Assembly (NCBI GenBank): GCA_000004695.1
Contig: CM000155.2
Coordinates: forward strand, 576,001 to 640,000
Length of the DNA stretch: 64,000 bases
Reading direction: 5' to 3'
DNA from: Dictyostelium discoideum
Lineage: Eukaryota
Part shown: positions 1 to 64,000 of the stretch, one piece after another
Layout: each line of letters opens with the position of its first letter
Numbering within the stretch: position 1 is the stretch's first letter
Notes under the pieces: model-generated
The model's database searches: none
What the model was told of the DNA's origin: nothing
What the model saw: only the letters and a program-made list of their open reading frames with translations
Made by a program: the position numbers and the translations under genes

Positions 1-255
1 GGTCTAAAATTAATTTATGAAAATAGAATAACAAGCAATTGGTATTATTGTTATCAAGATGATGAATCTTATATTGGTTCAATCATTGCATTTATTGGTA
101 ATTTCATTAAAAACGCAATTAATGGAGATAAGAATAGAGTTGATTCAATATTCAATGATTTCGAACAACGTCTACATTTAAAATATAAATCAAATCCAAA
201 AGATTTCCAATTTCATGTTAGTAGTTTATATTTATCATTTTTAAAAGAAAATTGA
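1..255 (+). CDS. 3' end (partial CDS, runs in from left edge) of a SAM-dependent methyltransferase-like gene; upstream member of a tandem paralog pair
   Basis: Frame 1 is open from position 1 to TGA at 253..255 (GLKLIYENRITSNWYYCYQDDESYIGS...FQFHVSSLYLSFLKEN*). Nucleotides 1..275 are about 85-90% identical to 1275..1523, the 3' end of the downstream copy. Confidence 0.4.
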   Translation, partial: GLKLIYENRITSNWYYCYQDDESYIGSIIAFIGNFIKNAINGDKNRVDSIFNDFEQRLHLKYKSNPKDFQFHVSSLYLSFLKEN

Positions 256-490
256 ATAAATTTTATATATTGATAAATAAAATTAAATATTTAAATTGAA
301 TACTTACTAGAATTTATGTTATTAAAAAAATCGATTCTTTTTAAAAAACTGAGTAGAATTTGAAAGCATCAATTTTTAGAAAGCATTGATTTTTTTAAAA
401 ATTTAAAAGAATTTTTTTCTTTTTATTTGTTTTTAAATTAAAATTATTTGTTTTTAAGTTTTTTTTTTAAAAAAAAAAAAGATTACTAAA

Positions 491-1523
491 ATGGATAATA
501 ATTATAATAAATATTGTTCAGGACAATTAAAAATAATTTCAGATTTTGATAAAATTCAAGAAATATTTGGAATTGTTTTAAAAAATCATGCCAATAATCA
601 AGGTACAAAGGATATTAAAAATTTTAGAATTTTAGATAATGGTTGTTCACATGGTAAAAATTCAATAATTGTCTTAAAACCATTAATTGAACAAATTAGA
701 AATAAATGGAAGCCAAATGAAAAAGTAATTGAAATATTTCATTCAGATTAATCTGTAAATGATTTTTCAAAATTATTTAATGAAGTTTATCATTTAAATT
801 CATATTCTAATAAAATCAATAACACTTTTACGTATGGTATTGGTAATGGATTTGAAAATCAAATAGTGCCAGATAATTCAATTGATTTTATATTTTCATT
901 TACAACTTTTCATTGGGTACCATTTATAAATCGTTTGAAGGTTCATTATATAATATTGATTTTTCAGATCGTTTACCCGGTTTAGAAAATTATTATAAAG
1001 AACGACTATTAAATGTATTGAATAATCGATATAATGAATTAAAAGTCGGTGGTATTTTTTCATTTAATATTTTAATTCAAGATAATCAAGGTAGTGAAAA
1101 TGAAGAAAAAAGTAAATCAGGTTATTGTATGATAAAAGCTAATCAAATTCTAAGAGAAATGAGTTATGAATCAATTATATCAAGAGAAGAAGTTGAAAAT
1201 ATGATTATTCCAATCGTACATTTAACTAGAGATGAATATCAATATGCAATTGATAAATCAACAAATAATACTGGTCTAAAATTAATATATGAAAATAAAA
1301 TTACAATTGGTCTGATACTCATCAAGATGATGAATCTTATATTGGCTCAATTATTTCAATTATTGGTAATTCTATTAAAAGTTCAATTAATGGTGATACC
1401 AGTAGAGTTGATTCAATATTCAATGATTTTAAACAACGTCTTCATTTAAAATATAAATTAAATCCAAATGATTTCCAATTTCATGTTTGTAATTTATATT
1501 TATCATTTTTAAAAGAAAATTAA
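491..1523 (+). pseudogene. SAM-dependent methyltransferase-like gene (SABATH/carboxyl-MT-like motifs), tandem duplicate, broken by at least 3 frameshifts
   Basis: ORF fragments 491..751 and 913..1449 plus a third-frame C-terminus to 1523. Motifs include FRILDNGCSHGKNS (like SABATH DLGCSSGPNT), HSD|LSVNDF, and SIDFIFSFTTFHW (like SSYSLHWLS). The frame is lost near 750, near 912, and near 1310 (a deletion relative to the copy at 1..255). Sequencing error cannot be excluded. Confidence 0.4.
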
Positions 1524-1636
1524 ACTTTATTAAAAAAAAAAAAAAAAAAAGATAAAATAAATAAAATAAAAAAAAGTGATATAATAAGAATTTTATTTAA
1601 TTCAATTTTAAGGTTTATCCAAATTGAAAAAAGTAA

Positions 1637-3628
1637 TTAGTTATCTTCATCTTCCTCTTCTTCATCTTCTTCATCTTCATTATTATTTTGTTCAGTATCA
1701 CTACCCATTAAATCAGAAAATCTTGAAGATTTATCTTTTTTTTGTTGTTTTGATTTTCTAGCTTTTTTAAAAGCTTGAGTTTCATGTAAAATTTCATTAA
1801 TTGATTCTTGTTCTTGTTTTTTCTTTTCTTCTTGTTTTTTTAATTGAATTTCAATTGAAGATTGTTTTGGTTGTTGTTTTTGTAATAATTTATCAGCTTC
1901 TTGTTGTTCTAATTTTCTTTTTTTTTCATTAATTGCATCTTGTCTTTCTTTTGCATCTTTTTCTTTTTTTAATTTAATTTTATTAACTTTTTCTAATCTT
2001 TGTTTTTCTTTTTTCTTTTCTTTATAGGCGATTTTTAAGATTTGATCTTTTGTATAACCACTTGTCCACTCTGCAATTAAAGTTTTATCACGAATTTCAG
2101 GCATTCTTGGTAAGTAAAGTAAACCAAAACCTGTTGCTAATAAACCAATATTTAAACGATGAAATACAAATATATAAGGACAAAGATGTTCTTTATAACC
2201 ACGTACATGCGATACCATTGCAATTACACCCTTTTCCATAATTTCACGATCGTTGAATGATATTTTTTTAATTTCTGGTAGGACGTTTGTAACGTTTTCA
2301 GCTTTCACCATCTCTACCAATGGTACTTTTTTAATTTTTAAAAATTCAATATAGGAATCTTCTTCTGGTGAAAGGAAAATCAAAGCATTACCATCACGAC
2401 CCATACGAGCAGTTCTACCAATACGATGAACAAATGCTTTTGGATCTTGTGGAGAATCATATTGAAGTACCCAATCAACATTTGGAATATCTAAACCACG
2501 AGCAGCCAAATCAGTTGATAATAAACAACCATTGGTAGCTTGAGAGAATGAATCGAAAACTTTAATACGTTGACTGTGTGGTGCTTTACCATGTAATGAA
2601 AAGAATGGTTTCCCACTCAATACTTTAACCGATTGAAGTATCTTAAAGAAATAATCAACAGTTGAACAAGTTAGGAAATAAATTATAATTTTATTCTTAT
2701 CAATATGATTTAATAAAAAGTGAACCAATTGATTCAATCTCTCTTCAACAGGTACAATCATATATCTATTATCCAATGTGGTTGGAATTGATTGATCTTC
2801 ATGAGTTTCAATATGTTTAACTGATACTGAAACTTTGAATGGATTACGCATACCAGTTCTTGCCAATTCTTTAACTTCCGATGTTTGAGTTGCTGAAAAT
2901 AATCCAGTTCTACGTTGTTTTGGTAATTTCAATAAAATTGAATTAATTGGTAAATGAAAACCCATATCCAATAATCTATCTGCTTCATCTAAAATTAACA
3001 TTTCAAATTCTTTAAATTTAAATTGTTGATCATTCCTTACAACTCTTGTTAAAAATTCATCAGTTCTACCTGGTGTACCAATTAAAATATTACCACCATA
3101 ATTTTTATAATTAACTAAATCTTGATAAATATCTGTACCACCAATTAATAATAAACTTGAAATTTCAATTTTTTTTTTTTTTTTTTTTTTTTCAATTTCT
3201 TCTTCTTCTTTTTCATTTTCTTCTTCTTCTTGTTCTTCTAATAATTCATCTTCTAAAGTTTTAATATTTTCTAAATCATTTTGGTCATCAATTCTATTTA
3301 AATCATTTAAAAATTCTAATAAAACTTGTTGGATTTGAATTGCTAATTCACGAGTTGGTGAAATAATAATTGATGCTATATCTGTTTTCTTTAGATTGGT
3401 TTCTCTTTTTAAAATTTTTTCAATAATTGGAATTACAAATGCTAATGTTTTACCTGACCCTGTACATGCTTCAACTAATACATCTTTATTTGACATAAAT
3501 AATGGTATAACTGCTGATTGAACTGGCGACATTGATTTAAATCCTAATCTATTAATTGTATTTAATGTACTATCACTTAATTTATTTTCAAGTTTATTCC
3601 AACCACCTGTATCAACTTTACTTGTCAT
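1637..3628 (-). CDS. ddx55: DEAD-box ATP-dependent RNA helicase, DDX55/Spb4 ortholog
   Basis: 663-aa ORF. Q-motif GFKSMSPVQSAVIPLF, motif I ACTGSGKTLAF, SPTRELA, DEAD box LILDEADRLLDMGF, SAT, HRIGRTAR. Long stretches align by eye to human DDX55 (TPVQSATIPLFMRNKDV..., LPKQRRTGLFSATQT, NQLVHFL...). Lys/Glu-rich C-terminal tail. Confidence 0.85.
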   Translation of the reverse strand: MTSKVDTGGWNKLENKLSDSTLNTINRLGFKSMSPVQSAVIPLFMSNKDVLVEACTGSGKTLAFVIPIIEKILKRETNLKKTDIASIIISPTRELAIQIQQVLLEFLNDLNRIDDQNDLENIKTLEDELLEEQEEEENEKEEEEIEKKKKKKKIEISSLLLIGGTDIYQDLVNYKNYGGNILIGTPGRTDEFLTRVVRNDQQFKFKEFEMLILDEADRLLDMGFHLPINSILLKLPKQRRTGLFSATQTSEVKELARTGMRNPFKVSVSVKHIETHEDQSIPTTLDNRYMIVPVEERLNQLVHFLLNHIDKNKIIIYFLTCSTVDYFFKILQSVKVLSGKPFFSLHGKAPHSQRIKVFDSFSQATNGCLLSTDLAARGLDIPNVDWVLQYDSPQDPKAFVHRIGRTARMGRDGNALIFLSPEEDSYIEFLKIKKVPLVEMVKAENVTNVLPEIKKISFNDREIMEKGVIAMVSHVRGYKEHLCPYIFVFHRLNIGLLATGFGLLYLPRMPEIRDKTLIAEWTSGYTKDQILKIAYKEKKKEKQRLEKVNKIKLKKEKDAKERQDAINEKKRKLEQQEADKLLQKQQPKQSSIEIQLKKQEEKKKQEQESINEILHETQAFKKARKSKQQKKDKSSRFSDLMGSDTEQNNNEDEEDEEEEDEDN

Positions 3629-3699
3629 TTTTTAATTTTTTTTTAATTTTTAATTTATATTCTATTTTTAATTATATTATTTCTTATTTAGAAAATTAG

Positions 3700-3740
<41 letters not shown>

Positions 3741-4024
3741 GAAATAAAAAAAATAAAAATAAAAATAAAAATAAAAACCAATTAAAATTTCATCGTTTTC
3801 GGTTTTTTAAGATTTTGCTTTTTATTTTTATTTTTATTTTTTTTTTTTTTTTTATTTTTTTTTGAGAAATTTTTAATATTTACACTCTGATTTCATTTTT
3901 TTTTTTTTAAACCCCACTTTTAGCAATTTTTTTTGAAAAAAAAAAAAAACTATCATTTATTGTTTTTCTTTTTATTATTACATCGGTGGAGAGTATATTT
4001 TTAAAAACCAATATACAAAATCTG

Positions 4025-6109
4025 ATGACAAATTTAAAAAATAAAAAAATTGAAAATTCAAGTATAGAGGTTGATAACAATAATAATAATAATAATAATA
4101 ACAATAATAAAAATCAAAATAATAAAAAAAGAACATTAGAAATATCCTATACAAATAAATTTCAATTTTTAGATAGTTCAGATAGTGGTGGTGAAAGTGA
4201 TACAGATAAAGAAATGAATAGAGTTTCATTAAAAAAAAAAAAGAAATCATCACCAATTTCAAATAAATTAAGTCAAGATTTAAAGAAAAAAGAACAAAAA
4301 TTTAAAACTACAAATGATACAGTAACTGATTATAACACCAACAATGGTGGTGGTGGTGTAGGTAGTAATGGTGAAATTCAAAAACCAACATTTTCAATTA
4401 ATCGTAATAATTGTACAATTAAAGATATTCAAGATTATATAGTTTGGTTAATGTTAAGATTTAAAGTACCAACACCAAATTGGATTTTCACAGCAATGTC
4501 ACCATTAATTAAAAAAGTTGTAGTAGTATCAATTCAAGGCATTAGTTCGTTGATGCACGATAAATTATCATTGTTATCTGGTAAAGATCATTTATTCTCT
4601 CAAGTATTTGAAGCTAAAAACAAAGTTGAATTACAATTTCCAAATTATAATCATATCTTTGAATCACTATTAAATGTCAAAACTTGTAAAGTTCAAAAAA
4701 TTGATACTTGTGAAAAAATGAGAAAAGAAATTGAACCAATATCATTCTATCTATTAGATGATCAACAATTAGTTGAAAATGGTTATTTTACTATAAAAGA
4801 TTTAAAAGATGGTTGGGTATATAGTAATCAAGTTAAACAAATTTTAAATTTAATAAAACCATCTAATGATGATGATAATAATAATAATAATCAAGAAGAA
4901 GATAATGGAGCATCATCACCAACAACAACCACAGTTAATAGTGATGATGATAATAATGATAATAATAATAATTTAATAAATAAATTAAATTTAAAAGTTA
5001 AAGAAATGTTAGCAATTGATTGTGAAATGTGTAGAACAGAGGGTGGTCAATTAGAATTAACAAGAATTAGTATTGTAAATGAACAAAAAAAAGTAGTATT
5101 GAATGAATTAGTATTACCAGAGAAACCAATTATAGATTATTTAACGCAGTACAGTGGTATTACAGCAGATACATTAAAGAATGTTACAAATCGTTTATCG
5201 GATATTCATGCGAAACTTGAGAAATTGGTTGGAGTTGATACTGTATTGATTGGACATTCCTTGGAGAACGATTTGAAAGCAATGAAATTCATACATCGTA
5301 AAATCATTGACACATCTATACTCTATCCAACAGGATCCAGTGGTAAATTCTCATTGAAATATTTAACAAAGAAATATTTAAATCGTATCATTCAATCTAC
5401 TAAACATGGTAAACTTGGTCATGACTCAATTGAGGATGCACGTGCTGCAATGGATTTAGCTCAATTGAAAATTCAAAAAGGTAAAAGTTTTGGAACTAGA
5501 TTGGCATCAATGGAGAATTTATTCGATAAAATTAATAAACATGAAAAGAAATCAAGTTTCATCGATAGATTAGAAGATATTAAAACTTTTACTTCTCAAG
5601 TGGTATCTTGCTTCAATTGTGAAAATGATAATGAAGTAATTGAAAAAATAATTAAACAATCCTCAAATTCCTCTTCTTCAGATTTAATCTTTTCACAATT
5701 AACTTCATTATCTGATCATTTTAAAAGTTTACTACCAAAACAATTTTCAATTACAAATCCTGAAGAAAATAAATTAACTACTACTACAACCACAACTACT
5801 ACTACTATTACTAATCCAATTGAAACTATTATTGATTCACCATTATTAACTGAAAAAGAAATTAAAGAAATTCATTCACTTGATAGTATTGAAATTAATA
5901 CAACAGTTAAACAAATAGTTCGTCAAATGGAATTACAAATAAAGAATGTTTATGATAAATTACAAGAGAATTCAATGTTATTATTAATTTTAGGTCCTGG
6001 TCCATTAAATGATATTATTCGTTTCCAAGGTGATGGTAATAAACAAAAAGATTATTATTTATCAGTTGATACTGCAAAAGAAGGTGTGGCATTTTTAGCA
6101 TTAAAATAA
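4025..6109 (+). CDS. RNA exonuclease 1 (REX1/REXO1-like) DEDDh 3'-5' exonuclease with Asn-rich N-terminal region
   Basis: The ORF track entry 3986..6109 begins at a GTG. The first in-frame ATG is 4025. Exonuclease motifs are LAIDCEMCRT (Exo I, DxE), LIGHSLENDLKAM (Exo II) and HDSIEDARAAMDL (Exo III, H-x4-D). Confidence 0.7.
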   Translation: MTNLKNKKIENSSIEVDNNNNNNNNNNNKNQNNKKRTLEISYTNKFQFLDSSDSGGESDTDKEMNRVSLKKKKKSSPISNKLSQDLKKKEQKFKTTNDTVTDYNTNNGGGGVGSNGEIQKPTFSINRNNCTIKDIQDYIVWLMLRFKVPTPNWIFTAMSPLIKKVVVVSIQGISSLMHDKLSLLSGKDHLFSQVFEAKNKVELQFPNYNHIFESLLNVKTCKVQKIDTCEKMRKEIEPISFYLLDDQQLVENGYFTIKDLKDGWVYSNQVKQILNLIKPSNDDDNNNNNQEEDNGASSPTTTTVNSDDDNNDNNNNLINKLNLKVKEMLAIDCEMCRTEGGQLELTRISIVNEQKKVVLNELVLPEKPIIDYLTQYSGITADTLKNVTNRLSDIHAKLEKLVGVDTVLIGHSLENDLKAMKFIHRKIIDTSILYPTGSSGKFSLKYLTKKYLNRIIQSTKHGKLGHDSIEDARAAMDLAQLKIQKGKSFGTRLASMENLFDKINKHEKKSSFIDRLEDIKTFTSQVVSCFNCENDNEVIEKIIKQSSNSSSSDLIFSQLTSLSDHFKSLLPKQFSITNPEENKLTTTTTTTTTTITNPIETIIDSPLLTEKEIKEIHSLDSIEINTTVKQIVRQMELQIKNVYDKLQENSMLLLILGPGPLNDIIRFQGDGNKQKDYYLSVDTAKEGVAFLALK

Positions 6110-6225
6110 ATAAATAATAATAAATAAATAAAAAAACAAATAATAATAATAAAACAAAAACAAAAACAAAAACAACAAATAATTTTATAATTTAAAATTT
6201 TTATTTTATTTTTTATTTTTATTTT

Positions 6226-6829
6226 TTATTTATTTAAAATTAAACCATTATTAATATCAATTGTATAATTTACTTTATTGGTTGAAGAATCATCACCAAT
6301 TGGTGATAATTCACAAGTTAGTTTTAATAGATAATCATTTTCAAGAATGATTGATTGACAGCTTGGTTGAATGAAATCACTTGATTTAATTAACCCTGTT
6401 TTAACATGCATTATATCATAGTTTCCATTAATTCCATTATATAAAAATAAATATTGATCATTTGTAACTGGTGAATTAAAATGAACGATTTTTGTCCAAT
6501 TATCATTTGTTGAATATTTATATATACTTTGATCTTCACATATTAATTCATTATATCCACTTGGTTCTCTATAATAATATTTAAAATTACAACCATCATA
6601 TTTTGGTGATACATAACTTAGTGATTCTAAAATTATAAAAATAAAAAAATAAAAAAATAAAAAAATAAATAAAAAATGTTATATAAATAAATAATTAATT
6701 TGTTTGTTTTTTTTTTCTAAATAATTATTTTTTGGATACATATATTATTAATTATTAAATTTAATAATACTTACTACTAAATAAAATAAAAAATATTGAA
6801 AATATAATTAAACTTAAAATAATCTTCAT
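6226..6829 (-). CDS. small secreted protein (~151 aa), 2 exons: 6775..6829 (signal peptide) and 6226..6626
   Basis: Exon 1 (ATG at 6829..6827) encodes MKIILSLIIFSIFFILFS and ends at a consensus GTAAGT donor. An AT-rich ~148-nt intron ends in TTAG. Exon 2 is phase-compatible and is open, in the same frame as ORF 6226..6411, up to the acceptor. Confidence 0.5.
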
Positions 6830-6874
6830 TTTTATTTTTTTATTTTTTTAAATTTTTATTTTTTTTAAATTTTT

Positions 6875-6882
<8 letters not shown>

Positions 6883-6914
<32 letters not shown>
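6883..6914. repeat. (TA)n microsatellite
   Basis: direct read. Confidence 0.9.
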
Positions 6915-6918
<4 letters not shown>

Positions 6919-7520
6919 AAATAATTTAGTGATAAGAGTTTTATTTTAATTTTTTTAATAAAAAAAATAAAATAAAGAAATTTTAATATTTGATCATTCC
7001 ATTGTTTTTTTTTTTTTATTTTTTTTAATTTTTTAAAAAAAAATAAATAAAACAATAATAATAAAAATTAATAATTGTTTTAAAAAATTTAATTAAATTT
7101 TAGCATTTGTAAAAATTAAAATACAAATAATTATAAGGTGTGTTGTATGTGTGTGAATTAAAATTGTATGTTTTATTATTTAAAAATTAATTTTTTTTGA
7201 TTTATTAGTGTGTGGTTAGTTTTTTTTTTTTTTTTTTTTTTTTTGTAGTCTGTCTTTTTTTTGATTTTTTTTTTTTTTTAAATGTGACTTTTATAAAAAT
7301 AGTGACTATTAATTTATAATACAACCCTTTTAAGGTATTACTTTTTTATAATTATTATTATCTATTTATCTTATATAAAAAAAAAAAAAAAATTTAGAAA
7401 TTATTTTATTTTTTTTTAATTGTTAACTGTAATACTGAACTGTAATATGCATATTAACTTCAATAATTTAATCATTATCGTTTTGATATTTTTTTTTAAA
7501 AAAAAAAATTAAATAATAAG

Positions 7521-7584
<64 letters not shown>
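7521..7584. repeat. poly(A) tract, ~64 nt
   Basis: direct read. Confidence 0.9.
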
Positions 7585-7591
<7 letters not shown>

Positions 7592-7709
7592 CAAAAATAT
7601 TATATTTATAAAAACCCTAACGGTCAATCTATTTATTTATATTTTTATTTGTTTATTTATTTATATATTTATTTATATATTTATCTATTTATTTATTATT
7701 TATTTATTA

Positions 7710-8099
7710 TTAATTTTGTTTACTTAAAAATTGAGATGATAAATTAAGAGTACAATCTTGGTAATCTAAATTTACTAAACATTGAACAATACAACTAGCA
7801 TCAGTACCACATTCTTCACGACAAACTTGTAAAATGAGTGAGCAACTGGTTTTTAAATTTGGATTTGAATTTAATTGATTTGATTTTTCTTCATGGAAAT
7901 TATTATTTATTGTACAATGTGCATAATCTAAATTTACTAAGCAAGTTGTAAAACAATTTGAATTATTGCCACACATTCTTTCGCATGCATCGAAAATTTG
8001 TTGACAACTTGTTGAAGAAACAATACCATTATTAATATTAATAATATTAAAAATTAATAAAGTAATAAGTAATTTAGATAAAATTTTAACAATATTCAT
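7710..8099 (-). CDS. small secreted cysteine-rich protein with an internally duplicated 6-Cys module
   Basis: 129-aa ORF with a hydrophobic N-terminal signal-like segment. Two ~33-aa repeats share the spacing C-x5-C-x3-C-x5-C-x3-C-x7-C (SCQQIFDACERMCGNNSNCFTTCLVNLDYAHCT / SCSLILQVCREECGTDASCIVQCLVNLDYQDCT). Confidence 0.55.
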   Translation of the reverse strand: MNIVKILSKLLITLLIFNIININNGIVSSTSCQQIFDACERMCGNNSNCFTTCLVNLDYAHCTINNNFHEEKSNQLNSNPNLKTSCSLILQVCREECGTDASCIVQCLVNLDYQDCTLNLSSQFLSKQN

Positions 8100-8707
8100 T
8101 TTTTTTTATTTCTTTTTTTATTTATTGTATAATATTTTTCGAAAAATGAATTTTTTTTTTTTTTTTTTTCCTTTAAATACCCATTTAAATTTTTTTAAAT
8201 TTAATTTTTTAATTAATTTTTTTTTTAAAAATCTAAGTTGAACTTAAAAAAAAAAAAAGAAATTAAAAAAAAAAATTTCCTTACTTTTAAAAAAATAAAC
8301 TTTTTTAAAAATATAAACATTTCCATACAAGTGGAAATTTTTTTTTTTACTTCAACAATTCAATTGATTTTTACCTCTACTTTTCTTTGTCTCTAAATGT
8401 AAGATAATTGTTTTTTACCTATTTTAGAAATCCCAAAATGATTTTTATTTTTTTATTTTTTTTACTATTATTATCAAAAAATAAATGAAAAAAAAAATAT
8501 GAAAAAAAAAAATAATAATAATTAAAATTGGTTTTGGATTTCAAAATTCACATAATCAAATTCAAAGAAAATTAGAAAATTAGTATTTTTTTCTAAAAAA
8601 AAAAAAAAAATTCTAAAAAAAAAAAAAAATGAATCATTCACACAAAACTATTATTTTATGACTATTATTTAATATGTTTATATTTGTATATATAAATTTA
8701 TAACAAA

Positions 8708-9955
8708 ATGAATATTAATAGTAGTAGTAACGTAGAAGAATATCAATTAATTTATAAATTATATAAACTTGTATTTAGTAATATAGTATTGTCAAGATTA
8801 ATATTTGATTATGCAGCATTATATGAAAAGAATGATTATGTAGAATTTTATAGTATAAATATGTTGAGAAATTATCCAGAAAGAGAATATATAAGATCAT
8901 TATATTATTGCGATGAAGATCATATTTTAGAAATTGGTGATTTACCAATTGGTGGTGTATTAAAATTAGCAAGTATAGGGCACAGAGAAACCTTAATCAA
9001 AGGTGATACAATCCCATATGGAGTCGAAAAATTAAGATACAATTACGAAGAACATAATTCAACAGAAACTCCATTTCAAACATTACCAACAACCCTTCAC
9101 ACAATTAAAAATGCAAAAGTTGATTGTAAAAAAAGTCAAACTAATTTAATACCACCAAATATTACATCCCTTAAATTCTGTGGTTCTCCAAGTATATCAG
9201 ATATCAATCGTGATGGTGATGGTCGTGATGGTCGTGATGGTCGTGATGGTGGAGGTGGTGGTGATGGTGATGGTGATGGTGGTGGATATATTAAAATTCC
9301 AAATACTATTAAACATTTAGAATTCCATAAAAATTGGGATAATGATGGGAAAGTGTTGGGAAAAGGTGATATACCGGAGGGTGTAACTTGTTTAGATTTG
9401 GGTTTATACAAGTTAGAATTTAATCAAGGTGTTTTACCTGAAAGTTTAACAAAGTTAATGATTCGTTCTTATGATGAAACAAATGATAAGAATAATCAAA
9501 TATTGGATGATAATTTTCCAAAAAATATAAAAGATGTTACTATATTTAAATGTAAATTAAATATATCACCAAGTTTGAATTTATTTAAATTGAGTTCAAT
9601 TAAAATTTTACATATTATATTAGATTCTAAATTTAAAATTGAGGCAAATTCATTACCTTCAAGTTTAACAAATTTAAAAATTTCAACATATCAAAAATCT
9701 TTTACTGAAAATGTATTTCCAAATGGGTTACTTTCATTATCAATTAATCAAATTATTGAACAAGAAGGAGTATTACCTGAATCATTAACAAATTTAAATT
9801 TATCAGATTGCAATATTACAATAAAACAAGATAACTTAAATAAAATGATATCAATATTACCAGCTTCAATAAATTCATTAATATTACCCTCAAGATTTAA
9901 AAATTTAAAAATTAATAACATTAAATCTCCAACAATTAATTTAAAATATTATTAA
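8708..9955 (+). CDS. FNIP-repeat protein with a (GDGRDG)n Gly/Asp-rich insert
   Basis: Repeated FNQGVLPESLTKL / EQEGVLPESLTNL / IPEGVTCLDL motifs are typical of the Dictyostelium FNIP repeat. GDGRDGRDGRDGGGGGDGDGDGG tract in the middle. Confidence 0.7.
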   Translation: MNINSSSNVEEYQLIYKLYKLVFSNIVLSRLIFDYAALYEKNDYVEFYSINMLRNYPEREYIRSLYYCDEDHILEIGDLPIGGVLKLASIGHRETLIKGDTIPYGVEKLRYNYEEHNSTETPFQTLPTTLHTIKNAKVDCKKSQTNLIPPNITSLKFCGSPSISDINRDGDGRDGRDGRDGGGGGDGDGDGGGYIKIPNTIKHLEFHKNWDNDGKVLGKGDIPEGVTCLDLGLYKLEFNQGVLPESLTKLMIRSYDETNDKNNQILDDNFPKNIKDVTIFKCKLNISPSLNLFKLSSIKILHIILDSKFKIEANSLPSSLTNLKISTYQKSFTENVFPNGLLSLSINQIIEQEGVLPESLTNLNLSDCNITIKQDNLNKMISILPASINSLILPSRFKNLKINNIKSPTINLKYY

Positions 9956-10136
9956 ATAAATAAAATGTCTTATTACTACAAATAAATCAATTATTATTAT
10001 TTTTATTAATTTGACAGCATCGATTGAAAGGAGACTCGAAAAATTCTATATTTGAGTTTCAGTTATGGCTGAATTTCCATTTTTATCAAGATTTTCCGAA
10101 TGGGTAGTAGCTAATTTTTTTGAAAAATATCGATTA

Positions 10137-10210
10137 GTTCGGATGGTGTAGTCGGTTATCACGAATCCTTAACACGGATTAGGTCGTGGGTTCGATTCCC
10201 GCTCTGAATA
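10137..10210 (+). tRNA. tRNA-Val (anticodon AAC)
   Basis: Cloverleaf folded by hand. Acceptor GTTCGGA/TCTGAAT (2 G.U pairs), D arm GTGT-AGTCGGTTA-TCAC, anticodon stem AATCC/GGATT with loop TTAACAC, variable loop AGGTC, T arm GTGGG-TTCGATT-CCCGC. It closely follows the human tRNA-Val-AAC layout. A T6 Pol III terminator lies 10 nt downstream. Confidence 0.85.
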
Positions 10211-10242
10211 CAACTAGCTTTTTTGGGTGATTTCACATATCA

Positions 10243-10300
10243 CAGGTTCGATTCCTAACACCGCTTTTAGGTAAAAAAAAAAAAACAGGTTCGATTCCTG
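10243..10300 (+). promoter_or_regulatory. two external B-box (ex-B) elements downstream of tRNA-Val
   Basis: GGTTCGATTCC occurs at 10245..10255 and 10288..10298, 35 and 78 nt past the tRNA 3' end. The second copy, ACAGG-TTCGATT-CCTGT, is a perfect T-arm mimic. Confidence 0.55.
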
Positions 10301-10812
10301 TGGATAAATTAATTAATAAATAAAGGAAAAAAAATTAATATTATATTGTTTGAAGTAAATATTCAGTTTTTGGAATGTTTGGATTTGAATTTAAAATATA
10401 TATATCTAAATAAATTAATTATTATTTTAATTATTATTATAATTATTGTTAACTTAAAAGCATGAAGAAACTTGAATTGGATTCCTGAATAGATTCATCA
10501 ATATCTAAAAAACAAAAAGAATCTTTAATTCCAAATCTCCTCCGACCTATCAATTACATTTTGATTTGATTTATTTACATTATTTTTTATTTTAAAATTG
10601 TTTTGTTATTTATATAGAATTCTAAGAAAAATAAATCTTTTTTTTTTTTTCTATTACATTTTTATATAGCTATTGTGTAGTATTGACAAAAAAAAAAAAA
10701 AAAACAATAATAGTAATAAAAATCTAAATCAATAGTATTTAATTTATTTATTTTCAAAAACTAAACTATTCTTTATTTGATAATTCAAATTAAAAAATAG
10801 GATAAACACTTA

Positions 10813-10872
10813 ACATTTTAAAATTAAAATTCATAAATAAAACTATTGATTATTGTTCATTTCCTTTAATGG
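10813..10872 (+). repeat. copy A of a dispersed ~55-60 bp repeat ending in TTCCTTTAATGG
   Basis: ACATTTTAAAATT..CATAAATAAA(A)CTATTRATTATTGTTNATTTCCTTTAATGG recurs at 11117..11170. Inverted partial copies GTTTATCCATTAAG(GAA) lie at 10893..10906 and 23137..23154. Confidence 0.5.
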
Positions 10873-11116
10873 AATAACACTAATTAATCTATGTTTATCC
10901 ATTAAGAAAAAAAAAAAAGCGATATGACATCTTCTTTTTTAAAAAATCGAAATCTGTATTAGATATAAATTAAATAATATCTTTATTTAAATCTAAACAA
11001 AAATAATAATTGTATTAAAGAACAAAAAAAAATAATAATAACAATAATAATAATAATAACACTATATTTTAAAATTAAAATTCTTTATTTGAAAATTAAA
11101 AAAGAATAATTGCTTG

Positions 11117-11170
11117 ACATTTTAAAATTCCATAAATAAACTATTAATTATTGTTTATTTCCTTTAATGG
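11117..11170 (+). repeat. copy B of the same dispersed repeat
   Basis: See copy A, about 300 bp upstream. Confidence 0.5.
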
Positions 11171-11916
11171 GTAAAAGTTACTAGTTAATATTCTAAGAAA
11201 TTATTTGGACCAAATATACCAAGTTGATAGTTGATTTGGTGTTATGAAAGTGAAACAATTGATAGCAATTTCTAAATTATCCAATAAGTAGAAACCATTG
11301 GCATGCCAGTTTGTTTGGTCTTTGAACCAATTGGGATTGGTAACCAAATTTGAAAGTGATATCTGGTTCATCTACATCTTCTGGTGCTATTGTTATTAAT
11401 AATATCTAAGAATATATAAATCTACCAATTGCAATCTTGGGTGTAACAAAACCAAAGTCTTGATAGATATTGTGATCAATAGTTTGTTTGCTTTAAGATT
11501 TCAAGTTGAATAAACCAATCAATACACCACCATGGTGGTGTATAATTACCAATTAATTAAATGTTGTTGGAGTTAAGGAAAGTTGGATAAAATTCTTTTG
11601 GTAAAGTGAGTGAAAAAACAATAATTGCGCGCCTTGGGTAAAGATAGGTAGGTAGTGAACACCAGTAACCAGAATTGAACTAATTTAAATCAGTTGTTAT
11701 AACGATACAATAATCACATGTTAATAAATTATCAAATTTGTGATTACTTGATTCATTGTTGGTTGTTGTTGTTGGAGTTACAACAAATTAATATTGATCT
11801 GGTTGTGTTTTGAATAAAAATAAAAATTAAAAAAAAAAAAAATTGAAAAAAAAAAAAAAAACTGGGGTGGGAAAAAAAAAAAAAAATAAAAAAAAAAAAA
11901 ATCATAATTTTTGCAT

Positions 11917-11951
<35 letters not shown>

Positions 11952-12030
11952 TTTGTTTATTTTTTATTAATTATTATTATTATTATTTTATATCATAAAG
12001 TTAAGTTTTTTTTTTTTTTTTATTATTAAA

Positions 12031-12339
12031 ATGGAAGTTTTAGTTAAAAAGAATATATGTAAAGATATCGAATTTATAGATCAAAATTATATTGCTCAAA
12101 GAATGGCGAAAATAGAGATAACTACAGATTGGACACAAGATCATTACTCTGTTTGGAGGAATCATCTATTAGATCAAAAATCAAATAAATTCATTCTAAG
12201 AGATAAAGGTGATAGAAGGGATGAATATTTACAAAAAAGGTATCAATTATTAGATTCAAAATATAAAAAACAAACTTTTTCCTCACCAAAAAAACATACA
12301 AACACCACCACCACTACCACTACCACTACTACTACTACC

Positions 12340-12384
<45 letters not shown>

Positions 12385-13494
12385 CAACAACAACAATCAC
12401 AACAAAAACCTAATCAAGTAATTACAAATAATAATAATAATAATAATTTAGAAGATTTTTCATTTAGTGGAATGCATCATATTTTTGATCAACATAAAAA
12501 ATCAATAACTAGAATTAAATTTGCAAAGAATAGTAAAGAGTTATTAGGATTTTCAAGTGAAGATGGTGGATTAAGTATTGTAAAGTTATTACCAAATGTT
12601 GAGATTATTTCTACGTTAAAGTGTGATTCATCGATAATCGATTTCGAATGGTGTAATAATAATCAAGAGATAGTGACTGCAACATCTAATGGTGTAATTA
12701 AATTATTTCAAAATAATGGTGTTGGTGGTGGTAACATCCAACTTTTGAAAACATTTGGTAAAGAGTTGTCAATAACATCAATAGTTTCAATATGTTTACA
12801 TCCAATCAAACCAAATCTACTATTCATATCAGAGGGTGATAATAAATGTATCATAAAGTTAATCGATATATCAAGTGGTAAAATTATTACTAAAATTAAA
12901 GTTCATTCAACTATTACAAGTATGCAATTCGAAGAGAAAGGTACTTATTTATTCTTGGCTGATCAAAATGGTATGATTTTAATATTTAAATATGATTTTA
13001 GTAGTGGTAGTGGTGGTGGTAGTGGTAATTTATCAATGGTATCAAAAACTCAAATTACAAATAATTCAATGCCAATCACTAGTATACAAGTACATTATTG
13101 GTATTCAAATGCACAGAAACCACCAGTATTATCGATACTTTCAAATTCAAAAGATTCAAAAATGAGAGTATTTATTGTGAAAAGTTTATCAACTGGTAGT
13201 TTTGTCCTATTTAGAGAGATTAATGTACCTTGTAAATCGTTATCAATAAAGAGTTGTTTCTCACCATTGGTAACAAAGAATAGACAAGGTGCTTTCTTGG
13301 TTACTGGCTCTGAAGATTCAATCATTTACATTTACGATATCAATAAAAAAGATAAACCTTGTATTAATCAATTAATGGGTCATGCTTCTGCTGTAATCGA
13401 TGTAGCTTGGAATCATGATGAATCTTTATTAGCAACCTGTGATACTTCAGGTATTGTAATAATTTGGAATAGATCAAATTTAAAAAAAAATTAA
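12031..13494 (+). CDS. WD40-repeat protein, WDR13-like
   Basis: 487-aa ORF. The N-terminal RNHLLDQKSNKFILRDKGDRRDEYLQKRYQLLDSKYK resembles the WDR13 N-terminus. A poly-Thr/Asn linker follows. WD-like repeats run to the C-terminus (LATCDTSGIVIIWN). Confidence 0.65.
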
Positions 13495-13984
13495 AAATTA
13501 ACTTTATTCATATATATATGTAATAAAAAAAAAAAAAAAAAAAAAAAAAAAATAAAAATTTTTAAACACGTATATTGTTTTTAAAAAAAAAAATAAATAA
13601 AAATAAAATAAAATAAAATAAAAATCTATTTTTATAGTAAATTAGTTATTTTTATAATAAAAAAAAAATAAAAACAAAAATAGATTTTTTAATTAATAGT
13701 TTTTTTTTAATTTTATTTTATTTTATTTTTTATTTTTTTTTTTTTTTATTTTTTCCAAAATGTCCTCGAAAATTTGGGACATGCAAATTTTGCCACACAG
13801 GCGTTTATTATTTTTATTAAAAAATAAAATAAAATTAAAAAAAAAATAATTTTATAAAAAAAAAAAAAAAAAAAAAATTTTTATTAATAATTTTTTTTTT
13901 AAATTTTTTTTCTTTTTTTTTTTTTTTTCACAAAAATACAAAAACAATTTTATTTTTTGTAATTTTAAAATATTTGTCAACCAT

Positions 13985-14045
13985 TCTATTGCTTACCACA
14001 CGCTTTCACACAAACACAAAAACACACACGTATAACAACAAACGA
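13985..14045 (+). promoter_or_regulatory. CA-rich island (ACCACACGC...CACACAAACACAAAAACACACACG) ~300 bp upstream of the PB1-UBA gene; candidate CA-rich/G-box-type promoter element
   Basis: The composition stands out against ~95% AT flanks. The resemblance to described Dictyostelium CA-rich elements is by composition only. Confidence 0.25.
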
Positions 14046-14100
14046 GTTTTTTCTTTTGTTTTTTTTATTTTATTTTATTTTATTTTAAAAGTTTTAAAAT

Positions 14101-14150
<50 letters not shown>

Positions 14151-14301
14151 ATAAATAATTTGTAAAAGCATTTATAGTTATTTATAAATAACCAATTTTT
14201 ACCCAAATAAAAAAATAAAATAAAAAAATAAAAAAAAATAAAAAACAATAATAATATTAATATTAATAAAAAAATAAATAATAAAAAAAAAATATAAAAA
14301 T

Positions 14302-16187
<1,886 letters not shown>

Positions 16188-16383
16188 TTAAATATTAAAA
16201 AAAAAAAATAAATTAAAAAAAATTTAAAGAAATAAAATAAAAACTATCTATTTATTTATTCAAACTTTTTTTTAAAAATAACTTTAAATCATAAAAAAAA
16301 AAATTAATCTTTATTATATATCTATATCCAAAAAGTGGGTGTTCACCACTTGAAATAATTTTTATATTTTCCTGTAGATTTAT

Positions 16384-17071
16384 TTAATTACGTTTATTTT
16401 TTTTACCCTTTTTACTTTTCTTATTTGAGGATGTTGTTGTTGTTGAAGTTTCTTTTTCATCATCTTTTTGAGTTTGTTGTTTATTTGTTTCTTTTTCTTC
16501 ATTTTCTTCTTCTTCTTGCTTTTGATTATCATATTCTTCTATTTTTGGACCATTATTATTATTATTATTATTATTATTTTTATTTTTATCTTGTTGTTCA
16601 CTACCAGCTTTTAAAGATCCAGAAGCAAGGATTAAATCTCTAAATTCAGCACTCTTTTGATATTGTTCCATAACTTCAGTTGGTGGGAATTTTGAAACAT
16701 CACCAGTTTGACTATCAAATTCAAATCCAATATTTTGTAAATCTCTTCTAAAAGCATGACGCCATTCATCATCTGACATTGCACGTTTATTATTTGCTTG
16801 GGATGATGATGATGAGGTGGCATTAGTAGTTGATGATGATGAACCATTACCAGAGAAATTGGTTGTATTTGTAGTTGGTGGTTTTGGACCTCCCAATTTA
16901 TTTTTATCAACTTCTTGTGAAAATTCTCTCATAAATATTTGTGACCATGTTGATTTATCTTCTTTTTCCTAAATAATAATTCAAATAATAATTCAAATAA
17001 TAATTCAAATAATAATTCAAATAATAATAAATTTTATTTAATTAGCTTTTTTCCAAATTCCTATTTTAATA

Positions 17072-17105
<34 letters not shown>

Positions 17106-17819
17106 CATACAGTTCCTTTATTCCAAAATACTTTAAAAATGACAGGCCATTTTAAGAGTAATAATACTGTAAAACTACCAAATTCTACAAAACCACCTGA
17201 AAATTGATCCCAAATAATTTGTTTATATTTTGATGAATCACTAAATTATAAAATTTAAATAAAAAAAAAAAAAATATATTAATATTGAAATTTAAAAAAT
17301 GGTCACACCATAACTTGTGATTGTATTTGTAATCGTGATAATAATTGCGATATAGTAGTGGTGGTGGTGGTAATGGTAATGGTAATAGTAGTGGTAATGT
17401 GATGATATTATTGTTATTATTTATTGTTGTTGTTGTTGTTGTTTTTATTAAAATTATTACCTTTTCTTTAAAAGTGATAAAGTATCTTTTAATCTCCAAA
17501 AGAATAGGGTACAAGTAATGATGAGCATCATAAAATATAAAGTGTCTGTAAAAAGACAAAAGAAATTATGTTGAACTTTTTCTTTAAATGTTAAATATCG
17601 TTTTTCATCATTTTTATTTGTATTGTTGTTATCATTATCATTATTATTATTATTTTCTATCTTTTTTTTACTATCTATAAATAGGAAATAAACCCTCCAA
17701 GAGAATAAAACTGTTAAAATTTGAATTAAATAAAACCAAAATTCAATAATTTTAATAAAAGTTGATGGGGTTGATTTAGGTGGTTTGTTTTTTGATTTAG
17801 TTGTTGTTGAAGTATTCAT
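16384..17819 (-). CDS. predicted two-pass membrane protein with charged Lys-rich C-terminal tail, 3 exons: 17461..17819, 17111..17240, 16384..16968
   Basis: Exon 1 ends AAGAAAAG|GTAATAAT (phase 2). The acceptor TTTAG|TGATTCATC restores the frame (…SDSSKYKQIIWDQFSGGFVEFGSFTVLLLLKWPVIFKVFWNKGT). The donor GGAACT|GTATGT and acceptor TTTAG|GAAAAAGAAG join in frame to ORF 16384..16932. Two hydrophobic segments. No family assigned. Confidence 0.5.
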
Positions 17820-17826
17820 TTTTTTT

Positions 17827-17857
<31 letters not shown>

Positions 17858-18552
17858 GTATCTGTTCGTTTATTATTTTTTTATTTAATACACACAAACA
17901 CAATTATTTACTTATTTGTTCTTATTGCACAAAAATGCCAACATATGGAACTAAATTAAAAAAAAAAAAAAAAAAAAATTAAAATAAAATAAAAAATTTA
18001 AAAAAAAAATTAAAAAAAAAATTAAAATTAAATGGAAGTAACAGATATGGTTTTGTTGTCTTTTAATTTTTTTTTTTTTTTTTTTTATAATTTTTTTCAA
18101 AAAAAAAAAAACTCGACAGTGTTTTAAAGAAAATAAAACCTAAAATGGTAAAAAAGTTTATTTTAAAATAATGAACCCTTTTTTATTATTATTTTTTTTT
18201 TTATAATATAATAAAAAAATAACACACAAAAAAATTGATATATGATTATAAGATTGTAAATCTAAATCTAAAAAAAAAAAAAAAAAAAAAAAAAACATAA
18301 ACTACGATGATCTTTTTTATTTATTATTTTTTTTTTTTTCTTTATTTGTTTATTTTTAAAAAAATCGTATCCTTCCTGCCTTTTATGGACACACAATATT
18401 AAATATTTCTTTTAAAAAAAAAAAATAATTGAAATTGTTATAATAAAAAGACATTTGTAATTTATATTAGTATTTTTTTAATATTATTTTTAAATAATTT
18501 TTTTTTTTTTTTAACAAACCACTACAAAACAAAACAAAACAAAACAACACAT

Positions 18553-18594
<42 letters not shown>

Positions 18595-18806
18595 ACAAAC
18601 AGATAAAAGATCAAAACAATTAAAAGAATAAAATAAAATTTACTTTTAAAATAAAATAAAAAAAAATTAAATAAAGTTCAATTTTCTTTTAAAGGGAAAA
18701 AAAAAAAAAAAAAAAAAAAAAATTAAAATTAAGATTTAAATATATAAATAAAAAAAAAAAAAAGAAAAAATAAATCTCGAATAAAAAAAAAAAAAATAAA
18801 AATAAA

Positions 18807-19355
18807 ATGATAAAAATAAATTATTTTAATTTAAAATCTATTTGGATTTTTATAATTATTTTTATATTTATTAAATTGAATGAAAATATTAAAATAGTTA
18901 TATCATCAGCAATACAACAATTAGATTGTCATGATGTTTTTATAAGTCATTTTAGTAATAGCAATAGTAATAATAAATATTTACAAGTTACAGTGATAAA
19001 TCCACAAGGTGTTGTATCATTTAGTAGAGATGCTATATCATATATTACAAAAGGAAATTACATTACCAATGTTAAATTATTCCCAACAGTATTTTCAAAT
19101 GGTGAACAATGTGTTCATAGTCAATTACAACCATTTAGTTTCGATAAAAAAAAGATTAGTTTTGGTGATAGAAATGGTATTATCATTAGTCCAGATGGTA
19201 CTTTCACTTATAAACCCATTTGGAGTACTGTTGGTGAATTAAAATTTAATTATTCATGTGATAAAAATATTTATTATGGTTGGAGTAAAAGTCATTTCAT
19301 TTCATTCTCTTTTATAACTGACCATGAATTAGGTTCACCTTGTACAAATCCTTAA
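18807..19355 (+). CDS. secreted protein of unknown function (signal peptide, 182 aa)
   Basis: ORF with an N-terminal hydrophobic segment IWIFIIIFIFIKL. No recognizable domain. Confidence 0.4.
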   Translation: MIKINYFNLKSIWIFIIIFIFIKLNENIKIVISSAIQQLDCHDVFISHFSNSNSNNKYLQVTVINPQGVVSFSRDAISYITKGNYITNVKLFPTVFSNGEQCVHSQLQPFSFDKKKISFGDRNGIIISPDGTFTYKPIWSTVGELKFNYSCDKNIYYGWSKSHFISFSFITDHELGSPCTNP

Positions 19356-19364
19356 ATAATAAAT

Positions 19365-19396
<32 letters not shown>

Positions 19397-19861
19397 TGTA
19401 CTATTAAAAAAAAAAAAAAAAAATAAAATTTAGATCTGTAAATTTTTCTTTTATTTTTTATTTATTATTAGCTAAAATTAAACAATGAACAATAAATTTT
19501 TATTTTTTTATCTTTTTAATTATGTTTCAAACTAATTCAAAGGATAAATAATCAATGTAATGTAAATTAAAAAAAAAAAAAAAAAACCCTCTGCTTAATT
19601 TTTTTTTATTAAACACCCAAAAACAAAATTTGAAATATAATTGTAATGGTGGTATTTTTTTATTTACTTGTAACACACTTTTTCCTTTGTGTTTGTGTTT
19701 TTTTTTTTTTTTTTTTTTTAACTCTAACTACTTTGGCACACTACACACAGTATGAATACTGTTTTCACACAACATAATTTTAATAAGAGATAAAAAACTG
19801 TTTTTTTTTTATTAAAAATTATTATTAATATTATTATTAATTATATTTTTTATTTTTAATA

Positions 19862-19892
<31 letters not shown>

Positions 19893-19949
19893 CCTATAAA
19901 TAAAATTTTTTTAAATTGATTTAATAATAACTTAAAATAATAAAAAATA

Positions 19950-22900
19950 ATGGAAAATCAAAGAATTTATAATATTAATTTAGATTTACTAAAAGATAAT
20001 ACATTAAATGGGAAAAATAATTATTATCCATCAACTTATTTAATTGAAGAATTAATAAAGATATTTCAAAATACTGATTTAATAATACCAATCTTTGAAT
20101 TTAAACCACCATTTATAATAGATAATGAATTGGAAAAATTTTATTTGCAAACAGAAATCATTGAAATTAATTCAAAAGAATATGAAATAAAATTCAATTT
20201 TAAAGATAATAAAACAAACCAATGGAATCAATTTTCAAAAGGAAATTTCTTACTATCAACTAATAATAATTATAATTTTAATGAAAAAGAAGTAGATTAT
20301 ATTGAAAATTTGAAATCTAAAATTTGTAATTTTACAAAAGTTTCAAAAGATGAATTTATAAATTTTATAGATGAAAAAACTGGATTAAAATATAATGGAA
20401 TTTTTAATAACAATATTAAAGATTGTTTAATTGGTGATAATTGTTCTTTACTAGTTGTATCATTGGAAGGATGTCAAAACCAAAATTTATTTTTTAATAA
20501 ACCTTTATTTAATATATTTTTAAGTGGTATGTTAATATTGGTTGATAGAAAATGTAAATTGAATTTTAATAAAATTGAAGGACTTAAATATTATTCACCA
20601 AACAATCTACCAAAAGATAAGGATCAATTAATTTCAGAAATTTATATTTATTCAAAATTAATTTCATCAAAAACAATTTCCTCAAATTCATATTCAGCAT
20701 CTGTAAAAGTTTTATTACCAGATGGAACTTTATTATTTGATATTGATAGAGTTGAATATAAATCATTAACATCTATTAAACCAATATCAATTGAACCACC
20801 AAATGATCATATGTATTCAGTTTATCAACAACCATTGAATTCATTAATTAAATCACCATTAAAATTTAAATCAAAATATCAAAATAAAATCAATGATTTA
20901 AATCATTTTCTAAATTACCAAGATGGTTCAACATCAAATTACAATGATTTCATTACAATTCAAAATCAAATTATTTCAAATATTGTAAAAGAAGTAATAA
21001 AACCAATTTTAAATGAAAAAATATTATTTAGAATATTAGATTTTCAAGGAGAAATAAATTCAACAACAATTATTTTAGAAAAGATAAATTCATTATTTGG
21101 AAAATTTCCAAATTTCCAAATTGATATTGAATATACAATAAACAATAAAAATCCACCAAAAAACAGTATACCAATTAAATTTGATAAAATTTTTAAAGAA
21201 AATAATTTAAATAATATATGTATAGTTATAAAAGATTTTAATTTAGTTAAAGATCAATTTAAAAATGGAGAAAATAACATTGAATCATATTATGATTTTA
21301 TAATAATATCAAATTTAAATTTAAATGAAAATAATTTAAAATCATTACTATTACAAATAAATCAATTATTAACTCCAAATGGTCATTTATTATTAATGGA
21401 ATTTAAATCAAAAATTTCATTTAACAAAAATAATTTAGAAAAATTATTAATTGAATGTAATTATTGTAATGATTTTGTAATTTTTTTAGATGATTCAACA
21501 CCATTATTGTTAATTCATACACAAAAACAAAATATACAATTATTTAAAAATATTTCAATCTCTAATGATTCAGAACAAATATTAAATAATTTATTATTTG
21601 AAAATATAATAATATTTGGTAATAATAATAATATTGACTTTAAATTGATTTATAAAAATAATGAAAATTATAAATCAATTTATCAAATTTCAAAAATTAA
21701 TGAAATAAATGAAAAATTAATAACCGATAAATCAATAATTTATTTTATAAAAACAATTGATAAACTTTTAATTGAAAATTTTAATGAAATAACTTTTGAA
21801 TATATTCAAATTAATCAAATGATAATGAAATTAAATAGTAAATGTAAACATGTTTTATTAGCAAAAGATATAAAAGGTGAAAATTATTTATCATCATCAG
21901 TAATAGGTGTTTCAAGATACTTTGATCAAATTCCTCAATTAGAATTATTTACAATAGATTTTGACAATAATTCAATTGATTCAATTTATAATGTTATTAA
22001 CGAATTAATTAATTCTAAAATTAATTGGTGGCAAAAAGAATTTACAATTAAAAATAATGAAATTTATTTTGAAATATTTAAAAAGGAATCAAAATTTATA
22101 AATAATATATTTAAATCAAATTCATATGAAAAAAATCATAATGAAATGATTACAAAAAAAAATTATAAAATTGTAGAAAAATATTTAGGTAATTCAATTT
22201 TAATTACAGGTCAATCAGGTTTTGTTTTAGAGATTTATAAATGGATAATTAATTATTCTGAAAGTGTTAAAAATATTATTATACTTTCAAAATCAAAATT
22301 AAAATGGGAATTAGAATTATTAATTAAAAAAAATAAACATATTAATTTCATTTTTAAAAGTATTGACGTTGGTAATACAAATGCAATGGAAGAAACAATA
22401 AATATAATTTTAAAAGAAAATTCAAATATAATTAATATTGATTCAATATTTCATTTCGCCGTTGAATATTGTACAACACCAGATCCTTTAGAAATTACAA
22501 TTAAAAATTTGGAGATTTCAAATTGTGCTAAAACAATGGGTGCAATTAATTTACATAATCAATCAGTTAAAAGAAATTGGAAATTAATTAATTTCATAAT
22601 GGCATCATCGGTTGCATCTTTATTTGGTGTAAATAGTCAATGTAGTTATTCAAGTTCATGTTATGTAATAGATTCATTGTCAGCATATAGAAAATCAATT
22701 GGATTACCATCGATTTGTACAAATTATGGTGTTTTAGGTGAAGCAGGACTATGTTCAAGAGTTCAAATGATACAAGATTTTACATTAAAATTGGGTTATG
22801 AACCATTACCTGCCAATATGGTATTAGGTGCATTAGATTTACAAATTCAAAACCAAAATATAGTCCCACTAGATTTTATACTCTCTAAACTTAATTTTAA

Positions 22901-22979
22901 CTTATTTAAAAACAGTAATCAAAGATTACTTAAAAAATTTGATTTTTTATTTAATTCAGTAAATATAAAAAAAGAATAA
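19950..22979 (+). CDS. free-standing polyketide-synthase fragment protein (DH-like / degenerate C-MT / KR-like region only; no KS, AT, ER or ACP)
   Basis: 1009-aa uninterrupted ORF in AT-rich DNA. The C-terminal 300 aa carry KR-domain signatures of Dictyostelium type I PKSs (ILITGQSGFVLEIYKWI..., FIMASSVASLFGVNSQCSYSSSCYVIDSLSAYRKSIGLPSICTNYGVLGEAG). The middle resembles a decayed C-methyltransferase (ILDFQGEINSTT..., TPNGHLLLMEF). AT-rich intergenic DNA lies on both sides, so it is not truncated by the window. Confidence 0.6.
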   Translation: MENQRIYNINLDLLKDNTLNGKNNYYPSTYLIEELIKIFQNTDLIIPIFEFKPPFIIDNELEKFYLQTEIIEINSKEYEIKFNFKDNKTNQWNQFSKGNFLLSTNNNYNFNEKEVDYIENLKSKICNFTKVSKDEFINFIDEKTGLKYNGIFNNNIKDCLIGDNCSLLVVSLEGCQNQNLFFNKPLFNIFLSGMLILVDRKCKLNFNKIEGLKYYSPNNLPKDKDQLISEIYIYSKLISSKTISSNSYSASVKVLLPDGTLLFDIDRVEYKSLTSIKPISIEPPNDHMYSVYQQPLNSLIKSPLKFKSKYQNKINDLNHFLNYQDGSTSNYNDFITIQNQIISNIVKEVIKPILNEKILFRILDFQGEINSTTIILEKINSLFGKFPNFQIDIEYTINNKNPPKNSIPIKFDKIFKENNLNNICIVIKDFNLVKDQFKNGENNIESYYDFIIISNLNLNENNLKSLLLQINQLLTPNGHLLLMEFKSKISFNKNNLEKLLIECNYCNDFVIFLDDSTPLLLIHTQKQNIQLFKNISISNDSEQILNNLLFENIIIFGNNNNIDFKLIYKNNENYKSIYQISKINEINEKLITDKSIIYFIKTIDKLLIENFNEITFEYIQINQMIMKLNSKCKHVLLAKDIKGENYLSSSVIGVSRYFDQIPQLELFTIDFDNNSIDSIYNVINELINSKINWWQKEFTIKNNEIYFEIFKKESKFINNIFKSNSYEKNHNEMITKKNYKIVEKYLGNSILITGQSGFVLEIYKWIINYSESVKNIIILSKSKLKWELELLIKKNKHINFIFKSIDVGNTNAMEETINIILKENSNIINIDSIFHFAVEYCTTPDPLEITIKNLEISNCAKTMGAINLHNQSVKRNWKLINFIMASSVASLFGVNSQCSYSSSCYVIDSLSAYRKSIGLPSICTNYGVLGEAGLCSRVQMIQDFTLKLGYEPLPANMVLGALDLQIQNQNIVPLDFILSKLNFNLFKNSNQRLLKKFDFLFNSVNIKKE

Positions 22980-23997
22980 TATATTAAATTAAACATTTTT
23001 TTAGACAAATAAATATTTTTTTTTTTATTGTCTCCAAGATAGAATATTCTGTTTTGGAGACATCTACAGTTATGAAAATTGCATTCATGTTTGATTTTTT
23101 TTTTTTTTTTTTTAGATTTTTTTTTTTTTAATCAATGTTTATCCATTAAAGGAATAGACTGTAATTAATAGGTTTATTTGTGAATTTTAAGTTAAAAAAA
23201 AACAAATAATATTTTGGTTTAAAGAAAAAATTATAATTTAATTTTTTTTTTTTGAAATGTAGCTATTTGTTTGAGATTTAGATTAGTTAAATAAATAAAA
23301 CTAAAATATAGAATTTAATTGATTTGATGAATTAGTCGAAGGATATAAAATTATAAGATATGGTTGGTACTGATTCAGGAATGCAATATACCTTACAAGT
23401 TAATTTCTTCATACAATTCACTTTTTTTTTTTTTTTTTTTTTTTGATATAAATAAACTATTGTAGTATACAATTAGTATGTTATTTTTATTTATTTATTT
23501 TAGGTCGTTTAGTTTTTGTGAATTTAAAATGGTACGTTATTTTAGATTAGGTAATTAATAATTAATTGGTGGTGTAATTGTTGGAATTGATTCATTTGTG
23601 TTTATGCTCCATTCTTTTTTAAATTTTTTGATGGTTTCGGACCATTGGGTTTCTTTTTGTGAGGTTGTTTTTAATTGAGTATTGGTTAAAGTTTGATAAT
23701 GTTCTTGAATATTCCAATCTTATTAACTTGTGCCATTTTGATTTTAATATATCATAATCTAGTGTTGTGTTGTTTATTTGGTTGTCCCAATTGTCAATTG
23801 ATTGAGTTATATAGATGTCAAATAATGATTTGCATAACCATATCCATATTTGGTGAATAACTAATGAGATTATGTTCCAATATGCATGTGTTCTGACTAG
23901 ATCAAGATTTGTGTATATATAATTCCAGTTGAACCTGTATTTTTTATATTGTGCGTTTTCTGCAAAATGAAAATTAATATTGATAGTTGGATCTGGT

Positions 23998-25077
23998 TTA
24001 AATGCTTTGTTGTTTGTGGTTTATAATGAGTGTGTATAATTTTGTTGTTTGGTTTTTTGTTAGTGACCAGTTTTTGTTTCCATTGCAATTTTTATATATA
24101 AAATATTTTAATTTGTCGTGGTTTATGAAGTTGATTGTGTGCTGACAATTGAAAAACAAATGACCATAGGGATCATTATTCATTTCATTGTTGCAAATGG
24201 GGCAAACTTTGTTGTGTAGATGATTAATCGGAAGACATCTAGCATGGAATCTTTGCATTGTATCACGCCCTTTTGGATCTTTTAATTTTTGAATTTTGAC
24301 AAATAGTTGGTCGTATGTGTATTTCCATAATAGTTGTATTGATTGTTGGTGCGAAGTAAGAAGTAGATCTGAATATTTCTTGCCAATATAGTCTTTTGAT
24401 TTACATTGGTGATTGTTGAGTATTGTCGAGTAGATTTCTTTGAGTGTTGGTGGTAGTGGAATATTATTTGTGTTTAATGTTTGAGAGGTTTGATTTTTTA
24501 TTAATATTGGTTGTAGGATTTGAACTTTATCTTTTAGATGTCCAATTTGAGTTGCATAGTTTTCCCATTCTCTTTTGATTTTTATAAGGTATGGAGAAGA
24601 GATTGATTTGTTGATGATTTGATCCATCCAACTTATCATGTATATTGAATTATTTGCCGATTTATGCATTTGTAAAAATCTGTTGTATATCCAAATCTTT
24701 TGAGCAACTTGTCGTAATTGTATATTCCACATACCCCAACCACCTTCTTTTAATGGTTTTAATGATCTATCATAACACATCAAAGGTATTTTTGCACGTG
24801 AATGGATGGTTGATGTGTTATTTTCAATGGAATTGGCATTGAGAGTTGGTGATTCAGAATTTGTGGGAGAATTCATAAACCATGAGATTAATTTATTAAT
24901 TTGAATTTCTTCATCTTTTGTAAATTCTTCAAGGTATGATAAATATGTTATTGGTGATAGTGAGTAGGTGTTTATGATGGTTGTTTTTGTTTTTAATGTT
25001 GTGCCACTAGTTTTCCATAGTACTAATGATTTATTCAATGTTTTCATTGTTTCTGGTAATTTCCATATGTAAACCAT
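23998..25077 (-). CDS. C-terminal part of ORF2 (zinc-knuckle domain), in a different frame from the RT part (frameshifted copy)
   Basis: 359-aa ORF overlaps the end of ORF 25031..27367 by 47 nt. It contains HARCLPINHLHNKVCPICNNEMNNDPYGHLFFNCQHT, which is conserved in the second element in this window. Confidence 0.6.
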   Translation of the reverse strand: MVYIWKLPETMKTLNKSLVLWKTSGTTLKTKTTIINTYSLSPITYLSYLEEFTKDEEIQINKLISWFMNSPTNSESPTLNANSIENNTSTIHSRAKIPLMCYDRSLKPLKEGGWGMWNIQLRQVAQKIWIYNRFLQMHKSANNSIYMISWMDQIINKSISSPYLIKIKREWENYATQIGHLKDKVQILQPILIKNQTSQTLNTNNIPLPPTLKEIYSTILNNHQCKSKDYIGKKYSDLLLTSHQQSIQLLWKYTYDQLFVKIQKLKDPKGRDTMQRFHARCLPINHLHNKVCPICNNEMNNDPYGHLFFNCQHTINFINHDKLKYFIYKNCNGNKNWSLTKNQTTKLYTLIINHKQQSI

Positions 25078-27367
25078 TATGATTAAAGAAATAGCTAAGG
25101 ACTCTTTCTGATTGATCTTTTTTGGTTATTGGTATTCTTTTTGATTGTGGAGTATTGTTTATTATGTGTTTATCAGTGATTTTGTGGGGGTTGATTTCTA
25201 TTATTGCACTTTTGTCAAAATTTAATGATGATGATGTTGAAGCGCAGAAATTATCGAAATGTTTGATTGATTGTTGTTGTTGTTCGTAGTTGATGTTGTA
25301 TGTTGTAGAGTCGTCTGCAAATTGGGTAAATTTGATTTTAATTTGTGGATTGGGTGAAATTGGTAAACCAATTATTGAATTGTCTGCATTTATTGTTCTT
25401 GCTAATATTTCAATTACAATTACAAATAAAGTGGCTTGTTTTACACCTTGTTTTACACCTCTTTTAATATCGAATTTTCTGGTTGTTTTACCATTAATTG
25501 AAATTTTTGCTTGTGAGTCAGATAATAGCTTGTGGATTAAATTTATTAATTTTATTGGTATACCAATATGAATTAATGTTCTTTTAATACTATCGTGAGA
25601 GATAGAATCAAATGCTTTAAAGAAGTCAAATAGTGTGATGATACCAGGGAGGTTTTTAGATTTGAGGTAGTTGATTAAATCATTGATGTTGATGATGTTG
25701 TCTATGATGAATCTGTGGGGTACGAAACCAGTTTGGTTGTTGTTGATGATGAAAGGAAGTATTCTCAGAAGACGTGCATTGATTACTTTTGAGAGGATCT
25801 TGTAATCAGTGTTTAGAAGTGTAATGGGACGACGATTTGATATGAGTAACGGGTTGCCTTTCTTGTATATTGTGTGTATAAGACCTTCGGTGAATTCTGT
25901 TGTGATGTGGTGAGGATTTTCTAGTATATCGTTGAATAATGTAGTGAGAATTGGTTTAACTTGGTTTAAATGATTAATGTAGAATGCATTTGTAACGCCA
26001 TCTGGACCGGGTGATTTGTTGGGGTTACAGGTTTTAATTGCAGCTTCAACTTCATCTTGTATAAATGGTGAGTCTAAACCATTCCAATATTCATTTTTTA
26101 TGATGGGCCATGTGTTTAGCATGAGCTGGTGAGTAATTGGACAACATATTTGTAAGCTATATAGATTTGTGTAGAATTCAACAAACGCATTTTCAATTTG
26201 GTCGGGGTCGGATGTAATGATGTTACCATATTGGATTGATTCAATTTTTGCATCTTTTGATCTTTTGTTTAGTATTGCTGATAGATACTTGCTAGGTATT
26301 TCTCCATTTATATGTTTTTTTAATATGTTTGTGTGGTTTTGATGTAGTTTGTTTTTGTTACATATAATATTGTATTCAGCGATGCATTGTTCTTCAAGAT
26401 GTTTGAATTTTGCTGCTTTTTCTAATAGTATTTGTTTTGCACGTTGAGTTTGTTTGTCTTTGTTATATTGATAGTTTTTTAGAGTTTTTATAATTTTTGA
26501 TTTTACTTTTGACCAGTTTGTAAATTGATTGATTGATGTGTTATTGTGATTAGTTATTAAATGATTGATAATATTGATTGCTTCATGGTCATTTGCAGTA
26601 CCAGGTGATAATATCCATCTTTTCTTATGTTTATTTATTTGAAAAGGTGAAGAAATTGTTGTTGATATTGGATTATGATCTGATAATGAAGATGGAATTT
26701 GGTGGACTTGTGTATATATATTTTCAGGGTCTATTCTATTGTATTGAGTATATATTCTATCTAATCTGTTGCCATGTGTATGAGTTGGAGTGTTTTTAAA
26801 TTCACCTTGATCAATTAGATGGTGTTGGTATGTGTAGGATTGGATAATATCATCTAATAGTGAATTGTCGTTGTGGATACAGTTGAAATCTCCTGCGATA
26901 ATAGATACATGTTGGGATTGGTTTGGTATTGGGTTTGTTGAGTGGTTGTGGAGAAGTGTTTGTAGTGAAGTTGCATATGAATTCTTTTTGATGGTATTAT
27001 TTGATGCTGGTGCGTAAATTCCAAGAATACCAATTGGTAATTGATTTGGAAATATAACGTCTGCTAAAATAGCTCTACCATCAATTGTTGATATGTGTTT
27101 GAGTTTGAGTGTGTTTGGGTTATGGTTAATGATGATTACACCATTTCCTCGTTTGGTGACAGAGATGATGTGATCGGGAAAATCATGTTTAAGTTGTAAT
27201 GGTGATGAATTGAGTTCAGTGAGTATTGAGATTGTTGGACGAGGTGGAAGTTTTGATATAAGTAGTTGTAGTGTGTCAACAGCTTTTTGGTAGGAATTGT
27301 GTTGATTGTTTGGGTTTTCAGTGAATCCTCTACAATTCCATGTTATAAAGTTGATTTTTGAGCTCAT
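25031..27367 (-). CDS. retrotransposon ORF2, AP-endonuclease + reverse transcriptase domains (778 aa)
   Basis: N-terminal EEP-nuclease-like MSSKINFITWNCRGF...IIAGDFNC. RT motifs PGIITLFDFFKAFDSISHD, KRGVKQG, QFADDSTTY. Confidence 0.8.
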   Translation of the reverse strand: MSSKINFITWNCRGFTENPNNQHNSYQKAVDTLQLLISKLPPRPTISILTELNSSPLQLKHDFPDHIISVTKRGNGVIIINHNPNTLKLKHISTIDGRAILADVIFPNQLPIGILGIYAPASNNTIKKNSYATSLQTLLHNHSTNPIPNQSQHVSIIAGDFNCIHNDNSLLDDIIQSYTYQHHLIDQGEFKNTPTHTHGNRLDRIYTQYNRIDPENIYTQVHQIPSSLSDHNPISTTISSPFQINKHKKRWILSPGTANDHEAINIINHLITNHNNTSINQFTNWSKVKSKIIKTLKNYQYNKDKQTQRAKQILLEKAAKFKHLEEQCIAEYNIICNKNKLHQNHTNILKKHINGEIPSKYLSAILNKRSKDAKIESIQYGNIITSDPDQIENAFVEFYTNLYSLQICCPITHQLMLNTWPIIKNEYWNGLDSPFIQDEVEAAIKTCNPNKSPGPDGVTNAFYINHLNQVKPILTTLFNDILENPHHITTEFTEGLIHTIYKKGNPLLISNRRPITLLNTDYKILSKVINARLLRILPFIINNNQTGFVPHRFIIDNIININDLINYLKSKNLPGIITLFDFFKAFDSISHDSIKRTLIHIGIPIKLINLIHKLLSDSQAKISINGKTTRKFDIKRGVKQGVKQATLFVIVIEILARTINADNSIIGLPISPNPQIKIKFTQFADDSTTYNINYEQQQQSIKHFDNFCASTSSSLNFDKSAIIEINPHKITDKHIINNTPQSKRIPITKKDQSERVLSYFFNHNGLHMEITRNNENIE

Positions 27368-28572
27368 ACCTTACTAGGTTTGGCAGCACCAGTATTGACT
27401 GGTTGTGTAGTCAGGGCATTGCTGCTTCTTCTTGTATTTATTGTATTTGGAGTTGGTGCACTTGGTTTGTTTGGTTGAGATTGTAGAGGTTTTTGTGGTA
27501 CAATTGTTGGATCGGTTGGATTGCTCATTGATAATGAGTTTTTCCCGTTATTATTATTTGAAGAATCACTTTTGTGTGAAATTTCATTATTGTTTTGGGA
27601 TTGATTGTTAATATCAAGTGATTCATTTAGTATAGCTTTTGAACCACTATTTTGAAGTGAGTTATTATTGCGATTGGAATTTGCAATTTCGTTGATTGGT
27701 GGGGTGTTAATGTTGTTTTTTGGTGGTTGATTGTTTTTGTTCATGTTTGGGTTTGTGATGGCATTTTTTATAGTTGTTGCCATATCTGCATTTTTTGCAT
27801 GTTGAATTTTGTGTTTAGTGACACTACGTGTTGCAGCTTTGATATATCTTGTGATACCAGATGGTTGTTCGATCTTTTGATCAACAATGTTGTGTGTGTG
27901 ATCAATTAGATGATATGTTATAATGTAGCTTTTAAACGCAACAGCATATGAGTATGTGACAGTAAATGATTCAATTGATGTACAACTGGTGAATTTAGTG
28001 AGGTTGTTTGTAATTGCATCGTTTGCATGTTTGGGTGAGTACGTTTTAATGAATGTTTTAATGATTGCATAATCATTTGATGATATATCGAATCTATAGT
28101 TGAGTTTGTCGATATTTAGTGCAAGTTGGTTTTGAAGGTTGATTATTGAAGTTAATTTATCAACGTTGCAATTTACGAAGGCAGTTGCACCAATTATTTT
28201 GAATGCTGATGGCGACAGTATATCTTCGAAGAGTTTGTGAATGTTTTTGTGAATTTGTTGAATTCTTGTGTCATCTTTTGAGGTTAATTCTTCACGGATG
28301 TGTGGTTGATTAAAGTAACACTTAATGTTGATGGTGTTATTGTTTTTTTCTAAGAAAGAGAGTGGTCTTGTGATTGATGGAGGTGCAATGATATCTAATT
28401 GATTATCAAGTCCTTTGTTTAGTGAGAGTTGGTTTGTTGGGGTTTGTTTTTTAGGTGTGTCGATTTTTGCACTTTTATTTTTTGTTGTTGAGGTTGTGGA
28501 GGTATTATTTGTATTGGTCGTGTTGTTATCTGTATGATTTAACTGTAATTCAGTTGAGTGATCATCAGCCAT
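27364..28572 (-). CDS. retrotransposon ORF1 (402 aa)
   Basis: ORF track entry. Ser/Thr/Asn-rich and basic. Its stop overlaps the ORF2 ATG as ATGA. Confidence 0.7.
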   Translation of the reverse strand: MADDHSTELQLNHTDNNTTNTNNTSTTSTTKNKSAKIDTPKKQTPTNQLSLNKGLDNQLDIIAPPSITRPLSFLEKNNNTINIKCYFNQPHIREELTSKDDTRIQQIHKNIHKLFEDILSPSAFKIIGATAFVNCNVDKLTSIINLQNQLALNIDKLNYRFDISSNDYAIIKTFIKTYSPKHANDAITNNLTKFTSCTSIESFTVTYSYAVAFKSYIITYHLIDHTHNIVDQKIEQPSGITRYIKAATRSVTKHKIQHAKNADMATTIKNAITNPNMNKNNQPPKNNINTPPINEIANSNRNNNSLQNSGSKAILNESLDINNQSQNNNEISHKSDSSNNNNGKNSLSMSNPTDPTIVPQKPLQSQPNKPSAPTPNTINTRRSSNALTTQPVNTGAAKPSKV

Positions 28573-28763
28573 TGTTGAAAAGTATATAGGACGATAGCCC
28601 TTGCTTTAATGAGCAAAAAAAGGGTAAAATTAAGAGGAATGAATGTGGCGGTGAAGATATAACAGTGATTTATTTATTATATGTATAAATTCTCGTTTAT
28701 TTCTTTGTTTTTTCGGTTTTTTTTTCGTTTTTTTCGTAAAAAATATATTTCCCAAAAACAATG

Positions 28764-28843
28764 TGGAAGATGAGGGACTCGAACCCACGACCCCGGAGGA
28801 TAGAGCCTAAATCTATTGTCTTAACCATCTCGACCAATCTTCC
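28764..28843 (-). tRNA. tRNA-Leu (anticodon UAG), class II with long variable arm
   Basis: The reverse complement folds by hand. Acceptor GGAAGAT/ATCTTCC, D arm GTC-GAGATGGTTAA-GAC, anticodon stem ATAGA/TCTAT with loop TTTAGGC, variable arm CCTCCGGGGTC, T arm GTGGG-TTCGAGT-CCCTC (one T-T mismatch). The layout matches human tRNA-Leu-TAG. A T5 terminator lies downstream on the minus strand. Confidence 0.75.
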
Positions 28844-28900
28844 ATGTCAAGGTTAAAATTTTTTTTCGTCCAATCTTCCGTCTCAACCTTAAAATTTTTC
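28834..28900. repeat. diverged tandem duplication of a ~33-bp unit that includes the first 10 nt of tRNA-Leu
   Basis: CCAATCTTCCATGTCAAGGTTAAAATTTTT is followed immediately by CCAATCTTCCGTCTCAACCTTAAAATTTTT (26 of 30 identical). Confidence 0.5.
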
Positions 28901-29107
28901 ATTTAATTTTCAATATTATTATTATATGTTTGAATTGGCTCAATATCTTTTGATAATTCATTTAAGAAGCCCATCATATACTTGAATCAAGGTTGGAATC
29001 CAATCCTGTTGGCCTTTGGTGTAGAATTGATGATTGGACATATCGATAGAATTGAAACCAGTAAAAAGTTTTTTTTTTTTTTTTTTTGTTGACCTGGAAT
29101 GAGTGGA

Positions 29108-29150
<43 letters not shown>

Positions 29151-29591
29151 TTTAAAATATATTTTTATACACAAATAAAAATGGTAAAGAGGATTAAAAA
29201 AAAAAAAAAAAAAAAATTAAAAATGAAAAAATATTTTTTGGGGTAAAACAAGGGGTGTGAATATCTTAAAATTTTTTTTTTTTTTTTTTGCTAAAAACGA
29301 TCATTTTTACTATTATTTTTTTAATTTTATTACTTGACCGCTTGTGACACAGTAAATAGAGGTCCACAATTGTTTGTAAAGATTTTGTGCAAATTGATAT
29401 ATTCAATATTTCACTGGACAAATAATTGGTAGACCCACTGCGAACCCATGGAAGTTTTGATTTATCATGTAGTTTCATCGTCGTTAGAGTGTATAAAATG
29501 AAATCATTACTATTTTTTATACAACCTTAATTTCGAGAGTCTATGAATGATTTTAATTTTAAAAACTTCATTAAACGTTCATTGAATCAAT

Positions 29592-29687
<96 letters not shown>
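29592..29687. repeat. (GAT)32 microsatellite; in frame with an upstream ATG it would encode ~32 consecutive Met
   Basis: direct read. Confidence 0.9.
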
Positions 29688-29688
<1 letters not shown>

Positions 29689-30323
29689 AGCATTATATCA
29701 TCATCATCATTAAAATTACAATCACTATTAAATAATAATAATAATGATATGTTTTCAATTTATAGTGATAAAAGAGAGAGATGATTGAACAAAAATCCTA
29801 TGAAATTTCAAAACTCAAAACAAAAAAAAATTGTGGTTGTTACTGTCATTACTTAAGCCATTACTATTAATAGTCTTTCTAATTAGTGCAAGAGTATATT
29901 CTAAATGGTTAATTCTATATAGAAACATCATTTTTTCCTTTTTAACTAGTTTAATGTAAGCCAATATTGATCATTATAAATAAAGGAACACACAATTAAT
30001 ATTATATGAATGCTGTAAAGCGTGAATCAAAACTAACTTTATTTTTTTCATTTTTTTCAGTTTTTATAATTTTCGATCGAGGAGTTTCCAACGAAAACTC
30101 TAAAATATATAAAAACAAAATAAATTATTTTAATTATTATTTTAATTATTATTGTTTAATTGTTATTCATTATTATTCTTATTATTATTAGTATTATTAA
30201 TTTTTTTTTTTTTTTTTTTTAATATTGGATTAACAAGATTGATATATGTCCATCTGTGTTAATACGAGTTTTTATTTAATATTTATTTATAGGCTTATCA
30301 TTTAAGCTGAAGGGTTATTTTAA

Positions 30324-33300
30324 TCATATGAATTGATCAAAAGATATAATATTTGGGAGAGATGATTCTGGAATACAATAGTAATTAGCTGTTGTTTTTC
30401 TTAGCTTGATCGTTGAGGTGAGAAGGATCTTAGGATCTTTGAAATTATTATGGTCTTTTGCTGATAAGTTTTTCAGATCTTTTGCTTTTTTGATGTATTC
30501 TAGAGTGGCCAATTTGTGCCATTTCTTTAGAAGGGAGCTGTATGATAATGATTCATTTGTTAAAGGATCTTCACTGTATATTTGATTGCAAATCCAAATC
30601 CAAATGTTGTGGAGGATAAGGGCCATTAGGTTTCTATATGCGAATGATCTGGTTAGATCATAGTCTATTGCTTTATAGTTCCATTCAAAGTATTCTTTGT
30701 GGAATCTGTGGTTGGCGTAATCTGCATTCACTTTTTGATCTTTTTTGGCTGTCGGTGATAATTTTGGAGTTATTCTATTAATGAAATTGTTATTTTGCCT
30801 AATTCTTGTATGGTGCCAGTTTTTACCTTTGCCTGTGGTAATATAGATGAAATTTTTGAGTTTATTTATTTTTATGAATTGTTTTGTTTTCTTGCATGAG
30901 AAGAACAGGTGACCGTATGGGTCTTTGCTCATATCTTCTTTGCAGAGTGGGCATTGTTTGTTGTGAAGATAGTTTATTGGAAGGCATCTGGCATGGAATC
31001 TAAACATTGTGTCTCTTGTTTTAGGGTCTTTTATCTTCAGTATGTTGTTGAAGAGTTGATTATAGCTGTAGCCTCTTAAGTTTAGAGATGATTGGAATTC
31101 CGTTTTAGGGATGGTTGGATTTTGGTCTTGAATTGTGGTATACCATTCTGCCAGTGAAAGTGGTTGTCCATTTTCGTTTTTTATGGATGTGAGATTATTG
31201 TTGAAGATTGCTTTTTTTATTCTTATTTTGTTCCATTCGTCTAAGTTTTCTTTTAGGTATCTGGATGTGAATTTGTTTTTTTGGATCTGATATTCCCAGC
31301 TTTTGTGATGAGATGAGTTTGTTTGTTTGGTTTCTAGTGCTAGGATGAACTGGTTTATGATCCAAAGTTTCTGCGCCAGTTGTCTCAATTCTATATTCCA
31401 AATGTTCCAGCCCCCTACTTTTAGTGGGTATCTTGCTCTTTTGGTTCTCATTAAATTAATAACTTGAAATCCACTAGCATTTTTGTTGTTTGGTGCCGAT
31501 AAAAACCATTCGACTAATTTATTGATTTGGTTTAATTCCTCTTCCTTAAAGTTCTCTACATATGAATAGTAGGTTAATTTAGAGAGTGCGAATGCTTTGA
31601 GGATGTTGGTTTTGGTTTTTATTGTTGAGTCAGTGGTTTTCCATAGTACTAAGGATGATCTTATTGTGTTTAATATTTCTGGCATTTTTCTTGTTATCCC
31701 TTTACCTGTGAAGAAGTATCCCAAGTATCTTTCTGGATTTGTAGATATTGGAATTCTTTGGTTGGTATTGTCTGGGTTGCCTATAAGAATTGATGAAGAT
31801 TTGTCGATGTTTAGTTTTGAGGAAGTGGCTTTGCAAAATGAATTGAAGTGTTGTAGTACTAATTCAAGTTGTTGAGAGTCTGGGACCATTGAAGCCGAGT
31901 CGTCTGCAAAGCTTTGGAATTTCTCTCTGTGGTTGCTGTTGTTTAGAGGAAGGCCAGTAATTCGATCATCTTGTAAAATTTTTCTAGCTAAAGCCTCTAT
32001 TACAAGGACGAACAGTGTGGGTGATAGTGGATCTCCTTGTTTAACTCCTCTTTTGATCTCAAAGGGTATAGTAATTTCAATTCTTGCTTCAGATTTGGTG
32101 AGTAGATTCATTATCAGGTTGATTATATTGGTTGGAATGTTGATGTGTTGTAGTGATCTAAGTATTGAACCGTGTGAGATCGAGTCAAAAGCTTTTTCGA
32201 AATCATATAGTGTAATTATTCCGTTAATTCTTTTATCATTACAATAGTTGATTAATTCGTTCATTGATATGATATTATCTAGAATGAATCTGCCTGGTAC
32301 GAAACCTTTTTGATTGTGGTTGATCACTTTCGTTAGTATTGGGATTATTCTATTGTTTATTAGCTTTGAGTGGATTTTATATATCCAGTTAGCCAGTGTA
32401 ATTGGTCTTCTGTTTTTGATTAGTTCGGGGTCTCCCTTTTTAGGTATCGTGATAATGAGGCCTTCTTTGTAATTTTTGCTAATTAGATGAGGATTTCTTA
32501 GAGTGTCGTTGAATGCTGAGGCCAGTATTGGAGCTAGTTTTTCTTTGTGTGTTATGTAGAATAAGTTTGGAATTCCATCTGGGCCTGGAGATTTGTGTGG
32601 GTTCAATTGTTTTATTACTTCTAGGATCTCTTGTGATGTGAATTCATTTTCAAGGTTGTCCCATGTTGAGTCCCTGGTCACTGTCCAATTTTCCAACATT
32701 TCATAATGAGATGGTGGGTCATCTTCTTTGTAGTCATAAAGATTTGAGTAATATTTTACGTATTCTTCTTCGATCAATTCCTGTTTGTTGATTGTTCTAC
32801 CTTGTGCATCTTTTACTGCGTTGATGGTGAAATCATTGTGTCTTTTCTTGATTCTCGCGGAGATGTACTTGAGTGAGGTTTCTTCGCAATAGTTGTTCAA
32901 TTCTTGTTTAAGTTGTTCTTCTCTTTTTTTAGATTCATTTATTGCTGAAAGGGTTGCGAAGGCTTGGTCTTTAAATTCTGTCTCTAGTAGGGAGATTAGA
33001 TTTTTGATGTTTGCCTTATTGTTGTAGTCATTTTGTTTTTGAAATTCTGTGTATAGTTGTTTTATTTTGTTTAGTAAGCTGTTGAGTTGAGAGAAGGAAA
33101 TAGAGTTATGGTTGGATGACAGCTCCCTTGAATAATCGTTAAGTAGGAAGTCTATTTTCTTAAGCATTATGCTTGAGAGGATTGAGGATTTTTTTAATCT
33201 CCATCTGCGCTTGTTCATCTGTATGTTGGGTAGAGTGAAGGTGGTTGATAGGAAGTTGTGATCTGATAGAGGTATGTCATTAATTTTTGGGGGGATTAGG

Positions 33301-34016
33301 TTCCTTAAGTATAATTGGCTGTAGTTGATTATGCTATTGTTAAGGTATATTCTGTCTAGTCTCCTTTCCAAGATTCTTGTGAGGTTATTGTTTGTGTTGT
33401 GTATCGTTCTTGAGAAGGTGGGTCTTTTATTTAGTTGGTCCATATCCATTAGGTTATTTGAAATTCTGATGGCTTCGATTACTGTGGCCATCTCATCTGG
33501 GGATTGTGTTGTCAAGTTGCCTTGGTCATCATTTGATGTGTGATTGTCATTGAAGTCTAAACAATTGAAGTCGCCTGCTATGATGTCGATGTTTTTTTTA
33601 GGGTTAGACGTTAGGTTGTGGTATTGGTTGTTGAAGTGTTTGTTTAGTGTTGAAGCTAGTATTTTTCTTTTATCAGGTTGGGCCGGGGCGTATATGGCCA
33701 AGATTCTCGTTGTGGTATCTTTTATTAGAATGTCTGATATTATTAGTCTACCTTCTATTATGAATATTGGTGAGAGTTTTATGTTTTGGTTGTTGTGGTT
33801 TAGTATTCCTATTCCGTTGCCTCTTTTGGTTGCGCTAATGATGGAGCCAGGGAATAGCTGGTGTGCTTGTGTTGCGTCGGCGTTGAGTTCATTGACTATG
33901 GTTAGTGCCAATGAGTTTGGGGGGGATTGGGATTTGATAAAGTCTGTTTTGTTTTTGAAGGAGGTGTCAGTGCCCCAACCTCTGACATTCCATTGGTTGA
34001 TTTTGATTACTACCAT
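30324..34016 (-). CDS. retrotransposon ORF2: AP-endonuclease + reverse transcriptase + zinc-knuckle, intact 1230 aa
   Basis: MVVIKINQWNVRGWG...IIAGDFNC (EEP nuclease). RT motifs NGIITLYDFEKAFDSISH, KRGVKQGDPLSPTLFVL, FADDSA. C-terminal CPLC...DPYGHLFFSC. Confidence 0.85.
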   Translation of the reverse strand: MVVIKINQWNVRGWGTDTSFKNKTDFIKSQSPPNSLALTIVNELNADATQAHQLFPGSIISATKRGNGIGILNHNNQNIKLSPIFIIEGRLIISDILIKDTTTRILAIYAPAQPDKRKILASTLNKHFNNQYHNLTSNPKKNIDIIAGDFNCLDFNDNHTSNDDQGNLTTQSPDEMATVIEAIRISNNLMDMDQLNKRPTFSRTIHNTNNNLTRILERRLDRIYLNNSIINYSQLYLRNLIPPKINDIPLSDHNFLSTTFTLPNIQMNKRRWRLKKSSILSSIMLKKIDFLLNDYSRELSSNHNSISFSQLNSLLNKIKQLYTEFQKQNDYNNKANIKNLISLLETEFKDQAFATLSAINESKKREEQLKQELNNYCEETSLKYISARIKKRHNDFTINAVKDAQGRTINKQELIEEEYVKYYSNLYDYKEDDPPSHYEMLENWTVTRDSTWDNLENEFTSQEILEVIKQLNPHKSPGPDGIPNLFYITHKEKLAPILASAFNDTLRNPHLISKNYKEGLIITIPKKGDPELIKNRRPITLANWIYKIHSKLINNRIIPILTKVINHNQKGFVPGRFILDNIISMNELINYCNDKRINGIITLYDFEKAFDSISHGSILRSLQHINIPTNIINLIMNLLTKSEARIEITIPFEIKRGVKQGDPLSPTLFVLVIEALARKILQDDRITGLPLNNSNHREKFQSFADDSASMVPDSQQLELVLQHFNSFCKATSSKLNIDKSSSILIGNPDNTNQRIPISTNPERYLGYFFTGKGITRKMPEILNTIRSSLVLWKTTDSTIKTKTNILKAFALSKLTYYSYVENFKEEELNQINKLVEWFLSAPNNKNASGFQVINLMRTKRARYPLKVGGWNIWNIELRQLAQKLWIINQFILALETKQTNSSHHKSWEYQIQKNKFTSRYLKENLDEWNKIRIKKAIFNNNLTSIKNENGQPLSLAEWYTTIQDQNPTIPKTEFQSSLNLRGYSYNQLFNNILKIKDPKTRDTMFRFHARCLPINYLHNKQCPLCKEDMSKDPYGHLFFSCKKTKQFIKINKLKNFIYITTGKGKNWHHTRIRQNNNFINRITPKLSPTAKKDQKVNADYANHRFHKEYFEWNYKAIDYDLTRSFAYRNLMALILHNIWIWICNQIYSEDPLTNESLSYSSLLKKWHKLATLEYIKKAKDLKNLSAKDHNNFKDPKILLTSTIKLRKTTANYYCIPESSLPNIISFDQFI

Positions 34017-34981
34017 TATGAGATGATATCGATCTCCTCTTGGGAGTCGTTTAGCTGCGGTTTGGATGGTGAAGGGTAGATACTCTCTATGAAGCTCTCA
34101 ATGATTCCTTTCCTTTCTTTTTTGACAGGTGTCTTAGGGGTGGATGGGATGTAAGGGTTGCTTCTGTTTATTGTTGGTGAGAGTTGGGTGACTTCATTGT
34201 TTGAGTGGATTTCCTCGTTCTTGCGTTTATGTGATGGAGGGATGTTTAGTGTCTTCTCTCTGTTTTCCGAGGATGAATGGATGTTAGTGCTTGTTTTGTT
34301 GGCATTGTCTTTTTGGATGGCGTTGGATGTTGTGGTAGTGGTTGTGGTGGGTTTGACAGATTGAGATTCTGCTGGGTTTTTGGGGGGAAGAGGTTGAGAT
34401 GACTTTTTTGCTTGGGCTTTTTTCTCTTGTGTTGATTGTTTATCAGACTGATTGTTTGCTGGGTTGTTTGTTTGGGTGTTAGGAGGATCTGTCATCTCAT
34501 CTTCTAATGGTTCCTCCGTGTTGTTTGTCTCTACTTTCTTGTTTTTCTTTTGTGAGGAGTAGGTTTTGGTGGCCGTTCTGATGGTAAAGTTTGCGATTTC
34601 TGTAATGTGTTGGCCAGATTTCATTTGATCGCCTATTTTGCATTCTATTAGACCGAATACTATGAGGTGGTCGGTGGAGTATATAGTATTGTATATTGCA
34701 TAGGGTATTTCTTCTGCAAAGGCAGTTTTGATGAGGGCGTCCACTATTCCTGCCTTTTCTCTGGGAATTCTTACTCTTCCTGTGAGGACGTGGAAGTCTC
34801 TACTGGAGGTGATGAAGGTTCCCAATTTGCTTCTATCTCTAATGATATTTAGGAGAGATTGTTCGTTTTTAATCATCAGGTGGATCATTTTTCTAGTTCC
34901 TTTGCCTATGTATATCTTGTCGATTGGGATATCGTAGTTTGAGAGTGTTTTTCTCATTTCTTCTAACCCCTTGAGATCCAT
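34016..34981 (-). CDS. retrotransposon ORF1 (321 aa)
   Basis: ORF track entry. Its stop codon shares one nucleotide with the ORF2 ATG (TAATG). Confidence 0.65.
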   Translation of the reverse strand: MDLKGLEEMRKTLSNYDIPIDKIYIGKGTRKMIHLMIKNEQSLLNIIRDRSKLGTFITSSRDFHVLTGRVRIPREKAGIVDALIKTAFAEEIPYAIYNTIYSTDHLIVFGLIECKIGDQMKSGQHITEIANFTIRTATKTYSSQKKNKKVETNNTEEPLEDEMTDPPNTQTNNPANNQSDKQSTQEKKAQAKKSSQPLPPKNPAESQSVKPTTTTTTTSNAIQKDNANKTSTNIHSSSENREKTLNIPPSHKRKNEEIHSNNEVTQLSPTINRSNPYIPSTPKTPVKKERKGIIESFIESIYPSPSKPQLNDSQEEIDIIS

Positions 34982-35278
34982 TTTGGGGAATTCGAGTGTA
35001 ATTGGGTAGAATCCGTTGTTCTTCTCCTAGGTTGAGAGCGCAGTCATGTTCAATATGGTCTCGCAGTATTTGGAGATGTCTTTGAGGCCTATTGATAGTT
35101 TGGGGTAGGTCTCCTTTATCTCTGCTGTTTTTGTGGAGAATTCCTTAATGAAGTTCTCCGATGCCTCGTCCATATGGGTGGAGGGGTTGGCCATTTTAGC
35201 CGCGTCTGCGTAGGAATTCATCTCGATGGGATTGCTTTGAATCGCCGATTTGGTAAGCTAGATCTGCAGATCGCGCCG

Positions 35279-35378
35279 NNNNNNNNNNNNNNNNNNNNNN
35301 NNNNNNNNNNNNNNNNNNNNNNNNNNNNNNNNNNNNNNNNNNNNNNNNNNNNNNNNNNNNNNNNNNNNNNNNNNNNNN
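35279..35378. other. assembly gap (100 N)
   Basis: N run. Confidence 0.95.
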
Positions 35379-35443
35379 TTGAAAAAAACAATCACCCACA
35401 ACAATTTTTTTTTTTGAATATTTCATTTTTCAAATAAAAAAGC

Positions 35444-35488
<45 letters not shown>

Positions 35489-35563
35489 GGAACCAAGTTA
35501 ATTAGAAAATTTCCAGATTTTTAACTTTTTAAAGAAAAATAAAAAAGATAGAAAGAAAATAAA

Positions 35564-36898
35564 ATGAAAATCACAAACAACACCACAAATATTAAGCAAC
35601 ACAAATGCCTACAAAAAATAAGCGAAATTGTGGATAAAACTCAATTAAAAAAAAAACAATTCAAATACGTCATAAACATCAATCACGAACCAGACGATAA
35701 AATAAAAAAAGATTTAGAAAAAAGTTTGGACAAAAAAGATGTTTTAATCAAAAGTAATAATACATTCAAAATTCTCACAGACAGTATTAGTACAGTAATC
35801 TATTTTGTAAATATGTTTGATGCAGAATTAAAAGGACAATTTATAACCACTATAAGACCAAAAAATATGTATACAGATTTTGATTGGTATAAATCACTCA
35901 CAGAAATAGAATGGGTAATAGAAAATGAAGGATGTAAACTAATTAAATCAGAAATTAAAGGCGAAACTCTAATTATCAAAACAGTGAAAAGAGTCGTAGA
36001 AGAATTTGACACTATCATTGAACTAGACAATCTAACATTAATTGGACACTCCAACAAAGGATGGAGAGATCAAACCTCATTACCAGAAAATCAAGAAGAA
36101 AACAAAAATAAAAAACAATCAGATGAACAACAACCACAATCTACATCAGAACAAATACCAAAACAAGGAAAAAGAACAATCATTATCCCACCAATCACAT
36201 CCTCATCTAATGATAAAACATTTATGGCCCTAGATGATACAGCTCAAAAGGTAATAGAAGCATCACTAGAAAACGTAGATGAACTAACAAGAATAGAGAA
36301 TGAGATCAATACACAATCGATAAACAATCAAGAAATTAAAACAAAATCAGAAAAACCTATCGAACCACCATCTCCATACAATACACCAATAAAACAACAC
36401 GGCGAAACAAAGGGACTAACAACGGAAGAAAAACTTAGAGAGGCAAATGATATCTTCGACTTCACCAGCCCAAACACTGATGCAATAAGAAAAATAGAAT
36501 TCCCACTTTCAATCCCTTCAAATCAATGGTTCTTCTCCTCTCCAATAAAACATATCATGAGTTTCAGCCCAACCTATGGTACACCATCGAAAATTATCGA
36601 TTCACCAAGTAAATTGTTAAACACACCAAAAAAGAAACAACAAGACAAAACAAACAAGACCAACAAAACACCAGTCAAACCAAAATTGGGTGAATATGGA
36701 CAAAAAAGCATAAAAACAAAAATGGATGAAGATATAGACAACTTCAACAAGGAAATTCTAAAACAAATCAATAAATCAAAAAACCCCACAAACACACAAG
36801 ACCAACAACACAATGAACAAAGTAAAGATCAGTTAGAAGACAAAATAAACCAGAAACTTCAAAAGGTAGATAAAAATCTACCCCAAATAAAACTATAA
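35564..36898 (+). CDS. TRE5-A-like ORF1 protein (444 aa)
   Basis: ORF track entry. The identical N-terminal 63 codons recur at 37297..37485. Confidence 0.6.
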   Translation: MKITNNTTNIKQHKCLQKISEIVDKTQLKKKQFKYVININHEPDDKIKKDLEKSLDKKDVLIKSNNTFKILTDSISTVIYFVNMFDAELKGQFITTIRPKNMYTDFDWYKSLTEIEWVIENEGCKLIKSEIKGETLIIKTVKRVVEEFDTIIELDNLTLIGHSNKGWRDQTSLPENQEENKNKKQSDEQQPQSTSEQIPKQGKRTIIIPPITSSSNDKTFMALDDTAQKVIEASLENVDELTRIENEINTQSINNQEIKTKSEKPIEPPSPYNTPIKQHGETKGLTTEEKLREANDIFDFTSPNTDAIRKIEFPLSIPSNQWFFSSPIKHIMSFSPTYGTPSKIIDSPSKLLNTPKKKQQDKTNKTNKTPVKPKLGEYGQKSIKTKMDEDIDNFNKEILKQINKSKNPTNTQDQQHNEQSKDQLEDKINQKLQKVDKNLPQIKL

Positions 36899-37152
36899 AG
36901 AAAAACACAATAAGAATAGGTGTTTGGAACGTCCAAGGATCCAACACCATCCAATCTGCCAGCATAATAAACACCGTTTTAGACAACAACAAGCTGGACG
37001 CAGCACTTCTAACTGAAACAAATATAAAAACAAATAAAATTTACTCAATAAATCAACAATATAAAAACAAAATAACACACCACGCACCAATTGATAAAAC
37101 AGGACAAGGGGTGTCACAAATCATCATCAACACCCGCAATAGAACTTCCTAA
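36874..37152 (+). pseudogene. truncated ORF2 (N-terminus of AP-endonuclease domain) in the -1 frame relative to ORF1
   Basis: The open frame KKNTIRIGVWNVQGSNTIQSASIINTVLDNNKLDAALLTETNIK... ends at TAA 37150..37152. This is far too short for a full ORF2. Confidence 0.5.
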
Positions 37153-37194
37153 ACATCTCAAAAAATACAATAATTCACTCAGTACTTTCTATAA

Positions 37195-37253
<59 letters not shown>

Positions 37254-37296
37254 CCAGTTTATTCAGAAAAATTAAAAAAGATAGAAAGAAAATAAA

Positions 37297-37497
37297 ATGA
37301 AAATCACAAACAACACCACAAATATTAAGCAACACAAATGCCTACAAAAAATAAGCGAAATTGTGGATAAAACTCAATTAAAAAAAAAACAATTCAAATA
37401 CGTCATAAACATCAATCACGAACCAGACGATAAAATAAAAAAAGATTTAGAAAAAAGTTTGGACAAAAAAGATGTTTTAATCAAAAAGACCCTGTAA
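37297..37497 (+). pseudogene. 5' fragment of a second ORF1 copy (63 codons) fused to 3'-end sequence
   Basis: Identical to 35564..35752, then it diverges into the repeated 3' unit. Confidence 0.6.
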
Positions 37498-37566
37498 AAA
37501 AAAAAAAAAAATAAAATGAGATCTAGCATCTCAAGGAGAAGCAAATAATAATTGCGTTATCCAATT

Positions 37567-37602
<36 letters not shown>

Positions 37603-37735
37603 GAACCAAAAAAAAAAAAAAAAAAAAAGTAAACTAACCCCTCTTTTAGAGACCCTGTAAAAAACTACAAATAAAATGAGATCTAGCATCTCAAGGAGAA
37701 GCAACTAATAATTGCGTTATCCAATTCAAAAAAAG
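37487..37735 (+). repeat. two tandem ~85-bp 3'-end (C-module-like) units, each followed by oligo(A)
   Basis: AGACCCTGTAAAAAA...TAAAATGAGATCTAGCATCTCAAGGAGAAGCAAMTAATAATTGCGTTATCCAATTCAAAAAAA occurs at 37487..37569 and 37649..37735. Confidence 0.5.
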
Positions 37736-37951
37736 GACTTATTATTAATCCCCATTAAAAAAAGACTTTTAATATGAATAAATATTAAAAAAAAAATGAA
37801 AATGATTGGAAATAAGTTTATTATATATTTATTTAAAGAAACAACTATAAAAAATGTTTAATCAGCTTTTTTTTTAAAATCAGTTTATTTGAAATTTATC
37901 AAATAAAAAAATAAAAACTGGAAATTATTGGAAATTAAGTTTTATTTTAAT

Positions 37952-40504
<2,553 letters not shown>

Positions 40505-41176
40505 TATATATATATATATATATTTATTATTATTTTTTTGGATGTGATTTTATTTATTTGTGTGAATATTAAAAATTTGGAATTAATACAATGGAAAAAA
40601 AAAAAAAAATTTTAAACAAAATAAATATTTAAAAAAATGAGAAAAGGTATAATTTAATTAATATTAAAATAAATAATAAAAAAAAAAAAAAAAGGATTAT
40701 TATAATGAGAAAAATTTGTATAAATTATTAAATTATTATTATAAATGGGGTTCACTTTTTTGGTTAATTTTTAATTTTTAATTTTTAATTTTAATTATTT
40801 TTAATTTTGGTTTTAATTTTTTTTTTTAATTTTTTTTAATTTTTTTTAATTTTTTTTATTTTTATTTTTATTTTTATTTTTATTTTTATTTTTATTTTTA
40901 TTTTTATTTTTATTTTTTTTATTCAACTAATTAATTTAATTTAATTTAATTTAGTTTTTTTTTTTTTTTTTTTTTGTTTTATTTTTTTTTTTTTTTTTTT
41001 ATTAGGAAATGATTTAACAATTTAAAAGGAACATGTAATGCAAATAAAAAATAAAAACTAAAATATTTACCCTATTCATATATGAATTGATTCAACTCGT
41101 TAACCCATTACACTATTTTGTGGATTTTTTATTTATTCGAGTTAAAAAAAAATTCTTAAAAAAAAATTTTTTTAAG

Positions 41177-41211
<35 letters not shown>

Positions 41212-41277
41212 TTAATTTTGTTTTTTTTTTTTTATTGCTTACGTAATAAACACAAAAAAAATACATACTATCCTTTT

Positions 41278-41308
<31 letters not shown>

Positions 41309-41343
41309 CTTTTGTTAAACCTTAATTTATATATTAAAGATTG

Positions 41344-42095
41344 TTTTTTTAGAATGGCTGATGATGGTGAATTGGTATGCAAAAATTACTCTCACAATTC
41401 TTTATTTTAAACCCTTTTTTTTCCAACAAATATTTTTTTATAAACTATTAACTTTCAACTTTTTTTAAACAAACAAATAAATAAACAAATAAATATAAAT
41501 ATAAATAAACAAATAAAATTTATAATAAAATTTAAAATAAATATAAATATATATAGCCATTTAGTTATGTAGAAGAGAATACACCAGATGGATTAGAATG
41601 TGTAATTTGTTATTGCCCATTAATTGATCCAGTTGAACATATAACACAAAATTCAACATGTAATTCATCATTTTGTAAACAATGTGTTTGCACATTGAAA
41701 TCTTGTCCCATTTGCAGATTAGAAGTTTCAAATTGGACAAGGGTACAACTTACACCTTCAACACTTCGTTTTATATTTAGACCACTATCAGATATTAAAG
41801 TAACATGTAATGTTTGTAAAAAAGAAACAACAAGAAAAGAAATTAAATCTCATGTTGAATCTTGTGGTATTAGTATGTATTATTCAATTATTTTTTTTTG
41901 TTAATTTATTAAATATTTAATATTAATAATTATATTATATCATATGACACAGAGTTACCAGAAGGACTATACCCAGAATTAGAAGTAAATAAACAACCAC
42001 AACTTCAACAACAACAACAACAACAATCATCAAATACTCTTTCAAACTTTTTTGGAGGAATTTCTGAAAAATTAAAATTCAAAACAAATGATCAA

Positions 42096-42162
<67 letters not shown>

Positions 42163-43497
42163 GAAGTCCAATAGATGATAGAAGGAATACTCCATTACCA
42201 CCACCACAACAACAACCAATTACACCAAACCAACAACAACAACCACAAATACAACAGCATCAACAAATACAGCCACCTCAACAACAGCAACCAATATATA
42301 ACCCTTATCCACCATATCCATATTATCAAACNNNNNNNNNNNNNNNNNNNNNNNNNNNNNNNNNNNNNNNNNNNNNNNNNNNNNNNNNNNNNNNNNNNNN
42401 NNNNNNNNNNNNNNNNNNNNNNNNNNNNNNNTTATCAACCTCCACCAAATCCATATTATTATAAACATCCACCACCAGCACCACATTATGTTCCACCTAA
42501 TCCTTATTATCAAATTCCACAACCCCCACCAGCACCACAACCACCACAACCACCACAACCACCCCAACCACCACAAGCACCTCTACCACCTCAACCACCT
42601 CAACCACCCCAAGCACCTCAACTACCTCAACAACTAATTCCATCACAAAAACAAGAGCATCAAAATATAAGTAGAACGTCAGCTTCAGTAATAGCAGAGG
42701 CAACAGCTGCCTCATCAAATAATCAAAAATTAAACTATCAACCACCACCACCAAGTTATTATCAACATCAACAACAACAACCAAATAATTATCAGCAACA
42801 ACAACAACAACAACAACAATCATCACCATTACCACCACCAAATTATTATTTAAATCCATTATCACAAACTCCAATTGATCCACAAATGGCAAGTACATCA
42901 GCAAATTTAATTGATAGAGAGTTAGAGAATGAACAATTTTATCCACCAATTCAAAGTTTCTCAGCCAATATTTTAGCAAATGGACAAACATTAAGCAATG
43001 TTAATTTTAATAATCAAACCTTGAAGAACATTACCTTTTTAAATAGTACAATATCGGCAAGTCGTTATCAACATACAAGATTCGAAGGTTGTATCTTTCA
43101 AGAATGTAACATCAATAGCAGTTCCTTTATCGAATCTGCATTCATTGATTGTATATTTATGAATTGTAATATCAATGGTTGCGATTTCTCAAAATCAACC
43201 CAAGAGAACTGTTATCATGTCAATAGTGATATCTCCAATTGTAATTTCTTTCAATCCTCTGGTAACAATGTCAAATATGTCGCTGTCACTATGTTAAATA
43301 ATAATTTCGCTCATAGTATTCCTCGTAGTACATTCTGTAGATGCAACCTAACAAATGCTCAATTCTCAAATTGTAATCTCTCAAAAACAAGATTTAAAAT
43401 CTCACAACTCAATTATGCTAATTTTGTCTCTGCTTATTTCGACCTTCCATTAGACCATATCTTTGATCAAAGATCTGAAAGAAAACTTTGTAAATTT

Positions 43498-43503
<6 letters not shown>
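41344..43503 (+). CDS. RING-type + C2HC (TRAF-like) zinc-finger protein with Pro/Gln/Tyr-rich middle and C-terminal pentapeptide-repeat domain; 3 exons: 41344..41364, 41557..41872, 41953..43503 (exon 3 contains assembly gap 42332..42431)
   Basis: Exon 1 MADDGEL ends at the GTATGC donor. Exon 2 encodes LECVICYCPLIDPVEH...CKQCVCTLKSCPICR and CNVCKKETTRKEIKSHVESC. It ends at the ATTA|GTATGT donor (phase 1). Exon 3 follows the acceptor CACAG|AG. Its C-terminus is built from 5-residue repeats (CIFQECNINSSSFIESAFIDCIFMNCNINGCDFSKS...). The frame across the gap cannot be checked. Confidence 0.55.
42332..42431. other. assembly gap (100 N)
   Basis: N run. Confidence 0.95.
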
Positions 43504-43532
<29 letters not shown>

Positions 43533-43860
43533 ATCTTTTTTTTTTCCTTTTCCTTTTCCAAAAAAAAAAAAAAAAAAAAAAACCTTTTTTCCTTTTTCCA
43601 AAAAAAAAAAAAAATTAAAATAAAAAAAAAAAGAAATAAACTTTGCAGGGTCCAGAAAAATAAAAATATATGTTTTGTTTCTTTTTTCCTATATCTTGTT
43701 TTTTGTTTTTTTTTTTATTTTTTTTTAATCCTAATAAAATTAATTGGTCATAGTATATGAAAAATTTTTATTCCTATTATGAAGGATCCAACGTTGTAAT
43801 ATAACATATTTTGGTTTATTTATTAAGTTTTTTGTGTTTTTGTTTAAAAATTTATCTGTT

Positions 43861-43890
<30 letters not shown>

Positions 43891-43896
<6 letters not shown>

Positions 43897-44662
43897 GTCA
43901 ACCTTATGTTCACCTGGGCCACCCTCTAATAATGTATCTTGTTGTGAGATTAGTCTTAGTACTGTCTTTTTACTTGTTTCTTGTAATTCACCAGCCATAA
44001 TTAATTCATCTAAAATATAATATGCCTTGTGAAAATTAAAAATTAGATCTAATTCACAAACCTAAATTGAATTAATGTAAATTTTATTATTATCATTATT
44101 ATTATTATTATTATTATTATTGAATATTTGAGTATTTGAGTATTTGTGGTGTGTATATATTTATACGTAAAAGTTAGTAATCTATAATATAAAAAAGGTA
44201 AAGATAGATAGAGAGAGAATAAAATTATAATTATAAAAATTTACATTTCCAAAGTATCTATCTAAAATTTCTACAAAATGATGAATAATTTCTAAAACGA
44301 TAAGTTCATTATCTTCTCTATCACAACAAACTACAAAATATAAACTTGCATATCTTTTGAAAATGATTTTATATTCTTTCCATTCTAAAAAATTACATAA
44401 TTTGGGTGGTCTATTTAGAACCATATTACCAATTTCTCTTGTAAATCTTGATTTTTCTTTATTTGTGAATGGTGAATACCATTTTGTTAATCTTGTTTTA
44501 CCTTGTCTAGATAATAATAATAAAAAGTGAAATGTCTAAAGAAAAAAAAAAAAAAAATAATAAAAAAATAATAAAATATATACATATATTAATATTTTTA
44601 TTTATTTTGATTATTTTGAATGTGGAGTATATATATATATCAAATATTTTATCCATTACCAT
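43891..44662 (-). CDS. ap1s1: AP-1 clathrin-adaptor sigma subunit; 3 exons: 44660..44662 (ATG only), 44245..44535, 43891..44061
   Basis: The spliced product [98 protein letters not shown]|[42 protein letters not shown]... aligns along its whole length with sigma-1 adaptins ([43 protein letters not shown]...). Donors GTAATG and GTAAAT, acceptors CTTTAG and TTTAG. Confidence 0.75.
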
Positions 44663-44774
44663 TCTTTAAAAATATTTTGGGTGTATAATATTAATATATT
44701 ATATATACAAACTATGGGAAAATAAAAAAAAAAAAAAAAAATGAAAAATTAAAAAATAAAAAACTAAAAAATTG

Positions 44775-44806
<32 letters not shown>

Positions 44807-44918
44807 AATTGACCACCTAACAACCACAACATATTTTCATTTTTTTTATTTTTATTTTAATTTTTTATTTTTAATTTTTATCTTTATATTTCTGATTTGA
44901 TTTATATTATTAATAAAA
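44663..44918. promoter_or_regulatory. ~256-bp divergent (bidirectional) promoter region shared by the AP-1 sigma (minus) and UFM1 (plus) genes
   Basis: Two start codons face away from each other across an AT-rich spacer. Inference from gene layout only. Confidence 0.35.
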
Positions 44919-45509
44919 ATGTTGGTGAATAATATTTTTCAAGATTTATAAAATGTAGTAGATTATTAATTTTTTGCTTTTAAAAATAGGTCCAAAGTCA
45001 CTTTTAAAATCACTTTAACATCAGATCCAAAATTACCATTTAGAGTGTAAATTATTATTATCATTATTATTAATAATATTATTAATATTAATATTAATAT
45101 ACTAATCTTTTTTTTTTTTTTAGAATTAATGTTACAGAAGATACACCATTTACAGCAGTTTTAAGATTTGCATGTGAACAAGTAAGAATAAAGAATTTTT
45201 TAAGATTTTCTTTTTTTTTTTTTTTTCAAGGTTATACTAATTTTTTATTACTATCATATAGTTTAATGTCCCATGGCAAACATCAGCAATTATTACAAAT
45301 GATGGTATTGGAATTAACCCAGCACAAACAAGTGGTAATATATTCCTTAAAAATGGTTCAGATTTAAGAGTAAATATAAACTTCACCCTTTTTATTTATA
45401 TTTTTTTTTTATATTAATAATAACTAATTTTTATTTTATCTTTATTATTATTTTTTTTTTTAAAAAAAAAAAAAAGTTAATTCCAAGAGATAGAGTTGGT
45501 GGTTTATAA
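44919..45509 (+). CDS. ufm1: ubiquitin-fold modifier 1 (UFM1), 5 exons; start codon split by the first intron (AT|G)
   Basis: Exons 44919..44920 (alternatively 44953..44954), 44990..45046, 45124..45181, 45262..45369 and 45477..45509 give [85 protein letters not shown]. This is near-identical in length and sequence to human UFM1 ([83 protein letters not shown]). Internal donors are GTAAAT/GTAAGA. The first donor is either GTTGGT (69-nt intron) or GTAGTA (35-nt intron). Confidence 0.8.
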
Positions 45510-45819
45510 ATAATAAAAAAATATAAAATAAAAAAATAAAATAAAAAAATCTGTAAAAAGTAAATTTAAATAATAAAGAAAAGAAAAGAAAAGAAAAGAA
45601 AAGAAAATAGTTATTTTAATCTCATCATGATTTTAAAAGATAACCATTATTTGGTTGTTAATAATTTAAAAATATTAAATAATTATTAAAATTCAAATTC
45701 CAATTTAATTATTAAAAAAATATTAATAATAATAATAATATACTAAAAAAATAATAATAAAGAAAAATGTTGATAAATATTTATTTTTTAAATTTTTATT
45801 ATTATTTATTATAATTATT

Positions 45820-47466
45820 TTAATTAATTGATAAAATTGATTTATATAATAAAGGATAATGAGTTTTTAAAGAACTCATTTTTATATCACTATTAAATGT
45901 GAAATTAATTAATGAATCATTGTTTGGATAAATACGAAACTCGTTAAAAATGAATGACCAAACTTTAAAGTTTGTAGGATTTTCAATTGAATTTTGAAAC
46001 TTTTGAAATATTTGATAACCAGATTTAGTGGTTGAGACTGAAGCTTTGATAAGGTACCATTGACTTTTTAATAAATATTCCATTAATACTTGATTATTTA
46101 ATATCCATTCAATATTATGTAGTTTGAATTTTGGTTCTGTAAAAGTCAATATATTCAAAGAAAATAATTTAATATTTTCAATTGAATTTTGACAAAAATC
46201 ACACCAATTGTCAATTATAAATTGGTAACAATCAATATCATACTTTTGATTTGTTAATAGTAATTGACTATAATTTATAGTGAAATTATAATATTCTGTT
46301 GGGTATTTACATTTGATATGAATTGCAAATTTTTGATTAAATTTAATGAAATAAATGATAGCATCACTGAATAAATGATGACCATTTTTATTCTTTAATT
46401 CTTTTATTTCTACTAATGGGAATAAATTATAAATTTGATCAAACATTTCAATTGATTTAAATTTACAAATGATATTTGTTGAAAAGAAATTAAAATTACC
46501 AACATCAACACCACCACCACCACAATAAACTTCATTTTGTTGAATTTCTTTATTTTTAAATTCATTAATTGCCAAATTCAAATATTCAAAATTATCACAA
46601 TCTATACAAAATTCAATAATATCGAAATAAGAATTTTGTCTTTTCTTTTGATCTTTTTGATTACTTAATGTTTGAAATGAATTTTTTAAAAATGATAATC
46701 TTGAATTATGTTGATCATGATCATCATTCATTACAACAGTTGAAAATTCAAATATCTTATTATTAAATCCTCTTGAATTATTTTGTTTAAAACAATTAAT
46801 TCTTAAATGAGAATTTATATGTTCATTTGAATCAAAATCACCAAATTGAAATCTATTAAATGAAAATTGTAAATCATCTTCTTTAAAATTTAAAAATAAT
46901 TTACTATATTTTGCTTTATAGAATAAATAATTTTTAAATAATTTAAATTCACCTTTAACCTCTTTTAAACCTATGAAATACATTAACCAAGAGTATAACT
47001 TTTTAACTCTTTTATCTTTTGATGAAAAATTACCAACAATTTGTTTCAATTCATCATTTGTAAATGTTGATTTAATTTCATTAAATTCAAACATTGTTAA
47101 TTTTACATTCAATGATGATGATGATTCATTTTCAATTTGATTAATTATTGTAACATTATTATTATCTTTTAATTTTAATATTAAATTTAAATATTGTTGT
47201 TGTGATGAATTATATAATAATAAAGATTGACAACAATTTAAAATAGTTTCTAAATTTTCTTTAAAAATAAAAAAATCAAAAAATAATAATAATTTACAAT
47301 TTTGATTTTTTGGTTTTTTTAATTTTAATTGATTTTCTAATAATTCAATTCTATTTTTAATTAAATTTGATATATATTCATTATTATTATTATTATTATT
47401 ATAATTATAATTATTTTTACTACCTCTATTAAAATCTGAAATTGAAATATTCCAAAATGACTCATA
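45820..47466 (-). CDS. C-terminal ~550 codons of a large Asn/Lys/Ile/Phe-rich protein of unknown function; open frame extends upstream of ORF-track start 47112 to a stop at 47467..47469
   Basis: ORF 45820..47112 begins at a TTG, and the same frame stays open up to 47466. No recognizable domain. Confidence 0.4.
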   Translation of the reverse strand, partial: YESFWNISISDFNRGSKNNYNYNNNNNNNEYISNLIKNRIELLENQLKLKKPKNQNCKLLLFFDFFIFKENLETILNCCQSLLLYNSSQQQYLNLILKLKDNNNVTIINQIENESSSSLNVKLTMFEFNEIKSTFTNDELKQIVGNFSSKDKRVKKLYSWLMYFIGLKEVKGEFKLFKNYLFYKAKYSKLFLNFKEDDLQFSFNRFQFGDFDSNEHINSHLRINCFKQNNSRGFNNKIFEFSTVVMNDDHDQHNSRLSFLKNSFQTLSNQKDQKKRQNSYFDIIEFCIDCDNFEYLNLAINEFKNKEIQQNEVYCGGGGVDVGNFNFFSTNIICKFKSIEMFDQIYNLFPLVEIKELKNKNGHHLFSDAIIYFIKFNQKFAIHIKCKYPTEYYNFTINYSQLLLTNQKYDIDCYQFIIDNWCDFCQNSIENIKLFSLNILTFTEPKFKLHNIEWILNNQVLMEYLLKSQWYLIKASVSTTKSGYQIFQKFQNSIENPTNFKVWSFIFNEFRIYPNNDSLINFTFNSDIKMSSLKTHYPLLYKSILSIN

Positions 47467-48284
47467 TCAGATTTATCAATATCATAATCAAATGTTTGAT
47501 ATAAATAATTTGCAACTTTATTTGAACCAAGTTTAATTGATTCTATAAATTGTGAAAATCTAGTTAAATGATAATATTGTTCAACTAAAATATTCATTAA
47601 TATTACACTATCCAATTCAATTGAAATGGTTTCTAATATTGTTTTTAATTTACTTGATAAAATTAATTGTTTACCACCATTGTGGTGTTCTTCTTCCACA
47701 ACTAAATTATCCTTTATATAATTTGAAATTATTATTTTATCTTTACCTCCATCATCAAGATTTTCATCATTTTTAAATATTTTAAAAAATGGGTATAATA
47801 AATTATAATCAATATTACTATCACCATATAAATGTTCATTTCTATTGATTTTAAATTTTAATAAATCAATATATCCATATTTTATCATCCAACCCATACT
47901 AATAACTTGGTCATATGAAAAAACACCCAATTTAAATGATGATTTTAATAAACTAAATATTTTAAAATTTAAAAATACATTTCTATAAACTTTCCAAAAT
48001 AAAATTTCATTTTTATTATTATTTTTATTATTATTATTATTATCATTTTGTGTATTACTAATAATATTTAAATTTCCTATTTTATTTGATAGTTGTTGTT
48101 GTTGTTGAATAAAATCATAATTATCATTTTTTTTATTATTTTTTTTTTGAGAATTTCTTTTTTTTGGAATTTCTTTTTCAAGTCTTGCCATTTCTTTACA
48201 GAAAGCGTCTTCCTCCTCTTCTCTTTTTTTCTTCCTTTTTTCATTTTCTATCTTTGAGTTTTTTGATGTTTGTTTTAATGTCAT
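47361..48284 (-). CDS. N-terminal part (307 codons) of the same gene; overlaps the downstream frame by ~105 nt inside an (ATT)n tract, implying a frameshift, sequencing error or pseudogene
   Basis: ORF track entry. The stop at 47361..47363 falls inside the poly-Ile/poly-Asn-encoding ATT repeat. Confidence 0.4.
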   Translation of the reverse strand: MTLKQTSKNSKIENEKRKKKREEEEDAFCKEMARLEKEIPKKRNSQKKNNKKNDNYDFIQQQQQLSNKIGNLNIISNTQNDNNNNNKNNNKNEILFWKVYRNVFLNFKIFSLLKSSFKLGVFSYDQVISMGWMIKYGYIDLLKFKINRNEHLYGDSNIDYNLLYPFFKIFKNDENLDDGGKDKIIISNYIKDNLVVEEEHHNGGKQLILSSKLKTILETISIELDSVILMNILVEQYYHLTRFSQFIESIKLGSNKVANYLYQTFDYDIDKSDMSHFGIFQFQILIEVVKIIIIIIIIIIIMNIYQI

Positions 48285-48701
48285 TCTTTTTTAACAATAA
48301 AAGAAAAATTAAAAAAAAAAAAAAAAAAATTTAATTTGCCACAAGAAAAATTATTCTTTTTTTTTTCAGGATTTTTTATTCTTTGAAAATTAAACAAAAA
48401 AAAATAAAAATAAGTTATTTTTACACCCAACCAAAGAAAAATCTTTTTTTTTTTTGTTTTATAAATATTAATACAATTTTTTACTTTATTCAATAAAATA
48501 CCTAGAATCCTTTAAGGAATATATTTAATAAAAAGTGATTGCATACTTTTTTTTTTTTTTTGATTTTGTTCTTTTTGGGTTTTTTTTTTTTTTTTTTTTT
48601 TTTTTTTGGTTGACTAAGAAAAAGACCAAATTTAAAAATAAAAAAAAATCTTTTGTTTTTGTTTTTCTTTTCTTTTATTTGAAGATTAGTTTATTAAATA
48701 A

Positions 48702-53217
<4,516 letters not shown>

Positions 53218-53461
53218 CTTTTTTCTGTTGCTTATATGTGATTTATGCTAGTTTTTTTATTTTTTTTTTTTTTGGAAAAAAAAAAAAAAAAAATTATTTC
53301 CTAATGAACTAAATTATATTTAAAATATATTTTTGATTAATACAATAAATGATGAAGGGATTTATTTTTTTTTTTTTTTTTTTGTGTGTGTTGGTGTGAA
53401 AATTTAAAAAAAAATAAAAAAAATAAAAAAATAGAGTTGATGGTTTTTTTTTTTTTGTTTT

Positions 53462-53497
<36 letters not shown>

Positions 53498-53525
53498 TTT
53501 AATTATTTTTATTATTATTTTATTA

Positions 53526-53603
<78 letters not shown>

Positions 53604-53683
53604 TTATTATTATTATTTTATTTTAAAAATTATTATTATTTATGTAACTCTTTATTTAACAATTAAAAAAAATTAAATAAATT

Positions 53684-53893
53684 AAATGTTGTAGGGAATT
53701 TTCAATAAAATTTCACTACAGTAGCGTAGTGAATTTTATTATTTAATTTCACTACAGTAGCGTAGTGAAAAAAAAAAATCACTGACCTTAAATGTTGTAG
53801 GGAATTTTCAATAAAATTTCACTACAGTAGCGTAGTGAATTTTATTATTTAATTTCACTACAGTAGCGTAGTGAAAAAAAAAAATCACTGACC
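53684..53893 (+). repeat. left terminal repeat of the transposon (two tandem ~105-bp units, each with a CACTAC-AGTAGC-GTAGTG hairpin motif)
   Basis: direct read. Confidence 0.6.
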
Positions 53894-54069
53894 CTAAATT
53901 TTTTTTTTTTTCAAAAAACAAATAAAGTTTATTAAATTATTATCTTTTATTTGATTATTAGTTCTATTTAAGTTTTTTTATTTTTTTTTTTTTTAATTTA
54001 ATTTTTTTTTTTTTTATTTTATTTTTTTTTTTTTTTTTGCGCCAAAACTTTTTTTTTTTTTCCCCAACA

Positions 54070-54104
<35 letters not shown>

Positions 54105-54323
54105 TTTCATTTTCCCAAAATGAAACAAGATAAAATAAATGAAATTATAAATTATTTAAAATTTATTGAAGATAATAATTTTGAAAATACTAAACATAAA
54201 AATTATAAATTTTTACATGATGAGTAAATATTTTTCCTTACAATAACACAATCATTTTTTAAATTCTGACCAATAAAAAACAGAAACAGAAAAGAAAAAT
54301 TATTTAGAATTGAAAAAAAAGTC

Positions 54324-55216
54324 ATGAATTGTGGCGGAGATAGAAATATATCAAAAGAAGTGTGTTTAGAAGTAATTAATGATTATAGAATGGTATCACT
54401 CTGGGAAGAAATGCATAAAGGTCATATAGGAAGAGATGCAACCTATGGGAACTACAAGACTAAATATTATAATATGGGATTGTATTCTTTTGTATCTGAT
54501 GCAGTAGATACGTGTGACATTTGCCAACGAAATAGAATAAAAGGTTTGGTATCAATCATTTTTATATGATGTTTTGTAACTTTTATATTAAAACTCTTTT
54601 AATAATTTAAATAAATTAATAGGTATAACAAAGGATTTTGCTCCAATTGTAGATACCGAGGAATACTCAAGATTGGTTTATGATTTAACATCAATTAAAG
54701 GTGAACATAAAGAAAAAGTTACATACGATGATGATAATGAAAAGATACTAACTAAACTAGATGATCTTATCCAATATGACTCTGTACAACCGTACGACAC
54801 CGATGTTGTTTACATTATTCTATGCATAGATTCTTTTACAAAATTTGCTACTGGAAGGTATTTATTTTTTATTTATTAATTTATTAGTTTTCTTTTTTTA
54901 TTTTAATTATCATTTATTTTTTAGATGTTTGACAACAAAGAGAACAGTTCCCATATACAATTTTTTGGCTCTCACGTACTTTGGCAAACCTGTGAAAGTA
55001 TGGCACTGCGATAATGGACGTGAATTTAAAAACAAAGTCCAAAAAGAATTCCTAAAACTTTTTCCAGGCTCCAAGTCAGCACATGGAGCTCCTCGTACAC
55101 CAACAACTCAAGGTATGGTAGAAAGATTGAATCGAACTATCAAGGAGAGGATCTCAAAATTAAAACAACAAGAGTATGATATTGTGAACAATATAAATTA
55201 TCGATATGTTTATTAA
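54324..55216 (+). CDS. transposon integrase/transposase gene, at least 3 exons (about 54324..54554, 54622..54858, 54924..55170)
   Basis: ORF-track pieces 54324..54569, 54673..54879 and 54845..55216 are linked by GT...AG introns (e.g. NRIKG|GTTTGG ... TTAATAG|GTATAAC; ATTTGCTACTGGAAG|GTATTT ... TTTTAG|ATGTTTG). The integrase-core motif KVWHCDNGREFKNK...GSKSAHGAPRTPTTQGMVERLNRTIKE is present. Exon edges are approximate. Confidence 0.55.
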
Positions 55217-55630
55217 TTAATCATTTATAAATAAATTTTAGTTTTCTTGATGGTACTTCTAGGTCTCTTTCTGAACTATTAAAACAAGCTTTGTATGATT
55301 ACAATAATACAAAAACAAGAACAATTAAAATGACACCATCTCAAGCTGTTGGTATTGTTCCTTTGTTTATTAATGTTCAATCAGAACAAGACTCTCAATC
55401 AATTGGTGTTTCAGATGTTTCAAAAGAAGAAAGAACAGCTATTATTCTTGAAAATCTCACAAGTTACCAAAATCAATGGAATTCAAAACCACCAAAGGGA
55501 TTGAAAGTTGGTGATACTGTACTCTTTCTAGAAATTAAAAAAAATAATGTAAGTAATTAAAACATAAAGATTAATAATATATGAAACAGTAATAATTAAC
55601 AAATTTTATATTTAATTCTAATAGAAAATA

Positions 55631-56617
55631 TTGATTTTGTGTAAAATTCATAAGGTAATACAGGAAGACACTAAACAACTTTATAAACTTGAATTTTTGG
55701 AAGATGGAATCAATAGCCTTCAAAAAAAAGGTTTATACTCTGGTTTTGTAGGAGGTAACAAGTTGGTTCTTTATAAACAATCAACAGTTGATATTTTTAG
55801 AACATCGCCAAACATACAAAAAGATATTGATTCTTTTACTTCTGGTCTTTATTTAAATAATGATGGGAAAGTTATTGAATTTCTGGTTCAGTTTATTAAA
55901 AATCTTGGTAAGGATTTATCCAATTTCAACTTGCATCAATTGGTAACACAAAATGATCCATTTAGGGTTTTGGAAGATGCTCTTAACAATCCATCAAATA
56001 TTCCACCTATCATTAACGATAATCCATTTCAACACAAACTCAATAATGAAATGGAACAAGAAGAAATACTCCCATTTTTAAATAATAATCCAACAGCGCC
56101 AAATTTAATGAATTGTTTGAGAAAGGATATGAATTTAAAAGAAATAGTACCACCAATACCTCAAGTGCAAATAATACCATCGTATACTATACCACAATCT
56201 GGTAGTGGTATAGTAACAACTGTTAAACGTCTCAGAGGCCGTCCTCATAAGATACCAATTGTTAATAAACCTCCTTTAAAATCACATTCTAAACCATCCA
56301 AATCACCTCTCAAATCACCATCCATTTCACCTTCCAATTCACCATTTAAATCACCATTTAAATCACCTTCCAAATCACCATTTAAATCACCTTCCAAATC
56401 ACCATCCATTTCACCTTCCAATTCACCATTTAAATCACCTTCCAATTCACCTTTTAAATCACCATTTAAATCACCTTCCAAATCACCATCAATAGGAAAA
56501 ATCGTTAATGTGATACCTTCAAAAAAAGTTGCAAAAACAAAGTTAACAAGGACACAAAAATTAGAACTTGATTTGGTTGCAATTAATAGAAGGGGGTATG
56601 GGGAAATTAGAAAATAA
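55631..56617 (+). CDS. second transposon ORF: Ser/Pro/Lys-rich protein with (SPSKSPFK)n repeats
   Basis: 328-aa ORF with a KSPxKSP repeat array at 56280..56500. It is probably joined to upstream exons 55291..55560. Confidence 0.4.
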   Translation: MILCKIHKVIQEDTKQLYKLEFLEDGINSLQKKGLYSGFVGGNKLVLYKQSTVDIFRTSPNIQKDIDSFTSGLYLNNDGKVIEFLVQFIKNLGKDLSNFNLHQLVTQNDPFRVLEDALNNPSNIPPIINDNPFQHKLNNEMEQEEILPFLNNNPTAPNLMNCLRKDMNLKEIVPPIPQVQIIPSYTIPQSGSGIVTTVKRLRGRPHKIPIVNKPPLKSHSKPSKSPLKSPSISPSNSPFKSPFKSPSKSPFKSPSKSPSISPSNSPFKSPSNSPFKSPFKSPSKSPSIGKIVNVIPSKKVAKTKLTRTQKLELDLVAINRRGYGEIRK

Positions 56618-57314
56618 AAACAAGTGGCCAAATCAAAAAAACAAAAAAAACACAAATCAACACAAAAAATTAAAAAAAAAAAAAAAAAATTAAAAATTAA
56701 AAAAAAAAAAAATTGAAAAAAATAAAAAAAAATTACATTTGTTAAAAAAAATAAAAAAAAATAAAAAAAAATAAAACTTAAAAAAAATTGAAAAAACAAA
56801 ATAAAAAAAAAAAATTGAAAAAACAAAATAAAAAAAAATTTCAAAAAAAAAGAATGATCGAAGAATTAATAGATTCGATAAAACTCTTAAAAAATTTAGC
56901 CATTGAATATGGCAATGAAGAATAGTTAGATTCAGAGGAAAATTTGACTAAATTCCTCGAAAAAGCAGCCAAAGTACTATATGTAAATAGGGGGGATGCT
57001 TTAATCGTTAAAAATTCAAATATGATGTTAGAAGCATTAGAATTAAAATCAAAACAATTTCCCCAACATTGTGTAAAAACTGTAATAAAAAACGAATAAT
57101 ATTTGGACTTTTTTGTATACAAAGGAAAATGCAAAAACATCAAATGCACCAGAGGTAACAAAGCTAGAAAAAATTCAATTGGGTGCAGTGTTTACAGTGA
57201 TATGGTAAATCAAGCAATTGAACAACTCAGGGAGTTAATAAAAATAAATCAATAAAAATAAATTAAAAAAAAAAAAATTGAAAAAAAAAGCAAATTAACC
57301 TTAATGATCAATGA

Positions 57315-57414
57315 NNNNNNNNNNNNNNNNNNNNNNNNNNNNNNNNNNNNNNNNNNNNNNNNNNNNNNNNNNNNNNNNNNNNNNNNNNNNNNNNNNNNNN
57401 NNNNNNNNNNNNNN
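57315..57414. other. assembly gap (100 N)
   Basis: N run. Confidence 0.95.
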
Positions 57415-57438
57415 AAAAATTTTAAAAAAAAAAATTTG

Positions 57439-57477
<39 letters not shown>

Positions 57478-57575
57478 AACAATAATTTTAATAAAAATAA
57501 ATAAAATAATAATTAAAACAAAAAATAAAATTTCAATTTAATAAACTTTTTTTGTTTTTTGAAAAAAAAAAAAAT

Positions 57576-57680
57576 TTAAGGTCAGGGATTTTTTTTTTTC
57601 CCTACGCTCCTGTAGGGAAATTAAATAATAAAATTCCCTCCGCTCCTGTAGGGAAATTTTTTGGAAAATTCCCTCCCCCC
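57576..57680 (-). repeat. right terminal inverted repeat (one unit)
   Basis: The reverse complement matches the left units at more than 85% by eye. Confidence 0.55.
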
Positions 57681-57684
57681 TTAA

Positions 57685-57716
<32 letters not shown>

Positions 57717-57812
57717 AAAGAAAAACGATGGGGCCAAGATTTTTTTAAAACACATAAAATCTAATTGAGATTTGATCAAATAAATAACCCAATAACTGAC
57801 ACCACAAAAAAC

Positions 57813-57846
<34 letters not shown>

Positions 57847-58016
57847 CCAACCTCTTTTTTTTTTTATGTCCAATTTATTAATTTTCGAAATACTTTTATT
57901 TGATATAATGATTTATTTATTAAACTGTGCACAATATGATCTATATTTATTTTATTATTATTATTATTATTATTATTGATATATTCATTTATAAAATTGG
58001 AACATAAATCAAATAT

Positions 58017-58077
<61 letters not shown>

Positions 58078-59647
58078 AAAAACGTTGTAAAAAAAAATAA
58101 TATTAATAATATTAAAAAAAAAAAAAACAAACAAATAAACCCAACCAATAATAGGAAAAAAAAAAAAAAAAAAATGATAAATAAAAAAAAAAATAATATT
58201 AATAAAATTAGATGTTTTGGTTATTTATGTTGTGTGGTGGTGAGAGGTGTGTTTGTGTGTGTTAAGTTTTTTTTTTTTTTTTTTTTTTTTCTATTCATTT
58301 TTTTTTTTTCTTTTGTGTTGATAATCACATTGAAAGGTGATTTCAAAAATATTGTTATTGTTGTGATAGTGGTTGAATATAAATAAATAGAGTTTGGGGT
58401 ATTATAATGTGGTGGTGGTGGTGGTGGTGGAGTTTTGTGTTGTTGGTCTGCTTGAAGTTTATATAAATAAAAACAATTGTAATTTATGAAGGAGGAGAAG
58501 GATTTAAATTGAATGTAAAGATTATATTTGATTTCAGTTTTTTATTTAAATGTCTATATGAAGGGAAATTATTATTTATTTTTTTATTTATTTTTTTATT
58601 TATTTATTTATTTATTTTTTTATTTATTTTTTTTTTATTTTTTTTTTTTATAATATAATGCTTTACTATTCAAAGGTTATATGTGGTCGCATTACTACAA
58701 TAATCAAGTATCACAGATAATTTAAAAAACAAAAATGAAAAAAATAAAAATAAAAAATAATAAAATTAAAATAAAAAAAAAATAAAAAAAAAAACAATAA
58801 AGAAAAAAACAAAATAAAATAAAAATAGAAAGGGATGTGTTAAATGAATAGACATACTGACTTAGTTTTTTTTATTTTTTTTTTTTTTTTTATTTATTAA
58901 ATAAGTGCATATATGTATTATTATTATTTTTTTTTTTTTATTTTTTTTTTTTTATTTATTTTAAAAATTATATGCAAAAGTATAAAATAATTATTTGAAA
59001 CTAAATACTATGTTTAAGAATTTTTTTTTTTTTTTTTTTTAAAAAAATTATTATTATTTTATTAAAAATAGGAAATAAAAAAAATAAGAATTTATAAATA
59101 ATTCTTTGAAATCATACGAATATTTTTTTTTTTTTTTACCTTTTTTTTATTTTTTTTATTTTTTTATTTTTTTTGTTTTTTTTTTATCCAAGTTATTTGA
59201 TCAAATGTGAATATACTAAAAATATGTATAAATGAATATAAGTGTTTAATCAAATAGTTAAAAATATATTATAATCTGCAATGGACAAAAAAAAAAATTC
59301 GATCAATATTAGATGTGTAGATGTGAGTATAAAAAAAAAAATAAAAAAAAAAAAAAAATAAAAAAAAAAAGAAAAAAAAAAAAGAAAAAAAATAAAAAAA
59401 AAAAAAAAAAGAAAAAAAAAAATTTACCGTTTTTTATTTGAAAATTTTGGCAAATTTAAAATACGAGCACGAGCTTTTTCAACAATGTAACGCTTTTTTA
59501 GCCCATTTTTAATTAATTAATATCATTTTAGATTTTTTTCATTATTTTGTTTTTGTTTTGTTTTATTTTTTTTCTTTTTTTTTTTTTTTTTTTTTTTTTT
59601 TTCCAAAGACCCATTTTTTTTTTTTAAATGAATTAATACCAAATTTC

Positions 59648-59688
<41 letters not shown>

Positions 59689-60377
59689 CCCCTTTTTTTT
59701 TTTTTTATTTTTTTAATTTGTCAAATTGTTTTGATATTAAAAAAAAAAAATTTAAGTGGTAATTAAAAATTTGGGAATTGGTTTTTTTTTTTTTTTTTTT
59801 TTCTTTTCAAACCACAGTGATAAAAAACAATTCAAGAATTGTTTTATTTGAGAATCACCAAATAATTTTTAAAGGATAGATTTACAAATCAAGTGAATGA
59901 TTTCATATCAAATATAAATTAAGATTGTAACATAATATGGATAAGTTTTATTATTCTGGGTGATTAAAAAAAAAAAAAAAAAAAAAAATTGTTATTTTTT
60001 TTTTTCTAGTTTTTTTTTTTTTTCCATACTTGGTACCAAATACTCAAATTTTAAATCAAGAAAAATAAAAAAAATATTTAAATGAGCTCAAACCTTTTTT
60101 TTAAGCAACAAACCTTTTTAAAAAGATATTTTTTTATTTTTTTTTTTTAAAAAATAAAAAAAATAAAAAAAAAAAAAATAAAAAAAAAATAAAAAAAATT
60201 AGTTTTTTGGAAGTCTCTTAAGAAAAATTAAAATAAAAAAAAATAAAAAAAATAAAATTAAAAATAAAAAGTCGTTGTTATAATTATAATTTATCTTTAT
60301 TTTTTTTTTATTATTTTTTTTATTATTTTTTTATTATTTTTTTTATATTAAACTTTTTTTTATATATAAAATTGTAG

Positions 60378-60408
<31 letters not shown>

Positions 60409-60471
60409 AAAAAAAACTGGGGCCAAATTTTAAAAATAATAATAATAATAAAAATAATAATAAAAGTAATA

Positions 60472-60515
<44 letters not shown>

Positions 60516-60557
60516 AACAAATAACACACATGCATTCACGCCAACACTGAACAAATA

Positions 60558-64000
<3,443 letters not shown>

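What the first reader, a model, noticed from the sequence alone, without database searches (positions are those of the whole stretch)
19950..22979. Orphan polyketide-synthase fragment gene: 1009-aa open frame with dehydratase-like, decayed methyltransferase and ketoreductase-like regions but no KS/AT/ACP
Dictyostelium type I PKS genes are 8-10 kb single units. Here a 3-kb ORF carries only the middle-to-late processing domains. The KR signatures are clear and the MT region is recognisable but degenerate. It starts and ends in AT-rich intergenic DNA, so it is not clipped by the window or by a gap. An ORF this long is very unlikely to stay open by chance at ~80% AT. So it is either a recent partial duplication that has not yet decayed, or a retained trans-acting KR-type tailoring protein.
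Basis: partly seen in the sequence, partly recalled or inferred. Interest (0 to 1): 0.65.

Follow-up and report, generated by a model that had tools for sequence, protein, structure and literature searches.

The report
Conserved KS-less polyketide-synthase remnant gene
A 1009-residue Dictyostelium gene is the leftover processing part of a giant polyketide synthase, with a dead dehydratase, a decayed methyltransferase and an intact-looking ketoreductase; selection has kept it for a long time, so it is a working gene of unknown role and not fresh debris.

Summary
Window 19950..22979 (+) is an uninterrupted 1009-aa ORF, identical to D. discoideum AX4 XP_635328.1 / Q54EB2. It matches the DH, MT/psiKR and KR parts of Dictyostelium Pks16 and has no KS, AT, ER, ACP or reductase domain. 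No such coding sequence occurs elsewhere in the 64-kb window.

It is not a recent duplicate:
- Same-length, single-exon orthologues sit at the syntenic site in two divergent D. discoideum-lineage genomes and in D. dimigraforme (63-66% identity).
- The nearest full-length paralogues (pks10/pks21 group) are only 36-45% identical.
- No stop codons are seen where 21-121 are expected under neutrality, and every indel is in frame.
- dN/dS is 0.17-0.21 in the KR, 0.24-0.63 in psiKR and 0.4-0.8 in the DH-like and MT-like parts.

The DH catalytic His and Asp and the MT glycine loop are lost. The KR keeps its NADPH loop and catalytic Lys, Ser and Tyr, but has Cys at the nearly invariant YxxxN Asn.

Best reading: a domesticated PKS remnant that works as a free-standing ketoreductase, or KR-fold protein, on vestigial scaffolds. 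Catalysis, expression and any partner are untested. Interest is moderate.

The parts
19895..19902 (+). TATAAATA box followed by a T-run, about 50 bp upstream of the ATG; putative core promoter of an independent transcription unit
   Evidence: Read directly from the sequence. The promoter role is inferred from the known Dictyostelium promoter layout and was not tested.
19950..22979 (+). Complete single-exon CDS, 1009 aa plus TAA; identical to D. discoideum AX4 XP_635328.1 / EAL61786.1 / UniProt Q54EB2
   Evidence: in-frame TAA at 19941-19943
19950..20819 (+). DH-like region (aa 1-290), N-terminally clipped and catalytically dead. The His of HxxxGxxxxP is Asn17 (19998-20000). The Asp motif LDSCLHG reads FNIFLSG (aa 187-193, 20508-20528). 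The hairpin DNKTNQWN (aa 86-93) and the DH/KR interface CNFTKV (aa 126-131) are retained.
   Evidence: Pks16 DH match; alignment with paralogues; no Pfam DH hit; dN/dS 0.42-0.69; landmarks from PMC12828403
20907..21584 (+). Degenerate methyltransferase-like region (aa 320-545). SAM motif I EFGGGxxS reads DFQGEINS (aa 362-371), and about 26 residues are deleted after PNGHLLL.
   Evidence: Pfam Methyltransf_23 below cutoff; alignment; dN/dS 0.50-0.83
21585..22169 (+). psiKR, the structural KR subdomain (aa 546-740). It includes the junction (about aa 705-716, nt 22062-22097) where the ER domain of paralogues is cleanly absent.
   Evidence: dN/dS 0.24-0.63
22170..22976 (+). Catalytic KR subdomain (aa 741-1009), ending in the KR-ACP linker. 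NADPH loop ILITGQSG (aa 750-757), K861 (22530-22532), S887 (22608-22610), Y900 (22647-22649), and Cys904 in place of the YxxxN Asn (22659-22661).
   Evidence: Pfam KR E 1.9e-17; motifs; dN/dS 0.17-0.21
23008..23013 (+). AATAAA 29 bp after the stop codon; candidate polyadenylation signal
   Evidence: sequence only, function inferred

Best explanation
This is an intact, separately transcribed gene that has been retained in evolution. It encodes only the 'modifying region' of a reducing type I iterative PKS of the pks10/pks21 group: dead DH, vestigial MT, psiKR and KR. It has no KS, AT, ER, ACP or terminal reductase.

It arose before the D. discoideum / D. dimigraforme split. The source was a PKS copy at this locus that lost its 5' condensing half, its ER and its 3' ACP-R end at domain boundaries.

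Selection now acts mainly on the two-part KR (psiKR plus catalytic KR). The protein therefore most likely works as a free-standing NADPH-binding ketoreductase that acts in trans on a carbonyl substrate. That substrate could be tethered to the ACP of one of the full-length synthases, or it could be free or CoA-bound. The DH-like and MT-like parts survive as structural scaffold or docking surface.

- Shown: the architecture, the orthology, the age, and purifying selection graded by domain.
- Inferred: transcription, NADPH binding, catalysis and action in trans.
For: **Architecture and domain-boundary truncation:**

**Independent unit:** an upstream in-frame stop, TATA plus T-run, a 13.5% GC intergenic interval, and a conserved same-strand neighbour gene ending at 19355.

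**Orthologues:** 1025, 1019 and 1012 aa, all single-exon and all at the syntenic site.

**Selection:**
- No nonsense codons where about 21, 37 and 121 are expected under neutrality.
- All 11-27 indel events per pair are in frame. In the flanks, most indels are not multiples of 3, and identity is 75-83% between AX4 and the other D. discoideum isolate against 95% in the CDS.
- dN/dS for the KR is 0.17 (95% CI 0.11-0.25); psiKR 0.32; DH-like 0.58 (0.41-0.83); MT-like 0.50 (0.32-0.76) for AX4 against D. dimigraforme. No bootstrap replicate out of 1000 reached 1.
- The fragment's KR diverges between genomes about as slowly (96.3% and 92.5% identity) as the KR of full-length pks21 (95-96%).

**KR residues:** the TGQSG loop, the LSKS lysine, K861, S887 and Y900 are conserved in all four orthologues. 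psiKR is the second most constrained part, as expected if it supports the KR fold.

**Origin:** the clade has 100% bootstrap and is sister to the ER-containing pks10/pks21 group. A frameshifted PKS relic with an ER start lies just upstream in D. dimigraforme.
Against: - Position 904 is Cys in all four orthologues. It is Asn in 103 of 108 long synthases. Cys is seen in three full-length enzymes, at least two of them in the sister group. The effect on catalysis is unknown.
- N2279 of the Pks16 DH/KR interface is Lys here.
- According to PMC12828403, NADPH is predicted to bind each KR in the modelled D. discoideum PKSs, so no synthase obviously needs a KR supplied in trans.
- No PKS gene lies within the 64-kb window.
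- I found no transcript or peptide evidence. Q54EB2 is absent from two proteomics supplements.
- The AlphaFold model was too poor to assess the active site (pLDDT 41).
- The overall dN/dS of about 0.4 is high for an enzyme.
Confidence: 0.6

Rival explanations
1. Non-catalytic pseudoenzyme. The protein is retained but no longer reduces anything. It would act as an NADPH-binding or ACP-binding regulator, decoy or scaffold that modulates one or more full-length PKSs, or it would have some unrelated role.
For: - Asn to Cys at the near-invariant YxxxN position in all four orthologues.
- DH and MT are clearly dead yet still under some constraint, with dN/dS CI upper bounds of 0.83 and 0.76.
- The DH hairpin that docks the ACP in DdPKS models is retained (DNKTNQWN).
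- The published models predict NADPH bound to each KR of the D. discoideum PKSs, so a spare catalytic KR is not obviously needed.
Against: - Lys, Ser, Tyr, the glycine loop and the 2'-phosphate lysine are all kept over dS of about 0.6, with the KR dN/dS as low as in working synthases.
- Cys at this position also occurs in full-length synthases of the sister group.
- The protein lacks KS and ER, the main dimerisation domains of these synthases according to the Pks16 paper, so heterodimer 'poisoning' is not an obvious mechanism.
Confidence: 0.3
2. Recent partial duplication or unprocessed pseudogene whose frame has simply not yet been hit by mutations.
For: - DH and MT catalytic motifs are destroyed.
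- GC is low (18%) for a coding region.
- PKS fragments and relics are common in these genomes.
- dN/dS of the MT-like part approaches 1 in the closest pairs (CI 0.50-1.28).
Against: - Orthologues in four genomes down to 63-66% identity, with the nearest paralogue at 45% or less.
- P(no stop) under neutrality is 1e-9 to 2e-53.
- All indels are in frame, and the CDS is far more conserved than its flanks.
- Start and stop positions are conserved.
Confidence: 0.05
3. Gene-model artefact: the ORF is merely the 3' part of a normal 8-10 kb PKS gene whose KS-AT exons lie upstream, or whose ACP was cut off by the downstream retrotransposon.
For: - The source annotation calls it 'beta-ketoacyl synthase family protein'.
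- A retroelement lies about 0.5-1 kb downstream.
Against: - No KS, AT, ER, ACP or R similarity anywhere else in 64 kb, or in the 10-kb flanks of two orthologous loci.
- Only 594 bp separate it from a conserved upstream gene, and an in-frame TAA lies 2 codons before the ATG.
- The C-terminus is identical in position in genomes that have no retroelement there.
Confidence: 0.02

Closest known systems
Modifying region of Dictyostelium type I iterative PKSs (Pks16 structure 9NJU; pks10 DDB_G0271662; pks21 DDB_G0282029)
   Same: - Collinear homology over DH, MT/psiKR and KR (E 1e-85 to Pks16; 36-45% identity to the pks10/pks21 group).
- It has the same TGQSG NADPH loop and KR Lys, Ser and Tyr, the same DH hairpin, and the DH/KR interface residues F, T and W.
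   Different: - It lacks KS, AT, ER, ACP and the C-terminal reductase.
- The DH His and Asp and the MT glycine loop are lost.
- YxxxN Asn is Cys, and interface N2279 is Lys.
- It is 1009 aa long instead of 2000-3500 aa.
LovC, the trans-acting enoylreductase partner of the iterative lovastatin synthase LovB (PDB 7CPX/7CPY; PMC6260248)
   Same: The concept is the same: a free-standing reductive tailoring protein that would serve an iterative highly reducing PKS in trans. This is a resemblance in how it may work, and it is inferred only.
   Different: - LovC is an ER (MDR fold), not a KR.
- LovC is encoded in the same gene cluster as a synthase whose own ER is inactive (own knowledge).
- Here no PKS lies within 64 kb, and no D. 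discoideum PKS is known to lack a KR.
Vestigial pseudo-domains of animal FAS and related synthases (psiME, psiKR)
   Same: There is precedent for inactive methyltransferase and structural KR subdomains being retained as scaffold around an active KR. Here the constraint is graded in the same way, KR > psiKR > MT-like.
   Different: In FAS these pseudo-domains are embedded in a complete megasynthase. Here the scaffold and KR exist alone, and the DH is dead as well.
Stop-interrupted pks pseudogenes of D. discoideum (five of the 40 counted pks genes, PMC9618038)
   Same: It is PKS-derived and incomplete relative to a working synthase.
   Different: Those pseudogenes are defined by stop codons that interrupt the frame. 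This ORF is uninterrupted in four genomes and is under purifying selection.

Membership tests
Type I iterative polyketide synthase (DdPKS) | Ketosynthase domain (PF00109/PF02801) | tested here: not met
   No Pfam hit in the ORF. tblastn with nine dictyostelid PKS proteins, eight of them full-length, finds none in the 64-kb window.
Type I iterative polyketide synthase (DdPKS) | Acyltransferase domain (PF00698) | tested here: not met
Type I iterative polyketide synthase (DdPKS) | Acyl carrier protein domain with a phosphopantetheinyl serine | tested here: not met
   The protein ends in the KR-ACP linker. There is no ACP similarity downstream.
PKS/FAS ketoreductase (complex SDR, PF08659) | Match to the KR family model above the curated cutoff | tested here: met
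   64.2 bits against a cutoff of 22.6 in AX4. The three orthologues score 64.7-70.5 bits.
PKS/FAS ketoreductase (complex SDR, PF08659) | Glycine-rich NADPH loop and a basic residue for the 2'-phosphate | tested here: met
   ILITGQSG and LSKS are identical to those of full-length paralogues and conserved in all 4 orthologues. Binding itself was not tested.
PKS/FAS ketoreductase (complex SDR, PF08659) | Catalytic Lys, Ser and Tyr | tested here: met
   K861, S887 and Y900 are conserved in all four orthologues.
PKS/FAS ketoreductase (complex SDR, PF08659) | Asn of the YxxxN motif | tested here: not met
   Cys904 in all four orthologues. The position is Asn in 103 of 108 long synthases and Cys in 3.
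PKS/FAS ketoreductase (complex SDR, PF08659) | NADPH-dependent reduction of a beta-keto substrate | not testable with these tools
   This needs an enzyme assay.
PKS dehydratase (double hotdog, PF14765/PF21089) | Catalytic His in HxxxGxxxxP | tested here: not met
   Asn17 in the three discoideum-lineage sequences. His is still present in D. dimigraforme.
PKS dehydratase (double hotdog, PF14765/PF21089) | Catalytic Asp in the DxxxQ/H motif | tested here: not met
   LDSCLHG reads FNIFLSG or LNIILSG in all four orthologues.
PKS dehydratase (double hotdog, PF14765/PF21089) | Sequence or fold homology to DH | tested here: met
   - i-E 2e-25 to the Pks16 DH.
- The family profile hits CurK, CurF and PksJ DH structures.
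- No Pfam DH hit for the fragment itself.
- The AF2 model was too poor to confirm the fold.
SAM-dependent C-methyltransferase of PKS | Motif I glycine loop (E/DxGxGxG) and a family-model match above cutoff | tested here: not met
   The loop reads DFQGEINS, and the best Pfam score is 16-22 bits against a cutoff of 27.
Pseudogene (non-functional relic) | Disrupted reading frame, or neutral evolution (dN/dS about 1, frame-breaking indels) | tested here: not met
   The frame is intact in 4 genomes, and all indels are in frame. Overall dN/dS is 0.37-0.56, with no bootstrap replicate out of 1000 reaching 1.
Trans-acting PKS tailoring subunit (LovC-like concept) | A demonstrated partner synthase lacking the corresponding activity, or physical or genetic linkage to one | tested here: not met
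   No PKS lies within 64 kb. PMC12828403 reports NADPH predicted bound to each KR in its models of the D. discoideum PKSs. Physical interaction is not testable here.

The most novel reading that the evidence does not exclude
The protein is a true trans-acting ketoreductase subunit. It would dock, through its retained DH-hairpin and KR surfaces, onto the ACP of one or more of the 40 iterative Dictyostelium synthases and change their reduction programme. That would make it the first PKS-derived trans-acting tailoring partner described in Amoebozoa, and a KR counterpart of LovC.
Probability: 0.2. Interest if true: 0.65.

Novelty: new variant of a known kind. Interest (0 to 1): 0.42.

Why it matters
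Dictyostelium carries about 40 giant iterative PKS genes, and the products of nearly all of them are unknown. Inventories count only KS-containing genes and dismiss the rest as debris. This locus shows that a synthase stripped of its condensing half, ER and carrier domain can survive for a long time under selection. Its KR is constrained as tightly as in working synthases.

If the KR is active, it is an unlisted player in amoebal polyketide or lipid chemistry, and a small, expressible handle (1009 aa) on KR specificity in this family. If it is inactive, it is a natural example of a megasynthase fragment domesticated as a pseudoenzyme. The D. dimigraforme relic next door also gives a snapshot of how such fragments are born from tandem PKS arrays.

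Tried and rejected
1. **AlphaFold2 of the full protein.** Only the nine sequences the tool would accept could be used, giving mean pLDDT 41 and pTM 0.32. That is too poor for fold search or active-site inspection, so I did not use it.
2. **Word-index homologue search.** All three runs were swamped by low-complexity words. The profile run failed to recover even pks21, whose segment was in the query. No conclusion about absence from D. citrinum, D. firmibasis or D. purpureum can be drawn.
3. **Literature.** No paper mentions XP_635328, EAL61786 or Q54EB2. Zucko et al. 2007 is not held. Two proteomics supplements lack Q54EB2. The supplements of the two PNAS PKS papers are not held. I therefore have no expression evidence either way.
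4. **Descent from an ER-less synthase such as the D. citrinum KS-AT-DH-MT-KR-ACP enzyme (P0015).** Rejected, because trees place the fragment with the ER-containing pks10/pks21 group. The ER was therefore lost separately.
5. **ACP cut off by the downstream retrotransposon.** Rejected, because the stop position is conserved in genomes without that insertion.
6. **NCBIfam.** It gave only partial, far sub-threshold PKS hits.
Full report
**1. Observation**

The window is Dictyostelium-like DNA, with 15-35% GC throughout. ORF 19950..22979 (+) runs from ATG to TAA and encodes 1009 aa, exactly as described.
- A TAA lies two codons upstream of the ATG.
- The 594 bp back to the previous gene are 13.5% GC and carry 11-18 stops per frame.
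- A TATAAATA box (19895-19902) plus a T-run precedes an A-rich ATG context, and an AATAAA follows the stop.
- With the ORF's own base composition, a 1009-codon open frame has probability about 9e-50. The other five frames hold 58-167 stops.

The protein is identical to D. discoideum AX4 XP_635328.1 / EAL61786.1 / UniProt Q54EB2. It is annotated 'beta-ketoacyl synthase family protein' and sits on a 3.60-Mb record.

**2. Domain content**

Pfam passes only the KR domain (PF08659, E 1.9e-17, aa 750-929). Methyltransf_23 is sub-threshold, and no DH model hits. The three orthologues behave the same way.

phmmer against solved structures gives D. discoideum Pks16 (9NJU) at E 1e-85, in three collinear stretches:
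- query 13-342 to Pks16 964-1277 (DH);
- query 321-740 to Pks16 1406-1857 (MT/psiKR);
- query 716-996 to Pks16 2193-2486 (KR).

Pks16 residues 1857-2193, the ER, are skipped, as are 1-960 (KS-AT) and the ACP.

A profile of the fragment plus trimmed paralogues also hits CurK, CurF and PksJ dehydratases, PKS C-methyltransferases (AprA, PsoF, CurJ, citrinin PKS) and many KRs.

The nearest full-length relatives have the architecture KS-AT-DH-MT-ER-KR-ACP-R. In the alignment the fragment:
- starts a few residues into the DH;
- has 51 residues where paralogues have a 360-416-residue ER insert;
- stops in the KR-ACP linker.

tblastn with nine dictyostelid PKS proteins, eight of them full-length, finds no KS, AT, ER, ACP or R similarity anywhere else in the 64-kb window. 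The eight full-length queries also find none in the flanks of two of the three orthologous loci. Neighbouring ORFs are unrelated to PKS: a WD40 protein, small ORFs with no family match, and retroelements.

**3. Catalytic motifs**

*DH*
- The His of LKGHxVKGKxYFPG is Asn17 in the three discoideum-lineage sequences. It is still His in D. dimigraforme.
- The Asp motif LDSCLHG reads FNIFLSG or LNIILSG in all four (Asp to Asn, His to Ser).
- A 7-residue deletion precedes the His motif.

*MT*
- Motif I EFGGGxxS reads DFQGEINS.
- About 26 residues are deleted after PNGHLLL.

*KR*
- The NADPH loop ILITGQSG, the LSKS lysine, K861, S887 and Y900 are conserved in all four.
- The Asn of YxxxN is Cys904 in all four. 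Among 108 long synthases this position is Asn in 103 and Cys in 3. P0008 and P0011, both in the sister group, are two of the three.

*Landmarks from the Pks16 paper (PMC12828403)*
- The DH beta-hairpin DxK(S/T)NEWI is present as DNKTNQWN.
- The DH/KR interface residues F1073, T1074 and L1076 appear as CNFTKV, and W2272 is kept.
- N2279 is Lys here.

**4. Evolution**

Same-length, single-exon orthologues exist in another 'D. discoideum' isolate (1025 aa, 90-92% identity), in 'D. cf. discoideum' (1019 aa, 84-86%) and in D. dimigraforme (1012 aa, 63-66%). Synteny is conserved on both sides: five upstream genes and two to three downstream. AX4 has about 15 kb of retroelements inserted downstream.

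An exhaustive HMMER search shows that the next-best relatives are full-length dictyostelid PKSs at 36-45% identity. These include pks21, pks10 and D. firmibasis proteins. In NJ trees of both the KR and the DH regions the four sequences form a 100%-bootstrap clade on a long stem. That clade lies beside the pks10/pks21/D. firmibasis group, with support of 61% (KR) and 100% (DH). It does not group with the ER-less D. citrinum synthase. The truncation is therefore old, and the ER was lost separately.

Nei-Gojobori dN/dS:

| Region | Range over pairs | AX4 vs D. dimigraforme (95% CI) |
|---|---|---|
| KR | 0.17-0.21 | 0.17 (0.11-0.25) |
| psiKR | 0.24-0.63 | 0.32 |
| DH-like | 0.42-0.69 | 0.58 (0.41-0.83) |
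| MT-like | 0.50-0.83 | 0.50 (0.32-0.76) |
| Whole ORF | 0.37-0.56 | 0.37 |

- For AX4 against D. dimigraforme, no bootstrap replicate out of 1000 reached 1 in any region.
- In the closest pairs the MT-like part cannot be distinguished from neutral (CI 0.50-1.28).
- 638 single-base changes in the ORF would create a stop. With dS as the neutral rate, about 21, 37 and 121 nonsense changes are expected on the three pairwise paths, and none is seen.
- All 11-27 indel events per pair are in frame.
- Between AX4 and the other D. discoideum isolate the flanks are 75-83% identical, against 95% for the CDS. Most flank indels are not multiples of three.
- As a control, the KR of full-length pks21 is 95-96% identical between the same genomes, and the fragment's KR is 96.3% and 92.5% identical.

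**5. Origin clue**

In D. dimigraforme only, the interval just upstream of the orthologue (L001 8144-9356) holds a frameshifted PKS relic. It runs:
- post-AT linker, which the fragment gene lacks;
- DH C-terminal half, about 40% identical to the fragment and to paralogues alike;
- psiKR, 83-90% identical to the neighbouring D. dimigraforme fragment but only 68-73% to AX4;
- the start of an ER, which the fragment gene also lacks.

The locus therefore once carried an ER-containing PKS, either the parent or a tandem sibling. Its psiKR seems to have been homogenised with the neighbouring gene after speciation. Nothing of this relic remains in AX4.

**6. Interpretation**

The gene is a retained PKS remnant.

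Constraint is concentrated on the KR and on its structural partner psiKR. The cofactor loop and three of the four catalytic residues are intact. The most likely role is therefore a free-standing NADPH-dependent ketoreductase acting in trans, with the DH and MT remnants serving as scaffold.

Several facts weigh against a simple 'supplies a missing KR' model:
- the Asn to Cys change;
- the absence of any linked PKS;
- the published models predict NADPH bound to each KR of the D. discoideum PKSs.

The main rival is a non-catalytic, KR-fold pseudoenzyme. Transcription, cofactor binding, catalysis and any partner are inferred and have not been shown.

**7. Comparison with what is known, and novelty**

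The protein is not a member of the type I PKS family, because KS, AT and ACP were tested and are absent. It meets the KR family model and most KR motifs, but not the YxxxN Asn. It fails the DH and MT catalytic tests, and it fails the criteria for a pseudogene.

Its closest functional analogue is the LovB/LovC arrangement, in which a trans-acting enoylreductase serves an iterative synthase (PMC6260248). That case involves a different fold and is cluster-linked.

The literature held here counts 40 pks genes, including five stop-interrupted pseudogenes (PMC9618038). It does not discuss this KS-less gene.

The gene model itself is already public. What is new is the evidence that it is an old, selectively maintained DH*-MT*-psiKR-KR protein. 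I rate it a new variant of a known kind, of moderate interest.

Noticed in passing
L001 8144-9356 (+) (D. dimigraforme, just upstream of the orthologue at L001 10001-13039): A frameshifted PKS relic: post-AT linker, DH C-half, psiKR and the start of an ER. Its psiKR is 83-90% identical to the neighbouring fragment gene, but its DH part is only about 40% identical. This suggests a decayed parent or tandem sibling with later gene conversion. It is annotated there as two small genes (7841-8728, 8803-9383).
   Followed up: partly
window 23998-28572 (-) and tRNA-Leu(UAG) 28763-28843 (-): A non-LTR retrotransposon with three ORFs (402, 778 and 359 aa). The middle ORF carries APE endonuclease plus reverse transcriptase. 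Its 5' end lies about 190 bp from the 3' side of a tRNA-Leu gene, the pattern of Dictyostelium tRNA-targeted TRE elements (own knowledge). It is absent from the orthologous loci.
   Followed up: partly
window 30324-34981 (-): A second retroelement: a 1230-aa ORF with a reverse-transcriptase domain plus an adjacent 321-aa ORF. GC is higher here (35-41%) with strong GC skew. Together with the first element it forms about 15 kb of insertions between the fragment gene and its ancestral downstream neighbour (window 37952-40504).
   Followed up: no
window 18807-19355 (+): A small 182-aa ORF with a hydrophobic N-terminus and no Pfam match. It is 91-94% identical in all four genomes and always lies immediately upstream of the fragment gene. 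It is far more conserved than the fragment gene itself.
   Followed up: partly
window 19950-22979 and its public annotation: The public product name 'beta-ketoacyl synthase family protein' is a misnomer, because the protein has no ketosynthase domain. A name such as 'PKS-derived ketoreductase-like protein' would fit better.
   Followed up: yes
L003 and L002 versus window 19356-23500: The genome labelled 'D. discoideum' (ACTFIW) differs from AX4 by about 5% in this CDS and 17-25% in the flanking non-coding DNA. The 'D. cf. discoideum' genome (ACTFIY) differs by about 9% in the CDS and is 83% identical in the 5' flank; its 3' flank is essentially unalignable (48.5%). That is a lot of divergence for sequences named as one species.
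   Followed up: no
L002 13562-19583 (-): In 'D. cf. discoideum' the region downstream of the orthologue holds LTR-retrotransposon genes (gag-protease, integrase). These are different elements from the ones inserted in AX4, so this intergenic slot is a repeated insertion target.
   Followed up: no
window 10137-10211 (+): A tRNA-Val(AAC) gene; its surroundings were not examined.
   Followed up: no
window 15001-16000 and 42001-43000: Two 1-kb bins show unusually strong negative GC skew (-0.61 and -0.64) and GC of about 0.31-0.32. They overlap ORFs 14775-16187 (+) and 42175-43503 (+), possibly as C-rich or A-rich homopolymer-coding tracts.
   Followed up: no

Follow-up and report, generated by a model that had tools for sequence, protein, structure and literature searches.

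Descriptions of TRE3 elements and of their insertion behind tRNA genes go back to 1999. The family is found in the orientation of the tRNA gene, at tens to a few hundred bp from it. Human LINE-1, likewise bicistronic and non-LTR, resembles TRE3-B in its APE-RT ORF2, target-primed reverse transcription, variable 5' ends and target-site duplications; translation of the LINE-1 ORF2 relies on an unconventional form of re-initiation. LINE-1 differs from TRE3-B by a 63-nt inter-ORF spacer where TRE3-B has an overlap, and it does not target tRNA genes. The ORF1 of TRE elements is dissimilar to L1 ORF1p (PMC5006619). ORF2 of TRE3 is defined by the order APE, then RT, then zinc finger, and the published consensus lengths are 5279 nt for TRE3-B, 5229 nt for TRE3-A and 4734 nt for TRE3-C (PMC5006619, Table 1). 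The Dictyostelium LTR retrotransposon Skipper-2 uses the same target window downstream of tRNA genes (PMC5006619). Unlike TRE3-B, it is an LTR element (chromovirus) with an integrase, and thus of another class and mechanism.

TRE3 is copied by target-primed reverse transcription. The ORF2 endonuclease makes a nick some tens of bases past a tRNA gene transcribed by Pol III, and into this nick the RT copies the polyadenylated TRE3 RNA. This yields an insertion that has the orientation of the tRNA gene, ends in poly(A) and carries a short duplication of the target site. At the locus described here the target is tRNA-Leu(UAG), with the 5' junction 31 nt past the tRNA 3' end.

The window analysed is a stretch of 64,000 nt of Dictyostelium discoideum DNA (contig CM000155.2). 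We are highly confident that the 5.3-kb element in it is a TRE3-B copy on chromosome 6 of D. discoideum AX4, with tRNA-Leu(UAG) as its target. The biology of this copy is already known, and the copy is annotated in dictyBase. The following features were identified:

28764..28843, minus strand: tRNA-Leu(UAG) gene (Rfam; ARAGORN, as tRNA-Leu(tag), 28763..28843)
28785..28775, minus strand: internal B box of the tRNA-Leu gene, GGTTCGAGTCC (sequence)
28733..28763, minus strand: genomic flank of 31 nt between tRNA and element (empty-site allele L006)
28758..28754, minus strand: Pol III terminator T5, beginning 6 nt past the tRNA 3' end (sequence)
23422..28732, minus strand: TRE3-B non-LTR retrotransposon copy, 5288 nt plus A23 (alignment with other copies)
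28573..28732, minus strand: 5' UTR, 160 nt, with A-rich start AAAAACGAAAAAAAAACCGAAAAAAC (5'-end alignment and L010 junctions)
27364..28572, minus strand: ORF1 ('gag'), 402 aa, intact (ORF calling, protein match)
27364..27367, minus strand: ATGA, in which the ORF2 ATG overlaps the ORF1 TGA by two bases (sequence)
25031..27367, minus strand: ORF2 segment a, 778 aa (Pfam)
about 27346..26675, minus strand: APE domain (Exo_endo_phos match)
about 25864..25199, minus strand: RT domain (RVT_1 match)
25321..25310, minus strand: FADD motif in ORF2 segment a
23998..25077, minus strand: ORF2 segment b, 359 aa, +1 frame (ORF calling)
24246..24145, minus strand: CCHC zinc-finger motif in ORF2 segment b
23555..24011, minus strand: ORF2 C-terminus remnant, about 150 aa in two further frames (three-frame translation)
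23422..23554, minus strand: 3' UTR (110 nt, 23554..23445), then A23 tail (23444..23422) (sequence)
about 30200..35400, minus strand: el2, second element in the window, probably TRE3-A (Tdd-3) (more abundant family)

All 402 aa of the ORF1 product agree with a 'gag' protein deposited for D. discoideum (AAD43056.1/Q9Y1H6; 100% identity), and other genomic copies are 98-99% identical to the whole element, excluding a chance pattern. The intact 1275-aa DDB_G0291958 shares 98% identity with ORF2, and an intact family member measures 5303 nt. From length, copy abundance and the dictyBase label of a neighbouring gene ID, the subfamily of the element at 23422..28732 is most probably TRE3-B; that ID, DDB_G0291686, is labelled 'TRE3-B ORF2' (PMC12405889, Table 2) and falls between two gene models encoded in the window. 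In pairwise comparison the identity of ORF2 is 40% with the el2 (TRE3-A-like) family; with P0026, another family from Dictyostelium, it is 33%.

The element has a non-LTR structure with an A23 tail at 23444..23422, and long direct or inverted terminal repeats were searched for in it and not found. It has two ORFs, with APE, RT and zinc finger in that order in ORF2. A Pfam search of ORF1 gave no domain. In ORF2 segment a, Exo_endo_phos (5e-13) covers aa 8-231 and RVT_1 (3e-27) aa 502-723; the zinc finger in segment b gave weak Pfam matches (E about 0.02). The zinc-finger motif reads HARCLPINHLHNKVCPICNNEMNNDPYGHLFFNC in the TRE3-B copy (el1) and HARCLPINYLHNKQCPLCKEDMSKDPYGHLFFSC in el2. The C-terminal remnant was compared with the intact 1275-aa ORF2 P0013, and the family stop codon lies at 23557..23555. 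The first-pass annotation had placed a poly(A) end at 23422..23444, a stop/start overlap ATGA at 27364..27367 and a zinc-knuckle motif conserved between the two TRE3-like elements of the window, and all three were found again, with ORF1 running from 28572 to 27364 and ORF2 starting at 27367. The ATGA junction also occurs in L001-L005 and in copy #3 of L010, and is kept in all copies examined. The same annotation had described a TRE3-family element directly downstream of tRNA-Leu(UAG) and in the same orientation, which is borne out by homology, by coordinates and by an empty-site allele.

That allele (L006), from a diverged strain, shares the flank up to ...TTTACGAA (position 28733), after which the sequences diverge, and this fixes the 5' junction. 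Copy homology gives the same position, so that the element does not continue past 28843, beyond the tRNA, but ends at about 28732, 31 nt past tRNA-Leu(UAG), with both on the minus strand. Among copies the 5' ends differ over about 40 nt (5'-end alignment and L010 junctions). A PKS-like gene, XP_635328.1, flanks the locus.

The tRNA-Leu gene matches Rfam RF00005 over 28843..28764 with 55.0 bits (gathering score 29). Its T stem, GUGGG/CCCUC, contains one non-standard pair, U50-U64; the mismatch had been noted before, together with a doubt about the function of the gene. The mismatch itself is real, but the doubt is not upheld, because a strain that is about 10% diverged has the U-U mismatch too and both the B box and the terminator are kept. 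The tRNA sequence is identical in L006 (80/80, with diverged flanks) and in L010. In L007 two double-sided changes in the acceptor stem retain pairing, and a U-A pair occupies the position of the T-stem mismatch. Judged by score, B box, terminator and conservation, the tRNA-Leu(UAG) gene is probably functional.

The copy is like TRE3-B in species, in an ORF1 identical to the deposited 'gag' protein, in APE-RT-zinc-finger ORF2, poly(A) tail and an intact copy of 5.3 kb, and in its position some tens of bases behind a tRNA gene whose orientation it shares. However, it departs from the TRE3-B norm in being an array hybrid without a target-site duplication, with a destroyed RT motif and three or four frame breaks. 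Its distance of 31 nt from the tRNA is also slightly under the range of 34-188 bp reported for TRE3-B. The features concerned are:

25890..26346, no strand: mosaic switch interval (5' side as ACTFIT copy #3, 3' side as copy #1)
25433..25459, minus strand: RT-motif lesion, net -3 nt, in frame (comparison with L001, L005 and L010 #3)
25065..25065, minus strand: extra T, CATAGG to CATATGG, +1 frameshift (copy comparison)
24017..24026, minus strand: 1-nt and 4-nt deletions against intact copies (indels at 24025 and 24017) (copy comparison)

In the ACTFIT assembly the same locus holds a four-element array (TRE3-B, TRE3-B, a deleted TRE3-A, TRE3-B) which starts by the tRNA-Leu gene and spans about 19 kb. 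Comparison with this array revealed a clean mosaic in the reference copy, whose 5' 2.5 kb are those of the intact, tRNA-proximal copy #3 and its 3' 2.8 kb those of the degenerate distal copy #1. Over 28732-26233 the reference differs from copy #3 at 0-1 positions per 500-nt bin (2 in total), and over 26232-23445 it shows no differences from copy #1 except an extra T at 25065. No target-site duplication was found for the reference copy, the two flanks sharing no word of at least 7 nt. The last 10 nt of the tRNA-side flank, TTTTTACGAA, are the target-site duplication of the tRNA-proximal copy #3 in L010 and are repeated there after its poly(A).

ORF2 loses its frame in the overlap of 47 nt (25031..25077) between segments a and b, the latter being in the +1 frame. 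The first-pass annotation had located the frame loss here and concluded from it that this copy is probably dead; the location holds, with the extra T at 25065 responsible, but four other lesions show that it is not the sole cause. The extra T is private to the reference: L001, L005, L010 #3 and L008, in which the same insertion was assembled independently, all lack it. Its absence from this independent assembly means that it may have arisen as an error of the reference or as a private mutation. In the RT-motif lesion a duplicated GGTGTAAAACAA replaces GGTGACCCAATCTCA, changing RGVKQGDPISATLF to RGVKQGVKQATLF; the RT motif QGDPIS is lost in the reference copy, and the lesion is common to L008/#1. 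The two deletions at 24017..24026, both also in L008, jointly cause a second frameshift and a premature TAA at 24000..23998. Finally, an 8-nt deletion at 23659, likewise common to the independent assembly, breaks the C-terminal remnant. Since these four lesions occur in the independent assembly as well, the 3' half of ORF2 is dead anyway, and the reference copy is dead mainly by lesions other than the T at 25065.

The hybrid would have one of two origins: a collapsed array in the Sanger-era reference, or a genuine unequal crossover with loss of about 13.5 kb. We give an even chance to the first explanation, in which AX4 has the array of ~19 kb, the Sanger reference joined its first and last copies over an identical stretch of 457 nt, and faulty base calling introduced the T at 25065. 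Just 3 differences in 5.3 kb make for a clean switch, and against the same insertion in L008 nothing but the extra T differs over 3.4 kb. In addition, the match of el2 to the ACTFIT copy ends abruptly above 31120, el2 adjoins a gap of 100 N, and a proper target-site duplication accompanies ACTFIT copy #3. Against this, ACTFIT is not demonstrably AX4, since in unique flanking DNA it and the window differ by about 0.08%; a search for exact matches to the 778-aa frameshifted product gave no evidence in either direction. The second explanation, which we consider plausible but somewhat short of even, holds that an unequal homologous crossover between the proximal and distal TRE3-B copies in the AX4/NC4 lineage deleted two elements (~13.5 kb), the T at 25065 being a later mutation. 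Direct repeats of 5.3 kb with 98% identity are good recombination substrates, the same mosaic pattern would be predicted, and the strains differ elsewhere in the locus. However, the mosaic-like el2 would require a second independent event, and the N gaps that interrupt repeat clusters of the reference point to assembly difficulty. That a single TRE3 insertion decayed in place with the frameshift at 25065 as the inactivating event, as was implicit in the first-pass annotation, is very improbable, for although the reference alone shows one element between tRNA and flank, there is no target-site duplication, the 5' half nearly equals an intact copy with all private differences in the 3' half, and the insertion at 25065 is absent from L008, which carries the four other lesions.

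The second element of the window, el2, belongs to a more abundant family (a cluster of 79 members of about 5.2 kb), which fits TRE3-A. It shares with TRE3-B the architecture, the zinc-finger motif, an ORF2 in the -1 frame and an overlapping stop/start (TAATG), the overlap being 1 nt against 2 nt in TRE3-B. Its ORF2 is only about 40% identical, and its ORF1 (321+ aa) is unrelated.

TRE3-B has its ORF2 in the -1 frame with respect to ORF1, and a TAA (27373..27371) closes the ORF2 frame two codons upstream of the ATG. Stop and start overlap as ATGA at 27367..27364. We tentatively suggest that ORF2 of TRE3-B may be translated by termination-reinitiation at AUGA, in contrast to the -1 frameshifting described for TRE3-A in a review; re-initiation at the AUG is favoured over slippage because the ORF2 frame is closed so shortly upstream. 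Programmed -1 ribosomal frameshifting at the ORF1/ORF2 junction would agree with the -1 frame of ORF2 and with the stated requirement of TRE5-A and TRE3-A for a -1 frameshift (PMC5911963), and in el2 no stop interrupts the 28 codons of the -1 frame that precede the ATG, so that frameshifting would be sterically possible there. In TRE3-B, however, slippage would be confined to AAGGUAUGA (AAG GUA UGA), and this sole available window contains no slippery heptamer X XXY YYZ, so that frameshifting appears unlikely here. If re-initiation is indeed used, related subfamilies would differ in their recoding route, with an open overlap of 84 nt in TRE3-A against a window of 7 nt in TRE3-B.

For users of the reference, the AX4 locus may hide a four-element array of ~19 kb including an intact, potentially active TRE3-B, and the frameshift at 25065 is not to be trusted. 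The AX4 gene model DDB_G0291688 covers the TRE3-B copy, and its protein reproduces the private lesions of the reference copy; the model is a spurious fusion that splices across a tRNA gene. DDB_G0291686 probably covers the copy as well. Expression studies that report DDB_G0291686 or DDB_G0291688 read a degenerate or mosaic transposon copy, an example being the top match in PMC12405889.

The window is AT-rich, with a G + C content of about 15-35%. Gene calls and ORF, domain and motif analysis found all the sequence items of the first-pass annotation where it had placed them, and its reading of a TRE3-type element behind a tRNA-Leu gene was supported, with corrections. The feature is a known TRE3-B element at its documented position, and as such already known. 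Its parts are listed below.

Features of the TRE3-B element and the adjoining tRNA gene
28843..28764, minus strand: tRNA-Leu(UAG) (called by ARAGORN; Rfam score 55 bits, threshold 29; the T stem contains a single U-U pair)
3' of tRNA-Leu, minus strand: Pol III terminator T5, then an A-rich stretch
28572..27364, minus strand: ORF1, 402 aa
27367..27364, minus strand: ATGA stop/start overlap of ORF1 and ORF2
within ORF2, minus strand: endonuclease domain (Exo_endo_phos, 5e-13)
within ORF2, minus strand: reverse-transcriptase domain (RVT_1, 3e-27)
25031-25077, minus strand: break of the ORF2 frame
23998..25077, minus strand: ORF2 continuation, 359 aa, with a CCHC zinc-finger motif
23444..23422, minus strand: A23 tail

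Lesions of this copy were defined against three intact copies: L001, L005 and #3 of L010, the last at the same locus in a second assembly, GCA_054883475.1 (locus tags ACTFIT). Five were counted.

Lesions of the window copy
25433-25459, minus strand: in-frame loss of an RT motif (RGVKQGDPIS to RGVKQGVKQ), a 12-nt tandem duplication standing in place of 15 nt
25065, minus strand: extra T (CATAGG to CATATGG), the frameshift flagged by the first-pass annotation
about 24025, minus strand: 1-nt deletion
24017, minus strand: 4-nt deletion
23659, minus strand: 8-nt deletion

The 1-nt and 4-nt deletions at about 24025 and 24017 together create a premature stop at 23998. This position had been taken for the natural end of ORF2, which is incorrect: ORF2 of the family extends about 150 aa beyond it, to 23555. 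In the ACTFIT assembly the same insertion adjoins the same PKS-like gene (L008), and from 22900 to 26346 it matches the window at every base save one: the T inserted at 25065 is not there. The flagged frameshift is thus an error in the reference sequence or, alternatively, a private mutation. L008 does share the RT-motif lesion and the three indels downstream of it, and therefore the 3' half of the window copy is truly degenerate.

ORF1 of the window copy matched the D. discoideum 'gag' AAD43056.1/Q9Y1H6 from end to end at 100% identity, and the neighbouring 1009-aa PKS-like ORF is XP_635328.1, located on the 3,602,379-bp AX4 contig. The private lesions of the window copy are reproduced in the AX4 gene model DDB_G0291688 (XP_635330.1), which therefore represents this locus; an intact 1275-aa relative, DDB_G0291958, shows 98% identity to the corrected window ORF2. 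Intact copies measure 5303 nt without the tail (5' UTR of 160 nt, ORF1 of 402 aa, ORF2 of 1275 aa and 3' UTR of 110 nt). In PMC5006619 (Table 1), the consensus of TRE3-B has 5279 nt, that of TRE3-A 5229 nt and that of TRE3-C 4734 nt. The family of the second element in the window is commoner (a cluster of 79 members), has 40% ORF2 identity to that of the window copy and was reconstructed at about 5.2 kb, which fits TRE3-A. Furthermore, dictyBase names DDB_G0291686 'TRE3-B ORF2' (PMC12405889 Table 2), and by accession order this gene ID falls between the two gene models encoded here. The intact length, the commoner family fitting TRE3-A and the dictyBase label strongly point to TRE3-B.

Gene model DDB_G0291688 (1134 aa) combines an exon lying 5' of tRNA-Leu with TRE3-B ORF1 and ORF2a (window 28980..29120, 27364..28572), its predicted 'introns' covering both the tRNA gene and the ATGA overlap; it is a spurious fusion. 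DDB_G0291686 probably corresponds to the degenerate ORF2 fragment at 23998..25077. Its up-regulation in a dnmA knockout is the strongest of any gene, with a log2FC of 7.4 (PMC12405889 Table 2); if it is indeed this fragment, that signal stems from a dead or mosaic copy.

With respect to ORF1, ORF2 lies in the -1 frame, which agrees with a review describing ORF2 of TRE3-A as dependent on a -1 frameshift (PMC5911963). In TRE3-B, a TAA shuts the ORF2 frame two codons 5' of the ATG, and the remaining slippage stretch AAGGUAUGA contains no slippery heptamer; re-initiation at the AUG of AUGA would be the more economical reading. Frameshifting is possible in the TRE3-A copy, whose -1 frame stays open over 28 codons.

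Alignment of the 5' ends of several TRE3-B copies showed common sequence once the A-rich CCGAAAAAACAAAG region is reached, with ends scattered over about 40 nt. This alignment alone placed the 5' end at 28735-28716, which was shifted to 28732/28733 by an empty-site allele. The latter is the orthologous locus (L006) of a D. discoideum strain about 10% diverged (GCA_054859355.1), which contains the PKS-like gene and tRNA-Leu(UAG) and no retrotransposon. Behind the tRNA, its flank agrees with the window as far as ...TTTACGAA (window 28733), beyond which it runs on into unrelated genomic sequence. The element therefore starts at about 28732, 31 nt past the tRNA and in the same orientation. TRE3 elements are reported 40-150 bp downstream of tRNA genes in shared orientation (PMC5911963), and TRE3-B at 34-188 bp (PMC5006619), so that the spacing here is at the near edge of the reported range.

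The reference copy is mosaic in structure. Above 26346, L008 was 1.2% diverged from the window, lacked 117 nt and adjoined a TRE3-A tail, not the tRNA. A longer stretch of the same contig (L010) carries an array behind tRNA-Leu: first TRE3-B #3, which is intact, followed by TRE3-B #2, a TRE3-A with an internal deletion and TRE3-B #1, after which comes the PKS flank. Differences between the window and these copies were tallied per 500-nt bin. The window corresponded to #3 from 28732 to about 26233 (two differences) and to #1 from about 26232 to 23445 (a single difference, the T at 25065), versus 5-13 differences per bin against the non-matching partner. The switch falls within 25890-26346, where #1 and #3 are mutually identical. 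Copy #3 is flanked by a clean 10-nt target-site duplication, TTTTTACGAA. For the window copy no such duplication was found, its flanks having no common word of at least 7 nt, as expected if its two junctions come from separate insertion events. A diverged duplication was ruled out, the element and its tail being too young (98-99% identity, pure A23).

Opinion on the origin of the mosaic is near even, leaning slightly toward a collapse of the array in the Sanger-era reference: the match of the second element (TRE3-A) also ends abruptly, adjoining an N gap, but ACTFIT may not be AX4, its unique DNA being about 0.08% different. At near-even probability, a real unequal crossover would have removed about 13.5 kb from AX4 itself. 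Like the mistrust of the frameshift at 25065, the mosaic copy is a useful annotation note, not a discovery.

The T-T mismatch in the T stem of the tRNA, which had cast doubt on its function, is real (U50-U64). With an Rfam score far over the threshold and both B box and terminator kept, the gene is probably functional. It is 80/80 identical in L006 despite diverged flanks. In the D. cf. discoideum orthologue (L007), two double-sided acceptor-stem changes keep the pairing, and a U-A pair occupies the mismatch position. By inference, the four TRE3 insertions behind this gene in ACTFIT argue for occupancy by Pol III factors.

Upstream, a 34-nt tandem duplication with 85% identity (window 28830..28899) takes in 14 nt from the start of tRNA-Leu and the 20 nt before them, so that a fragment of the tRNA 5' part stands immediately in front of the gene, in ACTFIT too. 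At 29078..29150 an unusual 21-mer, GTCCACTCATTCCAGGTCAAC (minus strand), stands between a T42 run and an A21 run, and the two assemblies disagree on the length of the T-run by 12 nt. A 166-nt block (window 28895..29060), 50 nt upstream of tRNA-Leu, is 84% conserved (L006 15154..15331; L007 22684..22860). In L006 it matches the 3' end of a 715-aa gene situated 1.6 kb away from the tRNA; the remainder of this gene had no match in the window, a pattern suggesting that the AX4 lineage underwent a deletion or rearrangement here.

The second element (window 30200..35278, minus strand) is a TRE3-A-type copy with ORF1 at 34981..34016 (minus strand) and an intact ORF2 frame of 1230 aa, joined by TAATG. 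Compared with its relatives P0025 and P0023, it has an in-frame TAG in ORF1 near 35030 and lacks 4 aa (NGRT) in ORF2. An A-run at 29272 was ruled out as its 3' end, the TRE3-A poly(A) being at about 30202-30221. Its 5' UTR enters a 100-N gap (35279..35378). Synteny with the transposon-free L006 (18486..18559) predicts a tRNA-Glu(UUC) within window 35279..35560, between the TRE3-A 5' end and a TRE5-A-like ORF1 (35564..36898, plus strand, 444 aa). BLAST found no tRNA-Glu in the window, and the missing gene probably sits in the gap. If so, the arrangement would be the classic one, with TRE5 upstream and TRE3 downstream of one tRNA gene.

At tRNA-Val(AAC) (window 10137..10211), where no TRE insertion was found, two exact 11-nt B-box-like copies (GGTTCGATTCC-type; 10245..10255 and 10288..10298) lie about 35 and 78 nt 3' of the gene and look like external B boxes. 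At tRNA-Lys(UUU) in ACTFIT (L005), three successive insertions have a common target-site duplication, (TTTTA)GTATTACCAAAA (2780..2860, 8150..8240). The first TRE3-B there carries a B-box-like GGTTCAAATCC within the duplicated boundaries, possibly acquired by 5' transduction, the source copy having been located behind an external B box. The window has three more 100-N assembly gaps (42332..42431, 51337..51436 and 57315..57414), of which at least the first lies in a region of strongly skewed composition.

Follow-up and report, generated by a model that had tools for sequence, protein, structure and literature searches.

Introduction

[quoted passage not shown] They insert on the downstream side of tRNA genes, at a distance of 40–150 bp and with the same orientation; TRE5 elements insert ∼50 bp upstream of such genes and face the opposite way (PMC5911963). 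For Dd_TRE3-A, Table 1 of PMC5006619 gives a consensus of 5229 bp and 67 copies located 14–228 bp 3′ of tRNA genes, of which 13 are full-length and have their ORFs intact; TRE5-A.2 has the structure AB-ORF1-BC (PMC3159450). According to a review, translation of ORF2 in TRE5-A and TRE3-A needs a −1 frameshift (PMC5911963). SART1, another non-LTR element, is on record as coupling its two ORFs at UAAUG (PMC3894237, citing Kojima 2005).

Here, a TRE3 copy on chromosome 6 of Dictyostelium discoideum AX4 (element 2; 30201–35278, minus strand) is compared with these systems. All positions are those of the window, the whole 64 000-nucleotide stretch of DNA that was analysed. We read element 2 as the DDB_G0291620-bearing genomic copy of a TRE3 non-LTR retrotransposon (L1 clade), most likely of subfamily TRE3-A, with a decayed ORF1 and probably non-autonomous; a probability of roughly 0.85 is attached to this reading. 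The TRE3 family, its tRNA-gene targeting and its copy numbers are already published and the ORF2 of element 2 is already a named gene model. Element 2 is an ordinary decaying copy, of little import beyond its correct annotation.

Sequences used for comparison

Six intact sister copies (loci L007 and L013–L017) were taken from another D. discoideum assembly. Each is 5224 bp long, or 5231 bp counting the 5′ A-run, and all six carry an ORF1 of 417 aa, an ORF2 of 1234 aa and the junction TAATG. With ARAGORN a tRNA gene was found upstream in the same orientation, 65–105 bp from the 5′ end, at five of the six copies; none was called at L015. Target duplications of 8–13 bp were readable at five copies (L013–L017). 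Insertion proceeds by target-primed reverse transcription at 65–105 bp downstream of a same-orientation tRNA gene, with a poly(A) tail and a duplication of 8–13 bp left behind, as seen in the sister copies.

At 90% identity the clusters comprised 79 sequences for ORF2 and 37 for ORF1, contributed by D. discoideum and D. citrinum; the other two TRE3-like ORF2 clusters had 13 and 14 members.

Identity and extent of element 2

The following features of the element were located, all on the minus strand.

30201..30220, minus strand: poly(A) tail at the 3′ end of element 2, 20 nt, read directly
30221..30323, minus strand: 3′ UTR, 103 nt, aligning with the 3′ UTR of the six full-length sister copies
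30324..34016, minus strand: ORF2, 1230 codons, open (1234 in intact copies)
30894..30953, minus strand: CX2CX10HX4C zinc-knuckle motif, ORF2 residues 1022–1041, conserved in element 1
31716..32447, minus strand: reverse transcriptase domain, residues 524–767, Pfam RVT_1, with FADD at residue 703
32073..32076, minus strand: point at which 12 nt encoding NGRT have been lost in frame from the RT domain, just upstream of RGVKQGDPLSP
33252..34016, minus strand: AP-type endonuclease region, ORF2 residues ∼1–255, weak PF03372 match plus motifs
34014..34018, minus strand: TAATG, ORF1 stop and ORF2 start with one base in common, read directly and the same in the six intact copies and the consensus
34016..35221, minus strand: true ORF1, 401 codons (417 in intact copies), interrupted by TAG at 35027–35029
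35222..35278, minus strand: visible remnant of the 5′ UTR, 57 nt, aligned to L007 and L013–L017

Residues 176–1230 of ORF2 match DDB_G0291620 of strain AX4 at 100%, so element 2 is already annotated and belongs to a known family. Gene models of this family that begin ORF2 at an internal Met (1055–1059 aa) omit the first 175 codons, which contain most of the endonuclease region. Over its length, UTRs and poly(A) included, the element is 98.4% identical in DNA to young mobile copies and is a somewhat older insertion than these. No LTRs or terminal repeats were found in a self-comparison of the window; the 3′ end of element 2 is a 20-nt A run, and the conserved end motif of the 3′ UTR, CAATCTTGTTAATCCAATATT, has its last base at 30221.

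The two-ORF architecture and the ORF2 domain order that define TRE3 were both found in element 2. The letter A is the most likely one, judged by element length and abundance: the family measures 5224–5231 bp beside the published 5229 bp, and its ORF2 cluster is the largest of the TRE3-like clusters. Exact-protein look-ups of the ORF2 and ORF1 of element 2, DDB_G0291620 and the flanking 1009-aa ORF returned no record, and the supplement of PMC5006619 contains no TRE3 sequences. A search of papers and supplements for DDB_G identifiers and ‘TRE3-A ORF’ labels returned solely the unrelated DDB_G0291686 (TRE3-B ORF2), which was absent among the cluster members listed. Elsewhere in the window, a segmental duplication between 15–16 kb and 42–43 kb, which are alike in composition, was ruled out by self-BLAST and protein comparison.

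The element had been recognized in an earlier note, made from the window alone, as a distinct second TRE3-like element, and it is indeed a TRE3-type non-LTR retrotransposon separate from its neighbour, element 1 (23421–28733). Of the extent then given, 30201–35278, the poly(A) end at 30201–30220 stands; position 35278 is the edge of an assembly gap and not the end of the element. Element 1 is TRE3-B-type and clusters with the GenBank ‘pol’ entry AAD43057.1. It is ∼5293 bp long (published TRE3-B, 5279 bp) and resembles element 2 in architecture, orientation and targeting and in an overlap of its ORFs at the stop/start (ATGA), whereas its ORF1 is unrelated in sequence and a frameshift and a stop disrupt its ORF2. 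In other assemblies its ORF1 was found in short Logan contigs only. Protein identity between the two elements had been put at about 30%; the ORF2 values are higher, with 39% identity in the first 778 aa and 43% in the C-terminal piece. As had been claimed, two TRE3 subfamilies are neighbours here, and the supposed hotspot is explained by tRNA genes.

The 5′ end and the assembly gap

Upstream of element 2 the sequence is interrupted, and a second retrotransposon lies beyond the interruption.

35279..35378, no strand: assembly gap, a run of 100 N
35379..37598, plus strand: TRE5-A.2-type element, head-to-head with element 2, with C-module and poly(A)
35450–35753 and 37197–37486, plus strand: duplicated B-module, within 35379..37598
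35564–36898, plus strand: 444-aa ORF1 of the TRE5-A.2-type element, within 35379..37598

About 117 nt of 5′ UTR that are present in full-length copies are missing from element 2; in TRE3-A this stretch is expected to begin (A)nCCGCACCGCGATCAAGAGG. On the far side of the gap, TRE5-A sequence begins at the edge (35381), ∼210 bp into that element. Element 1 starts ∼30 bp downstream of a tRNA-Leu(UAG) gene. The end of element 2 lies 1358 bp upstream of the same gene, so that the element must have had another target, probably hidden in the gap; no tRNA gene was found beside its 5′ end in the assembled sequence, the 5′ junction falling within the N run. Taken with the insertion preferences and the TRE5-A.2 structure described in PMC5911963 and PMC3159450, the arrangement suggests that three things are hidden in the gap: the 5′ end of the TRE3 element, a tRNA gene on the minus strand and the ∼200-bp A-module of TRE5-A.2. 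The target of element 2 would then be a tRNA gene that is probably concealed between TRE3-A and TRE5-A.2, flanked by both. A contig of a second, independent assembly that carries the neighbouring DDHD gene (JBTAPE010000029.1) ends at about window position 37587, at the TRE5-A boundary.

The ORF1/ORF2 junction and translation of ORF2

The junction reads ...ATC TCA TAA/ATG GTA..., with one A common to stop and start. The one-nucleotide overlap in TAATG that had been pointed out earlier was confirmed, and each of the six intact sister copies has kept it; in P0003 (locus L018), a divergent relative, the region is too degenerate for comparison.

Judging from the anatomy of the family, a single transcript carries both ORFs, an ORF1 of 417 aa and an ORF2 of 1234 aa with endonuclease region, reverse transcriptase and CCHC knuckle. 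Two ways of producing the ORF2 protein have to be weighed. We favour termination–reinitiation or independent initiation at the AUG of UAAUG, which would yield ORF2 as a protein of its own and not as a −1 frameshift fusion. We tentatively suggest that stop/start reinitiation may serve the whole TRE3-A family, as well as the TRE3-B type with its ATGA, in place of the reviewed −1 frameshift; this would be an amoebozoan counterpart of the SART1 type of coupling without obvious RNA structure. The suggestion concerns the TRE3-A family and not element 2 in particular.

Programmed −1 ribosomal frameshifting, by which ORF2 would be made as an ORF1–ORF2 fusion, is the mechanism stated as a requirement for TRE5-A and TRE3-A in PMC5911963, and the geometry would permit it: the frame of ORF2 is −1 to that of ORF1 and is free of stops over the 27 codons that precede the AUG. 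Those 27 codons contain no canonical X XXY YYZ slippery site, however, and no stable structure is predicted around or downstream of UAAUG, where the fold of 33900–34040 was no stabler than those of shuffled sequences (z = +1.08). The AUG also sits exactly at the stop in 7/7 copies and element 1 has the analogous ATGA overlap. Frameshifting is considered unlikely on these grounds. The review's statement and the negative fold, for their part, weigh against reinitiation of the SART1 kind. The conserved UAAUG offers a cheap and reasonable target for the study of ORF2 translation in non-LTR elements.

ORF1 is interrupted and ORF2 is open

A TAC to TAG change places a premature stop at codon 65 of ORF1, which is Tyr65 in other copies. 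The earlier note had described an extra ORF (35027..35221) in the 5′ UTR. An ORF of 64 codons does exist there, yet it is no separate frame: it represents the first 64 codons of ORF1, because the two share a frame, are only a single TAG apart and correspond to a continuous 417-aa ORF1 in the relatives. Element 2 is to be scored as ORF1-defective, since the supposed upstream ORF is the cut-off head of ORF1. Downstream of the stop, the remainder of ORF1 (34016–34981; 321 aa, starting at Met81) is still open. Relative to the six sister copies, ORF1 has also lost 48 nt (16 codons) in frame, 45 nt of them around position 34475 and the other 3 nt around 34490. P0076–P0079 retain both Tyr65 and the 15-aa segment. 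No recognisable domain was found in the family-specific, 417-aa ORF1. The 321-aa product starting at Met81 might keep some function. The TAG lies in a repeat beside an assembly gap, where a sequencing or assembly error is possible.

ORF2 had been described as an uninterrupted frame of 1230 aa with APE, RT and zinc-knuckle domains; retranslation agreed with the former, and the RVT_1 match and the motifs with the latter. Pfam RVT_1 matched with E = 1.7e-32 and human L1 ORF2p with E = 4.7e-46. The match to Exo_endo_phos (PF03372) at residues 9–253 was weak (E = 0.0021, under the gathering score), and the endonuclease hallmarks WNVRG, NEL, GDFN, RLDRI and SDH were seen. Two changes affect the RT domain. 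The residues NGRT, lost in element 2 relative to the six sister copies, are retained by P0001, P0002, P0003 and element 1, and human L1 ORF2p also has residues there. Close to this deletion, at 32385, Cys544 is replaced by Trp; the cysteine is kept in P0001, P0002 and P0003, and C544W was absent from all four ORF2-bearing relatives compared, element 1 being the fourth.

Competence of element 2

The earlier note had put element 2 forward as a candidate retrotransposition-competent copy. The codon-65 stop and 16-codon loss in ORF1, the 4-aa deletion and Cys-to-Trp change in ORF2 and the unassembled 5′ end speak against this, and the full-length (417-aa), stop-free ORF1 by which competence was judged is lacking. 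Judging from its reading frames, element 2 is probably not autonomous, because ORF1 carries a nonsense codon at position 65 and both ORFs have in-frame deletions. At most, it might serve as a source of the ORF2 protein or undergo mobilisation in trans.

Autonomous mobility would require that the 321-aa ORF1 from Met81, or readthrough of the stop, suffices and that ORF2 is fully active. The open ORF2 with all of its catalytic motifs and the intact TAATG are what such an element would have, and of the 20 ORF2 substitutions private to element 2 with respect to the six sister copies 14 are synonymous, which points to a lineage under selection until recently. On the other hand, all intact copies examined have a 417-aa ORF1 that starts 80 codons further upstream, element 2 has lost codons from ORF1 in addition to the TAG, the four missing RT residues are those retained from P0001 to human L1, and only 57 nt of the 5′ UTR are visible, the promoter region lying inside the gap. 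Autonomy is therefore improbable.

Still less probable is that the ORF1 stop and the small deletions reflect misassembly of a multi-copy repeat and that the true copy is intact. Element 2 does abut the 100-N gap of AX4, and the independent assembly, too, is broken at this cluster of repeats (at ∼37587). Against this, coherent lineage-specific substitutions, many of them common to P0077 and P0002, run along the full length of the element and argue against a chimera, and the AX4 protein DDB_G0291620 has the same 4-aa deletion and the same Trp. The annotation of DDB_G0291620 and its long open ORF might suggest domestication, in which selection for a function in the host cell would have preserved the frame, but this is hardly credible given the 98.4% identity to many mobile copies up to and including the UTRs and poly(A), the position within a typical TRE cluster and a young age that explains the open frame.

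Comparison with known systems

A decayed, probably non-autonomous TRE3-A copy is the preferred reading of element 2. TRE3-A (formerly Tdd-3) of D. discoideum is its closest described relative: both have two ORFs, an ORF2 in the order endonuclease, RT and zinc finger, and a poly(A) tail, and the published 5229-bp element and the 5224–5231-bp family of element 2 are each the most abundant TRE3. Element 2 differs from TRE3-A in its ORF1 nonsense codon and 48-nt loss and its 12-nt loss in ORF2, and neither its 5′ end nor the tRNA gene that it targeted is assembled.

SART1 of Bombyx mori is an APE-type non-LTR element with UAAUG between ORF1 and ORF2, like TRE3-A. The two differ in clade and host, and the likeness is one of sequence; coupling in SART1 is reported to depend on downstream RNA structure, whereas none is predicted in element 2. 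Human L1 has an intergenic spacer in place of the overlapping ORFs of TRE3, its ORF1p is unrelated to TRE3 ORF1 and, unlike TRE3, it does not target tRNA genes. Its ORF2p nevertheless aligns with the ORF2 of element 2 over ∼500 residues of the RT and its flanks, in the same domain order and with a C-terminal Cys/His motif.

Structure of the element

A non-LTR retrotransposon (element 2) was located on the minus strand of the AT-rich D. discoideum window at 30201-35278. Its parts were as follows.

Features of element 2
35278-35222, minus, visible part of the 5' UTR (57 nt)
35221-35027, minus, 64-codon ORF
34981-34016, minus, 321-codon ORF (ORF1 as listed)
34016-30324, minus, ORF2 (1230 codons)
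3' of ORF2, before the poly(A), minus, 3' UTR (103 nt)
30220-30201, minus, poly(A) (20 nt)

Element 2 codes for an endonuclease, a reverse transcriptase and a zinc knuckle and ends in a poly(A) tail. The reverse transcriptase of ORF2 gave a strong match to Pfam RVT_1 (E=1.7e-32), and ~500 residues could be aligned with solved human LINE-1 ORF2p structures (E=4.7e-46). The Pfam endonuclease match was weak (E=0.0021, under the curated cut-off); the hallmarks WNVRG, NEL, GDFN, RLDRI and SDH were present, together with a FADD box and a CX2CX10HX4C motif. At the junction (ATC TCA TAA/ATG GTA) one A is common to the ORF1 stop and the ORF2 start. The raw observations of the earlier note (an ORF2 open over 1230 codons, the reverse transcriptase and the TAATG overlap) were correct on re-examination; its observation was partly confirmed overall and its interpretation partly supported.

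ORF1 defect and other changes

The 64-codon ORF, previously taken for an extra ORF in the 5' UTR, was found to share one reading frame with ORF1; nothing but one TAG (35029-35027) and then 15 sense codons lies between it and the listed ORF1 start. When the read-through ORF1 was used as the query in a database search, D. discoideum proteins matched over 100% of its length; a 417-aa match has the same MNSYADAAK start and carries Tyr at the position of the stop.

Six full-length sister copies from D. discoideum assembly GCA_054883475.1 (loci L007 and L013-L017) were used for comparison, with their consensus as the reference. All six have a 417-aa ORF1, a 1234-aa ORF2 and an identical TAATG junction. 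Relative to the consensus, element 2 carries TAC>TAG at codon 65 of ORF1, in-frame deletions of 3 nt and 45 nt in ORF1 and one of 12 nt in ORF2, and 80 substitutions, 53 of which are absent from all six copies. The 12-nt deletion removed NGRT directly before the conserved RGVKQGDPLSP motif; the residues at this site are kept in the related ORF2 proteins P0001, P0002 (the closest relative) and P0003 (more distant), in the neighbouring TRE3-like element 1 and in human L1. A Cys>Trp change at ORF2 residue 544 is absent from P0001, P0002 and P0003. Synonymous changes make up much of the private set (27 versus 16 non-synonymous), and several ORF1 changes are shared with P0077 and P0002; element 2 therefore derives from a sublineage that differed slightly and was under selection. 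The TAG and the deletions are specific to element 2.

Irregularities typical of non-LTR insertion were seen among the sister loci: in L007 (7780-7830) ~45 nt of TRE3-A 3' terminus, with an A-run of their own, lie between the tRNA gene and the full-length copy; in L014 (~6810-6860) the opening ~26 nt are present twice at the 5' end; and in L016 (12245-15254) full-length copies stand in tandem.

Family, annotation and activity

ORF2 residues 176-1230 were 100% identical to DDB_G0291620 (XP_635332.1; strain AX4, 3.60-Mb chromosome), so element 2, a member of a known family, is already in the reference annotation, where its model begins at an internal Met. In many of the ORF2 models annotated for this family (DDB_G0291620, P0001 and others; 1055-1059 aa) the start is likewise Met 176, and the first 175 codons, which carry most of the endonuclease region, are left out; the precomputed Pfam lists of the clusters therefore show RVT_1 only.

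The 90%-identity clusters of the family held 79 ORF2 and 37 ORF1 sequences, and the other two TRE3-like clusters 13 and 14. ORF1 and ORF2 proteins from assemblies labelled Dictyostelium citrinum fell into the 90%-identity clusters of the element 2 family (P0085, P0099). The intact sister copies measure 5224 bp (5231 bp counting the 5' A-run). Published consensus lengths are 5229 bp for TRE3-A (67 copies, 13 intact), 5279 bp for TRE3-B and 4734 bp for TRE3-C (PMC5006619 Table 1). Element 2 was assigned to TRE3-A on length and abundance, not on a named reference sequence, and element 1 (~5293 bp; clustering with the GenBank 'pol' entry AAD43057.1) to TRE3-B on length alone. Their ORF2 proteins are 39-43% identical, above the ~30% first estimated. 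ORF2 of element 1 is interrupted twice, by a frameshift (near 25031-25077) and by a stop codon (23998) past which homologous coding sequence continues.

Five copies (L013-L017) are fully intact, encode an identical 417-aa ORF1 and show 99.65-99.92% mutual identity, which implies that TRE3-A was recently active, and very recently amplified, in the GCA_054883475.1 strain. Element 2, put forward earlier as a candidate retrotransposition-competent copy, is 98.4% identical to the intact copies, and its ORF1 is broken; it is a poor candidate for an autonomous master element, and the most fitting reading is a copy in decay. ORF2 protein might still be made from it, or it might be moved in trans in the way that TRE5-A.2 is (PMC3159450).

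Assembly gap and target site

Neighbourhood of element 2 in the window
19950-22979, plus, host ORF, polyketide-synthase-like piece with KR domain
23421-28733, minus, element 1
28763-28843, tRNA-Leu(UAG)
29543-29713, plus, mechanical ORF (~31-Met-codon run) from a long (ATG)n/(CAT)n repeat at ~29590-29700
35279-35378, run of 100 N
35379-37598, plus, TRE5-A.2-type element with A31 tail; TRE5-A sequence from 35381, poly(A) ending near 37598
37640-37745, further short piece of C-module carrying a separate A-run; probably a tandem TRE5 insertion with severe 5' truncation
37952-40504, minus, host ORF, DDHD-domain protein
42175-43503, plus, host ORF, pentapeptide-repeat protein, spanning one N gap

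The upper limit first given for element 2 is merely the edge of the N run 35279-35378. Full-length copies start (A)7CCGCACCGCGATCAAGAGG..., ~117 nt upstream of the point where element 2 sequence resumes. The window contains four runs of exactly 100 N (35279-35378, 42332-42431, 51337-51436 and 57315-57414), which are assembly-gap placeholders; the first has a retroelement on either side. A contig of an independent assembly, JBTAPE010000029.1, also ends at this repeat cluster (~window 37587), so the cluster resists assembly.

In five of the six sister copies ARAGORN called an upstream tRNA gene that points the same way as the element and lies 65-105 bp from its 5' end (none was called for L015), and target-site duplications of 8-13 bp were readable on both sides of L013-L017. 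This tRNA-proximal insertion with target duplications shows the signature of target-primed reverse transcription. For element 2, whose 5' side is the N gap, no tRNA gene was visible next to that end. The tRNA-Leu(UAG) gene lies 1358 bp past its poly(A), and element 1 starts ~30 bp downstream of that gene, which is the target of element 1, not of element 2. Two segments (28929-29060 and 29583-29749) of the interval from tRNA-Leu(UAG) to the poly(A) of element 2 are weakly similar (70-73%) to sequence close to a tRNA-Val gene at locus L002; they may represent an old, degenerate repeat.

Directly across the gap, head-to-head with element 2, the plus-strand element shows a 444-aa ORF1, a duplicated B-module, a C-module and a poly(A), the same AB-ORF1-BC structure as non-autonomous TRE5-A.2 (PMC3159450); measured against other TRE5-A loci, it lacks its first ~210 bp, which fall into the gap. 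By published rules, TRE5 elements are oriented against the tRNA gene and placed ~50 bp upstream of it, and TRE3 elements share its orientation and are placed 40-150 bp downstream (PMC5911963); both types occur at 13% of tRNA genes (PMC5006619). The head-to-head arrangement, read with these rules, strongly suggests that a minus-strand tRNA gene is hidden in the gap.

Translation of ORF2

A review states that ORF2 is made via a -1 frameshift (PMC5911963); against this, no canonical slippery heptamer was found in the 27 codons of open ORF2 frame upstream of the AUG. Translation of ORF2 would instead begin at the AUG within UAAUG, whether through termination-reinitiation or through ribosomes initiating there directly. 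This overlap is unchanged in seven copies (element 2 and the six sister copies), and element 1 has an equivalent ATGA. No stable RNA structure was predicted near the element 2 junction (z=+1.08), which opposes a strict analogy with the non-LTR element SART1; the pentanucleotide UAAUG that drives coupling there (PMC3894237) is identical to the element 2 junction.

Follow-up and report, generated by a model that had tools for sequence, protein, structure and literature searches.

[quoted passage not shown] TRE5-A.2 is a non-autonomous AB-ORF1-BC derivative of TRE5-A.1 that has a large deletion of ORF2 and an 87-bp C-module (PMC3159450). The DNA analysed here (the window, 64,000 nucleotides of D. 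discoideum AX4 chromosome 6) resembles the tRNA genes that carry both a TRE5 and a TRE3 (PMC5006619, PMC5391098) in having a TRE3 that points its 5' end toward a putative landmark in the same orientation, a TRE5-A that stands head-to-head with it, and a TRE5-A/TRE5-A tandem. It differs from them in that its central sequence of at least ~0.5 kb, including the tRNA gene, is unsequenced, with the landmark predicted from the geometry and from an orthologous locus. The gap would accordingly be an unclosed stretch within a typical tRNA-gene-centred retrotransposon cluster. The features of the window on which this reading depends are as follows, with loci used for comparison designated by L numbers.

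About 23998-28660, minus strand: TRE3 "element 1", with endonuclease (APE) and reverse transcriptase (RT) domains in ORF2 and its 5' end ~100-155 bp downstream of tRNA-Leu
28763-28843, minus strand: tRNA-Leu(UAG), found by ARAGORN and Rfam, landmark of element 1
29864-29929: unique sequence to the left of element 2; its homologue in L017 (18306-18370) lies 116-180 bp beyond the 3' end of tRNA-Glu(UUC)
30201-35278, minus strand: TRE3-type non-LTR retrotransposon "element 2", recognized by its RVT_1 domain, its ORFs, its identity to other copies and the 5' UTR in L016 and L008
35279-35378: assembly gap of exactly 100 N, predicted to hold the missing parts of both elements; L017 has the orthologous tRNA-Glu
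35379-37598, plus strand: one TRE5-A.2 non-autonomous retrotransposon (AB-ORF1-BC), recognized by identity to ten copies and by its module structure (PMC3159450)
35379-35445, plus strand: last partial A-module unit of TRE5-A.2
35446-35485, plus strand: internal A-run
35486-35753, plus strand: 5' B-module, which contains the start of ORF1
35564-36898, plus strand: ORF1 (444 aa)
36899-37199, plus strand: ORF2 remnant (301 bp), 100% identical to other copies
37200-37252, plus strand: internal A-run
37253-37486, plus strand: 3' B-module, 90% identical to 35450-35753
About 37487-37570, plus strand: 87-bp C-module, followed by the poly(A) tail to ~37598
37599-37735, plus strand: 137-bp C-module remnant, all that is left of an older TRE5-A copy with heavy 5' truncation; its 37604-37734 part shows 90% identity to the C-module of the full-length TRE5-A.1 in L003 (9297-9436)
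37736-37951: intergenic flank that originally lay upstream of the predicted tRNA, with 37777-37960 homologous to L017 18624-18798

The initial annotation described a minus-strand TRE3-like element that runs its 5' UTR into the gap, and the RT domain, the ORFs and the alignment of the UTR all confirm this. Element 2 has an ORF1, an ORF2 that encodes both APE and RT, and a poly(A) tail (the T-run at 30203-30222), the combination by which TRE3 elements are recognized. The RT domain of ORF2 (30324-34016) matches Pfam RVT_1 with E = 1.7e-32; the endonuclease domain, which is clear in element 1, matches Exo_endo_phos weakly (E = 0.0021, below the cut-off of that model). Like the described TRE3 family (PMC5006619, PMC5911963), element 2 measures ~5.2 kb, its two ORFs overlap by 1 nt, ORF2 encodes APE and RT, and a poly(A) tail is present; in other copies of its type the start of the element lies downstream of a tRNA of the same orientation, at a distance of 75-118 bp (75 bp in L015, ~100 bp in L016 and 118 bp in L009). 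Unlike that family, it has a premature stop in ORF1 (34016-34981 and 35030-35221, with the start ATG at 35221): a TAG at 35027-35029 replaces a tyrosine of the intact homologues (P0001, P0002; 417 aa), because of which this copy is predicted to be unable to make a full-length ORF1 protein. Homologues of element 2 are named 'hypothetical protein' in the database; its size, abundance and behaviour indicate that it is probably TRE3-A. Copies in L008, L009 and L015 share 98.7-99.1% identity with it. The visible 5' UTR (35222-35278) is the last 57 of ~163 nt, and since the 5' UTR is 163 nt long in the full-length copy in L016, which follows tRNA-Ser(AGA) in the same orientation, ~106 nt of element 2 are predicted to be missing into the gap. 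The 5' end of TRE3 within the gap would be expected to read ...CCGTACCGCGATCAAGAGG.

On the other side of the gap, 35381-37581 matches ten TRE5-A copies over 2.2 kb at 97.7-98.8% identity, which bears out the earlier recognition of a plus-strand TRE5-A-type element directly after the gap. What had been taken for an array of TRE5-A-like copies is really one TRE5-A.2 followed by the 137-bp remnant. The A-run at 35446-35485 might suggest the poly(A) tail of a further element that stops at the gap, but this is rejected, since the run is internal in all ten reference copies; 37253-37486 is likewise rejected as a second TRE5-A copy, being the canonical 3' B-module. With its AB-ORF1-BC modules, large ORF2 deletion and 87-bp C-module, the element at 35379-37598 belongs to TRE5-A.2 as described (PMC3159450); it shares with that system the 444-aa ORF1 of many genomic copies (identical at at least 11 places in the assembly GCA_054883475.1), the 301-bp ORF2 remnant and the duplicated B-module. 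It is unlike TRE5-A.2 in its first ~70 bp, the partial A unit, which has ~10 mismatches to the consensus before 78 bp of perfect identity; these mismatches are most simply low-quality bases of a contig end. The A-module, which is the TRE5-A promoter module, is a 199-bp unit, the first of which is expected to read GATCGAAAAAAAC... at this locus. In nine of the ten reference copies, 1-21 full units are followed by one last partial unit (positions 1 to ~72), after which comes the A-run. The outermost unit is slightly 5'-truncated in L001 and L002, and L008 has no A-module. The right contig starts at position ~3 of this last partial unit, and because every reference copy that retains the A-module has a unit, full or slightly 5'-truncated, before the partial one, at least one further 199-bp unit should be expected in the gap. 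The C-module remnant at 37599-37735 is placed as expected of a TRE-TRE tandem in which a later insertion of TRE5-A.2 pushed the older copy outward from the target.

The 5' ends of the two elements face the gap, and up to the contig edges neither shows visible 5' truncation, an arrangement that the published rules describe for a minus-strand tRNA gene lying between them. The geometry was tested on ten TRE5-A copies fetched from GCA_054883475.1, which is gap-free at those loci. In eight of the ten (L001-L007, L015), the first A unit stands head-to-head with a tRNA gene at a distance of 44-58 bp, and L015 is a sequenced example of the full sandwich: TRE5-A, 50 bp, tRNA-Asp, 75 bp and TRE3. At the other two, L008 and L009, a minus-strand TRE3 abuts a plus-strand TRE5-A (junctions at about 9877-9896 and 9567-9613, respectively); neither ARAGORN nor Rfam finds a tRNA gene between the two elements there. 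The only tRNA genes detectable in the window, with ARAGORN and Rfam in agreement, are tRNA-Val (10137-10211, plus strand) and tRNA-Leu(UAG). No tRNA gene is found by either program within 6 kb of the gap, nor by Rfam, even at E <= 1, within 280 bp to its left or 220 bp to its right, where partial tRNAs are lacking too. The tRNA-Leu(UAG) gene is 1.36 kb past the 3' end of element 2, the wrong side and the wrong distance for that element, and the judgement of the initial annotation that the two visible tRNA genes explain neither element 2 nor the TRE5-A holds for both on position and on orientation. For TRE3 geometry, tRNA-Leu(UAG) and element 1 are a control within the window.

The KR-domain ORF of the window (19950-22979, 1009 aa) matches an AX4 protein at 100% identity along its entire length. 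Its homologue in a different D. discoideum strain, GCA_054859355.1 (locus L017), is 90% identical; this strain is diverged, with ~88-93% nucleotide identity to the window. On one contig, in window orientation, L017 has tRNA-Val on the plus strand, the KR gene, and then tRNA-Leu(UAG), tRNA-Glu(UUC) and the DDHD gene on the minus strand. The tRNA-Glu(UUC) gene (18486-18559) scores 56.3 bits with Rfam RF00005, for which the gathering score is 29, and it lies between the homologues of both outer flanks of the cluster. The right-flank homologue starts at 18624, leaving 64 bp between it and the tRNA-Glu(UUC) 5' end, which is compatible with the distance rule for TRE5-A. Neither TRE3 nor TRE5-A was found at the orthologous site, and because the outer cluster flanks align on either side of tRNA-Glu, L017 is effectively the empty site, at which the landmark is a minus-strand tRNA-Glu(UUC) with exactly the strand and the position that had been predicted. 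Comparison with orthologous loci in other D. discoideum assemblies had been proposed as a check by the initial annotation, and this one speaks for its prediction. The proximal flanks (29930-30200 and 37736-37776) give no alignment to L017, so the exact insertion offsets are unconfirmed, and a short-word BLAST search of the visible window with L017 18395-18595 (tRNA-Glu and its flanks) gave only homopolymer hits. The D. cf. discoideum locus L018, lengthened by insertions of LTR-retrotransposons, stops short of the relevant region. No tRNA gene was found near the DDHD locus of D. purpureum, where synteny is not conserved at that distance. At L017 18449-18466, ~20-37 bp downstream of tRNA-Glu(UUC), there is a B-box-like motif, GGTTCGACTC on the tRNA strand, possibly an external B box such as TRE3 is reported to use (PMC5911963).

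Three independent lines of evidence, namely the 5' ends that face the gap, the geometry of the paralogous loci and the tRNA-Glu gene in L017, support the proposal that a minus-strand tRNA gene, the shared landmark of both elements, is hidden in the gap. The probability that such a gene, most probably tRNA-Glu(UUC), is there is put at about 0.85. We infer that AX4 still carries tRNA-Glu(UUC) where the window reads N, and that its sequence on the minus strand would be TCCTCATTGGTGTAGTCGGTAACACTCTAGTCTTTCACACTGGTACCTCGGGTTCGATTCCCGAATGGGGAG or nearly identical. In the mechanism proposed, TFIIIC/TFIIIB (RNA polymerase III factors) bound to the minus-strand tRNA gene would have directed insertions of both kinds. 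[quoted passage not shown] At least two TRE5-A insertions, head-to-head with the tRNA gene, would have taken place ~50 bp upstream: the earlier left the copy that is now reduced to the C-module remnant, and the later was TRE5-A.2, which would have pushed that remnant outward. The predicted content of the gap, from left to right, is ~106 bp of TRE3 5' UTR, a spacer of 40-150 bp, the minus-strand tRNA gene (probably tRNA-Glu-UUC, 72-74 nt), a spacer of ~50 bp and at least one 199-bp A-module unit, which would together probably make the true size of the gap at least ~530 bp.

The junctions at L008 and L009 show that a minus-strand TRE3 can stand against a plus-strand TRE5-A with no tRNA gene between them, and the gap might hold a rearranged junction of this kind, from which a former tRNA gene was deleted, for example by a target-site deletion at integration or by recombination. 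Such tRNA-less junctions exist but involve truncated elements: TRE3 is clearly 5'-truncated at L008 and L009, by 1.1-1.7 kb, and the TRE5-A of L008 lacks the A-module, whereas the elements of the window are intact to the contig edges; tRNA-Glu is, moreover, present at the orthologous position in L017. Deletion of the tRNA gene is improbable on these grounds. A landmark for RNA polymerase III other than tRNA-Glu(UUC), whether another tRNA gene, in its place or beside it, or a solitary B-box, is very improbable. It would accommodate the dependence of the tRNA identity on a single diverged strain, the proximal flanks that do not align, and the tandem tRNA genes at other loci such as L004 and L005, but the tRNA gene content of this locus appears stable, the positions and anticodons of tRNA-Val and tRNA-Leu(UAG) being conserved among the window, L017 and L018.

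It is scarcely credible that the flanks are misjoined or that the left edge is a cloning artefact, either of which would make the juxtaposition of TRE3 and TRE5-A meaningless. The initial annotation called the sequence before the gap polylinker-like and the contig edge possibly artefactual, and BglII and PstI sites at 35260-35272 do have that appearance, as mismatches to other copies do bunch at both contig ends. The bases in question, AGATCTGCAGATCGCGCC, are nevertheless native TRE3 5' UTR, colinear without indels with two other TRE3 copies (L008, L016; plus-strand consensus AGATCTGTAGATCGTGGTGG); the BglII site (AGATCT) is native to TRE3 and the PstI site (CTGCAG) is one base away from the native CTGTAG. 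This base-for-base alignment, with substitutions only, rules out a polylinker or vector origin. The seven mismatches to other TRE3 copies are confined to the ~45 bp nearest the gap and give way to at least 75 identical bp, as would suit a ragged contig end of low quality better than vector sequence. Misjoined flanks, which had been named as evidence that would count against the hidden tRNA gene, are contradicted by the order KR, tRNA-Leu, tRNA-Glu and DDHD; the conservation of this gene order on one L017 contig shows the scaffold join across the gap to be correct, and a correctly joined cluster with tRNA-Glu(UUC) at its centre remains the preferred reading.

The 100-N run at 35279-35378 is one of four of identical length in the window (at 35279, 42332, 51337 and 57315) and is a conventional placeholder, not a measure of true length, as judged from gap 2 (42332-42431), which is really 45 bp of sequence in another public assembly (L010). 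Gap 2 is inside an ORF with Pro/Tyr-rich pentapeptide repeats (42175-43503). At both contig ends beside the gap at 35279-35378, mismatches to near-identical repeat copies are bunched, with seven in the ~45 bp of 35234-35278 and ~10 in the ~70 bp of 35379-35445, and beyond these clusters the adjoining 75 bp or more are identical to other copies, which suggests low-quality consensus at the ends. A contig of the AX4-like assembly GCA_054883475.1 (JBTAPE010000029.1) carries the DDHD gene and stops in the poly(A) tail of TRE5-A.2 (the end of L010, window equivalent 37584); a second, independent assembly likewise fails at this cluster. Look-ups of the exact proteins of element 2 ORF1, element 2 ORF2 and the KR ORF, by which other assemblies might have closed the gap, gave no match.

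The finding is an instance of Dictyostelium TRE biology that is already described, indeed textbook, and it leaves the knowledge of TRE targeting unchanged. At this gap the AX4 reference chromosome 6 is very probably missing one copy of tRNA-Glu(UUC) along with at least ~0.5 kb of sequence, and reference-based tRNA gene counts and catalogues of TRE target sites would be slightly incomplete as a result. The orientation of TREs can be used to predict tRNA genes that are hidden in gaps.

Near-perfect tandem arrays of the 199-bp A-module are present at other TRE5-A copies of GCA_054883475.1, with 21 full units in L006 (5629-9905), eight in L001 (8226-9909), eight in L007 (8218-9905) and seven in L015 (8303-9842); copies that lack a large array have one full A unit, or one full and one 5'-truncated. 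Given these arrays of 7, 8 and 21 full units, it is conceivable, though doubtful, that the gap hides a multi-kilobase tandem array of A-modules in addition to the tRNA gene. The gap could then be several kilobases in size, and amplification of the module there would explain the failure of shotgun assembly at 35279-35378. A full-text literature search for 'A-modules' together with 'TRE5-A' returned no paper. Growth in the copy number of this promoter module could make TRE5-A expression vary in a way not yet described, and could also be a systematic reason for gaps in the AX4 reference.

Element 1 has an ORF2 split by a frameshift (25031-27367 and 23998-25077), and an intact ORF2 of 983 aa is present on a Logan contig; Logan repeat contigs of the element 1 type end at window 28608, and the ORF1 of element 1 is found only on short Logan contigs. 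The element is absent at the orthologous site in L017 (13078-13502), where the stop codon of KR is only 424 bp from tRNA-Leu, and because of this absence downstream of tRNA-Leu element 1 is best regarded as a lineage-specific insertion. On the upstream side of the same tRNA-Leu(UAG) gene, 12-14 bp away, two other Dictyostelium assemblies have an LTR-like repeat of ~240 bp (L017 13595-13824; L018 13297-13532, 15743-15978, 16139-16373 and 19748-19978), to which no match was found in the AX4 window. In L018 it is accompanied by gag, protease and integrase ORFs, and its position upstream of tRNA-Leu is one that we take to be DGLT-A-like.

TREs are said typically not to integrate into each other. 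At L008 (600-9900) and L009 (5259-9613), copies of the element 2 type are inserted in the 3' part of ORF2 of elements of the element 1 type, at three points with window equivalents 24701, 24714 and 24873, which is nested insertion. L009 also has two inverted tRNA-Ser(UGA) genes with identical Rfam scores (1553-1634, plus strand, and 12522-12603, minus strand) that bracket an 11-kb cluster of TRE3 and TRE5-A, in which TRE5-A.2 occupies a non-canonical position downstream of one of them.

Follow-up and report, generated by a model that had tools for sequence, protein, structure and literature searches.

The start codon of the Dictyostelium discoideum UFM1 gene is probably assembled by splicing, at an intron position shared with other eukaryotes

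We analysed a 64,000-nt stretch of Dictyostelium discoideum DNA (hereafter the window; G+C ~22% over its entire length) and found that the initiator codon of its UFM1 (ubiquitin-fold modifier 1) gene is most probably interrupted by a 69-nt intron, with AT at the end of exon 1 and G at the beginning of exon 2. Taking together the split ATG, the use of the distal of two candidate donors and an ancestral origin of the intron, we assign this explanation a probability of roughly 85%, judged from sequence comparisons. The intron is most simply regarded as inherited, since its position is common to the UFM1 genes of several eukaryotic supergroups. In what follows, a slash within a nucleotide string marks a splice junction.

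Results

Identity and structure of the gene

Judged by its encoded product, the gene at 44919-45509 on the forward strand is UFM1, as the preliminary description of this DNA had proposed. The product matches Pfam family PF03671 at full length (E=1.7e-42, 143.6 bits with a cut-off of 27, profile positions 1-75 of 75), and solved UFM1 chains in the PDB match at about 1e-41 (3e-41); an identity of ~80% to these structures allows a beta-grasp fold to be safely predicted. The C-terminus is RDRVG-GL, compared to RDRVG-SC in human UFM1, i.e., the RDRVG expected of UFM1 followed by a short tail, whose removal by processing is predicted. Tracing frame-preserving GT...AG introns downstream of 44990, we obtained a gene of five exons (44919-44920, 44990-45046, 45124-45181, 45262-45369 and 45477-45509), with a CDS of 258 nt and a product of 85 aa.

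The spliced product is 100% identical (85/85) to P0001, the NCBI protein 'ubiquitin-like Ufm1 family protein [Dictyostelium discoideum AX4]', and the public AX4 ufm1 model (85 aa, MSKV start) is therefore indistinguishable from the window product at the protein level. The same protein is also encoded at a second locus (L001; GCA_036169595.1, CM069765.1), the DNA of which carries synonymous and intronic differences; the species is probably D. firmibasis (hereafter the sister species), and its UFM1, like that of D. discoideum, has 85 aa and starts with MSKV. The D. firmibasis annotation was produced with MAKER from genome-guided Trinity transcript assemblies and the D. discoideum proteome (PMC11193728). 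The L001 gene model is not fully independent, because it may be partly guided by the D. discoideum protein.

The features of the region are the following (percent identities refer to L001):

43891..44662, reverse strand: clathrin-adaptor sigma subunit gene (154 aa), divergent from UFM1 and restricting the room for UFM1 exon 1
44804..44821, forward strand: conserved intergenic motif TCAAATTGACCACCTAAC, identical to L001 at 18/18 positions, occurring once in the window
44888..44920, forward strand: putative exon 1, an A/T-rich short 5' UTR plus AT, 86% identity
44919..44920, forward strand: AT, bases 1-2 of the initiator codon, at the favoured distal donor AAAAT/GTTGGT; homologous to the L001 CDS start AT/GTTTGT
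44921..44989, forward strand: intron 1, 69 nt, phase 2, GT...AG, 83% A+T, predicted to split the start codon; position conserved
44953..44954, forward strand: alternative proximal AT, AAAAT/GTAGTA, with a 35-nt intron (44955-44989); judged unlikely to be used
44965..44970, forward strand: ATTAAT, resembling a branch site; the A at 44969 is the candidate branch point, and the 3' splice site is 20 nt away
44990..45046, forward strand: exon 2, the G of ATG, coding sequence and bases 1-2 of the Val20 codon
45047..45123, forward strand: intron 2, 77 nt, GTAAAT...TAG, phase 2
45124..45181, forward strand: exon 3, coding
45182..45261, forward strand: intron 3, 80 nt, GTAAGA...TAG, phase 0
45262..45369, forward strand: exon 4, coding
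45370..45476, forward strand: intron 4, 107 nt, GTAAAT...AAG, phase 0
45477..45509, forward strand: exon 5, ending in TAA; the full CDS product is P0001

It should be noted that 44888, which follows a T-rich stretch, is the position where conservation begins rather than a mapped transcription start. The position of intron 2 is common to animal-like metagenome contigs (..PYKV followed by GTAAG) and to Pythium.

Requirement for a start codon upstream of exon 2

Exon 2 had been described as opening with a G at 44990, after which TCC AAA GTC (S K V) is read, and this is correct. Directly before that G stands ttttaaaaatAG, with the acceptor AG at 44988-44989. Both donors that had been put forward were likewise located: AT at 44919-44920, which is followed by GT at 44921-44922 and gives a 69-nt intron, and AT at 44953-44954, which gives a 35-nt intron. 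Joining AT (44919-44920) to G (44990) yields an 85-aa protein that starts with MSKV and ends with RDRVGGL. The properties expected of a split start codon are thus present, i.e., an exon end AT followed by GT, an acceptor AAATAG/G TCC AAA, and an in-frame ATG created by joining.

In unspliced form, the frame 5' of exon 2 reads ...TAA TTT TTT GCT TTT AAA AAT AGG TCC, with the TAA located seven codons upstream, and no ATG in the exon 2 frame occurs between this TAA and Ser2. The 85-aa product contains no Met elsewhere; therefore, initiation must be upstream of 44990. Contiguous ATGTCCAAAGTC is absent from the whole window. Without splicing, the ATG at 44919 opens only a 10-residue peptide, and the ATG at 44953 directly precedes TAG.

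We enumerated, upstream of the acceptor, every ATG from which an open frame leads to a phase-2 GT donor. Only four solutions produce MSKV (ATG at 44919, 44953, 44532 and 44620), and apart from the 44919 and 44953 sites, the qualifying sites are all at or below 44627. The AT/GT sites at 44532 and 44620, which would give introns of 456 and 368 nt, were discarded, as they fall inside the first intron and exon 2 of the divergent neighbour; ATG 44469 and ATG 44532 as starts of a longer N-terminus were discarded as well, since these positions are inside the neighbour gene. Given that only 256 nt separate the divergent start codons, the donors at 44919 and 44953 are the sole candidates. Together with the missing internal Met and in-frame ATG, this enumeration bears out the earlier claim that only an upstream AT spliced onto G44990 can supply the initiator ATG.

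These results also bear on the possibility that UFM1 starts elsewhere, either in an upstream coding exon that adds a longer N-terminus or, on unspliced RNA, at a codon other than AUG. Longer N-termini are found in other species: Acytostelium apparently has ATG...GC/GTAGGC...TAG/A TCA, with six extra residues (MSTAAAASKV), and several public UFM1 models carry N-terminal extensions. However, the exhaustive enumeration from 44662 to the acceptor shows no ATG with an open frame and a phase-2 donor besides the two AT/GT sites, the acceptor before G and SKV is conserved across eukaryotes, and the public proteins of D. discoideum and the sister species have 85 aa and start with MSKV. The sole near-cognate codon between the upstream TAA and Ser2 is AGG, which is among the least efficient near-cognate initiation codons. 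We consider a start elsewhere to be extremely improbable, the most so of all alternatives weighed here.

The occurrence of ATGT alone is statistically unremarkable: between the start codon of the neighbour and the acceptor (327 nt), two were seen compared to 1.63 expected by shuffling, P(>=2)=0.49. Support for the split ATG comes, instead of from the ATGT count, from the need for a start codon, the identity of the product to the public protein and the conservation of the site. Given the window DNA, P0001 can be produced only by joining AT and G, and the split ATG is consequently implicit in the public model; the split start codon of D. discoideum UFM1 is already annotated, and it is neither overlooked nor novel for this genome. 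Our search of the literature found no mention of a split start codon in UFM1.

Choice between the two donors

Conditional on a split start codon, the comparison with the sister species and the geometry of the intron make the distal donor (AT/GTTGGT, 69 nt) strongly favoured over the proximal one. We infer its use, the transcription start and the branch point from the DNA. The annotated CDS start of L001, AT/GTTTGTGAA, aligns with window positions 44919-44928 (TAATAAAAATGTTGGTG in the window compared to TAATAAAAATGTTTGTG in L001), and the start-codon intron of L001 has 104 nt and ends in TTTATAG/G TCA AAG. The proximal TAAAATGTAGTA aligns to TTAAATTATATT of L001, which contains neither ATG nor GT; the proximal ATGT aligns to TTAAATTATAT, likewise free of ATG and GT, and with 5/11 positions identical and no ATGT the proximal site lacks a counterpart in L001. 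The identity between the window and L001 is 86% in the putative exon 1 (44888-44920) and 89.5% in coding exon 2, compared to 53% in the T-rich stretch directly 5' of 44888; after the distal donor, it is 56% in the first 20 intron nucleotides and 38% in the remainder. Such a fall in identity after 44920 is what an exon 1 ending at this position would produce, which favours the distal donor.

The position of the putative branch site points in the same direction. The distance to the sole branch-like motif, ATTAAT, is 48 nt for the distal donor and 14 nt for the proximal one. This motif is one mismatch away from ACTAAT, which in D. discoideum is the most frequent branch hexamer (PMC2483917) and is found in the other three UFM1 introns at 18-49 nt from their 3' ends.

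Splicing from the proximal donor (44954/44955, 35-nt intron) would result in the same protein and differ in the 5' UTR only. This site has AT followed by GT, carries A at +3 and gives an identical MSKV product, and there is one possible precedent for such a short intron: in a metagenome contig (Ga0210044_10194421, L009 358-391) of an A/T-rich eukaryote (27% G+C), the UFM1 start codon is apparently split by a 33-nt intron, AT/GTAAGA...TTTGAAG/G. Conversely, the proximal site is not conserved in the sister species, its distance to the sole branch-like motif is just 14 nt, and it lacks G at +5. Its 35-nt intron would be far shorter than the D. discoideum median of 103 nt (introns of this species have 89% A+T; PMC2483917) and shorter than all of the other five introns verified here in UFM1 and its neighbour (77-183 nt). 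We found no statement of a minimum Dictyostelium intron length in the literature, and that 35 nt is too short is what we infer. In addition, if transcription starts 5' of 44919, proximal splicing would leave in the mRNA a 10-codon uORF that ends 1 nt before the real AUG; the distal donor leaves an mRNA free of upstream ORFs. Use of the proximal donor is accordingly rated as improbable.

Each of the two sites could formally act as a GT donor, and neither fits the consensus strongly, so the two could serve as alternative 5' splice sites that produce one CDS with two leaders, one of them containing the uORF. This reading inherits the objections to the proximal site, which again is the one that is not conserved, and we regard it as somewhat less probable still than exclusive use of the proximal donor.

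The favoured distal donor is itself weak in both the window and the sister species (GTTNGT form): GTTGGT is non-consensus, with T at +3 and U at -1, and the L001 form is GTTTGT. Beside the GTAA(A/G)N donors of the other introns, GTTGGT is atypical. Crude U1 duplex energies, for which the canonical 5' end of U1 was assumed, gave no convincing separation of the two donors, and since the registers are unreliable, they carry no weight in the choice made here. Compared to U2-type GT-AG introns of Dictyostelium, intron 1 has the GT and AG ends and a high A+T content (83%), along with a variant branch hexamer (ATTAAT) and a length (69 nt) below the 103-nt median. A U12-type intron was rejected: it needs a (A/G)TATCCTT donor and a TCCTTAAC branch site, whereas intron 1 has the donor GTTGGTGA and its sequence (44921-44989) is devoid of TCCTTAAC.

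Conservation of the split position

An annotated CDS that opens with a lone AT is found in the UFM1 genes of the butterfly Bicyclus anynana (L058), the green alga Monoraphidium minutum (L057) and the pigeon Columba livia (L059). As in L001, the intron in these three genes has the same position and phase as that in the window, and the acceptor is directly before G and a Ser codon. The Columba livia gene reads AT/GTAAGT...CAG/G, which contradicts an intact exon-1 ATG for vertebrate UFM1. A Met codon split as AT/GT...AG/G before SKV or SGKV is also present in the mussel Dreissena polymorpha, the sea anemone Exaiptasia diaphana, Branchiostoma (amphioxus) and the oomycete Pythium oligandrum (L060). 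Thus, the position of the start-codon intron is common to Amoebozoa, Metazoa, Chlorophyta and Stramenopiles. In the orthologues whose annotated CDS opens with a lone AT, the donors are mostly strong (AT/GTAAGT, AT/GTGCGT), in contrast to the weak GTTNGT of D. discoideum and the sister species, and the start-codon introns, that of L001 included, have 75-104 nt compared to 69 nt in the window.

We further scanned metagenome contigs for AG followed by G and SKV[T/S]FKIT, which produced 48 contigs with 27-62% G+C. In all of them (48/48), a pyrimidine tract and AG are located exactly before the G, and in at least 12 of 37 distinct contexts, a donor of the AT/GT(A/G)AGT type is found 80-200 nt upstream. 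By a rough estimate, the full ATGTRAGT octamer is expected by chance at well under 1% per locus. The AX4 spliced junction itself (ATGTCCAAAGTCAC...) had 0 matches in the contigs scanned.

In D. purpureum (L002 2001-2427, GL871107.1), ATGTCAAAAGTT is contiguous and the start-codon intron is absent; intron 4 is also absent, and introns 2 and 3 are kept. The start-codon intron and the last intron are lost in D. purpureum UFM1. In Acytostelium subglobosum (L003 1912-2000, DF837576.1), an intron is found at the same position, ATG AGC ACA GCA GCA GCA GC/GTAGGC..(68 nt)..TTCTAG/A TCA AAG; the codon at the intron is GC/A and the start codon is intact, and the public model is partial, starting with SKV. 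In Cavenderia fasciculata (L004 2001-2325, GL883006.1), the acceptor is ATCATAG/G TCA at 2325, and two candidate donors, AT/GTAATG (2180) and AT/GTAAAG (2185), are 138-143 nt 5' of it and would give MSTTTTSTSTAKVTFK. In the public Cavenderia UFM1 model (120 aa), two additional exons make up an N-terminus that is implausible, and the model is probably mis-annotated.

The models of Dreissena, Exaiptasia, Branchiostoma and Pythium (L053-L056, L060) contain 21-59 extra N-terminal residues that read through the split Met codon and begin at an upstream in-frame ATG of exon 1. These extensions are likely to be 5'-UTR sequence translated under a longest-ORF rule. The expectation that such a start codon is easy for gene predictors to miss is in part borne out, by the partial model of Acytostelium and the odd N-termini of Cavenderia, Exaiptasia, Dreissena, Branchiostoma and Pythium. 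The public protein of D. discoideum has the MSKV start. The further claim that MSKV is universally conserved did not hold: it is common, yet MAASKV, MTSKV, MSGKV and MAAKV are also found among UFM1 proteins. As a separate observation, Dreissena polymorpha CM035918.1 contains two identical 113-aa UFM1 models (L053 and L054), ~40 kb apart and in opposite orientation; both copies adjoin an ankyrin/SOCS-box gene, suggesting a recent inverted segmental duplication.

From this distribution, we consider it fairly probable that the AT/G intron of UFM1 is a single ancestral intron, dating from about the last eukaryotic common ancestor and retained at the same nucleotide. Shared ancestry is more economical than repeated gain, because the exonic ..AT/GT.. 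is unlike the usual AG/G insertion (proto-splice) site. If ancestral, this intron would be among the oldest cases of a start codon that exists only after splicing.

Discussion

The proposed sequence of events is as follows. Transcription would begin a few tens of bases 5' of 44919, within the 256-nt divergent space, and exon 1 would be a short A/T-rich cap-proximal leader that ends in ...AAUAAAAAU, i.e., in AU. The spliceosome would excise the 69-nt GT-AG intron (44921-44989), probably via the ATTAAT located 20 nt from the acceptor, and AU would be joined to G44990, creating AUG in the A-rich context AAAAAUGUCC. The AUG of UFM1 would then be present only in the spliced mRNA, from which alone UFM1 could be encoded, and its translation is predicted to give the 85 aa ending in RDRVGGL; on unspliced RNA, the AUG at the same position would yield a decapeptide only. 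The intron itself would have been inherited, kept in D. discoideum and the sister species and lost in D. purpureum. Perhaps the start-codon intron has been maintained because a cap-proximal intron benefits the expression of a small gene.

Introns in phase 1 or 2 of codon 1, by which the start codon is disrupted, form a class that is recognised but 'relatively rare' (Nielsen & Wernersson 2006, PMC1626468). In human VAMP1, the coding bases of exon 1 are AT only, and this exon was missed by the annotation tool TOGA1 (TOGA2 preprint, 10.64898/2026.06.30.735536). Like VAMP1, UFM1 has an ATG assembled by splicing and a two-base first coding exon; UFM1, and the conservation of such an intron across supergroups, do not appear in these two papers. 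A separate class is that of the 'start codon introns', which are in phase 0 directly after the ATG (Nielsen & Wernersson 2006, PMC1626468). These resemble intron 1 of UFM1 in being 5'-most, with hardly any coding sequence in exon 1. The difference is that their ATG is intact in exon 1, whereas in UFM1 the codon itself is broken, and as a result the unspliced RNA is without the correct start codon context and frame.

Two-base first coding exons tend to be missed or papered over by annotation pipelines, as several public UFM1 models show. An interruption at the same nucleotide from Dictyostelium to birds, algae and oomycetes could be relevant to intron evolution and to the function of 5'-proximal introns. 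Because the split is conserved, any start-loss or splice-donor variant of UFM1 exon 1 should be interpreted as acting on splicing and initiation alike.

The divergent neighbour is an example of the 'start codon introns' class: the ATG of the adaptor-sigma gene (44662-44660) directly abuts a 124-nt phase-0 intron, ATG/GTAATG...CTTTAG/ACA, and exon 2 runs from 44535. The L001 counterpart (Pfam Clat_adaptor_s) has the CDS start ATG/GTAAAG. UFM1 and adaptor-sigma thus form a head-to-head pair in which each exon 1 closes with the start codon of its gene, the two start codons being separated by 256 nt. Between them, a 29-nt poly(A) run (44775-44803) directly precedes TCAAATTGACCACCTAAC, the A/T-rich surroundings of which are 53-78% identical to L001; the motif may be a promoter element shared by the divergent genes. 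On the other side of UFM1, a short (GAAAA)n microsatellite is located at 45578-45607 of the window, ~70 nt 3' of the stop codon.

Follow-up and report, generated by a model that had tools for sequence, protein, structure and literature searches.

Dictyostelium discoideum carries Tdd-4, a cut-and-paste DNA transposon from the Ginger2/Tdd superfamily. Wells, in 1999, reportedly described it with 145-bp terminal inverted repeats (TIRs), TG...CA ends, versions of 3.8 kb and 3.4 kb, and a C-terminus carrying 15 SPXX repeats; its gene is said to hold six introns, five of them GT-AG and the sixth AT-AA and alternatively spliced. TDD-4 has since been given as a 3,839-bp element with more than 10 copies, a 5-bp target-site duplication (TSD), TGTNR termini and TIRs of 260 bp (AT-rich extension included), encoding H2C2 and DDE domains without GPY/F (Bao et al. 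2010, PMC2836005). A dictyBase listing counts 19 Tdd-4 elements against two of Tdd-5, and Tdd-4 is transcribed, being 25-fold up in an rblA mutant (PMC3386910). Ginger1 elements of animals likewise move by cut and paste, have TIRs and TGTNR termini, and encode a transposase resembling Gypsy integrase, sometimes with introns in the coding sequence, but their targets are 4 bp long and GC-rich, GPY/F and YPYY motifs are present, a protease domain is often found as well, and their identity with TDD-4 in the DDE core is ~24% (PMC2836005).

The window analysed here is a 64,000-nucleotide stretch of D. discoideum DNA, and we are highly confident that its interval 53687-57680 holds a single Tdd-4 element, of the full-length 3.8-kb class. 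Because the database proteins that match it all carry the name 'hypothetical protein', the name Tdd-4 rests on described features of Tdd-4 and Ginger2/Tdd, which the unit appears to match wherever they could be tested, save that its right terminus departs from the described end as written and its introns are predicted. The sequence-only reading had proposed a Tdd-4-type DNA transposon, and this proposal is supported by TIRs, a TGTNR left terminus, a 5-bp TSD, H2C2 and DDE domains without GPY/F, predicted GT-AG introns, a length of ~3.8 kb and a multicopy distribution. With Tdd-4 as described by Wells in 1999 and as held in Repbase (TDD-4), the locus has in common the D. discoideum host (by 95-100% protein identity), the size, the copy number class and TSD length, ~146-bp TIRs starting from TGTTG, an HHCC and DDE transposase, five predicted GT-AG introns with a possible sixth, and C-terminal SPxx repeats, with 16 units here against the 15 reportedly given by Wells. 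Different in this copy only are a 106-bp duplication, a right TIR with 14 substituted bases, one additional 3' stop and an assembly gap. The element is thus already known as an ordinary Tdd-4 copy, its family having been published in 1999. A paralogous family (proteins P0004/P0005, locus L007), which is probably Tdd-5 of D. discoideum, shares with it the terminus TGTTGTAGGGAATTTT..., the protein architecture and the positions and phases of introns 1-3, but differs in having ~43% protein identity, ~63-69% DNA identity in alignable parts, and no SPSKSPFK-type array.

The termini lie exactly at 53687 and 57680, with a 5-bp TSD, TTAAA, on both flanks; the left end begins TGTTG. The inverted repeat itself had been recognised from the sequence alone and is composed of complex sequence (arms 53682-53796 and 57571-57685, 86% complementary) rather than chance low-complexity matches, but the length assigned to it, ~105 bp, was too short. 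When the left and right ends of the window's element and of three clean copies (L001, L002 and L004) were aligned, the true TIR extended over ~146 bp (53793-53938 against 57535-57680), with 2-3 mismatches across that length in the clean copies. A 23-bp subterminal motif was matched five times in the window (at most 3 mismatches), always within the element ends, where none would be expected by chance; two of these repeats, at 53711-53733 and 53747-53769, lie in the duplicated left unit. We infer that the 23-bp repeats are candidate transposase-binding sites. The features of the two ends are the following.

53682-53686, unstranded: left TSD, TTAAA, a 5-mer repeated after the right terminus at 57681-57685
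53687-53792, plus strand: extra tandem left end, TIR bases 1-101 then TTAAA, near-identical to 53793-53898
53793-53938, plus strand: left TIR of 146 bp, starting TGTTGTAGGG, from the end-to-end alignment
53817-53839 and 53853-53875, plus strand: two 23-bp subterminal direct repeats, TTTCACTACAGTAGCGTAGTGAA, from the TIR motif search
57535-57680, minus strand: right TIR with 14 substitutions relative to the clean copies, ending CCCTCCCCCC where clean copies end CCCTACAACA
57681-57685, unstranded: right TSD, TTAAA, matching the left flank

The left repeat had been read as tandemly duplicated, correctly so: the 106-bp unit at 53687-53792 is repeated at 53793-53898 with a single difference, T vs C at position 102, and the left termini at 53687 and 53793 both read TGTTG. 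The duplicated unit consists of the TSD plus TIR bases 1-101, is bordered by TAAAT microhomology, and was not found in the five other Tdd-4 copies examined. It is either a real product of slippage or unequal exchange or an assembly artefact, and the left-end arrangement most likely arose by a small local duplication. Two Tdd-4 insertions into one TTAAA site, followed by a TAAAT-microhomology deletion that left 101 bp of the outer element, would also place TTAAA before both candidate left termini and make the outer unit stop exactly at the TIR's CTAAAT, as is seen. Yet this history needs three events where one suffices, the two 101-bp units are identical, and the window gives no other sign of a second element, so that we consider it distinctly improbable.

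Between the ends lies a gene. Removing five GT...AG intervals (60-79 nt, 7-22% GC) gives a single uninterrupted 715-codon open reading frame (ORF), and its six-exon product of 715 aa is identical to NCBI D. discoideum protein P0015. That short AT-rich GT...AG introns split the coding sequence, as had been suggested, is supported by the restored ORF, by the identical, independent P0015 model and by the conservation of introns 1-3 in the paralogue. The (SPSKSPFK)n array, which had been taken for a second ORF, really belongs to the one gene as its exon 6, which intron 5 connects in phase 0 to the part before it. Exon 6 contains an AT-hook-like RGRP motif at 56234-56245 and an unbroken run of 16 SPxx units (residues 612-675, 56303-56494); the RGRP and SPxx motifs would have a DNA-binding role, being of a kind suited to the minor groove of AT-rich DNA. 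Besides the five GT-AG introns, a probable sixth near the 3' end is compatible with the sequence, and the AX4 model XP_629717 (P0003) uses it, splicing ...AINRRG onto MIEELIDS.... The gene model reads as follows.

54120-54223, plus strand: exon 1, with the ATG at 54120; the spliced product equals P0015
54224-54283, plus strand: intron 1, GT-AG, 60 nt, phase 2; matched in column and phase by an intron of L007 in the alignment
54284-54543, plus strand: exon 2, with the HHCC zinc finger H79, H82, C112, C115 at 54414-54524, matched by Pfam Integrase_H2C2
54544-54622, plus strand: intron 2, GT-AG, 79 nt, phase 1; position and phase common to L007
54623-54857, plus strand: exon 3, with catalytic D142 (54682-54684), invariant in the alignment
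54858-54924, plus strand: intron 3, GT-AG, 67 nt, phase 2; position and phase common to L007
54925-55173, plus strand: exon 4, holding two catalytic residues, D229 (55010-55012) and E266 (55121-55123), from the Rous sarcoma virus (RSV) integrase alignment
55174-55241, plus strand: intron 4, GT-AG, 68 nt, phase 2; the L007 model has an intron one alignment column away (adjacent)
55242-55548, plus strand: exon 5, from restoration of the ORF
55549-55624, plus strand: intron 5, GT-AG, 76 nt, phase 0, linking the integrase part to the SPxx-repeat part
55625-56617, plus strand: exon 6, with its stop at 56615-56617 unless spliced further
56596-56852, plus strand: candidate intron 6, 257 nt, A-rich, 10% GC, GT-AG; or AT-AA at 56598-56854, equally in frame
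56853-56925, plus strand: candidate exon 7, (M/L)IEELIDSIKLLKNLAIEYGNEE then TAG, from AX4 model P0003

The retroviral/LTR-retroelement integrase signature claimed for this protein is present, with an HHCC finger (H79, H82, C112, C115), a DDE triad (D142, D229, E266) and the motif GAPRTPTTQGMVERLNRTIKE. Similarity searches likewise matched integrase domains: Pfam Integrase_H2C2 scored 32.1 bits, above its curated cut-off of 25.5, while rve reached 26.6 bits, below its curated cut-off of 32.6, and rve_3 matched at 22.7 bits, below its own. The rve score falls short because ~35 aa are inserted between the first D and the remainder of the core. When the protein is aligned with its Dictyostelium paralogues and with retroelement integrases, D142 and E266 do not vary and D229 is almost invariant; against RSV integrase, CDNG lies over TDNG and MVERLN over MVERAN. 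Among the 60 PDB sequence matches listed of 112, all are retroviral integrases, and the best alignment spans the second D and the E. The best database matches, at 95-97% identity, come from D. discoideum; beyond the genus Dictyostelium only weak matches appear, and these proteins contain integrase or reverse-transcriptase domains of retroelements.

Integrase domains like those of Gypsy-type elements would also be expected of an LTR retrotransposon fragment (Skipper or DGLT-A type) that retained its integrase only, but this origin is scarcely credible here. The terminal repeats are inverted, not direct, and each copy again shows such termini and a TSD. Pfam showed integrase domains only in the transposase and no match in the frame that follows its TAG (described below), with neither reverse transcriptase nor RNase H in either. 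The GPY motif, seen in three of the four aligned retroelement integrases (P0011, P0012 and P0014), is absent from the Tdd proteins, where LCKIHKV or similar stands in its place. Compared with Gypsy-type and retroviral systems (RSV, PFV, HIV-1), the window's protein shares the HHCC finger and the D,D(~35)E core but carries the ~35-residue insertion after the first catalytic D, and the element differs in lacking reverse transcriptase, RNase H, LTRs and GPY/F, in having its repeats inverted, and in what would be a DNA-only cut-and-paste life cycle.

The D. discoideum assembly GCA_054883475.1 has four other loci that encode P0015, at least five further Tdd-4 loci are present in one strain, and ~12 AX4 gene models belong to the Tdd-4 family, an internally deleted class among them. 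Three other copies have termini TGTTGTAGGG...CCCTACAACA and matching 5-bp TSDs (TCATC, CATAT and ATGAC); L002 and L004 are uninterrupted, at 3821 and 3831 bp, and L001 bears three ~750-bp insertions. Over 54080-56672 the window's DNA is 100% identical to L002 and L004. Because coding DNA is 100% identical among copies with different TSDs, the comparison points to an active multicopy transposon and not a domesticated gene. The sequence-only reading had left both alternatives standing, a potentially autonomous transposon or a domesticated integrase, and it is the former that we favour. A host integrase gene that had kept its inverted repeats would be in keeping with an intact ORF and introns of host type, but an identical protein from at least four other loci, flanks and TSDs that differ among copies, a dozen AX4 family models including the deleted class, and published data on 19 transposon copies de-repressed in an rblA mutant (PMC3386910) leave it with almost no probability. 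A GIN-type single-copy fixed host gene without functional ends does not fit the multicopy loci, several of which encode an identical product and carry TIRs and TSDs. As to the setting, the gene-poor AT desert described around the element holds on its right, where 57.7-60.5 kb has no credible ORF, but not on its left, where a long minus-strand ORF begins just 470 bp away.

Downstream of the transposase gene, the reading frame continues past the stop.

56926-57255, plus strand: frame of coding-like composition that opens right behind the TAG and spans 108 codons in the clean copies

Its GC content is 29%, like that of the exons, against 3-14% in non-coding parts. The frame is seen in every copy examined, as is the TAG ending the last transposase exon; the window's version is broken by a single additional stop, a TAA at 57097-57099 that reads TTA elsewhere in the family's copies. 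The frame has no Pfam match, and DNA comparison detected no homologue of it in the Tdd-5-like L007. Since the textbook description explains neither this frame nor the duplicated left end, a joint reading can be raised in which the former is an undescribed second Tdd-4 product and the latter a footprint of aberrant transposition or repair. The product might be reached by stop-codon readthrough, an unrecognised splice or separate initiation, and the left arrangement (TSD, TIR 1-101, TSD, full element) might be such a footprint instead of slippage or mis-assembly. We hold this joint reading to be possible but unlikely.

The element had also been called complete-looking, and it is indeed full-length by comparison with other copies, but a gap inside it had been overlooked.

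57315-57414, unstranded: assembly gap of 100 N inside the element, read in the sequence

Given this gap, completeness rests on comparison with other copies, and the continuity of the two halves on the TSD match and on length. Alignment to L002 and L004 indicates that the gap hides only ~45 bp of true sequence. A 100-N gap within a multicopy repeat is a classic place for a mis-join, and the contigs on either side could in principle come from two Tdd-4 copies joined in silico. However, TTAAA, which occurs at 0.8% of window positions, stands on both flanks, a 0.8% chance per position, and the inner unit of 3888 bp (100 N included), minus 100 N plus ~45 bp, fits one element, other copies measuring 3821-3831 bp; such a scaffolding chimera is thus very improbable.

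The gap also bears on the damaged-looking right end. The right terminus reads CCCCC where CAACA is expected; measured against TGTNR ... YNACA, the left end fits, and the four A-to-C changes on the right match a pattern in which each altered base copies its neighbour. All 14 of the right-TIR substitutions copy an adjacent base (null mean 4.7 of 14; 0 of 100,000 simulations reached 14). Because every change turns a base into its neighbour, these substitutions are probably base-calling errors, and the degraded right end and 3' region most probably reflect low-quality base calls beside the assembly gap. The contrary reading takes the right-TIR substitutions, the lost terminal CA, the TAA at 57097 and the duplication as real, the marks of a genuinely decayed, immobile Tdd-4; the changes do stand in the sequence as given, and the substitutions fall mostly into one mutational class, that of A:T to C:G transversions. 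But the 2.6-kb coding region matches other copies at 100% identity, and 10% divergence within 146 bp alone is implausible; the differences flank the N gap on both sides and are denser nearer to it; and the copying of neighbours by all 14 changes is what base-calling smear, rather than mutation, typically produces. We therefore regard decay as an unlikely account of this copy, though one that keeps some weight.

Reasoning from the integrase family, we envision the following mechanism. A single multi-exon gene would be transcribed and spliced, with five GT-AG introns and probably a sixth near the 3' end removed, to yield a transposase that resembles retroviral integrases, with an HHCC finger at its N-terminus, a DDE core (D142, D229, E266) of RNase H fold, and a C-terminal tail whose RGRP motif and 16 SPxx repeats would suit the minor groove of AT-rich DNA. 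The transposase would dock on the 146-bp TIRs, its probable contacts being the paired 23-bp subterminal repeats, and expose 3'-OH groups at the terminal ...CA. Joining of these 3'-OH ends to the target with a 5-bp stagger would then produce the TTAAA duplication. If the changes at the right terminus and the extra stop were real, this copy would be unable to move by itself, and as a decayed element it could at most supply transposase in trans; its transposase gene is intact and identical to that of other copies.

Three-frame translation of the element showed that its open reading frame (ORF) pieces shift frame at short AT-rich intervals. Each of the following can be removed as a GT...AG intron of 60-79 nt with a GC content of 7-22%, as against 30-38% in exons 2-6:

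54224-54283, plus strand, intron 1
54544-54622, plus strand, intron 2
54858-54924, plus strand, intron 3
55174-55241, plus strand, intron 4
55549-55624, plus strand, intron 5

Removal of all five leaves a single 2,148-nt ORF of 715 codons that starts at 54120. The product of this hand splicing agrees over its whole length, without a mismatch, with NCBI protein P0015 (KAM9941581.1 plus three further accessions), independently annotated at four loci of the D. discoideum assembly GCA_054883475.1. Since the spliced model and the independent annotation agree exactly, the (SPSKSPFK)n repeats, which the sequence-only reading had assigned to a second ORF, instead belong to exon 6 of the transposase gene, which is joined on at a phase 0 junction.

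A Pfam search of the transposase gave Integrase_H2C2 with a score that clears the curated cut-off, and rve and rve_3 with scores that fall short; the rve score is sub-threshold because a ~35-residue insertion follows D142. Sequence matches in the PDB point to the same family, as all 60 listed of 112 are retroviral integrases (RSV, PFV and HIV-1; E ~1e-5), the best alignment placing CDNG on TDNG and MVERLN on MVERAN. When the transposase was aligned with its Dictyostelium paralogues and four proteins of retroelement type, D142 and E266 proved invariant; D229, C112 and C115 are nearly so, and H79 and H82 complete the zinc finger. The GPY motif, which three of these four retroelement integrases carry, is absent from the transposase, the same absence that is described for Ginger2 (PMC2836005). 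The C-terminal part carries an AT-hook-like RGRP motif and 16 tandem SPxx units (residues 612-675). Protein searches with the element gave their best matches exclusively in Dictyostelium discoideum.

The unit is enclosed by an inverted repeat of complex sequence, with arms at 53682-53796 and 57571-57685 that are 86% complementary; a longer pairing joins 53788-54034 with 57439-57685 at 81%. A 23-bp motif, TTTCACTACAGTAGCGTAGTGAA, occurs twice in each 106-bp left unit and again, inverted, at the right end. With up to three mismatches allowed, it has 5 matches in the window vs 0 in 100 shuffles, which together with the complementarity of the arms excludes chance or low complexity as the source of the repeats. 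The boundaries of the element are 53687 and 57680. TTAAA, a pentamer found at 0.8% of window positions, lies on either side, and the anticipated 5-bp target-site duplication (TSD) is thus in place. The clean form of the right terminal inverted repeat (TIR) ends in GAAAATTCCCTACAACA, which at this site would, if clean, abut TTAAA.

Five further Tdd-4 loci (L001 to L005) were compared. Two of them, L002 and L004, are clean copies (3821 and 3831 bp) with the termini TGTTGTAGGG...CCCTACAACA and TIRs of ~146 bp that differ at two positions (18, A/C; 102, C/T). Window positions 54080-56672 are 100% identical to both at the DNA level, while the TSDs are CATAT and ATGAC at L002 and L004 and TCATC at L001. 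Because identical coding sequence thus lies at different sites with different TSDs, we view the element as a recently active multicopy transposon. The sequence-only reading had also allowed for a domesticated integrase gene that kept its inverted repeats, and the identical copies rule against this alternative.

Tdd-4, a DNA transposon with a retroviral-type integrase, became known in 1999; its assignment to the Ginger2/Tdd superfamily followed in 2010. Wells reportedly described, in 1999, 145-bp TIRs, six introns with an AT-AA intron 6, 15 SPXX repeats and classes of 3.8 and 3.4 kb. Every defining Tdd-4 or Ginger2/Tdd feature that we examined is present in the window copy, with qualifications at the right terminus and for a candidate sixth intron. 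Judged by its sequence, the element is the already known Tdd-4, as first suspected, recognised by its described features rather than by alignment to the type sequence. Some AX4 gene models (P0003, P0031, P0033 and P0035) are without the GITKDF...GKPVK segment, RNRIK being joined directly to VWHCDNG, and therefore are without the catalytic D142. They probably represent an internally deleted, non-autonomous Tdd-4, which we take to be, in all probability, the 3.4-kb version. At L003 (6500, 7089 and 8075) the 5 bp flanking the Tdd-4 copy mismatch (GATAC vs CTATA) and two extra solo right ends lie downstream; at L005 no right end was found within 3 kb. Both loci suggest that Tdd-4 clusters of that strain are rearranged or nested.

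The window copy departs from this clean form at both ends. On the right, an assembly gap of 100 N (57315-57414) stands in for ~45 bp, as estimated by alignment to clean copies, and differences from L002 and L004, homopolymer length aside, are confined to 56891-57680 and become denser towards the gap. All 14 substitutions in the right TIR (9 A>C, 3 T>G, 2 A>T) copy an adjacent base; 4.7 of 14 would be expected at random, and 14 was reached in none of 100,000 simulations. Before the gap (56891-57314), the first 8 of 17 substitutions also copy the neighbouring base. These changes look like low-quality base calls at contig ends, so that the loss of the terminal CA and a TAA at 57097 (TTA elsewhere) are probably not real. 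The right terminus is thus probably corrupted by sequencing error. Low-quality calls beside a gap could in this way produce both false stops and false TIR decay.

On the left, a 106-bp tandem duplication consists of units at 53687-53792 and 53793-53898 with one difference (position 102, T vs C), and the duplicated unit is exactly TTAAA plus TIR bases 1-101. Its edges fall at a TAAAT microhomology, since the TIR continues CTAAAT and the flank and terminus together read TTAAAT. As TTAAA precedes both candidates for the left terminus, the TSD cannot tell them apart. None of the five other Tdd-4 copies examined has this duplication, which is either a real product of slippage or unequal exchange or an assembly artefact. 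A simple nested insertion was also considered as its cause and rejected: poly-A lies to the right of the element, with no continuation of the TIR.

Exon 6 is followed by an A-rich 236-bp spacer with a GC content of 10% and then by the frame MIEELIDSIKLLKNLAIEYGNEE-TAG. The AX4 model XP_629717 (P0003) joins ...AINRRG to MIEEL..., and the window offers a candidate intron 6 of 257 nt. Its borders may be GT-AG (56596-56852) or AT-AA (56598-56854), and both choices keep the frame. The AT-AA reading is consistent with the non-canonical intron 6 that Wells is said to have described in 1999. Immediately past the TAG, a conserved stop that closes the last transposase exon, the same frame (56926-57255; L002 5803-6129) is open for 108 codons in all clean copies, with an exon-like GC content of 29%; it has no Pfam match, and no homologue was detected in the paralogous, Tdd-5-like L007. 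NCBI models render it as a gene of 110-114 aa by invoking an intron, and in L006, a ~90% identical copy, a retrotransposon truncates the element just past the start of this frame. We regard this conserved frame as a modest addition.

The L007 family (2665-~5730), probably Tdd-5, has the same terminus (TGTTGTAGGGAATTTTT) and 43% protein identity to Tdd-4. Introns 1-3 occupy the same alignment columns and phases in both (L007/P0005), and intron 4 is one column apart. As the first three positions are shared at ~43% identity, the introns are old features of these transposase genes, again a modest addition. A 1.6-kb element at L004 382-1995, with only its TIRs in common with the L007 family (80-85% identical), has the look of a non-autonomous derivative of that family. 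L001, a Tdd-4 copy of the strain assembly GCA_054883475.1, has also received three insertions (3108-3868, 5299-6056 and ~7113-7867) of a ~750-bp non-coding element with inverted ends CACAGCAAAG...CTTTGCTGTG, many TTTAAAG-type internal repeats, a TA duplication at the one insertion checked and, on visual inspection, an apparent tRNA-like stretch. [quoted passage not shown]

GC content across the window is extremely low, at 15-38% in each kb, and four runs of exactly 100 N interrupt the sequence. With its gene content and the best protein matches of the Tdd-4 copy, this identifies the window as nuclear DNA of D. discoideum from a gapped assembly. Ordinary genes of a eukaryote are present (for a DEAD-box helicase, a DDHD protein and a KR-domain protein), besides the following:

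23998-28572, minus strand, non-LTR retrotransposon ORF set
28763-28843, tRNA-Leu(TAG) gene, flanked by the two retrotransposon ORF sets
30324-34981, minus strand, non-LTR retrotransposon ORF set
48702-53217, minus strand, long ORF with a very high asparagine and glutamine content, crossing the N gap 51337-51436

RVT_1 is found in both retrotransposon sets and Exo_endo_phos in one, and they resemble the tRNA-gene-targeted TRE elements of Dictyostelium. Only 470 bp separate the start codon of the long ORF (53217) from the transposon's left end, which places the Tdd-4 copy in the upstream region of that gene. A further ORF downstream of it bears a GATA-type zinc finger, and the two may be one gene. 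Searches of a large protein database with the N-terminus of the left neighbour gene and the GATA-finger ORF gave no match, exact look-up of two neighbouring ORFs returned no record, and splicing the 47.1-48.3 kb ORFs by hand gave no consistent gene model. To the right, the neighbouring gene extends beyond the window edge. Directly left of the insertion site (53440-53625) lies a long run of poly-T and then an (ATT)n microsatellite; such DNA is typical of intergenic regions in Dictyostelium and gave rise to many spurious low-complexity matches in the repeat finder. No second Tdd-4 copy or fragment was found elsewhere in the window.

By analogy with the integrase/transposase family, we envision that the spliced mRNA would yield an integrase-like DDE transposase. 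The paired 23-bp repeats would probably be its binding sites within the TIRs, with the AT-hook and SPxx tail assisting; after processing of the ends at the terminal CA, insertion would follow with a 5-bp stagger. Transcription of the family, which numbers 19 elements, is documented as 25-fold up in an rblA-null strain (PMC3386910), and a study of the DNMT2 homologue has a Tdd-4 entry in its set of up-regulated genes (PMC12405889). Annotations should mask this region or mark it as a Tdd-4 transposable element rather than a host gene, merge the SPxx ORF with the transposase gene and treat the bases around the gap (~56.9-57.7 kb) as unreliable. The copy has little significance beyond annotation; the general interest of Tdd-4 is that of a DNA transposon using a retroviral-type integrase.
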